Shown here piece by piece: positions 1 to 64,000 of a stretch of DNA of 64,000 nt (position 1 is its first letter; each line of letters opens with the position of its first letter). The DNA is from Trichoplax adhaerens (Eukaryota > Animalia > Placozoa). The stretch covers positions 666,695 through 730,694 of the forward strand of contig NW_002060947.1 in assembly GCF_000150275.1 (NCBI RefSeq), read 5' to 3'. The notes below the pieces were generated by a model. It did no database searches, was not told the origin of the DNA, and saw nothing but the letters and a program-made list of their open reading frames with translations. Made by a program: the position numbers and the translations under genes.

Positions 1-185
1 AGACCAATCTGTGATAGAAATGCATTCATCAGCTATATCAACAGATTATCATCCGATTTCTTGAAGAACATCACGATGGGAAAATGTATGGAATCGAGCC
101 CAATGAATAAGCAAATTACTCAATCTCTGCAAATGTCGAAGTTCTCCACTATATTAGTGTCTTAACCCTATTGAATACAACTCAC

Positions 186-362
186 CGTGGTCTTGGTAAT
201 CAAGTATACAGCTTCAGAGCTAGCCAAAGTAACGTCATGATCTAGCTTAATAATATTTCTAACACGAGTTTGAGGTAATTTAGTCAATCTTATGCTAGCA
301 TTGGCATTTTCGTTGAGCTGTTTTTCTTCATCGAGAACTTCTTCATTCCCCGCCATGAGCAT
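186..362 (-). CDS. POLE4: DNA polymerase epsilon subunit 4 (histone-fold), first visible coding exon; gene continues past window start
   Basis: Translation RLTKLPQTRVRNIIKLDHDVTLASSEAVYLITKTT matches the POLE4 helix 1-2 pattern (RLSRLPLARVKALVKADPDVTLAGQEAIFILARAA); DVTLA favours POLE4 over CHRAC1. Donor ACG|gtgagt after 186. Start is uncertain (362, 356, or an interrupted upstream ATG at 524). Confidence 0.8.
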
Positions 363-635
363 TTACTTCTGCGCAGTGATGCCCATGGAGCCACCTCCAT
401 TTCCAAGGAGCATCATCGTATACAGACATACGGATGTCGTGGCCAGTTCTGCTCCACTCCTCACTCTGTCTCACTTGCTCTTGCCCCACTTAAAATCTTC
501 ATCTCCGAAATTTTGCTTTTCCATAATTGATACACGATTTGACGATTCTTTTATAACTTCTCTACAATTTTATCGTTATAGAAGGTATAGAATTTGGAAT
601 GATTGCTTACCTACAGTGACTAATATCGCATGGAT

Positions 636-3600
636 ATGGTAAAATTGATTAGGCTCATCCGATATCGGACGATTTCACAACCTTGGAGAAGGCAAGACTT
701 CATCTAATATTTACTTGATGGTTAATAATTGTAATCTTGCACTAAGATCAGCCCTTACATGCTTACTAAATCATGATATAATGATTCAATCTCGATTAGG
801 TACTGTAGTGGTAGTGAAGGTTGGAATTGGGAAGCTAAAGTAGGCTTAGAAGTTCATGCCCAAATTAACACATCATGCAAATTATTTTCATCCTCTCCTG
901 TTCAATTTTATGCTCCTCCCAATACCTTGGTTTCATACGTTGATGCTGCACTTCCTGGAACTTTACCGGTATTAATGACAATTCTCATGTACTATAGCTA
1001 AAACGCATTAAATAGATGTAATTTTTGCTAAATTTTATCCAGCGATATGAACCACTAAATGCTATGGAAGTAGATATACGAGATAAACAACATTAGCTCA
1101 TATTTGTTATCTTTGCAAGATGAGCTCTTAACCGTCTGCATGTACTCAAGCTATATTTCGATGTCTAGGTGCTTAATAGAGAATGTGTCAAAGCTGGAGT
1201 AGCTACGGCTCTTGCTCTTTCCTTTAAAATTAATCGTAGATCTTATTTTGACCGGAAGCACTATTTCTATTGTGACCTACCGGTAAGTAAAGTATTAACC
1301 CAGTTCTTGAATTACCTTGTTGGGAAGCATCCCTTAATGGCGCACTGATTAGTAAAGTTATTATTGCCTAACACAATCAATGTAGCATGAAATAAGGTAG
1401 CATAAAACTAGATTCATCAGTATATTTGTTGTATAGTATATGATGTTGGGTTTTCTTGTTACTGAAATAAATTAAATTGCAAAAACTTGGTGTGAAGTAG
1501 AGAAGCGTTGCCATTCTGGTCTACTATTATCTTACTCGTACACTAGCTAAATTGATGACTACCTGACCAGCTGAAAACTGTTCTATATACTCAATACATA
1601 TAAAAAGAAAAGAACGTAATTAAAAATTGATTATTTTATCCGATGATATAATGCAGTACAGTGCATGGCTACTATATCGATGGCATACCAAGTAATACCC
1701 ACAGATTCTATATTTTTCATAATTATGTACGCGTATGTTCCATTACAACTAGCCAGCCTATGATATCTAAAATATTTCCGTTCTATAAAATAATTTATGT
1801 ATAAAAGGCCGGCTACCAAATCACTCAGCAACGGGTTCCATTAGGAGTAGATGGTGGATTAACTTCTTATGTCGTAAGTCCAAGAAAGGTCAATCATTTA
1901 ATTGATGGCACTTTTATGCCTCGTAAGACTTTATCGGTTCGATTAAAGCAAATTCATCTGGAACAAGATAGTGGTCGTAGTATTTATGATGGTTACGGCC
2001 GTCAGACTCTAGTTGATCTAAATAGAGCAGGTCAGTCCGTATGACATCAAGAAATAGCGTGATGGTGAGTGCAGTATTATAATTGCTCTTCTATCATTTA
2101 TCAGGTATTGGCTTAATGGAAATTGTAACAGAATGCGACTTCGGATGTGGTCAGGAAGCTGTTGGCTTTGTCAAAGAGTTACTTGCAGTTTTACGTAGTA
2201 TAAATACTTGTACTGGCAATTTTGATGGTATGTTAGATTTTATAATACAATTCACAATACGGTAGATATTTTGCTAAACTCTTATAGCCGACGCATCGAT
2301 TCATTGCTACTAGAGGGAGCTATTCGTGTCGATGCAAATGTTTCTATAAATCGATCAGGTGATCCATTTGGTACTCGGACAGAAATTAAAAATATTTCTG
2401 GTTTAAGACTGTTAGGAAAAGCTATAGGTAAAAACACTTGATACTCTGGTTTGATATAAATTTTCGCAGTTTACTTATGTCATTAATTATAATTACTTTA
2501 GATAATGAAATAGAACGTCAGATTAATCATGTAGAATCTGGTGGTAAGATCGTCCACGAAACAAGAGGCTACGATGAAAAATTAGGGTGAAGACAAGCTT
2601 CTTAATTATTGAGGGATAGATAGCATAAATGGAAGGCTACAAGATTTTATAAATTATCATAATGTAGTAACTGGTGCTAGTTAAAATTACAATTAACGCC
2701 ATACGAAATTTGATTGTGATTATTGATTAGGTTAACACTACGCATGAGAGATAAAGAAGGTCACAAAGATTACAGGTCAGTACTGTACGTTAATTGACCA
2801 TGCAATGTACCGTGATAGTGATATAATAAATGTGGATATAAATTTAATCATAGGTATATTCCTGAACCTGATTTACCCCCATTGGTCCTCTTGCATCAGG
2901 AAGATTGTACTGAGTTACCCGATGATGACCCTTGGAAGCCTGTTAATATACATACCGTTTTAAAGTCAATGCCTATATTACCTGCAGAAATTCGCGCTAA
3001 TTTGATGGATTCATATGGTATTATATACGGCATAAGATGTTAATTAATATTCATGAAACCGAACTAATTATACCATTTGGTTATTATTTTTAATCAATAG
3101 GAATATCATTGGAAGAGGCATTTATATTACATGTAACAAAAATTCCCACATTGTATCTGCTATATATTTATAAGAGAAAATTGTGATGTTTAATTGTTGA
3201 AATTATTGCAATTTGATCATAACTATTAGGCGGAAGATGGCATAGAATATTTCGAGACTGTCATGTCAAATTGTAAATATGGAAATATAGCAGCTATTTG
3301 GGCTACAACTGAATTATTAGGAGTATTACGAAGGAAAGCGTTTAACTATAAATCAAGGTATGAATTTTTTTCTTTAATTATTAGCGAGCCTCATACTAAT
3401 ACTATATTTCAACAACTGTTCATAGTCCTATATCCGGAATTGAATTTGGTAAAGTTATAGATATGCTTGGTAATAACACAATATCTACTGCAACTGCAAA
3501 GAAAGTACGTTTGCTAAATTAATGTCTCTAATATTCGAGCCTGCGAACTAAATATCGCATGAAAATTTCTTACTTTTATTTTGTAATTCGTAGTTCAGGT

Positions 3601-4086
3601 TAAATCGCGAATTTAAGTTAGCAATTTTATACCGTTAATGATTATTCTTTAGGTTATTAGGAAGGTAATCTTAGATGAACAGCATGCATCACCGGCGGAG
3701 GTTCGTTTCCAATACTGTCTTTCATTATCTACAGGAGTACAGTAGGATAAAGCTAATGCTTAAAAATTTATTTAACGAATTATGGTCTTATTAGATTATT
3801 TATCGCGAGAATTTAACACAAATAAATGATGTTGAAGAACTTTCAAGATTGTGCGATGAAGTTCTGAGTACTTCCTCCGCTAAAGTATGTATTGTTTTGT
3901 GACTTTGGGAACGGCCAGATACCTAATATTACACTTATGTTGTGTACTTTGTAGGCTCTTCTCGCCAATAAAACTAAGAAAAGCCCTATCGGACAGTTAA
4001 TTGGACAAATACTAAATCAAACTAAGGGACGTGCTAATCCTGTACTTTTAAATAAAATCATGACGGAAAAAGTAGCCAATCGATAG
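636..4086 (+). CDS. GATB: Mitochondrial glutamyl-tRNA(Gln) amidotransferase subunit B (PET112), 15 exons: 636-691, 800-968, 1169-1282, 1808-2030, 2105-2227, 2314-2427, 2502-2586, 2731-2775, 2854-3017, 3101-3132, 3230-3357, 3426-3504, 3653-3700, 3795-3884, 3955-4086
   Basis: Phase-consistent splicing gives the GatB motifs [95 protein letters not shown] and C-terminal [13 protein letters not shown], with TAG at 4084-4086. Exon 1 encodes an Arg-rich presequence, [22 protein letters not shown]. Confidence 0.95.
692..799 (+). other. GC-AG intron (GATB intron 1)
   Basis: AG|GCAAGA donor. Splicing to ag|G at 800 joins the presequence in frame (PWRR-YCSG); there is no suitable GT donor in this frame before the TAA. 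Confidence 0.7.
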
Positions 4087-4748
4087 TCTATCATAATGAA
4101 ATTAACTTGTAATCTAAAACAGAATTATGATATTCACTATTAGTTAAAAGTTTCAGGCTGATAATATTAATATACTCGGTAACCTTTACCGTCAAAAATG
4201 ATGACAAATTATTAACAATTTCATTGTTTCATTCGAATTTCGCAGAAAATTGTATTGAACACAACTAGTAATTTACAGTCAGTCGCTTTCTTTTCACAAT
4301 CTCGACAAGCGAGTAGCCTTTTTGCTAGTAAAGTGAGAAAAAGATATTTAAGTACTAGAAATTTTTCATCCACCTCATAATATATACATTTTTCTTTCTT
4401 GCTTGTTACGAAATGCAAATAGTCCAACGATGTCAAATAGCTAAGTACAGGAATAATATTTACAATATCGTTGCATTTGAAAAATTTGTGCGGTTGCGGA
4501 ACTTATAAATAAATTTACTTTTCATCGTAAAATCAGTTATTGCTATTGCAATGTATTGTCAAACAGCTATGAAACATAAAACTGTCTCCAGCTTGCGGGC
4601 TTATATGTAAATGCCATAACTTACGTAAAAGTAGACTGCTGTTTACATAAAATACATAATCTAAATTGATTTTAAGGCTAAAGTTTCAATAAATGAATTT
4701 TTTGGTAATATAAGGATCTTAAAAGCCTACTGCACAAATTAAAATCAG

Positions 4749-7700
4749 TTATTTACTATCAGTATGGCGAGAGGCAAAAATTTTAGCAATACGCTTCGTT
4801 TCCCTAGCAGATAAGTTAAAGCGCACATCGTTGTGCTCCATGACACGTTTGACCAATGGAGTCGATTGAGACATTTCCGATACATCTGAATTCGATTTTT
4901 CCTCTTCTAGCTTCTGCCGAATAATTGCTCTTTTATGCTCAGCCATTTTATGTCGCATTTCTGAATCTTGATCTAATTTCTCTTGGAGTACATGGAGAGA
5001 CTGCTGAAAGACTGCAGGTGACATGAAAAAACTAAGTTCTTGTTTCGTTGCAGCATAGTCAAGACCAGCTTGATTCTCTTTATTATCCTTCCGACTACCT
5101 GATTTGGTGCTTTCTCTAGCTGTATCTGAACGCCTCCTTTCAATTACAGTTACGCCACGATCATTCGACTCGTATTCCATAGTGGATGATATTTTGGTAT
5201 TACTGGTTTCAATCGAGTAACTCCGATTAACGAGTGCATTATCTTTTTCTTGATTACTTTCGGTGCGTCTTACTGACGTATCGAAGAAACTTGCGTTCTG
5301 TCTCAGTTCGCGAAGACTTGAAATTGATTCTATCACTTTGTCATTACCTTCTATACCAGCGCAATCTACGGTAGTATTCGTACCCTCAGCCCTACTTATG
5401 ACTTTGGGAATATTTGCGTTATATCGGAGATCAAATACGTTGGTATTATCGTAAATGTCTGGATTACTTTCATTCCAAATTTCAGTTTCTACATTTGTTT
5501 CATTTTCGCTAGGGGGCACAGACACGTTACGAAGATTTTCTTCAGAATTTCGGTCACATTTTGTATTACTATCATTCTTCGAACTTTGATCATTGTTAAG
5601 TCTATCATATATACTTTTTTGATCTGCTTTAGTTAATTCTCCTTCGGAACTGTAAGCATCAGGTTCAAGATTATATTTCAATACCTCAGATACATCAGTT
5701 AAATTTATATCTTTATCAGTTACGGAAGAGACAAGTGCATTACTTTGGCTTTCTGTAGCTGATGCTACGGCTACACTGCGACCATTATTATCAATTGTAT
5801 CTTCGACTAAAGAGCTACTTTTGTTAGATTCTGCGAGAAAGTCATCAGCGTGTTTACTTTGCTCTATAAAAACCGGAAGCCCATGCTGATCGAAAGAACT
5901 TTCCTCAATAACTGAAATAATTTTATTATGTTCTGATACTATATCATGTTGATGTTCATGAATGCCATCAGTTGAAATCGATTCAGTTTGGCAAGAATTT
6001 ACCTCAAAATTCTCGTGAAGTGGGTTTACACCACCTTTCAAATCAGAATTAGAGCCAGAAGACCTTCGGTTCGTTGATATCCCATCAGTAATATAATTAG
6101 GTACAATTGCAGTCAAGTCCAAGTCAGTAACACTACAGTCACTTATTTCTTCATTTAAATAGTCATCTCCATCCTGACTTCTACAGTCATCCGTTATTTC
6201 TTCAATGAGTAATTTCCGATTACCAAGATCAACCTTCGCGCTGGTAAATTGATCGTTTGCAGGGCTTACGGAATCCTTGTTATTTAGAATAAATTGTTTT
6301 GCATCGTTATCGATAGGCCGCCCAACATTTTGATTTCTTGGCTTCTCATTTCGAACTGACGCAATACCATTTAACTTACTATCAATTGTAGAGTTATCGC
6401 TAGAGCCAAAATCATAATAATACGGACCAAGACTTTCTTTACTACTATATTTCTTAGAGGTTCTTCTACCGTCGCTAGAATGAAGACTTTCAGTAGTTCT
6501 CCTTTCCTGTTCGTCTTCCGCTATAGCAACTGTTTGTTGGTCCTGACGAAAATTTATTGTTTCAACGTTTCCTCTGGTATTGACTTGGCCATTATCACTG
6601 TTTGAAATAAGTGCAGGCATACTATCTGTATTATCTGGATCTGAATTTGGGGGGTAACTAGATTTATCGGAAGTTGAGTCAATCTGCTGTCTATGACCTA
6701 CTTTAAATAAGTTGTTAAGGGTATTGCGCACTTCATTGTTATTGATATAATGATGAATATTCTCAATTGTAGCAGAGTTTCGAATTTGATCTCCACGCAA
6801 TAATTTGTTAATTGTCGTTTCTAGATCACCCATAGTTTTTTTGACATAGTCCCACGATTGTATACTTGTCGTTGTAACGGTACTGCTAGTACTGTAAGTC
6901 TCGGACACAAGGTAATTATCTACAGTCATAGATGATGCTATTTTACCATCATCGTAATACTTTTTGCTACCATCAAAAAATCTACGACTAAGCTGCTTCA
7001 TTGCTTCGCGCGGTAAGGCCGATAAATTAGGATTTACGTCGACTTTTATTTGACCAACAGATTGCTGTCGGACATTTAATATGTGATACCAACCATTAAT
7101 CCTTAGGAATCCAAAGCGCAGTCCAGATAAGTCAATATTTGCTGTTCCAATCTTAGAGCCAATTTGCCTTTTTTTACCTTTCATTACTACATCACACGCG
7201 TATATATCAATATTTAGTGTATGATTTATAATCTCATTAAGATCACACGATATTTTGTGAACAGAATTCCAATTAACCGCTTGACTGACTGGAATAACTG
7301 AAGACTTAAGGAGATTCGTACTACCAGGCACAGTAAAAGATACGTAGATCGACTGATCTGGTGATTGCAAATTCAGATGAACCGCTTCTTCTATCGTTAC
7401 TTCTAAGTCATAGTCAAATTTACCATTTATTACTGGATTGCTGTCGTCCGATATTGATGAGATAGAAACAGTTTCATCTGCGTTGGTAATTATATCAGTT
7501 TCTGAATGAAGAGGTCGATCTATTTCGTTGTCCGATTCTAGTAATTTTAAAGGATTAGACTTATGCTCAGTGTGACTTATAACAACATTTCCTCGAATAA
7601 AAGAACCACACATATCGGATGTATCTGGTTTCAAAAGCCACCAATGGACATGGCTAGAGTGTAGAGAGTTATCGTCATCCAGTGGGTAATCAAGATAACT

Positions 7701-10700
7701 TGATCCTAACCATTGACTCTTTGTGCCAGTATCAACCCATAACTGAACTTCTAATACTTCTTCCATTAAATACCATTTCAGTGACGGCGATAACTGACAC
7801 CGAAATTTTCTTTCATTTTCAAATTCAAAAATCATAAATGGTGTACCATTTCTGTCAACATGTTGGCGCCAAGACAATGCCGGCGTAGTTACTGCTGGTT
7901 CTTTATAAAATTTATATCTAGCATAGCACCGAAATTTTGAGCTATTGTGCTTAAATTTTATCAATGAAATGGGTATCCAAGCATTCATAATATTAACAGT
8001 AATAAATCTAAACTTGCTTCCTTTTCCATTATCCATGACAGAAGAAATAGACGTAAAATCAACTTCAGTAAATCGTGTTGGATACCAACCCATCCCTTTG
8101 GCTGTCATTATTACTTTATCATGATAACTTACATCGATAAATGTGGCTTTTACCTCCAGTCCTCCCAATACAGATCTCTGGCTGCTATCAGCAAATTGTT
8201 TAGCAGTTAGATCTTGTTTTGCATCTGCTGCATCAATTTCACTTCTACTAGCCCAAACTGGAAACCAACCCGTAATTCCTTTCGACGTTGATATTAATTT
8301 AATGAGAGGCACTGCAACATAGCCCAAACGAATATCATCTAAGGTTTCATCTTTTAATTTATCAGGCAAGATGACTTCATAAGCCGATTTCGGTCGTCTA
8401 TGCCATAATTCAATCAAAATTTCAGAAGTCTCTAATAATTCAGCTAAACTGATATTTCTGCCTTCATTGAAGTGATAGGCTACGGGTAACGTAAAATCCA
8501 CCTGACATGAAAAATTGGGGGCGAAACTATTAGCAACTGTTCTTGTCCGCCTTTTTTTCTAAAGAAACAATACAGCGAATACAACAATTAGCTTATTACA
8601 AACATTAATATATTGAGCGGGATACAGAAAATAACCTTTTCATCAAGAAACGATAACGATATTGTTGCATAGCTGCTAACACCAAGGGTGACAACATTCT
8701 TTATATCTGGATGTTGTTCAGAGATATATCTCGCAGCAGCCTGTGTATTTATAACCATGGGTAAATTTGCTTGACTATTCCGCAATTTAGAATTGTTATT
8801 TATAGCTGTTAATACTGATTCAAAAATAAGTACCTTTAGGCCTGTAGCTCTTCCTAACTCCAAAGATATCGCGACAAGTGAAGAATTGTTGAGATCTGGT
8901 GTGATATTCTTCTACAATAACGATAAAAAATTTCGTAAACACGATCGCAGTGTGTTCGTAAAATAAGTCATTAGCAACTCAGTACATAAAGAATACCTCT
9001 TTAACGATCACAACTAATATTTTTATTAAGCATCAGTATCTAAGACTTAATGCCGCTATCAGGATATAAACTAATCCTGCCACCTGTATCTTACCTTAAC
9101 TGGTTTGCATATATATCTCATACTTATGTCAACATAGCCTGCAGTGCTTTGCTAAAAAAATTATATTATGACGTCAAGCTACGCGCAGTACGAAGTTGCG
9201 TAATTTCAATACATTATTAGTTATTAGCACTTCAGCTTACTTCAGCATCAATATCTGGTTGTAAAGGCAAAGAGAGCTTTAATATTTCTCCATCATTATA
9301 CTGACGTCCCATAATGGCCATAGCATTTACCTTAGCTAAAGGTAGTTTTGCCTTTATTTTGAGAAGGAATTATTACATAAGATGGCTTGAATTCGTAACA
9401 ATATAGCTAAGAATGTAAAATATTTCACAGCTAATGATGATTGCTGTACGTACCTTTGCAACAAGCTGGTCACGAACATTAGGATAATAAAATCTCCTCC
9501 ATAATTCGAAAGCAACTGTAGCACCATCATCTTTATAGGGTGAACCAAAAGCCTTCATCAGTTGCTTTTGAAGAGGTATACTCTCTGGTAGCATATAATT
9601 ATGTTTAACAAGATGTTGAAAGGATGCATTGGGCACATATAAAGTAGTTGGGGAACGATGCGTTGTAAGTGTTAATGGTCCTATCGAAAATAATAGTAGT
9701 GTACATCAATTGCTAAGTAGGCACATCACTATAAGGTGTATATCGTATATGACTATCGTTTAATACCATATGAACCGAGTTGGACGTCTTGATTAGGAAA
9801 ATGGTATTGAATGAAGCAATCTGTTTCTCCCCATAGGGTGTCATTCATGACAGAACCGTGAATTCTTTCAATAATGACTTCGAATTCGTGATTTAAGTAA
9901 TCTACAAAGAATAAATGCAAATTGATATAGCACATAATTTCGGAACAGTTTAGTGAATTAAATTTATATAATTAGTACAGGTTTATTCGCAGACAGCTAA
10001 TAAAAACTAGACAGCAGTTCAACTTAATTAGACCTTCATCGCTCCCAATCATTTGTTGAACATTTTTAGGATCAGTTATAAATGAACCCATATTGATACT
10101 AAATAGATAAAGATATACATTTAGTAACACTACACGTTTGATATATGAACGAAACAATACTGTTGCGAAAAATGCCAAAATTACTCAATAAAGTCATAAA
10201 TATATTACGTACTTATTACTGATGGTAGAACGAATAGTTGGAATATCGCGTCTACGAGATGGATGTTGGTTCTGATGACGGCCAACTTGCAGAGATTCAA
10301 TCTGTACAAAATCGAAACTTTAACTACAGTTATACACAGTTTACACAATATAAGGGACAAAACCCTTTCATGAATGATTTATTGGGAAAATTAAAGTAAT
10401 TCCTTTCTAATGAATGCAAGAAGATTGACCAGCAACTACAAAGCTAACTGCTGCACAGTAAATAATAAAAAAAAACATTTTTAAACCTGAGCTGCGGTCC
10501 CGAAAGCGACCAAGACCATGATGCAACCACATTGTTTGCCGGTAAAGGGACTAACTACCATAGAATCTTCATTACATACTATGATTGGATGCTATCAAAG
10601 TAATCAATACCGGAAATAGTGTTACGATTGCATCTGAGTTTTATAAGATTTAATACTTTCAAAATACCTTCGATTTCAGTAAAATGTTTGTTGTTTTCGG

Positions 10701-13700
10701 ATCAATTATTGACTGTCGAATGCAATCCAAGGGAATTTTGACTATGCCAAGCAACTATAAATTTGTCATGCGAAAAATGTATACATTACTTTCGAAAAAC
10801 AGTGCTATAATAACTGTTGTAAGACCACTATAAGGCATACATTATCTTCCTGTCTACCACGCTCTTTCTCCCAAACTTCCACAAACAAAAAATTATCTTG
10901 AAAGGTCTCTACTGAAGTTCTAGTAATTGTAAACGGGAATACCTATATATTAATAAAGGAGAAAAGCAAACATTAATCAATTAGTTCATTTAAATACCCT
11001 AGACTATCGTAAATAAAAATATTTAAATACAACAGACATGTTGCAGGTCGTAACGTGGTGTTAAAGTCGACCAAAGGATATTTGATTCAGCACAGCTTTC
11101 AGCAGATAATACTGAATTAATCTTTACGTAAGTCGACGGCTTTTCCGCTCTGCTAGTCTTGTTGATATCATTAGCATCAGCTGACAAATACGGTAACGTA
11201 ATTTTGCCGTGTCGAACATTAACGTACATTTGCAAAGTCAACGTCTAACCATAAAATAATATCAACAGTTACATGACAGATTAGATTTCCTAGAGTTAAA
11301 TCACCTTATAAGAGTGAATAAATTATAAGTTACAAATAGATGTTTCTAAGACAGCAAAGTAAAATTGATCATTAGCAACTCAATCGCTAACCTCATTGCC
11401 TTGAAAAGGGGTCCCTATAAATTTAAAATAAAGTTAATCCTAATAGATTATTTAAGCTAGTATGTAACAAGGTTTCCTATTAAGCCAATATACTTACTAA
11501 TAGGAGCACGAGTAGGATTTTTCCCATCCTTTATCTCATTCGTTGTCAATTTTGGTGCTTGCTTTGTAGACAATGGATCATTGTTCCGATTACTTTCAGA
11601 AGATGAAAGTTCTGGAGATCGGGTTACATCTGGATAAACCTTTACAAATTTAGCTCTTTTCGGCAATATGGGTTTGGTAGTATCTGTTTTAAGTGCGACC
11701 TGGACCTTATTGAAGTAACGATATACCATATTAATTAAATGATAAATCAATTGACTAAAAGGAAGAAATTGATAAGCTTCAAGAGAACTAAAATCAGAGT
11801 ATACAAATACCTCAAGACTACCAAGACTAGGAAGTTTGGTTTTATCAAGTTTATGTACATCATCGACCGTTTCCATAAAAACTGGAAGTGAAGCTTGCAA
11901 TGACATGTCTTTAGAAGTTAAGATAGAATCTAATTTAACTTCTGATAAAGCCACCAAAACAGGCTGAAAAATGAGTTGTCGACAGCGAAGTACAATTAGA
12001 TCTCAAGTCTGTACAGATACAATTCAATTGACAATTTATGAAGCTATACTTAATTACTACCTCCGATTCTTGCGGGAGTAAAACAAATATTTTAAATTGC
12101 AGAGCTGAGACTTGCCAATGCTTTAATAGTGAGTCGTTGAAATGAAGAGGAAATGTAGATACATGAGCAAAAGCCACCTCTGTGAAACAAATTCTCGTCA
12201 TTTTCGTTCGGGAAGCATACAAAGAAATTATATACAATATCTGTATTAGTGTTTACTTAAAAATACCTCCTTCTTTGACATTCTTCGAAGCAGACCGTTC
12301 CAATTCACCGATTATTGTGTCATCGGCTTTATTAATAGTCGTAACAGGAAATTGATATTCAATAAAAAATTGTCTAATTGCAAACATAAAGTGTAGAAAC
12401 AAAAGTAATCGAAGTTAATATACTTACATCGGCTAAGTAAGTAATTCTTAATTAGCATTATAAATAAGTGAATCTATATTATAGTGGGCATTGACATCTG
12501 TCTTGAGCACAAATTCCAACATACAGTACCTATGATTAATTACGCCAGTCGTGGATAAAAAATTTTTGTCTAAAATGAGCTTTTGTATTACTACCCTAGC
12601 GGAAGTAACATCAGCCACGTTATGATACTTTGTTGCGTTTATGGTTATGTCATCCTGTATTTTGACAGTATTAGAGTCTGTAAATAGAAAGGAACAATGA
12701 TTTTTGGAAATTTAGTTATTTCATAATAATAACCATTCGAGACTAAACTAAACTGAAAAACTTTAGCAGTTACCTGTTTCAACTAGAGAATCTACACTTT
12801 CAGTTCTCTGCAGTTTTACGTCCATTCCTTCCAGAGTTATATCTTCATTCTTATCATCTCGCTACCAGACCATAAAATCAGTCGTACAATTTGCTTAACA
12901 ACATCATAATATAGTACATCATAAAACGCTTAACCACTCACTTGCGCTTCAATTTGTAATCCGCTATTGGTATTATCAGGGTTCTCGTCCGATAATAACG
13001 AAAGAGACGATAAACTACCAGAATCCTGCTAAATCATCGCAAAATTAAAGATGTTACTAATTTCACATTTACACGATCTAATTAGTCACAAAACCCTCAG
13101 CTATCGTACCTCATCATTATAATAGAATAACGAATGCAATACTTCGTTATCGCGTACAGGATCGCTTAAATCACTTAAACTTTGATTGTCCATGCCATCT
13201 TCTGAATCAGTAATAGATTCGAGTTTTAGATCTTCCGCATTGATCACGTTATTTCCGGTAACAAATTTTAATAAAGTAGCTTCATCATTTTCTTGGTTAG
13301 ACGATTTAAATTCTCTTCTATTTCCAGAGTGCAGTAAAGTTTCTAAATGATTGCTAGGTTTTACTGCATAGCTAAAGTTATAAAAATAGTAATAATAACG
13401 TAACAAAAAGACGAAGATAAATTTAAATTTTTTTCAACACAGAAAATAGAATTGTTTTTAATATTAATTATTTTATACAACATTGAATATTATAATTACA
13501 TATTCGGATCATTATCTTGGACTCGGTCTTTTGATCTTGTTGAATTATCATAGCTGCTGTCAGCTATTTTATCAGTTAGTTCTTTGCTGTAGTCGCCTAA
13601 TAATTCAATATCATTCGCAATGGATGTAATCATTTTCTTCCGCAATTCAGTTCCACGGTGCAATAAAGATTCCAAAATATCGGTTTCGACTATATTCATT

Positions 13701-15688
13701 TATTGGATAATAACAATGGCGTAGTAATTAAATGCCACATAATTTTAGACGGTAGACATACGAGCATATTAATTAACATTCTATTGCGCCCTTAAAAATA
13801 AGTAAAATCATCTAGCATCGACAAACCGTCAGTTATCTGTTGTTGAGATTCTGTATTATGATGATGATCATCATTAGGTATTTGTGAGCTAAAGTTAGTA
13901 TTGTCATCAAGATAATGATCATCTGGAAAAGAAATTTTTTGATCATCCTTGTCGACATTCGGCTTTTTCTGCATTGATGTTACACTACCCTATTAAATTG
14001 TAAAGATAACATAAATAGCTAAGAATAGGCTTTGGAACAATGTAGAGCTGCTAAGTATTAATCATTATTATAAGAAAGAAGTTAAGACATTATTTAAGAT
14101 AATTTAAATAGGTACAATAAAAAAACACATAAATACCTTGAATGTTTCGGTCTTAGAATTCGTCTTACTACTGGTATCGCTCAAAGCAAAATTTGAATCT
14201 AGATAATTATCATGATTTGAAGAATACTTAATAATATGAGAGTATAAGAAAGATTTACATCATACAGGTATATTAATAGACCTACCAATTCGCTTTAAAT
14301 TTATAGACATTTTTAGTTGCCCTAACTCGGTACCTTCGATATCTCGTATCGCAAATAATCTAGAGTTACATCGCCAGTAAATATTAGTACGAGTATTTTA
14401 TTTAAATAAAAATGATTTTCAACTTGCTATTCTAAGAATGTATTTTCATTAACAATATATTAAGTGAGAATAGTTCTAAAAATAGAAGGTCTAATCAGAG
14501 AAATTTCACAGCCGTATGCTACATTTGCAAGTTGTCATTTCTTTAACTAATGATAGGCATATTTATCGAAGCAACAATACGGGGGACATCTTACCCATTG
14601 ATCGGATTATTTGGAGAGATATGGTTGATATTATCAAGGCGTACTACACCGATTCTTCTCATGGATGGGCTAGAAAGAATATCCAACATGAGGTACTGCA
14701 TATCTACACATAGTGGAACCACAAATTATGAATAGCCAGGAATAAATAGGAATATCCACACCGATTGCAATTAATATATTATATCAATGATAATTCATTT
14801 GCCAAAGTCTGTAAAATAGAGATAGTCACTGTATATCCATAGGTGGGGCCTAAAGCCTACAAATTACTATTAATATCCACTTACATTGACAATCATACAG
14901 TAATAGGAAGTGTACAAGTAATTGCTTACCATTTAAATAAGTTAGCAATTGCTTTAATCCTGCCTTAACAGGATATTTTGCACATTGCTTAATGATAGCA
15001 GTTTTCTTATTTTTCGAAGGGGATGATCTAAATGAACGTGGATCATAGTCAATTTTTCAGTTTCTGTGAGAAGAAGCAGGGCTACAATATTCCAAATGGA
15101 GTTACGTAGATTACTAGAGATTTTATTGAACTGAGATAGCAGATGCAACATATCTGTACGGTTGTAGTCATTGCAGTCTGTGCCAAGTTATTATTTTACT
15201 ACTATAGTATGACTAAGACATCCTTGATAAGAGTGCAGCAATAAGATTATGACGAGATTGTAAGCTAGCTATCAGAGCCTAACATCAATAGCTAGGTCGA
15301 AGCTATTAGACATTAATTATTCATAAATAATCAGGTATCAAGATAGTCATGGCTAAAAAATCAAGCAATAAAATTTGCTTCAAGTTAACTTTTAAGCAGT
15401 TTCATCTATCTTACCGAAATAGTGCTCCTTTACCATCTTCACCCCACCATTTTACTCCTACGTAGATCGCTTCCGGAAAAGAACTTGTAGCGTAAACAAT
15501 TTCCTTGATGTCAACGGTCAACGTAAATCGAATATAACCCACTACCTTGGGTGGTAAGCTAGTGTAAACCTGAATGGGTTTGCTGTTCTCTACATTCGAT
15601 AAAGCAATTTTACGACAAGTATTAATTATACCATTAATAGACTAGAAGTTATTATCCTATTCAACTTCATAACGTAGTTTATCTCCAT
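4749..15688 (-). CDS. C2CD3: C2 domain-containing protein 3 (distal centriole/ciliogenesis factor), about 30 exons; 5' start uncertain (15570-15688); terminal exon 4749-8558
   Basis: Spliced exons give C2CD3 signatures: TSLPPKVVGYIR..VKWWGE (15415-15570), YPVKAGLKQLLTYLND, ELGQLKMSI, LESLLHRGTELRKKM, FFIEYQFPV, WGETDCFIQYHFP, FELWRRFYYPNVRDQLVAK, RRTRTVANSFAPNF, INGWYHI, and C-terminal ETKRIAKIFAS. Confidence 0.92.
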
Positions 15689-16339
15689 ATTCTACTTTTA
15701 CCAGGTACTTCGATAGTGCTATTGCGAATACTTGACATCAATTTGTATGCAATGTTGGTATCAATATTCGGCTACTTTATATGTAACAATATACAGTATA
15801 TATATTCGTATATATTACTTGATTGAAGCTTATTATAATTCTTGACTGGAGGTTAGTTATTCAATAGCTGTACGGTACAGTAAAATACACTCTGTCCTCT
15901 CATTCAATGCTACCATGACCCATAATAGAAGAAAGTGATTTTATGGCTTCTATTTTCCATGATATAGGTTAGAAGATTAATGATGTACAGTATACAATGT
16001 ACGTCGCCAATGTGATCCATTTCAATCAATTAGCCTTTCGCCATGGAGATGTTCCATTCACTATCAACTCCTACTATTGCATACAGTTGCAAAAACAGTC
16101 GTTACAACATCACTTACCCCGTTTAACCATGATTGTTGGCCGTAACTTTAACTGGAATAAATGATTTTTTCACACAATTATGATAGCATCAGATAAATAA
16201 CATTCAAGAGAAAATCACCAGGGAAGAAATAATGCTAATCATCACGAACAAGTAGAATTGCTTCTTACTAGCCAGCCATTTTTATTAGTGAACTTGGGGC
16301 AGTACGAACTATCAACAATGACGTGATTCCACGGTGCAC

Positions 16340-16745
16340 TACAGTACAATGCACTTACTGTACTGTACTGTACACTGTAGCTACTACTACAATGTACTGT
16401 AAAATGGCGATTTCACAATGATAACGGTACACTTTAATGGTGAAAGAAAAACGTTTTCAATATTTATATTACCCCCAAAAATTGCAGAAACATGCCCATG
16501 AGAGCTTACTGTTTCTAACTATTAAAAATTATCCGGATTTCGTACAAAAATGCCAGCACATACAGTACTATGCGCTGATTTATCGGTTTGGAAAAGGATC
16601 ATACAGTACTTGTACTGTTCAATAAATGTGCATATACCGTACCGTACTGTAAAGTACGTACTGAATTAGTGTTTCATTAGAGGTCTACCCAGAATTTATA
16701 GCACTGTACTGTACCATACCGTACCGCACCGTACCGTACTGTACA
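16340..16745. repeat. Low-complexity tract of degenerate ACTGT/ACCGT pentamer runs
   Basis: Runs such as tactgtactgtactgtac (~16357) and accgtaccgcaccgtaccgtactgtac (~16718), plus many tacagtac/gtactgta words. Confidence 0.6.
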
Positions 16746-16787
16746 ACAAAATTCCTCGAAAAGAAAAGAGGGCTAGAATTAAAAAGT

Positions 16788-16801
16788 TTTTGGCGCCAAA
16801 A
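16788..16801. promoter_or_regulatory. Perfect palindrome TTTTGGCGCCAAAA, E2F-type site candidate upstream of C2CD3
   Basis: A 14-bp perfect palindrome containing TTTGGCGC on both strands; function is inferred only. Confidence 0.35.
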
Positions 16802-17034
16802 CTAAGGAACTACTGTAGAGAAGAATATAATAATGTACAGTAAAATGTCAATCTGTGTCCGCTCGAGAATCGATTTGGGACATTTGAGGTATACTCAAAT
16901 CTTTAATTTTGAAAGCCCAACTCTAAGTAAAACCTATTGTAACATTTCATATTGGGTTCAATGGTTGATTACTGTAAAGAGTAGGAATCGATTCTGTGAC
17001 GGCAACCGATAGCTGAAGGAGTGTAGCACAGTCA

Positions 17035-17622
17035 CTTATCCGTCTTCGTTGCACAGTGCACACTGCACCTCCATAGGTAACGTTACTAACATGACAGTAC
17101 TGTACACTATAGCATCGACTTGCAGATCTCCATGACGATGGTCATGGACATGCACTGCAGTCATCTTTCATAGAAAAATAATAATAAAAGACTCCATTAC
17201 AGTATGCTGTAATCCATGTAATCTTTGCATATCTTATGCAACTTTTTATACTTATTCATATTTGGCAATAAAAGCTGATATTCTAATCGGTTGCACAATG
17301 CACACGTGCACCTCCATAGGTAAACGTTACTAACATGACAGCAGACTATAGCATCGACTTGCAGATCTCCATGACGATGGTCATGGACATGCACTGCAGT
17401 CATCTTTCATAGAAAAATAATAATAAAAAACTCCATTGCAGTATGCTGTAATCCATGTAATCTTTGCATTTCTTATGCAACTTTTCATACTTATTCATAG
17501 CAGTCAATAAAGCTGATAGTCTTATCCGTTTTCGTTGCACACGTGCACCTCAATAGGTAACGTTACTAACATGACAGTACACTATAGCATCGATTTGCAG
17601 ATCTCCATGACAATGGTCATGG
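17035..17622. repeat. Tandem repeat, ~240-bp unit, about 2.4 copies
   Basis: The block cgttactaacatgacag...ctatagcatcga.ttgcagatctccatgac.atggtcatgg recurs at ~17080, ~17325 and ~17561 with few substitutions or indels. Confidence 0.92.
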
Positions 17623-17699
17623 TTACTGGTATCACTGAGCTACGACATCATTCTCGATTATTTAGCTAAAATGTATTCATGAGTAATTCATGTAGCCAC

Positions 17700-18430
17700 T
17701 AAGTAAATAATTGAACTATTTTGTTAGTATCTCAGGTATACAGTTGTTAGTTATTATACACCGGCATTGTGGACTTAAATTATACTTTACAGCTTTGTTT
17801 CTTAGGATATCAGTTTATAAAGCGGAATTTAGGTATTCTTGATATAACTGGATATAAAATCCCGCAATTGATTTAAGTGCCATAATTTTTTCCATTTTTT
17901 AGGTAATTAATATGCAATGGGCTAAGTTCTCTCTATCAGAGTTCACATGTAGCCTATCTTTCGCCTTAAATATCAACCAATTACATGTATCAACATATAA
18001 ACTCTTCAGTATCGATTGTCTAGTACAATAATTGTTATTAGGCCATTTGCAACATCCTTCAATTTTACTATATCAATTTGAAATACATTATACTAACACA
18101 AGATCAGTAGTAATACGCTAAATTACAATACATTGATTCTCTGTCTGGAAATATTTATACGGTATAGTATAATACTACAAAACGATCAATTCCAATTCCT
18201 ATGAAATAAAATAATCAGCAAAATGTGTAATGAAGAGTTTTATTAACAGTTAAGAAAGAACTGGTGTTGACTTTAAGTATTCAGGCCGTAGTTATTCAAC
18301 ACAGATACACTACATATTAATCGGCCTTGATTAATGCCATTATTAGCAATCTAGGTAACGTACAACCTGAACTATATCATTTTACGATCCTACTGCTTAC
18401 AAGCTAACAGGATAATATGATTATAAATAC
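17700..18430 (-). pseudogene. Decayed class A GPCR relic (family of the two intact receptors)
   Basis: Collinear fragments: LLIMALIK (~18335, TM2), GIGIDRF (18179-18199), LLLILC* (W4.50 as TAG, ~18095), KWPN (~18040), KKLW (~17885). Multiple stops and frameshifts. Confidence 0.6.
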
Positions 18431-18479
18431 AAAGCGTGAGACGTACGCATATTGATTAATACTAAAGATTTAAGCACTA

Positions 18480-19700
18480 TTTTTCTTGTATTTAGTTTTT
18501 CCTCTATTGATTGTGAATAATATTGTATTATTTTTGGGGTGAAGGGCTTACATGAACAGAGTACTATTTATTGGCAAAAGTGAAATTCATCACATTAACA
18601 GCACTATAGATATCACTGTATAACACTGAGGTTATCATACTTTGATTATCGTATTAACTCCTAATTTAGTCGATGCAGAATTCAAATTTTGAATACTAAG
18701 TTAAAAATAGGAAATCCTTCAATTCGTCGAATATACAATTAAATGTAATTCATCGTTTCAGCCGCATCACAAGAAATCGATTCATGGGACAGACCGTGAC
18801 TTCATTACAAAGTAAAAGTGTATAATGCTGCTTCAATCACATATTACGTATATTACAGTAGGTGTTTTGCTTTCACTTATGTATAAACCAAAGCTCATCC
18901 ATAGAATGAAGGACCATAACGCTTTATTCGACTATACAGTTGCATATATTTAGATGGTACGTACTATACAGCACCAATTTTGAAGAATCAAGTAAATCAG
19001 CGGTATTTAAATTAAGTATCATGGTATAGATTTTATGCATGATAAATTTACCAGTAGTTTAATGCTACAACATCTACGACATATTCCAAAAGGAGTTTAT
19101 CAAGAGTCATCTGGTACAATCCGTCAGAAACGACAAATCTCTTAAATAAATATTTGATTGCGCTACATTAATCTGATGTCAATACACCGGTCAAGTACTG
19201 CAACGTAATTATTTCATATAATCATATCATATATTCGTTGCATATTTTCATTGTATATTAAATAAAAATTCACAATAAAATAATAACTCTCGAAGGACGG
19301 TAGAGTTCTCAGAATTTAATATTTCTTGTCGTAATTTTAGATATATGAAATGAATATTTCTTTTCTGCCAAACGATTGTTTCTGAAAGACAAACTTATCA
19401 TGTCATAGTGAAATTCATCACTTAAATTATTAATGTTACATATAAAACCTAATGTAAGAATCATAAATAATATATTTCTTTCATGCTGATATGTTTTTCA
19501 ATATGTAGCTAATCAGCTGATATTGTATGGACCCAAAAACTCAGTTTTAGTAAAATTTAGCTTGTATTAAGATATGAATTACTATCTAAACGTCAGCATA
19601 TTTAATTAAAGTTATTCTTCTTATTGCACAAATAACCTAACTAACACCAAAGGTTTTTGCTGGTAATGCGATAATAATAGCTATAAAATTCATGCTTTAA
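18480..19700 (-). pseudogene. Decayed class A GPCR relic
   Basis: IIIALP (19661-19678), VIHILI (~19575), VIILL*IFI (~19275), CST*P (~19195), SKLVL..VPSKYMQLYSRI..LW (18910-18985), MRLKR*I..CI..FLFLT (~18700-18767), NVMNFT (~18590), in the same order as the intact paralogs. Confidence 0.65.
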
Positions 19701-20279
19701 CGCTCCGACTATTAAAAATAATATAATTTTTAACTTTAAGTTTGATTGTCAAGTTGCTAAATAGTAAAGACAATGGAATAACAATATTTCGAAATAAAAA
19801 TTAATTTCATTTGCGTTCAAGCTGATTTCCCAATATTTGCTTCGACTAAGAAGCTTGAACCTATGAGTAATTTAGCAAAACATGAGAAACTATTAGCATC
19901 ATATCAATGGAATATTTACTATTTCAAATGTATTCTTGTAAATTCTAAGTTCATTTGATTAATTTTTAGTAATCGCAATCGAATACAACTGTTAGCAAGA
20001 TTTATACTATTTAGTTGGAGTAAAGAAATGAAGTATAGTATTATTGGTACGTAACACTTAAGATGTATGGAGAACACGACTGATACATATTAGAAATAGC
20101 TTAGTTAATCTATTCTGGAATTTAAATCTAAGATTACGTTACTAGGCTATACTAAGTTACAGGCACCTTCTTTATTTCTCCTTGAGTACTATTTCTGCGT
20201 TAAATTATCGGAATTAAAATTAAGAGGCTACCATGAACAGTTCAAAAAAATATGAAATTTCCGGAATTAGTAGTAAAAT

Positions 20280-21480
20280 ACGCGCTTCTGCCAACGCAAG
20301 ATCTCAAAATTTTCATATAAAATCATATTATGTAGATTAATGATTAAGAGACTAAAAGTTTTGGTTGATAACGCTGTGTTTTACAACTTGCTCTTACATG
20401 TAATTCTTAGTTCTAGAAAACATCAAGACAGATCAACTGTATTTCTATGTAATAGATAATCAGTCAAATTAGGGTCACTTTCTAGTTTAAAAACAGGAAT
20501 TAATGATATTTTACAAGCTGGCTGTGTTAATTTTGTCTAGTTATAGTAATTTAATTAAGCAACGTTTGAAATGTCATTATTTGCTTTCGAAATAATTTTA
20601 AAAGTTGTAAAAGGATGTATAAGGATATGAACCCAAATGAAAGTCTTATGATAGCAATTAGATTGCAACAGCGTCATATTAAAAATTCAGCAAACTATTG
20701 AAATAATAATCTCTTAGCTACGATACAACAAACCAATCTATAATTGCATAATATTTTGTCTATTAATTACCATAAATATTGCTAAGCATAAATGCTGGTA
20801 AATTGAAGTCTGATATTAGCTGTGCCCTTGATGATTTATATTTTCGTATATATCGGGAATTTCTACTCTAGATACTGGTAAATAGCAATAATTATCGTAT
20901 CTTTTACAGTATTTATTGTTGACTTCATGATGTGAACTGAATCTTTTAGTCTATATTTGATTCGATTTACTTTAAATATTAATAAAATTAATTAGTCAGC
21001 AAAATAATGAGGAGTCTCAATTTAAAAAATAATGTTTAGCATTCTTATCATAAACTGCTTTATATCACTACACCTTTGCAGTCAGAATCTACTATGAACT
21101 TACTGATAATACAGCAATAATGAAGAGTGCCAAGTAACATATATATTAATTTGCATTCACATTATCAGAAAAAACTTAAATGAATATTCAAATTTTTGAC
21201 AAATTTATTATATGACTTCATGTTACATACATCCTAATGAATAATGTTAGATGTCATAACATATAATTAATAAGCCATATGTTTGTAAATATACCTAAAA
21301 TTACGTTATATGCAAAATTTACCTATACAATCATCATAATCATAACGAAAGGAATGCAAATATCTATCAAAGATACCTGAAATTCTCATATACATAATTA
21401 TCTTGAATATTGTAAATTAAGTTTAATATAATGTTACTCAGCAGAAACGTAACAATTGCCTGAAGAATTATGATAGCATT
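20280..21480 (-). pseudogene. Decayed class A GPCR relic
   Basis: SGN..*VTL (~21430-21463), ISGIF (~21375), TWHSS (~21130), FNLPAFMLSNIYG (20769-20807), HFKRCLIK (~20550-20573), NMILY (~20320). Confidence 0.6.
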
Positions 21481-21928
21481 AAAGTATTTTTTGCTAATTT
21501 GAGTAAATAAGAAGTTCTATTCCTCCTTTACATACGTTGCCATAACAGTGTACAGCCTACAAATATAAAATCTGCGAAGCTAAATATCCAAGAATTTATA
21601 ATTGCATATTTATTAATTTAATTAATTGAATTTGTCATTAATTAGATTAAATTTCACTATGTAGAGAGTTTATTAGTTTATTCCTGCTATACTCGTAGCT
21701 ATAGCAATTTAGGCTGTAATATTAGTAATAATATAGACTGTGTATCACGTGAAAAATTATTTTCAAGTGATAGCTTATTTCTTTCTTAAAGTATACTAAG
21801 TCATATGGCGCTAGTATTATTACCGCTGACCACTTTAGGTTCACTTTAAGGTATCATTTTATAAAATGATTTACAAAATTTGATTGCACAAGTTCTATAA
21901 CGCATGTACTATATGCATCATTCTACAT

Positions 21929-23125
21929 TTATAAGTTGGAACTATCAGCTACGAGTTGGACTCTGGTCGATCTAAAATTTTTTCCGCTTCCATTCAACCA
22001 TCTTGGAGCATTTTTTCTAAAATTCTTGTTGAAATAGCCGTAAATAATGGCATTATAAGCAATGCATGTGTAATTTAAGATAATTAGTACATTAATTACA
22101 ATTTTTAAAAGATTTTCGTCTCTAATTAATATAATTTGAAAATCAAGTAGTACGAATACACAATAATATGGCAAGTTAGTAGTGATGAACAAAGCTAAGC
22201 AGGCAATAAATATTTTTATAACTCTCTTTTTCAGATGGAAGCTTCGGCTAGTTGGAGTTAATGTGTCTTTTCGAGAACTTTTATTAGTTAAGCTAATTCT
22301 AGGTTGATCAGATTTTCTGGACGAAGATTTAGTCCAACCTTGACCTGGTGTAGTTTTCCAAAGTTTATTAGCAATGATGGCATATAATACAGTCATTACA
22401 GTTGCTGGAATCAGAAAAACGATAAATATAAATAAAAGCCAGATAATTATCTTTGAATAAGGTATATAGAATATCCTTTGCTCTACTGTAATATTTACAA
22501 TAATATCGAGTCCTTGATCAGTAGGCCACAATGGTGCACATACAGTACGTCCGTCATAATATCGATATATAACCAAAAAGGAAGTATAAGGTATCCAGAA
22601 CAGAATAGAGACTATCCAACAAAGAGGAATAACGACATAGACTTTTCTTGCTGTTAATTTAAGATTAGGTCGTGTGGGATGAACTATTGTATTGTAGCGA
22701 TCGATGCAGATTGTCGTCAATGTGAAAGAGATTGAAGTAATACAGGATCCTGGCACAATTTGTGCCATTCTGCATATACAAATATTGAATGGATAGATCC
22801 AAAGAGGATAGAATAATTCATGAACTTTAATTGGCATCCTGAAAGTAGCAATTAATAGTCCAGAAATTGCTAAATTACACACGAGTAAGTGGACTGGTGA
22901 TCGCATCTTCTTGTTTGCTAGTGTTATCCATAATATGAGAATATTTCCTGGAATTGCAATAGCCATCAATAAGACGTATAATATGCCGATAGCCAACGAA
23001 ACTTGTTGTATGTATAACATTTTATGACTGACATTTATTAAGTCTGTCGTATTTTTCAATAGGTTCCAACTATTTAAGTAGGTAATGTTGATAGTTGCAT
23101 TCATACTTTCTGATCGCATGGTCAT
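21929..23125 (-). CDS. Single-exon rhodopsin-family (class A) GPCR, peptide-receptor-like, 398 aa
   Basis: Seven hydrophobic segments, N-terminal sequons, PGN (TM1), C3.25, IDRY, W4.50, ECL2 Cys (TVCAPLWP), P5.50/Y5.58, NAIIY-GYFNKNFR (helix 8). Confidence 0.93.
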   Translation of the reverse strand: MTMRSESMNATINITYLNSWNLLKNTTDLINVSHKMLYIQQVSLAIGILYVLLMAIAIPGNILILWITLANKKMRSPVHLLVCNLAISGLLIATFRMPIKVHELFYPLWIYPFNICICRMAQIVPGSCITSISFTLTTICIDRYNTIVHPTRPNLKLTARKVYVVIPLCWIVSILFWIPYTSFLVIYRYYDGRTVCAPLWPTDQGLDIIVNITVEQRIFYIPYSKIIIWLLFIFIVFLIPATVMTVLYAIIANKLWKTTPGQGWTKSSSRKSDQPRISLTNKSSRKDTLTPTSRSFHLKKRVIKIFIACLALFITTNLPYYCVFVLLDFQIILIRDENLLKIVINVLIILNYTCIAYNAIIYGYFNKNFRKNAPRWLNGSGKNFRSTRVQLVADSSNL

Positions 23126-23759
23126 GGCAATACCAGTGTTATAAGTAAATAAGCAGCAAAAAAATACAAAATGCTAGATGGAAGAACTACAAAAATGGTA
23201 GAAATAAAATATGGAATAATTTCGAATAAGTTATAGTATGCTTTGTTATCACAGCTTTGAAATCTAAATTATTAGCAGTGATTATTCGTAACAGAATCCA
23301 TACTTGATTGATGTTAAATGGAATACGGCAGATAAGTTACGAAAGTCACAATACGCAAATATACAATATTAGAAATCAAATAAAGATATTTAAACACTCT
23401 CTGCCTTAAACATATACATATTTATATCTAACGTAAAGATTTTACTTTCCAATTAATACCGTAGCAAATTTTCGTTAAGTAGATAGCAATTTATTTAAAG
23501 TAATAACGTTGCATACAATATTAGACATCCGAATCTATGTCGTTGTTTAAAGGCTGCAAGAAATTGAAATAAAACAGTATTATCCTCTCTCCACGTAATA
23601 TAACTACTGCTGTATTAAGAATTTAGTTTATAAAATTGATATTATTTACTTGTGTGAAAACTAGTAAGTTTACCAAAAATGATTACGAGTCTTTAATTCA
23701 TCTTCTATTTATCTTAAAGTTCTAACATGAAAACAAAATATTTTTCAATGCAGTCTACT

Positions 23760-25000
23760 TATTATTATAAATTACATATACCAGTCTAAGTTATAGCATT
23801 ATAGTATTGTTTTTATCGAATTAGTAACTTATACTACAATTGGCGAAACATGAATCTTAATTAAGCTCATTACGTTCAATAATTAATCGAAATTGTTACA
23901 GTTCTTATTATATTAAATATAATTTTCAATCTACGCTAATTAAATATTTGATCATTTTTTAGTGATTCAGGAAGGAAATATGAATTCAACGTCGGTACGT
24001 GATATCTGCTATTGATATATTAAGATTGCAATTAAAATTACAACATCATAACTTAAGCTTTGTAATTGTATGCGAAAAGTTAGGAATAGCTAATAATTAT
24101 GTGCCTGATGAATGTACGGTGATGCTTTTCCGGTAAATATTCATTGTAATATCATCACAATAATCTAAATCAAAATAAGCCAGTATTCAGATAAGCACAG
24201 ACTCTAGTTTAAAATGTTTCATAGTTCACTAGGTAATTTTATAAACTTAAAAATTTTTGTTTATTGCTATACGTATTCAATGCACCTGATATTTCTATAA
24301 TCAAATTTAAGGCTATATTGCTAGATAGATGAAAATATGTCTGGAAAATACCAATTTTTGATAACTTGCTAATACTGATATGCAATTTATGCTATTTATG
24401 TTTTATGTATTGAAATTAGCTAACATGGCCATAGAAGTTAAGAATAAATCTAGTTATCATAGTTCCTTTGCTTTGCAATATGTAAATGTAAATGGTGAAT
24501 ATCTTCATACTGCATTAGACTTATAACAAGTATTAATCCTTTATATCTGAAAATTTAAAAAACTATTTCTTCGAGATATAGTGTTTTTAGAAGTATCTTT
24601 TACTATAAAATGGCTGGCGAAGAAAATAAGTAAGTTTTGATTTATAATTTCTAACTAACTAATTAAATTTATAAACAACAGTTCACAGCAGTTCGATTTT
24701 CTAATTAGCTTAGAAGATGTTTTGAACATAAGCAATTATAACGATCGATGAGTTTGGGTGTTATTGCTTGTTTATTATATGCAATGATAGTTCTCTAGGA
24801 GATTAAGCAATAAAACACTATAATTGAGAGTTTCTTACGTAGCTTACATTGTATTTCGTATGTTTCATGTAATTAAATTATATCGCAGACAAAATTATCG
24901 CGATTTTAAGCGATATTTCGGTTGCCATAATTTTTAGTTGTGTTTGATTTTTATAAAATTACCGTGAGTGATATTAAAAGTAATGCATATGAAATGTATC
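23760..25000 (-). pseudogene. Decayed class A GPCR relic
   Basis: YALLLISL-GNF (~24955-24990), IDRYN (24735-24749), YQKLV (~24355), KLKL* (~24055), YNAI (23792-23803). Confidence 0.65.
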
Positions 25001-25149
25001 TTGCATAGGGGGTGGAAATTAAAGTACTTAGAACATCTAAATTAATATCGATAAAACTCACCTATTGATTACTGAATTTTATAAGGTATAGTTCGTGACT
25101 TATATTTATGCCTAATAATGTACAATTGTACACTATTCAATATTTGTAT

Positions 25150-26450
25150 GAGATTTTAATTATATCATAATAGTAAGATAATGTTAGAATAAGGCACAGT
25201 GTTACTTTTTCTAGTCAGAATTTGCTTACTAAAATATTGACGTTAAATTTAGCAATATTAGGCTTAGATTCATCGTCCATACTGGATATTTACAGTACCA
25301 GACAGTGCTAGATCCGATCTTTTATGAACCTTGACTCTTACTACACAATTATGCATGATCGGGTGTCGTAATATCATGTATCGCAGTCTCTATAAATGTA
25401 AGACGTACCAATATTCGTTGTTAGTAAATAAGTACATTTATAAGTACTTAGAAGTAGAAATAAGTAGAATTCACGAAAGATGTTAATTACATTGATATTA
25501 TTAGAAAAATTCGGTATAATTACGTATGATAATATAGAAATGATTGACGGAGCCACCTAAAGCGCTGATAGCAATGATCTTAATGAATGTTAAAAAACTA
25601 CTGTGGATGACACCTTCTAGAATTAATGTAGTGAGACGGCGTCAAATACAGTTATCATCTACATTTATAATACACTTACTATTCTTTAGACTGATTAACT
25701 AATATTCATTATATTTTAGAATAAGGAAATATTTTATTGAATTTAATTGATATTATACTCAGTTCTAACCTAGCAGTGGTTTCTATAATTTATAATCATT
25801 CAAACAGTTTGACATCATATGGTATTTGGAATGGTTTAGATAATGGCAAGTATATAAATTTAATTCTTTTTAGCTAAATAATATGATCTATTCGTCAGAT
25901 ACTGCTGTCACTTTTTGAGTATACGCTTATGTGCTTTCCATCCATTACTAAGATGGACTAAACCCCAATATCAAGCACTACTCGACGTAACTTGATCAAG
26001 TAGGTTCTGTCGCAGTAAAAATGTATACATTTCAGATTATTAATATCATATTTTTACCATTCTGTAAGTGCTTCCGTAATTAGCTTCTAGAATCTGCAAC
26101 CTCTTGATAATATGGTGTAGTTATTCAAAACAATGATAATTGCATTGATCTACTACCTTCAAATGATATCATCCGTGAGTATATCAATCTTTTATATTCA
26201 ATCCGTACTTTCACAATCTAGAATTCTTCATTTTTCAGTATGATAGAGCAGATATTTAAGATCCTTACGAAAATCTTTACCTATTCATTGCATTTAGGTT
26301 GGGTAATTTACTAAACCGTCTGTATCTTAGCGGCGCCTAGCTATTGGAGCACTATAATATAAAAGCGGTAAATTAAGCATTAGTAATTCAGATTTTTGTA
26401 ACTGTTTCCTAAGGAGGTTGCTGGAAGTAAATCATAACGTGGACGTTCCC
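25150..26450 (-). pseudogene. Decayed class A GPCR relic
   Basis: GN..*IT (~26385-26409), PYSKI identical to the intact receptor (25712-25726), LLTTN (~25420). Confidence 0.45.
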
Positions 26451-26599
26451 TTGACATTTTCTCTCAGAACAATAGTAAGTACTGACGAACTCCCATCGTA
26501 AAGTGGCCAAAGGAACTAAATGTTTTTCCTAGACAAATTACGAACTTAATGTAAAAAATTTCAGCTATTTAGTCGTTTACTGTAGCAGAGTCTACATAA

Positions 26600-27650
26600 A
26601 ATATGTAATGAAAAATACATAGATAAAATTAATTAATTTCTTTTTCCTCAGTTTCTCTCTTCCTGACCTACTCATAATATGCTTATGTACTTTCTAAAAT
26701 TTACAAATAGATTATAATTGTTGATAAGGACAGAAATTTATTTCTTTAGACGAAATAATTCCATTTTAGGTATTACTGTCTCTTGCACTTCCAACAATCT
26801 AGAAATTTTTATTCCTGGATATCATAAGCTATTCAATTTTAAGACGGGTTCTTTAATAAAGAACAGATCTTGAACTGATGTATGACTATCAGATTCATAG
26901 CATGAATATTTTAGAAGACGTTAACTTCAAAAATCATTTCTTTCAAATGATGAACAATATAAATATAATTGGATATTAATAGAAAGGTGTCGAAGATTTT
27001 ATAACAACGACACGGAAAGAATGCTATCTGAGATGACATAAAGTAAACGTAAATTGACAAGGTGTGAATAATCGTAAAGACGTGGAAACTAATTGAGTTG
27101 CCTGAAAGATTTTAATACAACTCTAGAGCAGAAAGGCCAAGTAAACCTTTATAAAAAGATATTAACAACTTGAAAGAGAAAGTTTGAAAAGAGAAACAAA
27201 ACATAACAGTAAATTATTGACAACTATTGCGGTGTTGTCTTTTATAAACGCAATTTACTTGCATTTAAAAATATAAACAATTAACATTTAAATAGTAAAT
27301 ATGTATTTCTTTTTTAATATAATAGATGTAATATTCTACAAGTCAGTTGTCTAAAAATTAGAATCAGGTATTATGATAAGTATCTTTTATTCTTTACTGT
27401 GATTTTAATAGAAATAATACAAGGCACAATAGTGATAAAAACCATATAAGAAAAGATCAAAGAAAGCCTTTAAATAATTTTCATTTTTAGTAACACGAAA
27501 TGTTAATTAATACTAGTTAGCAGCGCAGGCTTGAAATATTGCTAGTGAGGTAACGTTGCTGTGGAATTTAAATACAGTATTAGGTTAAATAAACGTTCTC
27601 ATCGAATTTTAATAAGATTGTAAATGTTTTCCATACTGCGTCAGACTTTT
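26600..27650 (-). pseudogene. Decayed class A GPCR relic (probably partial)
   Basis: LAI..TFRV (~27492-27545), VEYY (~27335), VV..LLLCFVSLF (~27200), IIFILFII (~26955). Confidence 0.45.
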
Positions 27651-27799
27651 ATTGAATTGGATAGGTATGTAAGAAAATATTTGGGCTACAAATATAAATG
27701 AAAAGGATTTGACCTGGTTCACCTAGTAATAGCAATTAAACAAAGATCACGGCTGTGAAATTTTTACCGATGGCATCATTAAATTACAAAGCACTTATA

Positions 27800-29000
27800 T
27801 GAAAATCATTACCGATTAAAATGTTAAGATAATACGAATAATCATGGACGGTTATATTCCGTTGTATCCGATGCTTGGTTTGCCTAGGTATGTGAAAGCA
27901 AAGAAAATGGTCTTTGCGTATTTAGCAAATCTATGAATGATCAGTGGTCAAAAAATTTAAATACTATAGTGGGATGGCATCAGAGAAATTGAAACCTGCA
28001 AATAAGATCTATTTTGATTTGAATGTCACGATGATTGTATACGCTAAAGCAAAAGAAATCCAATTTAAGAATATTGCTGGAACATACTCAATCTAAGAAA
28101 ATTTCACCTATTAAACTAGTGTATCTTTGGCCGCAGCCAAGTTGAAATGAAACACTGCTTAGTCCGAATACATCTCTTAAAATGTTGCTTTAGGCTGAAT
28201 TTTGAATAGTAGTGATTACTGTACACAGCATCTTCGCTAATGTGAGGTATGATACTATTGATATATTTCTGTACTCGTATGATGTAAATACCTATAACCG
28301 TAGCTTTTTGTAATCGAATTATAGGCACGTACAAGTAAATTTACCTAAATGTGAATACGATTATAATGGTATGACAATAACATCATCCAATATTTCCATA
28401 ATAACTTTTCGGTCAAATTTAGGGAGATAAAAAAACCTTAATCATTCTCAAAGATTTTTCTCTAACATCATGGTAATTTATTTCTTTACATTAAACCGTA
28501 ACAAAATGAGCTGAGTCTTTAGTCTAGATAAAATTTTATTTCGTAGTCATCTAATAACACAGATCTAAGGTAGTGGCTACGTGATTGAAATATTGTGATG
28601 GAACTATGCAGTATATTTGCAATCCGACAACTCAAAATTCTGAGTTGTTGAAATAAAGCAAATCTTGAGTGCGTTACAATTAGTTAAGACCGCATCATTA
28701 CCTTTCAATGCAACTTTTTTGTGCTCGTTTGTCTGAGAAGAATTCAATTTCTTTCCCTCATAAAATCAGTATAAATTAGCTAAGATAAATGACTTATTAG
28801 TCACATCGACAGCAGTTCTATACGTTTTATGTAAATTAAAATTGAATACTTTCTACATAGGAGTACTAAATCACCATTAGCACATTGCTATATAACAGTA
28901 ATTAATATGGCTATCAACTACGTTGTTATATAGCGCATAGTACCAGAAATCCGTTTCATTACTAGTTACTACCAATACTTTATTAAGGCATAAATTTCTA
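27800..29000 (-). pseudogene. Decayed class A GPCR relic
   Basis: SNxxxxW (~28950), CCR (~28810), CIER* (28698-28712), LYVPIIRL (~28310-28334), SIGYNGI (27855-27875). Confidence 0.65.
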
Positions 29001-29419
29001 CACTGCATACGATCACCGTGTTCCATAATACGTAGTTACTGGAATTAGCTGAAATCATTACAGTCAATTATATATTACTAAACTGGCTGCTTCTGTCTAA
29101 ATTATGAATGGTAATATGACATATTAATTATTAATATTAGTATAGGTTAGGATTAATATTATTACGATATTTCTTCTTATAAAAGCTACAACTTATTATT
29201 GAGTTGAAAAATTTATACCAGGGTATCATAAAACGACAAAAAGACCTATTGTTAGAGTGATTCTGGATTGGAATATCACCTTAACTTAAATCGATAAAGA
29301 TAATAGTAAACATGCCAAATAACTGTATCGTAGAGGATCTTACATGATTAAAATCGGTCAGCTACTACTGGTACATGTTAAAATTTTATAAATAAGTGGA
29401 TTTTATTGACAAAATTAAT

Positions 29420-30570
29420 ACAAGTGTGTCGTTTATTAACTTCCCTATCATACAATAAAAAAATTGAAATATGGATATAACCTAATGAGATACTGCACTA
29501 TTTTTAGCTAATATTATAGTTGGCTTATACAAAGTATCAAATTATTATATTAGTCTCAGATTACTTAGCAGCAGCGCGATTATTTATCGAGTTATTTCGT
29601 ACCATCAATGCTGTTCGCTTTTTATTCATTCTCCCATCGGCAAAATCCTGTACAACGTTGATACAAATTACTATATCCCCCGTAGTATGCTTTTACCACC
29701 AGAAATATGAAAAAATAATCGAATTTTTACGTCAATAATTTTTCTAGGAATTTTATTTGAAAGGCTTATTTCTTTTGTCTTCGACTTTATTACACAAAAT
29801 TAAAATTGAATTTTTTACTAGTGCGAAACTAGTACCTTCAAGTCCTTTGAAATTGCTCATTACTAAAATATACTGCAAAAGTAATTGTGGATTTAAGTGT
29901 TATAAATTCAAATTTCAAGTAGACTTTAATATGTTAATTAGTCAGCACCATGTCAATCTAACTCATAAAGATTATGTGGATGATAATCTGATACGTTAGG
30001 CATCAGAATGATTTACCAATTCGAATGCGACTAGCGTAGCTGTAATAACCCTGGTACGTATATAGTAAATTTTCGATTATCATTCTTTATCAATAAGGTA
30101 TTTGATTAGTAATATATTATTATTATTGTTGATCACGTTTAATTCTAGTGTTTGTATGAAAAGTATTTCTTGATCCAAAATGAACGCGTTATAAATTTGT
30201 GATACATACTTTATAGCGAAACAAGTTAATTTTTTTCTACCGAGAAATTAAATCTAAATGGATTTGGACCATATTTTATCCTTCAATAAGGGAAACAGAT
30301 TACAATATTTTGTTAATCATGGATGAATTACTGTCACGTATACTAGCGTTGTAGCCTATGTTAATCATTACCCAAATTCACGTGCATATAGGAAATATTC
30401 TCCGTTGAAGCCCTTAAATTAAACATTGATATTGTACGTGCCTGCAGCTACTCGAAATGTATTATACTTTACAAACGTTAATATTAGTGTAATGTAACTT
30501 AGTATTGCGATTGTAGACTGTTAGCCATATTTAGTATAATGTACGGTAGATATTTATCCTAAGAGATATT
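29420..30570 (+). pseudogene. Decayed class A GPCR relic, inverted relative to its neighbours
   Basis: LVSDYLAAARLFIELFR (~29550-29600) versus LVCNLAVAGLLIALIR; SSTLL (~29780); YSKF (30061-30072); IMYG (30536-30547). Confidence 0.55.
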
Positions 30571-30799
30571 TGGTAGCTATAACTATAGACTGTAGTGGTA
30601 TAGACTCTATGCTAGAGTACAGATGACTATATACAATAAGGTGTTGAGTTACTAATAAAGTTATAGGTAAAAATAGAACTGTAAATCATATGTCAGGATA
30701 TGGTTAATTCATTGCACTTTGGCTGGTGTGAATAATGTCTACGTAAATACTGTAGTCGTATCCATATCGGATTAATGATAGTCCGCAGTAGAATAGAGT

Positions 30800-32200
30800 T
30801 ACTAAGAATAATTTAACAATGTGTAAAGTAAGGTAAAAGGTTACCATGCGGATTGTAGCTGCGAATGCTACGAAAAGTATAAAAGCATGTAACTTTAGAT
30901 TATTCTGTCAGTTCGTTCTAGAAGTCTTTAGTAGTAATATTTGGCTAGAGTAGAGCTGTGAGTAGTTAATCTTTGTATAAGATTCAATAAAGCCCTTACT
31001 TTTCTAAAATTTGGAATTTTGTGATCGGTATATATCACAATTAGATAAATATTCGATTTAGGATACTGTATGATAATATAGCTTAAAATGCAACAGTCGA
31101 CACGTACTTTACCGCATATCTTACATATTGCCATTCTACCCTATTAGACTTAGAATAAAAAAGTGTCTAATGTTAAATCACGGCAAAATTGATTGCTGCT
31201 TTGAATCAATTACAATTCACTACTGAGATCAACTTTTCCAATAAGAAATAATTAAAAAATTTTCAAACTATTAGTTTTCGCTTATACTCTATTACTCAAC
31301 GTATTCATTCTCTGTTTTAATATGTAACTGTTATTTATCTCTATTGATCACACCCACGATTTAATTTTCTCACACTCTAGTTGGAATCTAATCATCACGT
31401 ATACTACGTACTTCATATTTACTGTACCGTAGGTTATATAGTATTCTATTCAATTTACAGGTTAAAAAACGAATAGATATCGAATGAATCTTTCGATGTT
31501 GTATCGTTCGAATTGCCTACAGTTTATTAGATTGATTATTTGATCAATAGCTTATGCTCTAAAAACTTCAATTTTATTTTATTTACAATTAATATCATTG
31601 AGAATATGGCAATCGAATTTATAAATTTATTAGTTAGAGAAATTTTTCAAATTTAAGATTCTACAAAAATATTTAGATTTACGTGTCACAAACCAGCTTC
31701 GTGACAAGGATAACGTAAAACAAATCTCTAAATTACTATAGTCTCTGGGATTCAGCTTCCCTTAACTACCTCACAAGAATTTAGACGCCTTTGCTTCCAC
31801 GTTAAAACAACTATACAATTGAGAACTGCTTTATTCAACTATCTGACGGGCTTATATACCCTTCTACAGCAGTCAATATTCACGAGTCATCTTATAAAAA
31901 TACTTAGGTGAGAATATCTACTAACTAATTTTTCACAGTCGGACTACAATATGTCCATTCACAGAATCATTTCAGTGCACATTACAGCACAGCATTAAAT
32001 TTACTGTAACACATTTATAATTAGAGTAATCCCTACTGTAAGTAACTAGTTGTAATATATTATCACTATATGATATTAACCAGATTTAGATGGCTATTTC
32101 TTCACGGTAGTTCGTACCGTGACATTATGATATTTCAATCTATTTCCATGAGCGTGATTTAATCAAAACGAAAATAAATCTTAAATATCGCATGATAAAG
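30800..32200 (-). pseudogene. Decayed class A GPCR relic
   Basis: GN (~32145), LTAVEGY (~31856-31877), FVF*P..TYG (~31430-31473), and a TM6-like stretch in ORF 30928-31134 (KIC..CCILSYIIIQYP). Confidence 0.55.
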
Positions 32201-33250
32201 ATGGACAAGAAAGCAAAGTTATGCTAATAAATGATAGCGCAACATGCATGAAGGAGCAATTGATAATAATAGTCTAATGGAATTGTAAAATTATAGAGGA
32301 ATTAACGCTTTTCTAGCCCTAACATACAATGACACGGACATGAGATGAATTATTTTATAAGATCAACAAGAACAGTACGTTAAAAAGCTAAAAATGACGT
32401 AATACGTAGATATTACATAATAGTTCTATAAACAACATCTGTGATGACTGCCAAAATAATATAAGGTTATCAATTTAATTTAGATGAATTAACGATAGCA
32501 AGGAGCAAATAAACATTGAAACAGATGTTGAGCTCCATCATCAATTTTTTGAAGCATACATTGACATACATCATAGAAATTAGTTAGAAGTAAGAATCTT
32601 CGAAAAGTAATTATTTAAATGGATAGAAGATCACATCTATTGTTGTAAAGTGGAGATAATTGTGTATTTACTATATAACAAAATAGAATTTTTCAAGTCT
32701 GTATGTGGAAATTGAATATACGTACTATCGTATGAGTTATTTTAATTGAATGCTGTGTAAACTAAAATGTAAATAATTGATAAAAAATGATGCTACTTGC
32801 AGGTTTGTTAGATATTATAAATTGATTTTATTGAATTGAATAATCGATTATAATAGCACAAAATTTATGCACATGACGCACATAGTAAAAATTTTTGGGT
32901 GAATTAAACATTTTATTTTTCTTTCAAGACAATGCAAATTGTACAGTTAAAAAGTTTATGGACATGACGTTCGCGGCTAAAATTTTCGAGTAGATTAAAC
33001 TTCTTATTTTTTCCTTTCTAGACAAATGTAAATTGTACTAATAACAATAGAAAGTTAACAATCAATTTTTTTCTCTGTAACGAGACCCTGCATTTTATTG
33101 CTGTTGAAAATGTGTATGTAGAAAACTATGGCAAGCTTTTTATCATATACGTATTAGCTATCTATATTTTCTATAATTTAGAGAAACTTTATTGAAGAAT
33201 CACAAAAAAATTTAATGCTAGAGCATCAATTATGGTAAAATTTAATCGCT
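32200..33250 (-). pseudogene. Decayed class A GPCR relic containing an internal 91-bp duplication
   Basis: IANTYM..LP (~33130-33160), ICLER (~33013-33027), and FKKLMMELNICFNVYLLLAIV (~32492-32554), which aligns without gaps to FSKLIVWLLFIIFVFLIPAIV of the 34-35 kb receptor. Confidence 0.65.
32860..33040. repeat. Diverged direct tandem duplication, 91-bp period
   Basis: tttatgcacatgacg..attaaac..agacaatgcaaattgtac (from 32864) versus tttatggacatgacg..attaaac..agacaaatgtaaattgtac (from 32955). Confidence 0.8.
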
Positions 33251-33299
33251 TAATAATTAATATTTTGTTTAGCGTACTAATTCAATTGAATTTTAGCGA

Positions 33300-33750
33300 T
33301 ATCTGCCGCCAGAGCGGAATTATGAACGCTGCAGAATATTAACTGAAAACTTAAAATGCGTACAATTTTCCTTTCTATAATACTCATTAATTAAGAAATG
33401 GAAGAAACCAGGTCGAAAATTTTTAATTTCTATAAATTTTAAAATCAAAAATACTCAATTTCATCTAGTTAAATAAAGATTTCAACAAAGATTTGGTCTT
33501 CGCAGCAGATAGCAAATTCGTATATTTATCTTTACACATAGTCATAGTTATACATTATTATTTTCGATGCCAAAAATGAATAGAATCATCAATGCAAAGT
33601 TTTCTAAAATTCACAGCTACAATTTAAAAATTTTATTACTTAATGTAACCAGAAGAGGCTTGACTACTGAGGAAAAATTTTCATATGCCTAACTGCAGAA
33701 ATTATAGTTTAAAACCTTAATATCCGTAATGCTCCTTTTTTTCTAGAAGC
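33300..33750 (-). pseudogene. Partial GPCR relic (TM1-TM3)
   Basis: VTLSNK (~33632-33650), NFALMILFI (~33575-33601), AICCEDQI (~33490-33513). Confidence 0.4.
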
Positions 33751-34174
33751 AATTTTTAGCCAAGCTGAAAATAAGATAATTTCATGTTCTATTTTGATTT
33801 TTATTATTCAATATAGACATTGAGGCTATATAGCTATGTCAATGCCGTAAATAGTTCTCTGCAAATTTTTAATTTATTACTAAACTTAATATCAACTTTC
33901 AGTTACAGTCACTTACAGGCTACGACAAAATTTTGAAAGAGAAAGTAGCCTGCGGATAGGCTGTTTTCTAAAGTTAAATCCAGACGGTATAATTCTGTTA
34001 TTGAAATTGAATTATTGTCTGAAAAAATTCTAGTTTTTGAAGCCAGTAGGTAAACCATTTAATATGGAAATTAGCCAATTGTTAGGACAATTTATGGTTT
34101 TTCGAGCAAATGGTTATGATCGCTGATATGAGGTTGTTTAAATCACCATGCTCGCTATCATATTTTAAGCTAGG

Positions 34175-35296
34175 TTACTTGGCACGTAGATTAAGCCATT
34201 TTGGAGCGTTTCGCCTATAATTTTTATTAAAATACCCATAGATAATGGCATTGTATGCGATACAAGTATAATTGAGTAAAATTAAAATATCAGCAATAAC
34301 TGTTACTGAACGACGATCTGTAAATTGAATCAAGTGAAAATCCAATAATACTAGTAGGAAGTAATAGGGAAAATTAGTCAATAAAAATAATATAACACAA
34401 GCTACGCATATTTTAATGACACGTCGTTTTAATTTTAGCCCGTGGTTCTCCGAGTGAAGATTATTTTCTCTTCTACCACTCATACTTGAACGACTAGCCG
34501 ACATCGACATTGTACGATGACCAGGTGGTGTTCTCCATAGCCGTTTAATAATAATAGCATATAATGTTACCATAACAATAGCAGGTATTAGAAATACGAA
34601 AATGATAAATAACAGCCAAACTATCAGTTTAGAAAATGGTATATGATGAATAATTGCGTTGGTAGTTTGATTGCGTATTATAATATCTAGTTTTGGTTGA
34701 GTCGGCCAGTTAGGTAGGCAAGCTTTGGTGTGATTATTGATATTAAATATGTGCATAAAGGTTGTATAAGGTATCCAAAATAGCGTTGATACTACCCAAC
34801 ATATAAAGATAAGTAGATATACTTTATTGGCAGTCATTCTCAATTTTAAATTGGTTGGATAAATGATATTAAAATAACGCTCGACACAAATTGCTGTCAA
34901 AGTAATGGAAATCGAGGTGACACACGATGCAGGTATTATTTGAGCCATTCTACATACACTCATAGAAAACGGATACTGATGACTAGGATAAATTAATTGA
35001 TTTGTCCTAATTGGTATTCTGATTAGTGCAATTAGAAGGCCAGCAACTGCTAGATTGCAGACCAGAAGATGAATTGGTAAACGCATACTTTTATTTGCTA
35101 ATGTAATCCATAAAATTAAAAAATTGCCTGGAATAGCAATAATCATGACCACGATATAAGCAACTGCAATCCACGGAAATGTGTATTCGCTTTGGTGACT
35201 TTGTAATTGAAACGTAGTCAAAGTTGATATACTCGCATATTGCTCATGAATGGTCTTGATACTAGAAGTTGGGTTGAAAGTCACATTCATCGTCAT
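34175..35296 (-). CDS. Single-exon class A GPCR, paralog of 21929-23125, ~373 aa from the first ATG (MTMNVTF)
   Basis: Same layout: IAIPGNFLILWITLANK, CNLAVAG, VCRMAQI, VERY, ICWVVS..WIPY, ACLPNWP, WLLFIIFVFLIPA, TNFPYY, ILNYTCIAYNAIIYGYFNKNYR. Confidence 0.93.
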   Translation of the reverse strand: MTMNVTFNPTSSIKTIHEQYASISTLTTFQLQSHQSEYTFPWIAVAYIVVMIIAIPGNFLILWITLANKSMRLPIHLLVCNLAVAGLLIALIRIPIRTNQLIYPSHQYPFSMSVCRMAQIIPASCVTSISITLTAICVERYFNIIYPTNLKLRMTANKVYLLIFICWVVSTLFWIPYTTFMHIFNINNHTKACLPNWPTQPKLDIIIRNQTTNAIIHHIPFSKLIVWLLFIIFVFLIPAIVMVTLYAIIIKRLWRTPPGHRTMSMSASRSSMSGRRENNLHSENHGLKLKRRVIKICVACVILFLLTNFPYYFLLVLLDFHLIQFTDRRSVTVIADILILLNYTCIAYNAIIYGYFNKNYRRNAPKWLNLRAK

Positions 35297-35679
35297 AATA
35301 ATTTTAGAGACAACCAAAAGTACTTCAAAGGCAATTTGGCTATTTTATCTATTCCTAGGATCTAAATTTTGGAGGAAGGAAAATTAGCGACTCCGCTTTA
35401 ATATCGAGAGTAATGGCAAGAGAACAAAAAATATTAATAGTTTCTCTTATGTAAGCAATCCTATTATACCTCCGTTTGAGTTATCAATAGTGATATGTTA
35501 TATTCGATGAGAAATAGTCACAAACTTATCTTAAAATTGCGAAAAGTAATAAATTTTTTGGATTGTCGTTCAATTTATGGACTATAACTCCAGCGTCGTT
35601 CCCATCAAACCAGATGAACCGACAATGATTATTGCCGATCGAATAAATCTCCAATTATAAACTCAGTAGTATTTAGCAT

Positions 35680-36900
35680 GTACATCATCGTCACAGTTGT
35701 TAATAGATGGCATAAAATAATGATTATAGGTTAAGATACATCTACCGTTCATGCCAGAGAAAAGCCTTGTAATTAATATTTTATCAGTTAACTTGAATTT
35801 TATAAACTCAATTACCTTTGTCTATTATTAATAAATTTAGTAATATTAGCTATTCATCTTGAAATAGAACCGATAAAGATATTGTATTTATAGAGTAGCA
35901 ATTAGTTGTCCATCAACAATGGACATCAACAAATCGATTGCAATTGTCTACTGTTAAGTTAAGGTCATTTTAAATGACAATTGCCTAAGGTACAGTTAGG
36001 CTAGACGGCGATTATTATTTCTTGTTGGTTATTTATCTTAATCTACGTGCAGTAGAAGGTAAATAAAATATTTTTTACTAAAATATAAAAGAGTATTTCA
36101 TATCATCTGAGAATAACAAAGCTTAAATACAACTAATCTATCATTTTATCATGTTAACCATAGTGACGGTAATGATTATCTACTTTTAGATTATGACAAT
36201 TTCATTTCACAAGAAATTAACAGTATTGTGTTAGTGTGAGAATAATATACATATACAATATATTTGTACACGTATATTATAAACATTAACATTTTCATTA
36301 CAGGCGATAGTCGTGGTACCGGTATTTTGTTTAATACAAACCATTCACTATCATTGCCAAATAATTTAGTTGTTATTAGAATTAAATTTTGGCATATTTG
36401 AGAGTAAAATTGTACAGTAATTAATTACGCTGCCAAATTAATGATTTATGAAATTTAAACAATCCACTACATAGGGTGTTAATTCTTAGCATTAAAACTT
36501 AACTCATATTTAATAGGAGTATAAGATTGAAAGAAAGCTTTAACCGGCCACAGTTTAAATATTCCATTGACAGTATTGTATAGTTTTAGGAAATTATAAT
36601 TATATTGAAATGAGATCATTCAATGATGAAGATATCGGACAAAATGAAAATTTCTCCTACATAATTAGCAAGATACTGATTTAGGTCAACAACATAGTTT
36701 ATTGATTCAAATAAAGGAAGGATATGTTACTTTCTTTAGTATACAGTATTGAAATTTCTCATAGCCGTTGAAAAAATGTTTTAGGGACAATAATTTTTTA
36801 CATAGGCACTTTTTGAATTTTTGTATGCTTGTGTAAATTTTATATGTAAGTATGAGGGAAAATTGACAAAAAGGTTTCTTATGGCGTATAGAATATTAAA
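35680..36900 (-). pseudogene. Decayed class A GPCR relic
   Basis: ILYAI (~36885), YNTV (~36575), VTMV (~36160), HLK* (~35970), TTN (~35905), IKF..TDK (~35790), CILTYN (~35730). Confidence 0.45.
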
Positions 36901-37350
36901 CGCTTACGAAGCGACGCTAGGTTACTTCTTTTGCCATTTATTACTCCAATCAAGATGGCTAAGTTTTTAGTTGTCGTTTACTTAAAAATTCTCGTGTGGT
37001 TTGGTAATGTAAATGAGTACATTTGTAGAGTGATTAACAGATTATCTCGTATAGTGATTATAATATTCGTTACAACTTGTAGTACGAATGTTACTACGGT
37101 AACATTTTATTCTTCAGAATTTCTAACAGACGATACAGTAATCGCAGAAGATAAAATTTGAGCGCAATAATCCATTATTAGATAGTGCTGGCGTTTCATT
37201 TAATTCATATCGAATTATTTATTACTGGTGCCTGGATATTATCAAGCCCGTAGAATTGAAAAGGAACTGATCTCTGTTATCCACAGTTGAAGTGGAGGAA
37301 TCTAGGGTTATTAATTAATGTAACTACCATCATTAGCTTTCTACGGGAGT
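36880..37350 (+). pseudogene. Decayed class A GPCR relic (TM2-ECL2)
   Basis: SD..LLL..TPIK (36910-36954), YICRV (~37018-37032), ECY (37086-37094; ERY with CGT>TGT), Y*IV (W4.50 as TAG, 37179-37181), LCYP (~37275). Confidence 0.55.
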
Positions 37351-37599
37351 TTTAATAAAAAGATTGAGGCTACGGTAAATCCAAATAATAAAAATACAAT
37401 TGTAATATAATTTATAATTCAAAATTATCATGTAAGTTTTGATAACACATAAGGCAAAAAATTGCGACTATTTAGTTATAACGTAAAATAGTTATACAAT
37501 TCGATTTGATAAATACAGGTGGAATAAATTGCTACCGGCCTAGAAAAGATTGATCTAATTATTTGATTTAAAAATTAAAAGCTGATTATCAATGGTTAT

Positions 37600-38500
37600 A
37601 AGACATATGAAGTTACAGATATCATTGCCTTTTTATTGATAACTTGTATGCAGTAAATATTATGAACGTTAAACGGCTAGTAAAAGCGTATAGTTTAAAT
37701 CTTGATTCATTATTCACAGTACTGCAGTATGTATTCATATCTTTCAAGTTATTTAGAATTGATACTCTTTCATGATGAAATTCTAGTATCTTCGACAAAA
37801 TAGTTTAGCATTGTAATATCTTCTGCAAATTTATAACTGATCGACTTTATTCGTTCCATCGATATCACTGATGTATATTAGACATATCAATTTTTAAACA
37901 TGTTCTTGTATGGTAGAAAGGCCTACAATTAATAATCTCATCTGTTCTATTCAGTCCTATGGGAAGATTGCTTTATTGTAACCAGTGTGATATCCTGTGA
38001 AAATTTTTTGAGTTATTCTTAATTATTTAACGTAATTTCATCTATTGATGGAAAACAGTAATGTTGATGGATAGTTTAGTAGCGTGCCTAAATATAAACT
38101 TCCGCTTTCTCTAAACGATAGCAGCACTCAAATAAGTGTATAGCCAGTCGATGATATGTACGACCCTAATTGTGTTATTTCTGTATTAAGTATCATTACT
38201 GAAAAATGTTCTTTGTGAAATATTGAGGACATTGAAATAAGGGAACAGCCATTAATAGTAGTTCCTCTATTCATATTATCATAATTTTACAGTTTTTGCT
38301 AAGAAGAATAATAAGTTCCGCTATTAGTTTATATTAAGGTCAGGCCAGAAAAATTAAAAATACATAATAGACTTCAATATTTGATATCAAGTGAATTGCC
38401 TTGTCTAATTTTGAATTTTAATACTGCTGCTTTGTTTTATAATACACATTGTTGTTATAGTTTTGATGGTTTGAACAAAAATTTTTTAAATATAATTATA
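37600..38500 (+). pseudogene. Decayed class A GPCR relic
   Basis: FCKF (~37825), RKAY..SSVLFSP (~37916-37957), ICTTLIVLFL (~38154-38183), LILNF..YN..NKNF (~38404-38486). The internal assignment is ambiguous. Confidence 0.5.
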
Positions 38501-38719
38501 AGTAATTATTACTTATTTTTGAAAATTTATGTTGGACATAAGTGATTCGATAGACAATACCATTAATTGAGTGTTATTTAGCTACTGATCATAGTTGAAA
38601 ACTCTGCGGATGTTACGATTCTTTTTCTACTGATATAATTCTCTTTACATAATAAATGATTAAAGTTTTATGATAGCCCAAGGAAGTAATTAAAAATTTT
38701 CTGCTAAAACAATATGTAG

Positions 38720-39900
38720 CAAAATATCGTCATAGATTAACTTGAAGCTGAAAATTGTATAACTTATATTCCATTGGGCAATTTAATTGCAACTAATTAA
38801 TTTAATCGTAGAGATAAAAGATGAGTTGATTAGGAGGAATATATAAACTTAGTAACTAAATCAAAGGATGTATTAATCAAGATTGCCTTTAAATTTAGAT
38901 ACCAACAAAATATATAAATACTTACTTTAGGAATAGACATATTTTTCTAATTCATACTTCAGTAATAAGTCATCGATATCAATTTACTATATTCCAGCAA
39001 GTTATAGAAGCAGACGTTTAAATCCTCTGATTTACATACCGGTATAACACGGAAATAATTGGCACTAATAGTGACTGTGCACAATTTTTTGTTTCTAAAT
39101 TCAATAGAATGCTATCGCATTACGCAAAGAAAAATTTCTAACGGTTCGTTGTCATTAAGAATTGTTTCCGCCAAATGTGAAGAGTAAATATACATCAGGC
39201 ATAAATGTTAGCAGCGGATGAAATAAATAAAGTTAAAATCTACGACCTTAAGTTTTAATGATATTTACTGTATATTATTAGCTTAAATGATAAAATTAAT
39301 TTTTTATACATATAGAATATATGCAGCACTTCTCCGATATTAAAAGAAATAATGAGATAGAGCTAAATTGTAGTAAACCTAACTCTATAAATACCGATAA
39401 TAAAAGTGAGAGACGAATATATTTAAACATTTAATGATTAGATGTGAAACTGCTAATACTTATTTAGATTCAAAATTCTTTGAATGACAACTGAAAATCT
39501 TGGTAATAGTAAATGTGCATAGAGGTAGAATATTAGATGATCACGTTATTATGCATATTTTGGGTCTAGTCGTACTGATGGAACGCATATTTATAAGAGA
39601 GAATATGTGAATATTCTAAAATTTTATAGTTCACAAATATTTGTTACTTGGATTTAGTCAGATAAGCATTTTGTAGGCACGAATAGTATACCTTACCTCG
39701 CGGTTACACCACATGTCCAAAACCTTTGCTAGACTAATGAAATCAGCTTTAATCAAAGATAGTTTGAGAATTTACCTATATGTAATCTAGAAAATGAGCA
39801 TGTGTTCTACTAGCTGTAAATTTTAATTCAAGTTAGTATTTTACTGTAATATTACATCCTTTATAGGAGTATTAAAGTAATCTGACAGTGATGATAAACC
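38720..39900 (+). pseudogene. Decayed class A GPCR relic
   Basis: IPLGNL (~38768-38786), NL..VLIKI (~38847-38885), YRYNT (39037-39051, versus DRYNT), VLLAVNF (~39810). Confidence 0.6.
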
Positions 39901-39949
39901 ATTTCTGATTCATTTTCTTGTAAATCTATTAGGTTCGATTTAGATTTGT

Positions 39950-41100
39950 TCTATAATTACTATTTGTTTACAATATAGAAATAGGTAACAAATTCTATTT
40001 CATAGTTAACTTGATAATTGGTTTACATTTATAAATGCACGCAAAGATAATTATTGATAAATCGTTGAAATCATATCAAAATATTCGTAGTTTTAAAATT
40101 ACTTATAAACGTATTTTCATCCTACCGTGAATAATTTTATTATTAGTTAAAGGGACATTCTTGCTTCATTATATTGCTTTTCTCCTGCAAATAAGATGCT
40201 TAGATATTGTTTTATCTTAAGCTACTTGAAATTCATTATGAATGTTTGCGACAGTGTTATATACTGTATTAGAGTAGAAATATCTATGTTAGGATAATTC
40301 TGTTAGTCTGTCCTTATTTAGTTAACTTCTAATTTGGATATACTATGTTTTAATATAGCACTAACTTTTTATGACAGTGACACATGTGCACATTCTGAAA
40401 TTAATAGTTATAATAGGCAATGCAAATCATCTACTTACAGTTCGAATCATTGTGATTGTAACTTACTTATGGTAGATTGTAAATTATCGTGGAAATGTTC
40501 CGTGATAGGATATATCGTAATCTGACTATTCTGTATTAGTCATCAGATATCTATGTTCGTAAATACTGTTGTCTACAAGTTAATCGTACTAACTATGACT
40601 CATGAACTATTGAGGAAGAGCATATATAAATGCAGTATATCGTGCAATAAAGTGGATTCTCATACTTAGTGTTTAACGTAAAATACGAGGCGTTTAAGTC
40701 TTTGTGTAGTCTGCTAGTAGAGCAAAAGTGTTTCTGATAGTGCAGATATCGTTCCTTGATACGTGGTTCAAGGAACTGACTTATTGATCGTACATTACGT
40801 TATCTTGTTGCAAAGCTGTTTTGTGACAATGTTGTACTAAGTTTAAAAATTTCTGCAAATAAAAAATAATCAATTCAACTGAAAAGTGATTCTAATGAGA
40901 ATAATTCATCTTAAAATGGTTTAAATAGATTTCATTCGAGCGACATGATAATTTTAAGGTCTGCCGTATCGATTTTGATAAAAAGTCATACAGTGATAAT
41001 GAATTACACTAATCTCTGTTATAGCATTGTCATTTACTTTTTAAATAGTTAAAAAATAGCTCTGACTCCGTAGGTATTTCAGATCCTTGTACATGGATAA
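39950..41100 (+). pseudogene. Decayed class A GPCR relic
   Basis: IGN (~39985), LLIWI (~40330), DCKLSW (CxxxW of ECL2, ~40475-40492), KWIL (~40650). Confidence 0.4.
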
Positions 41101-41549
41101 TGTTGTACTTTGAATATTCTTTATACGTATATAGCAATCACTAAAGTTTTTTAAAATATAAACAATGGATACCACTCTATTCGATACTGGTATACTAAAT
41201 TTTAGAATTTCTTCATTAAGTTAGATTATTTATATAAATTGCTATCAGTACGGCATTTTAAATGTGTCATAGTTGGAGTTATGTAGATTTTAAAAATTTG
41301 ATAAGTACGATACTGTCTAGATACCGAGTAAGTTGTATATATATATTATTACTTATTTAGGGATGCTTTGATAAATATTCCATAAATTGTTAGTTTATGA
41401 TCATTACTACCTAGTCTGTTAGTAAAATGAAATATAGATTTTAAATAAGTTAAGAGTGCCAATAGTTCACTAATAATAATATTTACTGTAGTTTCTTTAG
41501 TGTTTACTTCTAAATACGGTATAGTCCATATTTAGTGAAAGGTTAATTT

Positions 41550-42720
41550 CCACTAGACTGGAATATAACTCTAAATATGCTTAACTTATCTTTAACAATT
41601 TACACTATGGTAATCTCTTAGACTCTAGCTAGATTATACCGTAGCATTACCCTTACATAGAAGTAAAATATTATTATGGATCATCCGTAAGTATAAGTAA
41701 TTTCCTCCTGCTGTGCTCTTAACATTATAAAAGCTATCTTCTTTCACCTATCTCATTAGTTAGTTGTGGTAGTTACACGGTAATTTTGCACGCTTTACCT
41801 ATTCTACACTACTATAGTTATTCGACTAGTCACGTCGTTACTCGCATGATAATCTTACACGATTATCCTCTTACACTAGCTCAATAAAGATTACTCTTCC
41901 GTTAATTATTCTATTGTACTTTATTGGGGCTAATGCCGAACTCTCAACCTTTCGAAACATCACAGTTTCCTTTAAAATAAAATACGAGCTAATAGTAATC
42001 ATAAACTAGTTCAATTCTATTTGAAGGATTAGAAAGAGCTCAATATTGTTCAAATGAATTACAGAAAATAAGTATGCATATTCAAGTTAGCATCCCAACA
42101 CCAACTCTGACAGTTTTAAGAAAGAATCACAGATGGAAATGATAATGCCATATTGCACCCTATAGCATTTACATCAAGATTCATTATCCTATAAATTCTT
42201 TAATATTCAACTAAAACTTACTAATGAATTATTTAAAGTTGAACAATGATATAAAAGATCCCCAATATAATTGTTTTTAAATAATTAATGCCTTTAATAA
42301 TGATATGGCGAGATATTAGATTGGTAAACGAGTGCTGTTAATTAAATAAAAGTATATGCTACCAGACTTTGACCTCCTAGACTTCTATAAGAGTAATTAC
42401 TCATTATAGTCATGGTTTGTACGATTTAGCCATTTTTTACACGATCGGACGCAAGTTATTATTACGGAAATAAGCAAACCAGAAAGAAGTAATTGCCAAA
42501 GTTTATCGTTTGTAATATATGCGATTAAATGTGATTATGACCTATCATAAAATTTCAAATTTGTGGAAAATTAGAACTTTATCAGATCTTTATTTAAATA
42601 CTCTTCGTAGCTTTCGCAGCTAAAATCTACATATCAATATCGTCCCCTATTTTAAATTTAGTCAGATTATTGTTTGCAACAACATTTACAGACGATCATC
42701 TATAATCCAATTTTGTTACT
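41550..42720 (+). pseudogene. Decayed class A GPCR relic
   Basis: GNLL..*I (~41609-41635), LLLCS (~41710), TRM..TSSIKITL (~41840-41898), IIVF..LMP (~42270-42293), KK*..KFIVC (~42485-42512), IIY (~42695). Confidence 0.6.
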
Positions 42721-42879
42721 GCTAAGTACTTAAGTTGACACTATTTCTACCAGCGAAAGTACGATAAACTAATCATATTCTAATATATGAGCTACATGTA
42801 ATGAAGATTTATATTTAGTATTCTGCTTCATAGAGAATTTCTTTGTATTTGGTAGATTTAATGATGAACTGTAACGTAA

Positions 42880-44100
42880 TTTAACATTTTAATGTAATAG
42901 CTCGTAAATAATATCTAAATAAGTTTAGATGGTAGTGGATGGATTATGCCAACCAGTATAATGTTATACTTGTTTGCAAGACTCACCGATTACTGTAAGC
43001 GGCTTGATAGATAAAATATAATAAATAAATCGGTATTATCCACAATCTCCGCCTTGTTTCAAAGTGTCCCAATTACAGTGCAATTTAGTAATAACAACGC
43101 TAAATTATGATATACATATCTATTTTTAACTCTGGTATCAATAGTGACTTATCATCTAACTGTACGTTTATGGTCATCTGTACTCTAGTACAGAATCTTC
43201 AATGACAGGCTATGGCTTTCAACTTTTAAATATACTTTATGATAAATATAGAATCCAGGCTACCGAATATCATATTAACCATGGCTAATAATCTACAATC
43301 AGCAATACTAAGTTACGCTACATCTTTTTAGAATAAGATTTATCTGTATGGCTATTCATATTTTCTCTACTACCGACCGTAATTGACCATGCTGAGATGC
43401 TGCCATTTCATATAAAATTCTCAATATTCCACCAAAAATAGATTTTTATTGCAAATAATTTTTTCTGAAATTTAGGAAAATTTAAAGTTTTATAATGATA
43501 ATAAAGTGATCGCCTTTCATCTATTCAATTCAGAGTCAAGAAGTTAACAAGAAGTCACACTAATTCTGGCAGGAAGTAAATAAATATTAAACCCATGCAG
43601 GATTCTTAATGTAAAATAATTAATGTAGTGTCTGCTAATAAGTTAGTTGATGTGCCATAAAATTCGTACAGAATTAAATTAGTGCTTAACTAGTTATATT
43701 GCGTTGATATTACATTATTACTTTTATATGGCTAATTATAGCTTTTATAATTATAAATAAACACAGCAGAATGTTAAAAATCTAGAGTGACCCTATTTGT
43801 TATGTATAGAGAGTCACAAACGATAAATGCTTTCAAAACAGAAATGACAACGATTAAAAATAAACAATGGAGAAAATAATATATTGCAGTCACATTTCTA
43901 AGAAAATAATTAAGTTTCTCGTATTCAGTTTCATACTAACAGACATCAAGCCGATTCTGCCGAGAACATAGCAGAGATTATTCATTGTAGCAGGATAGAA
44001 ATCGGAAAGTATTATTACTTAAATGCAGTCGCATAGCATAATATAAGGTATTCCAAAGGCTATAATTCATTTTCGCTTCTGTATTTACTTGTAGCTAAAA
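42880..44100 (+). pseudogene. Decayed class A GPCR relic
   Basis: VPITV (~43066-43080), TFMVIC (~43170), SVWLFIFSLLP (~43343-43376), FIWLII (~43722-43740). Confidence 0.45.
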
Positions 44101-44189
44101 ATTCACCTGCTAGTATTATAGTAAAATGTGATTAACTTATATTACCAATTGCTGAAATTAAATTGTATAATTAAATTTTATTCATTACA

Positions 44190-45160
44190 ATATAATTACA
44201 CTTTCAATTATTACTTTTGGCTTCAGCAGTAAGCCCTATTTAATTAAATTAAAATCTATTGTAATCAATTTTCTCCACACTTGTCTACTAGCATCGAGCT
44301 ACTAATGCCAAAGATCAAATTTTAGGGGTAAATGCTTCAATAGAAAAGGATTTATTATGCAATAGAAGTAGAAATAGTGTCTTTTAAAGTATTAGGATCA
44401 AGAAATTCATCTGATAAAACTAAAATCTATCTTATTCTCTTGAGAACTTATTTCTACAGCTCAGGCCATCAGTATGAATAGAATTCGTAATATCTTTATT
44501 AGCAATCAATCTGAATCTTTTATAGTGCTAAACAAGATGTTTCTGTAGGTATTGGCTTAACTAACATTTTGATAACCCATAGAAACACTACCTTACCAAA
44601 TTTATATTTTGCAGTTACAAGTAAATAGGAATCATCAAGCAGCAGAATCGTGTAACATTTACTATACTGTGTGCTCTAATATTTTTAATTCTTTTTGACT
44701 TATCATGTATGCCATGTTAACTATATTATCAGCTGTCATTACAGTAACATATTGTTCTATTTTATTACTTCCATATTGTAAGAAATTCTTATATTTTGGT
44801 TGTTCTAATGATAGCATTAGCTATGGCTACGGAAAATCATTGTAAACCTTAGCTTATCTTGGGAATGAACGAAATATTGCAATGAGGTAGGCAGCATAGA
44901 AATTTTTACTTCTAACTAGACTCTAGAGAAATAAGTATAACTTTGTTCTATCTGAACACAATTGACTGCCAGTAATATTTTTACTAAATGAAAGTTAATT
45001 TAAAAGCTATCTTTTTATTATACTAGAATTAAAATCTCAGCTAATGCTCAAATCTAAAGAACAAATACCGATAATAATTCGTCAATATCTACGTAAAATC
45101 TTTTTGGCTTATTCTAATAGTGTACCTCTGTATCTCACTTACCATATCAAGCAACTTAAG
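44190..45160 (+). pseudogene. Decayed class A GPCR relic with more canonical TM6/TM7 motifs
   Basis: NIITLSII (~44192), AISMNRIRNI (44465-44494) continuing in one frame through an ECL2 Cys to AVITVTYCSIL (TM5), *LP (44963-44971; WLP), FLAYSNSVPLY (45101-45133). Confidence 0.6.
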
Positions 45161-48100
45161 ATATTGATTCCATGATAACTTCAGATTTAGTGGGCAAGAC
45201 ATTTAAAGATAAATCTTGACCATCCTATAAATTTATTTTATTTCCGTTGTTAATAAATTAATTCAAATCGAATGATTGTGAGTTACCTTAAAACTCTATT
45301 TTGCATCTGTTTAGAATTAAGATTCGTATTTAATCGGCTACTAAGGACAATTAAGAATACCTGAAGATAAATGTTATGCTCTATTTCTGTGGTTTCAACA
45401 AAGCTTCGATTGGGATTTGGATCATTCTCATCTCTAAATGAACGCCTGGACCAACTACAAAGCCAATAGTTACAGGTCAACATTTGAGCATAAAATATCG
45501 ATACGTATAATGGTTACAAGATTAAATTGATACATCAAATTCAAATTCAGCTATTTTAACTAAGTTTGTACTGTCAATAGTTAACCTTTCTAATATATTT
45601 TACATCAATGTAGCTATCTCATAATGATTTTTTGGAAGCTTTAACTTACCGCAGTTTATGGCGAAGGCCTGTACTAGCAGTCAATTGGACAGTACTATCG
45701 CGGTCATTTTTTCTATGTTGGGAGGGAACTTATATGCTTGATAAATCTGCAAGAGCGTGTCAGACGTAACTATATTTAATGACTTTATAAAAGATGAGTG
45801 AAGGCTTTTCAAAGAAATTTGTTTATTAAAGAATCTATGTTGACATTGTTATAATATACTATGTATATAGAAAATAACTTGTAGAATCAACATTTATTAT
45901 TTTACTATACGTATAGCTGGACTTGCCTTATCGTTTTTAATAACTAGGAAAAAGATACTTGCAAGGCCCTATAAATTTTTGAATACAAGAAATTTAAGTG
46001 TAATTAACAGCACTGAAATATGACGTAAATTGAAATAGATTTAACAGATTAAATTTCATGCCCTGATTAGACGGTTAATAATAATATAATAAAGCGAAAT
46101 ACTATCTATATACCCGAAAGTAGATATTAAAATCGTTCTTAGCAAGTATGTAAGAAAAATTACCTGTAGAATTGAGAAAATTGCAAATAGGTATTGCAGT
46201 GCAATTTGATTAAAGATTATCATAGTTGTAAAGAAGGCCCAGCCAAAGGTTAATAGCGGTAGCAAGAATAAGTTTGCGGTAACTGTGTTGCTGTTTATTT
46301 TGATTATGCAAAGTGAAAAATGTGTAATCAAATATTTTTAATATTAATGATTCTTCAATATTAGTGGTACTCTGCTTACTCATATTAATGCTAAAGCGTC
46401 TTAATAATGCAGTAGATTGACTTATTAAATAAAGATCACGGATAGTTGTGCGAATGGTTATACCTTATTGTAAGAAGCTGGTCATCGTATAAACTGTGCG
46501 TTATTTTTTGGTTATTCCGTAAAATTCTGAGTGATGCCACCAAAAGCCAGATGTTGATCTAGTAAAGCAAAAGCATTTTATCATTCAAATGTAAAGCTGT
46601 GTTACATGCTTTTTAATTTGATTGTGTAGGTGCAAGGTCAAATAGGAGCTAGGCAATCCTTTAATATTCAGATATTGATGAAAGAACTAGCTTCTATCAG
46701 AGCATGAAGGAACCGAATTAGAAAAATTGGCCAAAAGTATCTTTGATATTTCTTACTAAAGCCATAATTAGAGCAGGAATTGCAAACGCTAGAACTACAG
46801 GAGGATCTGCAGTTGGCCAACAGCTAAAGAAATATAAATTTTAGCATTACGATTTTCATAATGTACTTAATGTTTCGGATTTATTTTATAGTTCTTTTTC
46901 AACTAAAGTATCAGCAGTAGATCAGCTTACACATTCTTGCTCAAATAATTATTCAAGCCGTATTGCTTGATGACGTAGGCAGCTGTTGTAGTAACAATGG
47001 CAGCTGGAATTACTGGAAGAGGAAAAATTCGTCCGTTACTTATATGGCATTATGGGAATGTGATAGCTACATTTAGATTGCAAAGATAGTTCTATTTGCC
47101 TTTCATCATTTTAGGCTCTGCTGATTGCGACGATAGATTTTCGAAGATATTATATCTTAAAATATTTTACGACTTACTAAACTATTTGCATAGAATATAG
47201 CAGTTATTTTAGTTTCTATTCATCGGGTCTTGAAATCTCTTTTTATACGTTAACTATGATCATGTTTAAAACGATTCGTGAATGATGTCGATTTATTCAT
47301 ACGTACAAATAAACTGTAAAATTATGTGGCGGTCTATAAACGTATAATAAATCAAAATCTCAAATCCAACAGTGAAAATTTCGGCATAATGCACACTGTA
47401 ACACTAGAATGAAACTAAACTAGTAATACTTTAATTCACTTACAGTAAGCCGTTGCCATATAAAATACATTTGACACCTTGGATACTGATGAGTTCACCA
47501 ATTTTCGATAGACGTGAATACTCTGTTGTAATTGGAGCATGAAAGCTGCTAGTACTGTGAAATGCAGTACTATAGCCACCCCAGCGCAGACAGCCTATAC
47601 AGAAAACGGAAAATTTTAGGGCATGAATTAATTTCCAAGCTTCTGTATTGAGAGACTAGCAATAGTAAGGAATTAGTGCCATATTTCACCTGTGACTGTA
47701 CATGCGTAATACCGGTAACAACCATTAAATTTGACAGAATTATATTAACTACAAAGTTGACACTAATTAATGTAAATAAGCTTTGAAGAGACCTAGGAAA
47801 TAGACGAATAAACAAATTTAAGCTATGCCGTTACGGCAATATCATTCCCAAATTTTTATATGATATTGCGTAGATTATAGATTTACTTTGATTGCATTTC
47901 TAATCTACTTATTTGAATACTATAATATATCATCTATTAAAATATTATACAAATTGATCTATACATAAAATAACAAATTATCATAATAATTAGTTATGAT
48001 GCTATTTTTGATGCTCACACCTCCAGTATATCAAGTACGGGATTAAGATTAGGAGTAGAGAAAGGACGACAAATCCACAGCCAATATAAGTAATAATTTC

Positions 48101-51100
48101 TAATTTCAAATCGCTAACCGGTAGCTAAATAAGTCAAAAATTTTGTAATAAATATTTTTGCTTTCATAGAATTAAAATATCTTCTGCTACTTACTATTCT
48201 TATAATGTAGTAATTGAAATTAAAATTAATGACGCAACTTTCATAAATACAGGCTGGAAGTGGTTACTATATCTTAAAGGATTCATATCATGATAGAACT
48301 TACAGTTGTTGGAACCGACCGTATCAAAGTTGTAAAGGTAGTCGTATGATTGCAATAGCAAACAGTGGAGTTAGCACTGGAGTTTGATCCCACCCAACAG
48401 CCAGAACTTAGCCATCCCCAGCCACTGCAATTAAGAATTAACATTAATCCCACAATTGGTTGTATTTAAGGATCAAGGAGTGCACAGAAACTGATCGTTA
48501 GTAGCATACTAAAATCTAGCCAGCTACAATCTCTTTCAATTTGTAAGAAGTTAAATTTTTCTTGTAATGCTATTTTATTGATATATTATTGTAATATATA
48601 CTTTAATATTTACTTTCTTACGATTTCTAGGACATTACCTTGATGAGGATCCCCAGAATGTGCACATGCGCTGGATAGTATTATTTTGGTTGAGAATGGG
48701 CTATTTAATGCATGAAATAATATTTTTAACAATCATATATATTAAAGGTCACAAAGCTACATCAAAATGCGTGTTTGATTGGAGATGCACTATTAATTTA
48801 TAAGGCTTTATTATATTTCAAAAAATGTTGCAATACCTGAGTATTGGCGAAGATTAGTTGAAGAGGAGCTATTAAATTCTGTGAAGATTTCGGATAAAAG
48901 GATGCTGAAAGTACCATTGAATTAATACCAATAGCGTTTCTGGAAGCATTACTTCCCCTATAAAGAATGAAATTATAAATTAAAATTTGCATCCCTTGAT
49001 CACCACAGTCACAGTAATACTAGTTAATTTGGATGAAATACATGATATTAAGTGACAAAACAATCAAGGCTAAGGATATTTCTTCCTTTAAAAAGTTGAT
49101 TTCTATAAGTTACTATTCCATTTTGGACTTAGGTTATATTTACCGTACTGCATATGTTGACGGAAGAATATCTGCAAGGGTCTTAAATGATAATACGATG
49201 CCTTTTGTAACTATAAAAATTATTATAAAGCAAACAAGTACCAAATTTTACTTACTTAACATTATATTATAGCGAGTTGTATTGCATTACAGGCAACTAT
49301 ATGATATTTATTATTTAACTTAAAATGAGCTTAATTGTAAATATTACATCCATAACGCCTAAGGGATAACGCGGATAATTTCAAAGTGACAGGATTACTC
49401 GATTTACTTCCAGCTCCTGAACTGCTTTTGGGATATTGGTAATCGAGAGTAGCTAGTGATCCGGAAAGACGCGCTATCTCTAGATCTATAACAAGGTAAT
49501 TTATACATATGTTGATAATCTTTTCCGAATACCATAGAAGTTCTGCATTGCTATATTATTCATATCATGATATACCAGTAATTAATGATAAAAAGGAAAT
49601 ATAAACCGATGGCAGCATTTTAACATATAGAAATTTGCTCGATAAAACGATAAAGAAATGCAGAAAATGAAATGATCTAGAACTGTGTATCACTGTTGTT
49701 GAAAGGTAAGGTTATCACTTTTATAGCTTCATATGATAACCTAATTCGGTATTTGTAATAGTTATCCTCGATTTGCTTGAAGGTACTTCCGCCTTGCTTG
49801 CAATATTTTCCAGCGTATCCATTAGAGTAAATTCTCCATTTTTATTCTATAGTAATAAGATCGTAAGTTTATACTTCATTTTGAAGACGTCCATAAGTAA
49901 CTAAATTATTACGTAAAGGTATCCGATATAAAATGGTGTTCGCATTAATTTTACTATAATTTCATCAGCATGCAATCGAAATACATATGCATTACCTGTA
50001 TTACATCTTTCCACCCATTTTTATTTTGTAAGTTTAGCAAATTGCCCGTAATGTTGATAACATCCTAATTGATCAAGCATGGATTAGTAAATTTATCCAT
50101 CACATAAATTTGTTCTGCAAAGTGGATTGAAATTCAGTTTTTATCCTTTCCATGCAGCATTGTAACGATTACTATAGCTCAACAAAGTATTAGCTATGAC
50201 ATTGATAATTTCACACTTATGAATTAATTTTAGAATAAACATTAGAAGTAAACTATAACAAACCGTTAGCAATTGTAATGAAATGGAGGTGAACGATTTA
50301 AGCTTTGATAACGTTGACATCGCCGTAGCAAGCTCTCCAGCATACAACTCATTCTTTCGTCTACTAATTGCGTTTTGTAAGGAATTAATTACAGTTTCTG
50401 CTGCGCTTTTATTTGTTGTATCTAGGCTTACGAGCTAAGAATCGTTGAAGATGAATATTAATCAAAGCATAGCATTATGTGCTATAAATAACGGCCATAA
50501 TATATCGGCGAAAGATAACTTACCATATTGGAAAGAGCATTAAAAGACGGTGATATGCATTGGATGGTATCTGTCGGCTTCCAAATAGGTAAACCTGTGA
50601 CTGCTGATTTGGTGCAGGCTTTAGACGCAATTCCTGATGCATGTAGGATAAAAAAGTATTTGTTTCAATGAAACTATGATTAACGCTTTTATTTGGATAT
50701 GTAATAAAATTAGTTGAAAACTAAATTCAAACCTCTAGCCGGTACGGGACAAGGAGCTGTTGCAGTATTACCAACTTGAATTTTCTGCCATCTTATATCA
50801 TTACTAATCACGGTTGGACAGTAGCCGTTCAAGTTATCAGTGCCTAAATAAAATCAATAATTTCGATATTTGAAATAGAATAATAAAAATGGAATTAACC
50901 TTTCATATAGAAATTATTAATTAATTTACTATAAAGTTCTTATTACCAGTTACAGTTACTACGGCTGGCTTAGTAGTAACGGAACTTTTAACATTTGTAA
51001 GACGGCACTGATAAGAACCCGCATCGATAGAACTTATTCTCGAAATGATTAATTCGCTCTTACTGCCATTGGTTACGACTCGGTATGCTGGATTAATTGG

Positions 51101-54100
51101 CAAACCATTTTTGATCCACTGGATCTGGGGAATTGGATCTCCTTTTCCACTACAGTACAGAGTTAGGTTCGATCCAGCTGGTATAAATTGATCTTTCGGT
51201 GATTCGAATACATCAGGTGATTCTGCAAGTAATATAATTTAAATGTTCTTTGGATCAAAGAAATGAATTAATGATAGAAGAGCAAGTCTAGATTAAATTA
51301 TTTCATTAATACTTGCTCTTTCTACGCGCTTACCTGCACTATGAGTTCGATAGATGACTGGCCGACCAAATGGCCCATATCCCATCATCGTCGAAGCTGC
51401 AACTTCGATGGAATAATCGGTCAACGGTTGTAAATTGATTAGATGTGCTTGCATTTGGCCTTTAATTATAATGACTTGAATATTGTTATCTATATTATTT
51501 GAGGAATTACTGCTGAGACCATATCTTATCTTATACGCAATTATATCTCCATTTTGCTGATTTAGTGGGGGTGGATTCCAAACTACTGTGGCTCTTGATG
51601 CCGGCAACTGATCTCCTTTAGCTTGGACGTTTTGAGGTGGTGCTGAAGGAACTGATTCATGGGAAATGAAAGAAGCTATGAGTTTCTAACTAGTCATGCT
51701 GAAGATTTTAAAAATTTTATATAATGATAAAATTTGGAAAAAATTGGTAAGTAAGTTACTGGCAGTTTACGAAGTCAGCATTTTGCGAAATGTCTGATAT
51801 TCTTTAAGCATTTTGCAAAATGACTGATGTCTTACAATTAACTTCGAAATAATAAAGCACTACCGGTAAGGTTCGGCATCTAATCGATTAATTTAACGGT
51901 GATAGACATAGGATTTTAACCTGATTGTGGTGTAGTAAATGAAACTTCGCTTCCATTTGGACCAGGTCCAGCAATGGTGAACGCTCGCAATGAGATCCGA
52001 TATTGAGAATAGAACTGCAAGTTATTGATCATAAGAATTCGAGTCTGATTTTGAGTATCTGTTTGATTTATGAGCACGGTTATGCTACGGGTGGACTGAA
52101 ATTTGTTATTCTGCAAGACCACGTAGAAGCCTTGCAAAATACCATTTATGTTTTCATTTGAAATTATCTGAAGGACAAAATATCAATACCGTAGAGTGTT
52201 AATAAAGTACTGAATATTTGTTTATGGTTATTTATAATTTAATAGATAATCAGGAGTATGCAGAGATGTAGCACTATGACTAAAAAGTACAGCGATAGAC
52301 TATAAAACCTCAGTACTCATTATGTAATACTTAAAATTTTAAATATTTTCCTTATACGCTATGCTACGATCCCTCACGTTTGATTTAATTCGGAGACTAC
52401 TGCCATTAACTATTGAAACTGTTTGAATGTTTGGACCAACACTAGGAGCTATTATTGGATATTGAAATAAATTCAAAAATAATATTTTGTCGTCAATTAA
52501 TAGTCAAAGAAAATTATTAAAATATTATCTTACAGCAAAGAATTTATTGAGATAACTTGGCCAGGATGACCATGATTGTCTATAAATACCTGCTTGATTT
52601 GTAATTACGTTAGCAATGGAGCTATCAGGCCCGAATCCTGCAGTCGTGGCTGCTTTAATTTTGACATAGTAAATCGTATACGGCTTTAATTCATCAATAT
52701 CTATGGATCTTGTTAATCCATCAACTTGAATAGTAGTTGCATTATTTACATTTATTGCATAATATGTAATAGCGTATGTGATGATAACGCCATTGCGATC
52801 CTGTAATTTTGGCGGTTTCCAAGATACTTTAATTATTTTAGAAGTTACAGCATTAACGGTGATGTTTATTGGAGATGATTTTGGTACTAGAAATATTAAT
52901 AAAAGACGAATAAATAGCGTTAATAACGTTAAAAAGTTTGACAACTACATTTATGGTCAGGTGACTGAATAGTAGGAAAGATCATAAATTACGTAATACT
53001 TAGATAAAAATAGCATCATCTGTAATGTTAAGCTTTAATTTTGTCAATTATTAAGTACGACAATTATAGTTAATCTTATTAATGGAAGTACTACCATCTT
53101 CATGGGTAGTAGCTGTAGCAATTGTGCTAGCAGGGCCAATTAAGCCATATTTAATGTTATAGGGAATCACTTGATAGAAATATTGCTGGTTCTCGTTTAG
53201 ATTGGAGGAATAAACTGTAGTACCAACTCCATTATATATAGTAGTATTTCCTCCCGCAGAACTGCTGATTCCTGATGAGCTCTGGCTAATCCACTGGTAT
53301 AATTTATATGCTACCATGCCGTATGGAAGAGTAGGAAGACTCCATTCAATTTTAATAGCAGTTGCATTGTAGGCCAAGGCAATTAAATTGGTAACTGAAT
53401 TTCCTGGAGCTATAATATATTTAGATTTAAAATTAAATGTAGATGTAGAAATTTAATTATACAAGTCTAATTTAAATACTTTCATCGTGTTACTAATGGC
53501 TAATTAACAGTTGATTTCATTCTCTAGTAACGTAATTAATTATAAGATAACTAATCGTATTATAGTATTACTGCTTACCAGCTTGATCTGTTCTTAAGGT
53601 TACAGTAATGTCTTTACCTTTACCGGCAATGTTCTGTGCCCAAATAGTAACATTATAAGAGCTGTATGGAATTAAATCGAAGAAGGTAACTACATTTCTA
53701 TTTGAATTAACAATACATTCGTTGTCGGTTAGACTAAATTGGCATCGATTTATAGTATTTGCTGGTGGATAATTAGTCGTTTCGATAGTATAGTTGGTTA
53801 TAGAGGTATAGCCCGTAAAAGTCGGAGCTTGCCAGGTGATCTTAAAGCCAGACGAAGTAATGTTAAAAACTTGAACATTTACGACGGATGAAGGAGGTTC
53901 TAAATAAAGATCAATTGCAATATCATAGCTTCTTTCAAGTTTCTTAACTTACATTAGATAACATTAAGATAAATGCAAATATTTAATTGAACCTATTCTT
54001 TTGCTTATAAATCTTCATTTGGACAATTAATATTGCCCATATATCGATTACTGTATGCTGAACTTACAAGATGCAACATTTTTTATAGAAAATTGGAAAA

Positions 54101-57100
54101 ATATCTTTCCGTAAATAATATAATAGCGTACCTAGAAGTATTATAATAATACTTTGAGAAGTCGGTGGAGTAAATTGATTTTTGACTCTGCAAACATATG
54201 ATCCAGCGTCACCCGATTTAGTTGAATTTATAGATAATATACTCATAACGGAATTATTTAATGTTTGATGACGCGAAAATGTAGTCATTTTTTGCAGGGT
54301 GCCAGAGCTATCCTTAAACCACTCTACTGTTGGAGTTGGAATACTTGATCCAGTACATTTTAATGTTACCGAGTTACCAATAGGAATAGCAACGCTCTTT
54401 GATATATCTTCGATAATGGGCAAAGCTAACAAGTTATCCATACAAAATTTTTTGTCTTTAATTAGGAAATCTGTATATGCATCGTTCTAAAATATACTCT
54501 TAACACATTATCTTAACACGGTTCTTTTCAGTGCAAATATTACAACTTACTGTAGATGTAAAGTGCGGCTGATGAACTTGTAGAATTTCCCGCAAGGTTA
54601 CCAGCTGAGCACTGATAGATACCTTTATCTTTCAGGGCAACGGCATTAAAGGTAAGGATATCAGAGTTTCTTCTTGATGACATCATGTGCCCATTTTTCA
54701 TCCAATTGATAGCCGGTAGGGGATATCCAGATGCGATGCAAGATAAAGTTACATAGCTACCTTGGCTAACATTTTGACTTTTTGGAGAAACAAGAATCTT
54801 TGGTCTTGCTAAAAATCGTAGAAATTATGTTAATATGTGTCTATTCTTATGATAATTTAGTGAACAAGTTTATACTCTAACACTGTAAATATGGAAAAGT
54901 GCGACCTATGTAAAGTATTGCTATAATGATTGCATCTAGTTGTATGCAGGGTTCTTGCATATAATTCTTCATAGCAGGTTGATAGACAAAATTCATAAAA
55001 TATGAAAGGTAATTTCCAGGATCACGACGATGCTTCTACTGAAATTATCTTAAAAAATTTTACTCTCTAAGATAATTTTCATCCTTACAACTCTAGTAGA
55101 TCTGTTGTCTAACACTTTATAGTGTAAAATTTTATAGAAATTCTTAATGACCATATGATTTCGTTATACGCGCAAGTTTCCATATAAGCTTATGAAAATA
55201 TGATTTAATGTAAAATCGTAGAATACATTTATAGAGGTCAAGCATTCCGTGTTAACCGTTTTTACATTATTAATTCTTAAATAGGACTGATAATGATTGT
55301 AAATATGCTAGGGTATTTGAATGATTGATCATATTAGGCATGTGAATATACGTACTAGTAAATAATATTACTGTATGATTGACGTAAAAATTATGACCCA
55401 TATTTAAGGTAAAATCTGTTGTAAAGAAAAATTGCTTTATGAATTTCTTGCCTAGATTTTAAAATTGATCAGAGAAGAAGAGATAAATGCTAGTAATTTC
55501 TAAACTTACTGTAAATGACAATAGAGGCATTTTGACTCCTTAATGATCCCAATAGATTGCTAAGCCTGCATTGGTATAGGCCTCCATCAGATTTTTGGCT
55601 GTTCTGAATGACAAGACTGCTGGTCGTATATCCGTACGATATTGTGCTACTAATGCTGTAATTGCTAATTATTATTCCATTTTTTAACCAAATTATGGAA
55701 GGGTTAGGGTTTCCAGAACCATTACATTGTATTATTATAGTAGATCCTTCAATTACGGCAATACTTTGCGGAGTTTCGACGATAGTTGGAGGAGCTTTAC
55801 GATAAAGTAACCCAATTAGTATATAGATATTTTACTGTACGCTGAGATCATTTATTATCTATTCATATGCAAAGTAAAATAGCCTAAAGTAAATATTAAG
55901 TTAATAAAATCTTTATCTTTATCGATCACTTACCGTAAACTGTTAGAATATTAGTTATGCTAGTATTTCCGGCGAGATTTGACGATATGCAAACATATTT
56001 GCCAGCGTTACTCCGAGTTACGTTATTCAAATTTAATATCGATAAACCTGGAGTAGATCCATCGTACTTAGATTCAGGAACAATCTTGTCACCTTTTAGC
56101 CAGATAAAAGTGGGTAAAGGATTGCCTGTAGCCTGACAATTGAAGGTCAAGGAAGCTCCTTGAGATAGTGTAATGTTTTGTGGTGTTGAAACTATAATCG
56201 GATAGGCTGTATAGAATTAAATTGCTACATTAGAAGTAGAATTAGCTTTCTAGTTTAAATCGTTGAATTATTCAAATCTTAGAAAGTTACTAATCGATAG
56301 ATAATGATTATTATTCTAAACTTACTGTATATTGTAATGTTGGCCGCTTTGCTTAATACCGTCGTAATGATATTCGTAAAGTTGCATTGATAGATACCCT
56401 GATCATTCCTAGTCGCAGCACTGATGGTTAATATACTGCTGCTAAGTAACTTGCTGTTCATTGCTGTGATACTATAGTTCTGGCTAAGCGGATTACCATT
56501 TTTTAACCAGATTATAGTCGATATAGGTTTGCTAGTAGCATTACAATTTAATTTGATAGGATTCCCTTCAATGATAGCTATATATTTGGGCTGTTGAGTA
56601 ACTATCGTTTCGGCTTTAAGTATATATATATATAATATCAGAAATAGTGATTTATTCAATAGCTCACATTAAGATGTATCAGTGATGTATTACAGTTACC
56701 AATGTTTACTATTATACCAAAAATATGATCTGATAATGAGTTTGAGGTTAGATGGGTACAGTAGGATTATTGAGTCGTAAAATTGCATGTTAATTTCAAT
56801 ATCTATATTTTCCTAAAACTTTGTTATTAGTTTTACTTACCAAGTACTGTTATTTTAATGGTCTTTGTAGTGTTTCCAGCGAGATTACTGCTCACGCATG
56901 TATAGTTTCCTTCATCATTTAATGTTAAGTTAATTAGCCTAAGCACCGACTGATCCACGCTATGTGAATAAAACTGGGATTCCGCAATATTAGCTCCATC
57001 CTTAAGCCAACTGAATTTTGGTTGAGGATTGCCTGTTGCTTGACACAGCATTTCAGTTGAGGTTCCTCGCATTGCAGTGATGCTTTTTGAAGTATTAACA

Positions 57101-60100
57101 ATAACTGGTGAACCTATTATAGTTTTAAAACAAAAAATTGGCAGAAATGAGAAGCAGCACTTATTTTATGAAATTTAAATAAAGCTGTAGATATCATCAT
57201 TTTCTTACTGAAATCGTGAAATATCTTAATTTCACAGTAAAGTAGCTTATAATATTTACTGCATCCAAATATCTAGTATCACTTACTATATATAGTTATA
57301 TTTGCCATGCTACTTATAGCGGATCCGATGGTATTGGTGCAGTTGCATTGATATGAGCCGTAATCTTTGGCAGTGCTATTGTAAATTGTCAGTCTGCTTC
57401 TTATATACCCATTGGATATAAAACTTGCGATATTGTGGTTAACACTTAGCGAAAATCCATTTTTTAGCCAACTAATAGTGGCTATTGGCTTGCTTGTCGC
57501 GTTACAATGCAATATGATTGACATCCCTTCTATTACTCCTGTACTGAGTGGCTGAACAACAATAACCGGAAAAACTAGTAGTAAAATCATGAAAAGAATT
57601 AGATAATTCTGAAGAAGATATTATTTCTACGAGACATTATAGAGCATGAATCAAACTCATGCACAATAGAAAATGGGAATGAGTTTCTGTTCTTTATTTG
57701 ATTTCCTCGTCATTTAATAGCTAAATATGATCCAATGATCTGCTATCATATTTAAATTATAATTACCTAATACGATGATCTTTACTGGGCTACTTGTTAC
57801 ATTTCCGGCTACGCTTGTACTTAAACAGGTATAATTTCCTTCGTCGTTCATGGTAACAGAACTGATCGTCAGTAAAGACAAGTTCGGTGATGGAGATGAT
57901 GTTACAGAATTATTAATTTTTTGACCGTTCTTGAACCAAAAAAAATTTGGTGGGGGATAATTGATGGATCTACAACTCAATGTCAAAACTTTTCCAGTTA
58001 CTGCAAATCTGGTACCAGAACTAATGATTGCAATGGGTTTTTCTAAGCAGAAGGAAATAACATATAGCACAATGTTATTATCGTAATATTCTGTACTCTA
58101 AAGTTTGCCAAATTCTGTCAGATTTGATACCATAATATTCATTCAATAATCACAATTACGATAGAATTGCAGTTACGCTACATGATCTATTGAATCATAC
58201 AAATTTTAACGTCGATCTGTAGGTTATTGAGTGATATAGGATGACTTACCATAAATTTTAAGCGTTGCATTTCTACTTAGTGATGATCCTATCGGATTTG
58301 TAAATTTGCACTGATATGCACCATTGTCTGCTAGCTGGACACCATAAATAATTAATAGACTGCTAGCTATCAGGTTATCGACACTGCTTACTATGGTATA
58401 GTTGTGATTATTTCCAACAAAATTATTGTTTTTAAACCATGTAACATTAGATATAGGATCGCTTATTCCACTACAATATAATGTAATATTTTGTCCCTCA
58501 ATAGCCGCTATATCGGTAGGGTTATTGTTGATTGCCGTCTTATCTAAATAGAAAAGGTGGCCAAAAGTTAGAAATAAAATTTTATGATAAGAGATCTCAG
58601 AAGATTGGAACTTTATTAAGTACTCAACTTAAAACGAAAATTAATGCTATTCTAAAAGGTGAACATTATTAAACAGTCCTTGTAACGCTTAAATTAGATT
58701 TTCATGAAATTATTATCTTCATGATTGGATGTAAGATTTAAAATTAATCCTATCCTGTGAAGGCTTAGAACTGTATCAATTCATAAGCTGATAGTAAGTT
58801 GACTTAAAAAACTGTGAAAAGATTTATTACTTACAATGTATGATCACGACTGCATCATTACTAGTTGTATTGCCCACAAAATTTGTTGCAATACAGGAGT
58901 AATTGCCGGTAATTTCTTTAGTTACGCTGCTCAACATTAAAATCGACGTATTAATAGATGAAGAGAACATTTTTGAGTCTAAAATTTGCTTATTTTTTTG
59001 CCACACGAAGGCTGGTGCAGGGTTAGACGTAGCTTGACAGGTCAGATTAATTGAGGAACCTTCCGTTATCATCAGGCTTTTCGGTGATCTCGTAATTACA
59101 GGTTTTGCTATTAGAAAAAATGCAGAGGTGAAAGAAATTTTGTCACACATGTAATTATTAAAATTCTAAGTAAGAAGAAGATAACCATGCTATAAGCTTT
59201 GAAAAATCTGGTATATAATTTATAAAATTTGCATAACTTGCTGTCTAAGCTGTAATCTAGACTGAAGTAATGAAAGTAGTAATTCTTTAACTGATAGCAA
59301 CAGATTACAACTTGGCTACTATGGTTATAAAAACACTATAATCATATATTTGAATTAATAGGCTACAGAAGCAATGTCTTTGCTACTTAGTTATCGATAC
59401 AATAATTTCAAATCAGCTATTTTGAGCAGCATAATAGTAATTGTTGTGCAGATACTCCTAAGTGATTAACAGTGCGGATATAATATGTGCATTGGCTGTT
59501 TATTAAAGTCCAAATTTACTTACTGTATAGCGTTACGATTGCATTACTACTCTGTGTACTTCCTATACTGTTGGAAAAATTACACTGGTATAGGCCAGTA
59601 TCATTAAGATTTGCATTTTGGATGGTGATATTGCTGGAAATAGAGAATGCAGTATAGGAGCTACTAAAGTCGCCTTTCTCGACTGGTTGTCCAGATTTCA
59701 ACCAAGAGACTTGAGGTAATGGGTTTCCAGTTCCACTGCAAAGTAACGTGATCGAATGTCCTTCAGTTGCTCCAGTATTACTAGGATTTAGTTTAATAAC
59801 TGGAGAATCTATCAGTTTAATAGAGAAACGACATTTAAAATAATTAATCGATTAGCTTTCCACTGGCATAAATTATGCTTCTGCTCAACTTTGATATTTA
59901 CGTGATATCAGCCTCTATGAAAGCAAGTTTTTTAAGCATAATGTCGCTGCTAAATGCGACTTAAGTTACTATGAAGGTGGTAATCAGATAAACACATTAA
60001 ATCATAAGCAAAGTTTTATATATCTAGAGCTGCGGTTGGAATTTATACTTACAGTATACAGTAATGAAAGCTGCCATACTTGAAGCATTTCCAAATGAGT

Positions 60101-63100
60101 TCGAAGAAAAGCAAACATAATTTCCAACGTCTGTAATCTTGATAAGAGGTATTTGAAGCTGCGATAAGCCTGAAGTTGAAGACGAGTAAAGACTACTATC
60201 AACTAAGTAACCGTCTTTAATCCATTGGATAGTTGGTAGCGGCTTGCCGCTAGCTTGGCAGGAAAGCATTAAGGTATTCCCCTGGATTACAGTGGTATTC
60301 ACAGGTGAAATAATAATTGCAGGTTTTGCTACGAGAAAATATAATGAAGTATATAGGAATTGAATTTCTTGTAAAGCAAATTCAAATTGTAACTGAAGAT
60401 GTTTGAATAGAAGCTGAATAACAGCAATAACATAGGCTTACTGTAGATAATCAAAATACCAACAAGACTACTCGTATTTCCAGCAATATTTTCGCTGTAG
60501 CATGTATAATTTCCGGCATCTTGAGGCGTTAAATTAGTTAAATATAGATTGGAGCCACCTGATATCGATGATTGGTGTATAGCATTAATCAGATTTCCAT
60601 CTTTGAACCATTTAATCGATGGAATAGGATATCCGTTGGCTTGACAACTAATATTAATAGCTATTCCTTGTATCGCGGTATAACTTGTGAGTGGAGTTAT
60701 GACTGTCGGTTTAACTATGCATTATAACATTGAAAATGGATATGTTTGAATGATTAAGATGATACATTAAATTTACAAAAGAGATATTATGAAATAACTA
60801 CAGATGATAGAGATTGACTGAAAGATAGTATCGTATCAAGCAAGTATTTGAAATACTTGGTACTTACGATAGATGGTAATAGTAGCAGCAAGCGATACTT
60901 TTGTTCCGGCACTATTGCTAAAACTGCACCAATATCTACCCATATCATAACTTTTGATATTTTGGATAGTCAGTTCACTGCTTCGGTAGCTACCAACAAC
61001 AGCATTGATTACTGTGTAATTGTTTACAACTTGTCCATTCTTTATCCAGGCAATAGTTGGTATCGGATTTCCAGTTCCATTACAGAGTAATTTTATTGAT
61101 TGGCCAATCAGTGCTGCCATATTACTTGGATTCGTGATGATTATAGGTAAGCCTGTACCCAAAATTGAAAGGCAATTTAGGGTCCGATAAGCTTTTAATG
61201 TAAAATGTTATCACAGAAACCGTTCAAGGTTTTAATATGAGAGATTCTATTATAGTCACAGTTAGTCTAGTTAATCATTCGTGATATCCTGCGCGTATGC
61301 GCTCGTATGCTACGCATACCAGCAAAGTTGCAAGTAAGTCCAGAAATCTCTGGGCTCATCTAGGTTTATTTCCGAATTAAAATTTATACCTTGGATAAAC
61401 TTAATAATTGTTATATTTATCCTAACTTACTTAACACAGTTAGAGTAGCTATACTGCTTGTTGCATTTCCAATACCATTAGAACAGAAGCAAACATAATT
61501 GCCGGCGTCTCCGATAACTACATTGTTTAGCTGTAATTTAATTTCACTGGATGAGAGAATGAGATATCTAGTGCTGTTAATTGTAACTTGATTTTTGAGC
61601 CAAATGCAAGTAGGAGTAGGCAGACCTTCTCCTTTACAATGAAAATTGGTAGAACTCCCTTGATTTACTTGAACATTTTGAGGATTGATAACAATACGTG
61701 GTATTTCTAATGTAGAAATTAGATAGGAAATTCATAATATTAGTTAAATGTACGGCGCTATCAACAGACATTTAGTGACAATTTAACATGCTAGATAGTC
61801 ATTTATAAAATTTAATAATAACCAAATACGTCGACATAAGCAGATTCAGTTTCATTCAGTCCTGCAGGATTGGAAAATCTACAACGATACCATCCTATGT
61901 CTTTTTCAGCTACTTTGGGAAGTGTTAGTTGACTTTCGCCATTGGAATTTGTTGTGGTGTAATTGCTGATATGAGTGGAGCCTTTGAGCCATATAACGTT
62001 AATTTGCTGATAGTTACTGCTTGCTCGACATCTTAGTATCACAGTTTGACCCTCAGATACATTTTTTGAACTTGGATGCTGGTTGATGTACAAATAATCT
62101 AGAAAAATAATTAAATTGATAATACATACCCTTCAGTCTTAACGGTTATACGATTACAAGAACTAAAGGAAGTATCTTGTTTGCTACGAAAGTAACGACT
62201 ATTTCTTTATAACGATTATTCAGTTAATTAGAATACTGACCATCCAATTCAAGGGATAGCTTAATTCCAGCTAGGAATCCAAAGGACAACCCTATTGGAC
62301 CATAACCATATTGGATTAAGGAAAATTGGACGCTAGAACTGTTGTGATTGAGCACATGTCTACCTCCATGGATGAAGACATGTGCCACCGCATATGTGCC
62401 GTTGCTAGTTTGAACTGTAACCCAACGAACATGTTGAAGGGCGCTACCATCTAATCTTAATCCATTTTTTTGGCTATCCAAAATTGCGATATTAACAAAG
62501 CGGTCAATAATCTCATCGCCATCAGTGTCTACGCTGTAAAATACATAACTCGACTGATATTGACTAATTGATGGTACAAGAATCATCATTGGATCTGAAA
62601 TAGAATGATCGGCATTTTGCCCTTTACTGTATTGAGCTACTGCACAAGGCTTGCTGCATGTTAAATACGTTCCTGTATCGCTAGCTAGATGAAATTCAAG
62701 AAATGAACCCTGAGAAATAATATGAATTTGTCCATTTAAATGCATTCGAATGCTTGTATTATCGTAAGCAGCAACAACACGAAATATATCACCAGCTGTT
62801 CTATCAGCGAAAGTTGTCAATACATAATTCTTGCCAAGAGAATTTGTTGGTAATAGCTGCTCTACAAGATATTCGCAATCAATTATTCTCACAGGTACTA
62901 ATGCACATCGATTGCCAGATTGAACGGCGACTTTCTTATTTGAGTTGATGATTGTTCCGGTTATGTCTTGATTATATCCGAAGTAGAAACTTTGCGATTT
63001 CTGTAAATTGACGATCAGATGATTACTTCGAGAATAAATGGTACCTAGATAGTTAACGTTTCGCGGGAAAATAATGCTGAGTTGGGTTTGATCTTGAGAT

Positions 63101-63509
63101 GCAGTAACCAAAAATTGAGACCTTTGGTACGGTGTATACGTTGCAATAACATATTGTTTGCCAAAAGCTGTTGTCGGTAAAGCAAGATATCCATCAGCTG
63201 ATAATGGGTGTACATGATATCCTTCAACAATGATATCTTGATCCGATGTCACAAGAACAGTTTTGCTACTTACTCCATTTACACTATTTTCGAGTGATAT
63301 TGGTAGCGGAATTTCTCGGTAGCTTTGTGCACTAATACTAAAAAGGCTAATGGATTTATCATAATTATTAGTAATAGTCACTTGCGCAGCTTGATTTAAA
63401 GTTGTAATAACGACAAAAGGAAAATGTGAACCATGTTGGTTTGTCGTAGCAGCCTGCATGTATCCAAGATAAAATTTCTTACCGAAATTAGTTACCGATG
63501 TCTTTAATG
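45156..63509 (-). CDS. Giant adhesion GPCR, first exon(s) not located: IgGFc-binding (FCGBP-N) - 16x Ig - 5x FN3 - Ig - HormR - GAIN/GPS - 7TM - short tail; 45 exons traced, ~3,200 aa
   Basis: Phase-consistent exon chain: 62241-63509 (IgGFc-binding); 16 Ig exons 54132-62098; FN3 exons 51334-53899; Ig 50947-51222; HormR 50524-50843 (YCP..RW..APCP..ASKAC..IW..QC); GAIN 48304-50434 ending CTFW..WLSSGC..VCYCNHTTTF; 7TM exons 45927-48124 (ITYIGC, VCAGVAIVLHF, NVCW, AFAIP, LLPLL..W, LQYLFAIFSILQG); tail exons to TAA at 45156. One frame inconsistency lies in exon 45650-45746. Confidence 0.88.
45747..45926 (-). other. GC-AG intron after the TM7 exon of the adhesion GPCR
   Basis: The donor AAG|GCAAGT matches the GC-donor consensus. 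Splicing to ttgcag| gives IKNDK-IYQAYK, a plausible helix 8. Confidence 0.6.
54132..62098 (-). repeat. Sixteen tandem I-set Ig exons, one domain per symmetric phase-1 exon
   Basis: Exons 61823-62098, 61431-61706, 60868-61152, 60442-60714, 60053-60328, 59524-59808, 58835-59107, 58250-58543, 57767-58042, 57287-57574, 56841-57113, 56326-56613, 55934-56206, 55510-55794, 54551-54808, 54132-54425. All lengths are multiples of 3, each with C..W.K..GxYxC. Confidence 0.9.
62241..63509 (-). other. IgGFc-binding protein N-terminal (FCGBP-N) domain exon of the adhesion GPCR
   Basis: 1269-bp phase-1 exon with NFGKKFYLGYMQ, SADGYLALPTTAFGKQY, DITGTIINSNKKVAVQSGNRCA, CEYLVEQLLPTNSLGKNY, DIFRVVAAYDNT, KPCAVAQYSKG..SDPMMILVPSISQY and SFGFLAG. 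Confidence 0.85.
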
Positions 63510-64000
63510 CTATAGTAAAATAAATTTAAATTGTATCAATTAACAAAATAAAACTCTTCGTATGATATTGTAATAGTAATGTTGATATGATTTACTGATG
63601 TTCGCTCTAAGAGCACTAGTTCAGCCAGAGAATATATTAGTAGCAGTGATGCGAGATAATTTTGCAATTAAGAAAGGTTAACACTAAAGAACTAGAATAA
63701 AAGTCCGATAAAGGACTACTAGATATATCTAATAATCCATGATCCAGCTAATAAATGCTCTACAACAGTTGATATGCTCTAACGGAGATAGCAAATAATA
63801 CTATTTAGTAATGTCGTCTTAAAACTATTTGAATTAATGACAGCGATGTCGCACTGCTGATTTAGGTACCGCAAGAACTTTTCAGCCTACAGTATATTAG
63901 AGACTTCTCAATTGAAGATTTGCGAATTAATACATCATAGTCATTTAATATAGTCCCTTCTGTGGTGACAAGAATGACGAAAAATTCAGTCATTTGCTAC

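What the first reader, a model, noticed from the sequence alone, without database searches (positions are those of the whole stretch)
45156..63509. Adhesion GPCR with an unusual ectodomain: FCGBP-type IgGFc-binding domain on a 16-Ig/5-FN3 stalk
Seen: a continuous phase-consistent exon chain links an IgGFc-binding N-terminal domain (a single 1269-bp symmetric exon), 17 Ig domains, 5 FN3 domains, HormR, GAIN/GPS and a secretin-like 7TM. Established: FCGBP-N is best known from secreted mucus-associated proteins, and Ig+FN3 stalks typify cell-adhesion molecules and receptor phosphatases. I know of no vertebrate adhesion GPCR subfamily with this combination. Inference: an exon-shuffled long-reach receptor that could couple mucus, microbe or substrate binding, or shear force, to G-protein signalling.
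Basis: partly seen in the sequence, partly recalled or inferred. Interest (0 to 1): 0.8.

Follow-up and report, generated by a model that had tools for sequence, protein, structure and literature searches.

The report
Placozoan adhesion GPCR, FCGBP-N head
This is one real, intact gene of the placozoan Trichoplax adhaerens for a receptor of about 3,100 residues: an FCGBP-type head on a stalk of 17 Ig and 5 FN3 domains, joined to an adhesion-GPCR core. It is one of about nine such genes in this genome and is undescribed as far as I could search, but it is a variant of a known receptor class.

Summary
On the minus strand, 42 phase-compatible exons read without a stop for 3,131 codons: signal peptide (just outside the window), IgGFc_binding/FCGBP_N (Pfam E 4e-68), 16 Ig, 5 FN3, Ig, HormR, GAIN/GPS, 7TM. 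Only the tail 3' of 45906 is unresolved.

The 7TM and GPS exons are weak alone. Profiles built with paralogue exons hit only adhesion GPCRs at the top of the PDB list (ADGRD1 TM3 5e-13, ADGRG6 GPS 6e-13).

The genome is Trichoplax adhaerens, not human. The public model TRIADDRAFT_56180 covers only exons 1-4, so the architecture is missing from that annotation.

The gene is not unique. Nine of 16 IgGFc loci in this genome have a GPS 5-25 kb downstream on the same strand (P about 4e-16). Seven loci, this one included, show the same domain order with stalks of 9 to 26 domains. The scan already reported two paralogues on other DNA (s1-744536, s1-734989).

The Ig-to-HormR intron is 103 nt, phase 1, and conserved in position in five paralogues. 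A two-gene reading is therefore unlikely.

No RNA was available. The ligand, GPS cleavage and G-protein coupling are inferred. IgG binding by FCGBP_N is itself disputed.

Verdict: a new variant of a known kind, of moderate interest.

The parts
62241..63509 (-). Exon 2: FCGBP_N / IgGFc_binding head domain (422 codons, phase 1 in and out). Exon 1 (signal peptide, MKMKIKFRTIILIITIYYLLLWPLSSE) lies outside the window at extended coordinates 64319-64238 (L002:238-319; G000:C1410:730932-731013).
   Evidence: Pfam PF17517 E 4.1e-68 over the full profile. Acceptor tag|CAT at 63509 and donor ATG|gtcagt at 62241. The exon 1/2 junction is identical in the public model TRIADDRAFT_56180. AF2 model pLDDT 93.6, all-beta.
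54132..62098 (-). Exons 3-18: sixteen Ig domains, one per exon, all phase 1-1. Coordinates: 62098-61823, 61706-61431, 61152-60868, 60714-60442, 60328-60053, 59799-59524, 59107-58835, 58543-58250, 58042-57767, 57574-57287, 57104-56841, 56613-56326, 56206-55934, 55794-55510, 54808-54551, 54425-54132. A few acceptors have equally phased alternatives 9-39 nt away.
   Evidence: Pfam Ig_3/I-set E 1e-13 to 1e-19 for each open piece. GTAAGT-type donors sit at each domain end. The chain is stop-free. Ig3-Ig14 alternate two Ig types.
51334..53899 (-). Exons 19-24: five FN3 domains. Coordinates: 53899-53579, 53403-53092, 52886-52590, 52448-52378 plus 52167-51921 (one domain split by a phase-0 intron), 51642-51334.
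   Evidence: Pfam fn3 E 1.2e-11, 0.008, 1.2e-14, 8.7e-4 (second half of the split domain) and 5.4e-12. Splice chain.
50947..51222 (-). Exon 25: the 17th, membrane-proximal Ig domain, directly before HormR.
   Evidence: Pfam I-set E 9e-16. An Ig exon directly before HormR is present in six paralogues. The intron to HormR is 103 nt, phase 1, and conserved in position in five of them.
50524..50843 (-). Exons 26-27: HormR (HRM) domain, 50843-50733 and 50633-50524.
   Evidence: Pfam HRM E 6.5e-5, 23.7 bits, for the first half. The genome scan gives 26.2 bits with its neighbour. The family exon profile hits only HormR regions of ADGRL3, ADGRB2, BAI3 and CELSR1, weakly (best E 0.016). Both exons are conserved in seven or eight paralogue loci.
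48304..50434 (-). Exons 28-34: GAIN domain including GPS. Coordinates: 50434-50264, 50064-49996, 49846-49741, 49210-49144, 48957-48837, 48700-48639, 48424-48304 (GPS exon: ...CYCNH-T|TTFTTLI...).
   Evidence: Pfam GPS 27.3 bits against a cut-off of 22.5. The family GPS-exon profile hits ADGRG6 at 6e-13, and all 22 hits are adhesion GPCRs. Every one of these exons is conserved in paralogues. A phase-consistent chain runs through all conserved frames.
45906..48124 (-). Exons 35-42: seven-transmembrane domain. Coordinates: TM1 48124-48021, TM2 47792-47690, TM3 47594-47444, TM4 47012-46931, TM5 46823-46757, TM5 end/ICL3 46558-46440, TM6-TM7 46290-46164, TM7 end 45968-45906.
   Evidence: The TM3 family profile hits ADGRD1 at 5.3e-13, with the top 24 hits all adhesion GPCRs and secretin receptors below them. 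The TM6-7 profile hits ADGRD1 at 6.3e-6 at residues 217-248. The own TM3 exon scores Pfam 7tm_2 E 0.0027. Hydropathy peaks are in TM1, 2, 3, 5 and 6. Donor and acceptor positions are shared with paralogues.
45156..45905 (-). Unresolved cytoplasmic tail / 3' end.
   Evidence: Ab initio enumeration gives many near-equal chains. The best chain ending at 45156 scores 6.7 against 11.4 for others. No paralogue conservation was found after TM7.

Best explanation
The locus is a single, intact Trichoplax adhaerens gene of at least 42 exons spanning about 18.4 kb. It encodes an adhesion (class B2) GPCR of about 3,100 residues.

Shown here:
- The domain order is signal peptide, FCGBP_N head, 16 Ig, 5 FN3, Ig, HormR, GAIN with a GPS, then a 7TM of the adhesion/secretin type.
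- The domain exons are almost all phase 1-1, which is the signature of exon shuffling and tandem exon duplication.
- The gene belongs to a family of about nine head-capped receptors in this genome. These share the membrane-proximal Ig-HormR-GAIN-7TM module and differ in stalk length.

Inferred from how solved adhesion GPCRs work:
- The head at the tip of a stalk of 22 beta-sandwich domains binds an extracellular partner. My estimate of the extended length is roughly 80-100 nm.
- The GAIN domain may self-cleave at H-T|T. His at -2 and Thr at +1 are present, but -1 is Thr rather than the usual Leu.
- Pulling on or engaging the N-terminal fragment would expose the tethered peptide TTFTTLI. That peptide would activate the 7TM and, through it, G proteins.

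The ligand of the head is unknown. Substrate, mucus or biofilm material is a guess, not a result.
For: - Pfam, exon by exon: IgGFc_binding 4e-68, 17 Ig, 5 FN3, HRM, and GPS above its cut-off.
- All N-terminal introns are phase 1 with GTAAGT-type donors. The 25 N-terminal exons read 2,546 codons without a stop.
- A phase-consistent chain runs through 17 paralogue-conserved C-terminal exons, giving 3,131 codons without a stop in all.
- The signal-peptide exon and the first three junctions are identical to the public model TRIADDRAFT_56180.
- Family exon profiles hit adhesion GPCR structures: TM3 5e-13, TM6-7 6e-6, GPS 6e-13.
- There are 74 N-glycosylation sequons in the 2,864-residue ectodomain against 2 in the 7TM part.
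- The same order, head to 7TM, is found in six further loci. GPS lies downstream of 9 of 16 IgGFc loci, binomial P 3.6e-16.
- The Ig-to-HormR intron is 103 nt, phase 1, and lies at the same position in five paralogues.
- A collinear orthologue of exons 2-9 exists on metagenome contigs, 47-66% amino-acid identity.
Against: - No RNA evidence could be examined. The only public protein found for the locus is a 636-residue fragment covering exons 1-4.
- The whole spliced protein was never scored against Pfam or any database, because joined models were not to be searched.
- The 7TM of this copy is derived. TM3 reads FMLQLQQS where relatives have F-W-M-L-x-E-G, and TM6 reads PLLTFGW where relatives have PLLGVGW. 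Its 7tm_2 exons missed the genome-wide scan at E 0.1.
- The -1 residue of the GPS is Thr, not Leu.
- The GAIN model is short, at about 238 residues.
- The 3' end is open.
- The head has no structural neighbour of known function.
Confidence: 0.8

Rival explanations
1. There are two adjacent genes: a secreted FCGBP_N-Ig-FN3 protein (hemicentin-like) followed by a small HormR-GAIN-7TM receptor. The reader, and I, merged them.
For: - The public annotation breaks the locus. TRIADDRAFT_56180 ends after exon 4.
- The Trichoplax sp. H2 relative of paralogue G is named 'Hemicentin-2, partial' and carries no 7TM.
- No transcript was seen.
Against: - Only 103 nt separate the last Ig exon from the HormR exon, too little for a terminator, a promoter and a leader exon.
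- The HormR exon is entered in phase 1 and has no Met in its open frame.
- The same junction, phase and position recur in five paralogues, and the whole order recurs in six further loci.
- TRIADDRAFT_56180 ends by reading through a canonical GTAAGT donor.
- The H2 model is cut by the end of its contig.
Confidence: 0.05
2. It is one gene, but it works mainly as a long adhesion or anchoring molecule. The 7TM would serve as a membrane anchor with little or no G-protein signalling in this particular copy.
For: - This copy has lost the TM3 Trp and the Glu-Gly that paralogues E and H share with ADGRD1, and it has Thr for Gly in the TM6 PLLG motif.
- Its 7TM exons were not picked up by the genome-wide 7tm_2 scan.
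- The tail may be only about 13 residues long.
Against: - All 7TM exons remain open, correctly phased and recognisably conserved.
- The Stachel-like TTFTTLI, the His -2/Thr +1 pair and the four GPS cysteines are kept.
- Adhesion GPCRs tolerate wide variation in these motifs (general knowledge, not tested here).
Confidence: 0.12
3. The locus is a decaying or unexpressed duplicate (pseudogene) within an expanding family.
For: The family is large, with recent near-identical copies on small contigs. This copy's 7TM is the most derived among those aligned.
Against: - 9.4 kb of coding sequence in 42 exons has no stop or frameshift, and splice sites are intact.
- Exons 2-9 are conserved at 47-66% amino-acid identity, in order, in a divergent relative.
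Confidence: 0.03

Closest known systems
Paralogous FCGBP_N-capped adhesion GPCRs of the same genome (earlier scan findings s1-744536 and s1-734989; loci A-H here)
   Same: FCGBP_N head(s) at the N-terminus, a variable stalk, then Ig-HormR-GAIN/GPS-7TM. Intron positions and phases are shared in the C-terminal module.
   Different: Stalk composition differs. This gene has one head, 16 Ig, 5 FN3 and 1 Ig. This copy has H-T|T at the GPS and the most derived TM3 and TM6.
Vertebrate ADGRA2/ADGRA3 (GPR124/GPR125), and more loosely ADGRF5 and ADGRL/ADGRB/CELSR
   Same: An Ig domain directly before HormR-GAIN-7TM, as in ADGRA (from my own knowledge). The HormR, GPS and 7TM profiles match ADGRL3, ADGRB2, ADGRG6 and ADGRD1 structures.
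   Different: There are no LRRs. A stalk of 22 Ig/FN3 domains and an FCGBP_N head are not reported for any vertebrate subfamily. Subfamily phylogeny was not done.
Placozoan C-type-lectin adhesion GPCRs (Kamm et al. 2019, PMC6321704)
   Same: Both are lineage-specific families in Trichoplax that fuse a recognition domain to a secretin/adhesion 7TM. Kamm et al. propose that these couple pattern recognition to GPCR signalling.
   Different: The ectodomain there is made of CTLDs. Neither an FCGBP_N head nor an Ig/FN3 stalk is mentioned in that paper.
Sponge adhesion GPCRs with Ig, fn3 and HRM domains (Krishnan et al. 2014, PMC4302439, Fig. 4 legend)
   Same: Ig/fn3/HRM/GPS/7TM combinations occur in an early-branching animal.
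   Different: No FCGBP_N domain is reported there. That Pfam family was announced for release 30.0, after the study (PMC4948705). Orthology was not tested.
FCGBP and other FCGBP_N proteins (Lang et al. 2016, PMC4948705)
   Same: A full-length FCGBP_N domain sits at the extreme N-terminus after a signal peptide. That paper says this is the usual position, and it lists Placozoa among phyla whose FCGBP_N proteins lack VWD.
   Different: There are no VWD-C8-TIL units. The protein is membrane-bound through a 7TM rather than secreted into mucus. That paper's main text holds neither 'GPCR' nor 'Trichoplax', and its supplement could not be read.

Membership tests
Adhesion GPCR (class B2) | Seven-transmembrane domain of the secretin/adhesion (7tm_2) type | tested here: met
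   Profiles of the TM3 and TM6-7 exons (own plus 7 paralogues) hit ADGRD1 at 5.3e-13 and 6.3e-6 at the matching helices. The top 24 TM3 hits are all adhesion GPCRs. The own TM3 exon alone scores Pfam 7tm_2 E 0.0027, 17.5 bits, below the 20.6 cut-off. The joined 7TM was not scored.
Adhesion GPCR (class B2) | GAIN domain with a GPS motif immediately N-terminal to TM1 | tested here: met
   Pfam GPS 27.3 bits against a cut-off of 22.5. The family GPS-exon profile hits ADGRG6 at 6e-13, and all 22 hits are adhesion GPCRs. The GPS exon is the exon directly before TM1. The full GAIN fold was not modelled because its exons could not be joined for a tool.
Adhesion GPCR (class B2) | Autoproteolysis consensus H-L|T/S/C and actual cleavage | tested here: inconclusive
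   The sequence reads C-Y-C-N-H-T|T-T-F. His -2 and Thr +1 are present, and -1 is Thr. Paralogues E, F and H have H-L|T, and G has H-M|T. Cleavage itself needs an experiment.
Adhesion GPCR (class B2) | Tethered agonist (Stachel) T-x-F-x-x-L-[MI] after the cleavage site | tested here: met
   TTFTTLI follows the GPS His-Thr. The +1 Thr and +3 Phe are invariant in all nine aligned family members. Agonist activity was not tested.
Adhesion GPCR (class B2) | Ectodomain and 7TM encoded in one transcript | not testable with these tools
   No RNA data were reachable. Support is indirect: the 103-nt phase-1 intron, paralogue conservation and an unbroken frame. The earlier scan notes say two paralogues are transcribed. 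I did not check that.
FCGBP (IgGFc-binding mucus protein) | N-terminal FCGBP_N / IgGFc_binding domain | tested here: met
   PF17517 E 4.1e-68, profile positions 1-297 of 297.
FCGBP (IgGFc-binding mucus protein) | Repeated VWD-C8-TIL assemblies | tested here: not met
   No VWD, C8 or TIL hit in any of the 40 open pieces scanned against Pfam. The gene is not an FCGBP orthologue and shares only the head domain.
FCGBP (IgGFc-binding mucus protein) | Binding of IgG Fc | not testable with these tools
   IgG binding is reported as not reproducible even for FCGBP (PMC11796319, citing PMC8267560).
Hemicentin (public name given to the Trichoplax sp. H2 relative of paralogue G) | N-terminal VWA, long Ig array, G2F/EGF/fibulin-type C-terminus, secreted | tested here: not met
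   Only the Ig array is shared. No VWA, G2F or EGF hit was found in this gene. The C-terminus is HormR-GAIN-7TM.
ADGRA subfamily (GPR124/125) | LRR + Ig + HormR + GAIN + 7TM | tested here: not met
   Ig-HormR-GAIN-7TM is present but there is no LRR hit. No 7TM phylogeny was done.

The most novel reading that the evidence does not exclude
The FCGBP_N-capped receptors would be a placozoan-specific set of surface 'feelers' of graded length (9 to 26 stalk domains). They would report contact with secreted mucus, substrate or microbial biofilm to G-protein signalling in an animal without neurons, and so help control ciliary gliding and feeding pauses. FCGBP_N is otherwise found in mucus proteins and in surface proteins of gliding bacteria (PMC4948705), and its function is unknown. 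These receptors would then give that domain its first signalling read-out.
Probability: 0.12. Interest if true: 0.75.

Novelty: new variant of a known kind. Interest (0 to 1): 0.45.

Why it matters
Adhesion GPCRs are defined by what their ectodomains touch. Here a domain of unknown function is wired directly to a GAIN-7TM signalling core, about nine times over, with stalks of different length. That domain, FCGBP_N, is abundant in vertebrate mucus and in gliding bacteria. The wiring gives a tractable way to ask what FCGBP_N binds. It adds a second lineage-specific receptor family to the placozoan C-type-lectin GPCRs. It also shows that the public Trichoplax adhaerens gene model found for this locus covers only its first four exons, so surveys based on that model would miss the architecture. 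It does not reveal a new kind of system, because domain-shuffled adhesion GPCRs are a known theme in invertebrates.

Tried and rejected
All database searches used single exons by reference. Joined translations were made only inside scripts, to count stops, length and sequons.
2. An unconstrained ab initio exon DP put the TM3 exon in the wrong frame and invented an 89-nt exon plus a chain of micro-exons. It was replaced by a chain constrained to paralogue-conserved frames.
4. The search for homologous proteins with P0026 residues 1-450 gave only itself and one bacterial protein. The Ig17 exon as query gave nothing, so no transcript-derived fragment across the Ig/HormR junction was found.
5. The look-up of encoding contigs for P0153 returned 'not on record'.
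6. Fold search of the head was unproductive. Foldseek hits had TM-scores of about 0.1. The best VIA-align Z was 7.6 over 106 residues (Thermotoga TM1070), and the remaining hits were generic beta-sandwiches. No functional inference was drawn.
7. The tree of IgGFc domains could not test a single origin of the fusion, because the non-genomic rows are fragments of unknown architecture.
8. dN/dS against the metagenome orthologue was not attempted, because I judged synonymous sites saturated at 63% amino-acid identity.
9. Literature: no paper holds 'adhesion GPCR' with 'IgGFc', 'Trichoplax' with 'IgGFc-binding protein', or 'TRIADDRAFT_56180'.
10. The open 74-codon piece 49334-49555 is not conserved in any paralogue and was left out of the model.
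11. The contig is not human. It is Trichoplax adhaerens.

Full report
**Source and strand.** The window is G000:C1410:666695-730694, in a 105.6-Mb, 1,414-contig, roughly 30% GC genome. Proteins identical or nearly identical to its products carry the names Trichoplax adhaerens and Trichoplax sp. H2. The contig is placozoan, not human. The gene lies on the minus strand, and nothing of note was seen on the plus strand of 45-64 kb.

**Checking the observation.** Stop-free pieces of the minus strand were scanned against Pfam one by one, by reference.
- IgGFc_binding (PF17517) matches over its whole profile in 62227-63525, E 4.1e-68.
- Sixteen consecutive pieces between 62132 and 54067 are Ig domains, E 1e-13 to 1e-19.
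- Five FN3 domains follow. Three are strong, one is weak (E 0.008), and one is split over two exons.
- After the FN3 block come a further Ig (E 9e-16), the first half of an HRM domain (E 6.5e-5), and a GPS motif (27.3 bits against a cut-off of 22.5).
- The 7TM is cut into eight small exons, and only the TM3 exon reaches 7tm_2 on its own (E 0.0027).

**Exon chain, N-terminal part.** Every junction from the head exon to the HormR exon has a compatible pair of splice sites. Nearly all leave one nucleotide over (phase 1) and use GTAAGT-like donors exactly at the domain ends. Its acceptor joins, in phase, an 82-nt exon 729 nt upstream and just outside the window (extended 64319-64238). That exon encodes MKMKIKFRTIILIITIYYLLLWPLSSE, a plausible signal peptide. 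No further coding-looking piece lies in the 10 kb upstream on this strand. The 25 exons read 2,546 codons with no stop.

**Exon chain, C-terminal part.** An unconstrained exon finder made frame errors here. I therefore first found which pieces are conserved in paralogues. I then asked for a chain that passes through all 17 conserved pieces in their conserved frames. One exists: two HormR exons, seven GAIN exons ending in the GPS exon, and eight 7TM exons. Donor and acceptor positions in the TM3 to TM7 region are shared with the paralogues.
- In all, 42 exons give 3,131 codons with no stop.
- The ectodomain of 2,864 residues holds 74 N-glycosylation sequons, against 2 in the 7TM part.
- What follows the last TM7 exon (45968-45906) is not resolved. 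The exon can read through to a stop at 45897-45899, or small exons may follow.
- The joined protein was never sent to any search tool. Joined translations were only counted inside scripts.

**Is the C-terminal half an adhesion GPCR?** Exon alignments of this gene with seven or eight paralogues were searched as profiles against PDB sequences.
- TM3 exon: ADGRD1 5.3e-13. The 24 best hits are all adhesion GPCRs, with secretin-family receptors below them.
- TM6-7 exon: ADGRD1 6.3e-6, at residues 217-248.
- GPS exon: ADGRG6 6e-13, with all 22 hits adhesion GPCRs.
- First HormR exon: only HormR regions of ADGRL3, ADGRB2, BAI3 and CELSR1, weakly (best E 0.016).
- The GPS reads C-Y-C-N-H-T|T-T-F-T-T-L-I. 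It keeps His at -2, Thr at +1 and a Stachel-like T-x-F-x-x-L-I, with Thr instead of the usual Leu at -1.
- This copy is the most derived of those aligned. TM3 has FMLQLQQS where paralogues E and H and ADGRD1 have F-W-M-L-x-E-G. TM6 has PLLTFGW where they have PLLGVGW.

**A family, not a singleton.** Whole-genome scans with the Pfam models found 23 IgGFc_binding exons, 58 GPS hits, 122 7tm_2 pieces and 10 HRM hits.
- Nine of 16 independent IgGFc loci have a GPS 5-25 kb downstream on the same strand. The chance per locus is 0.007, and the binomial P is 3.6e-16.
- I fetched eight of these loci and mapped them with HMMs built from this gene's own exons.
- Six of them plus the present one show head(s), Ig(n), FN3(n), Ig, HormR, GAIN, GPS and TM1-7 in that order.
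- Their stalks range from 9 domains (C: 8 FN3 + Ig) to 26 (E: 17 Ig + 9 FN3). Two loci have two heads (A, B).
- Loci F and H are more divergent.
- The intron between the last Ig and HormR is 81-195 nt, phase 1, at the homologous position in A, B, D and G, and 103 nt in this gene. Locus C has a 52-nt, phase-1 intron at a slightly different acceptor.

This argues strongly against two adjacent genes. The gap cannot hold a terminator, a promoter and a leader exon, and the HormR exon has no Met in its frame.

**Earlier notes of this scan.** After I had mapped the loci, the scan's notes showed that two paralogues were already reported on other DNA. These are s1-744536 (two heads, six Ig, nine FN3, which matches my locus A) and s1-734989 (a head on an EGF stalk, which matches the position of my locus F). 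Both were judged lineage-specific variants and said to be transcribed. I did not test transcription.

**Public annotation and relatives.**
- The only public protein found for this locus is TRIADDRAFT_56180. It is 636 residues long, 100% identical, and annotated 'uncharacterized, Ig-like domain-containing'.
- It uses my exon 1/2, 2/3 and 3/4 junctions and then reads through the exon-4 donor to a stop. The public model therefore covers only the first four exons of my chain.
- The Trichoplax sp. H2 relative of paralogue G is 'Hemicentin-2, partial'. It has head + 14 Ig + 3 FN3 and is cut by the end of its contig.
- In a crude local scan (hydrophobic-window count and a GPS regex) none of the top 150 of 7,425 library hits to the head showed a GPS motif or five or more hydrophobic segments. 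The three exceptions were repeat proteins whose segments are spread along their length.
- Two metagenome contigs carry a collinear orthologue of exons 2-9: 63% identity in the head and 47-66% in the Ig exons. In a tree of head domains, this gene pairs with that orthologue (100/99), and several paralogues pair with other anonymous fragments. This suggests the family predates the split of two placozoan-like lineages.

**The head domain.**
- An AlphaFold2 model from a 46-sequence alignment is confident (pLDDT 93.6, pTM 0.93) and all-beta.
- Foldseek gives only spurious global matches (TM about 0.1). VIA-align gives at best Z 7.6 on 106 residues, otherwise generic beta-sandwiches. The structure therefore gives no functional clue.
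- Lang et al. 2016 defined FCGBP_N. They found it nearly always N-terminal, in many invertebrate architectures and in surface proteins of gliding bacteria, and they list Placozoa among phyla where it occurs without VWD domains (PMC4948705).
- IgG binding by FCGBP could not be reproduced (PMC11796319). The Pfam name should therefore not be read as a function.

**Literature on novelty.** Domain-shuffled adhesion GPCRs are known in sponges (Ig, fn3, HRM; PMC4302439) and in placozoans (28 CTLD-bearing secretin/adhesion GPCRs; PMC6321704). No paper in the held library holds 'adhesion GPCR' together with 'IgGFc', or 'Trichoplax' together with 'IgGFc-binding protein'. Two recent placozoan cell-atlas papers do not mention such receptors.

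**How it most likely works.**
- Shown: the architecture, the intact frame, the GPS/Stachel sequence features, and membership of the 7TM in the adhesion class.
- Inferred from solved adhesion GPCRs: the head binds a partner at the end of a long, glycosylated, rod-like stalk. The GAIN domain holds, and possibly cleaves, the tethered peptide. Ligand engagement or force exposes that peptide and activates the 7TM.
- Trichoplax glides on cilia over secreted mucus and feeds on biofilms (PMC6737977 abstract). Substrate, mucus or microbe sensing is therefore plausible, but wholly untested.

**Verdict.** This is a new variant of a known kind, already seen by this scan at two paralogous loci, and of moderate interest.

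Noticed in passing
window 54132-62098 (Ig3-Ig14): The Ig exons alternate between two types, one of which carries a short 'N-x-N-Y-x-I' insert. Mean identity is 38.9% at lag 2 against 32.2% at lag 1 and 31.4% at lag 3. This suggests growth of the stalk by duplication of a two-Ig unit.
   Followed up: partly
L026:1919-7222 and L027:2335-4547 (ENA metagenome contigs): These contigs carry a collinear orthologue of exons 2-9 of this gene, with 63% amino-acid identity in the head and 47-66% in the Ig exons. It comes from an unnamed organism in a metagenome sample, presumably another placozoan lineage.
   Followed up: partly
G000:C1369 (62 kb) and G000:C1337 (29 kb); loci L028-L030, L035-L036: These small contigs carry IgGFc exons nearly identical to those of loci C (C1402:1634853) and B (C1397:482085/485296), with tree branch lengths of 0.03-0.09. 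They are likely haplotigs or very recent duplicates, which inflates the count of 23 head exons.
   Followed up: partly
G000:C1412:787581-801744 (L031-L034): Four tandem IgGFc exons occur in two alternating, almost identical types (t1 like t3, t2 like t4), with no GPS nearby. They probably belong to a multi-head secreted protein, perhaps of the CUB/EGF type seen in library protein P0006.
   Followed up: no
G000:C1410:1175681-1176595 (L038): This is the closest in-genome relative of this gene's head domain (sister clade, support 91/91), yet no GPS hit lies nearby. It is either a head-bearing gene without a 7TM or one with a GPS too divergent for the scan.
   Followed up: no
window 34178-35344 (-) and L002:8834-9998 (+): A 389-codon single-exon open frame looks like a class A GPCR about 10 kb downstream of this gene (already noted by the scan as s1-760367). 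TM-rich open frames with an LNLSISD-type TM2 lie about 9 kb upstream on the other strand. The receptor gene thus sits among rhodopsin-type GPCR genes.
   Followed up: no
window 49334-49555 (-): A 74-codon open piece lies inside the 530-nt intron between two GAIN exons. It is not conserved in any paralogue. It was left out of the model but could be a lineage-specific insert or an alternative exon.
   Followed up: partly
window 61420-61731 / public protein P0153: The public model TRIADDRAFT_56180 ends by reading through the GTAAGT donor of exon 4 (…LTVLSKLG, then a stop). This shows that the 2008 annotation truncates this locus.
   Followed up: yes
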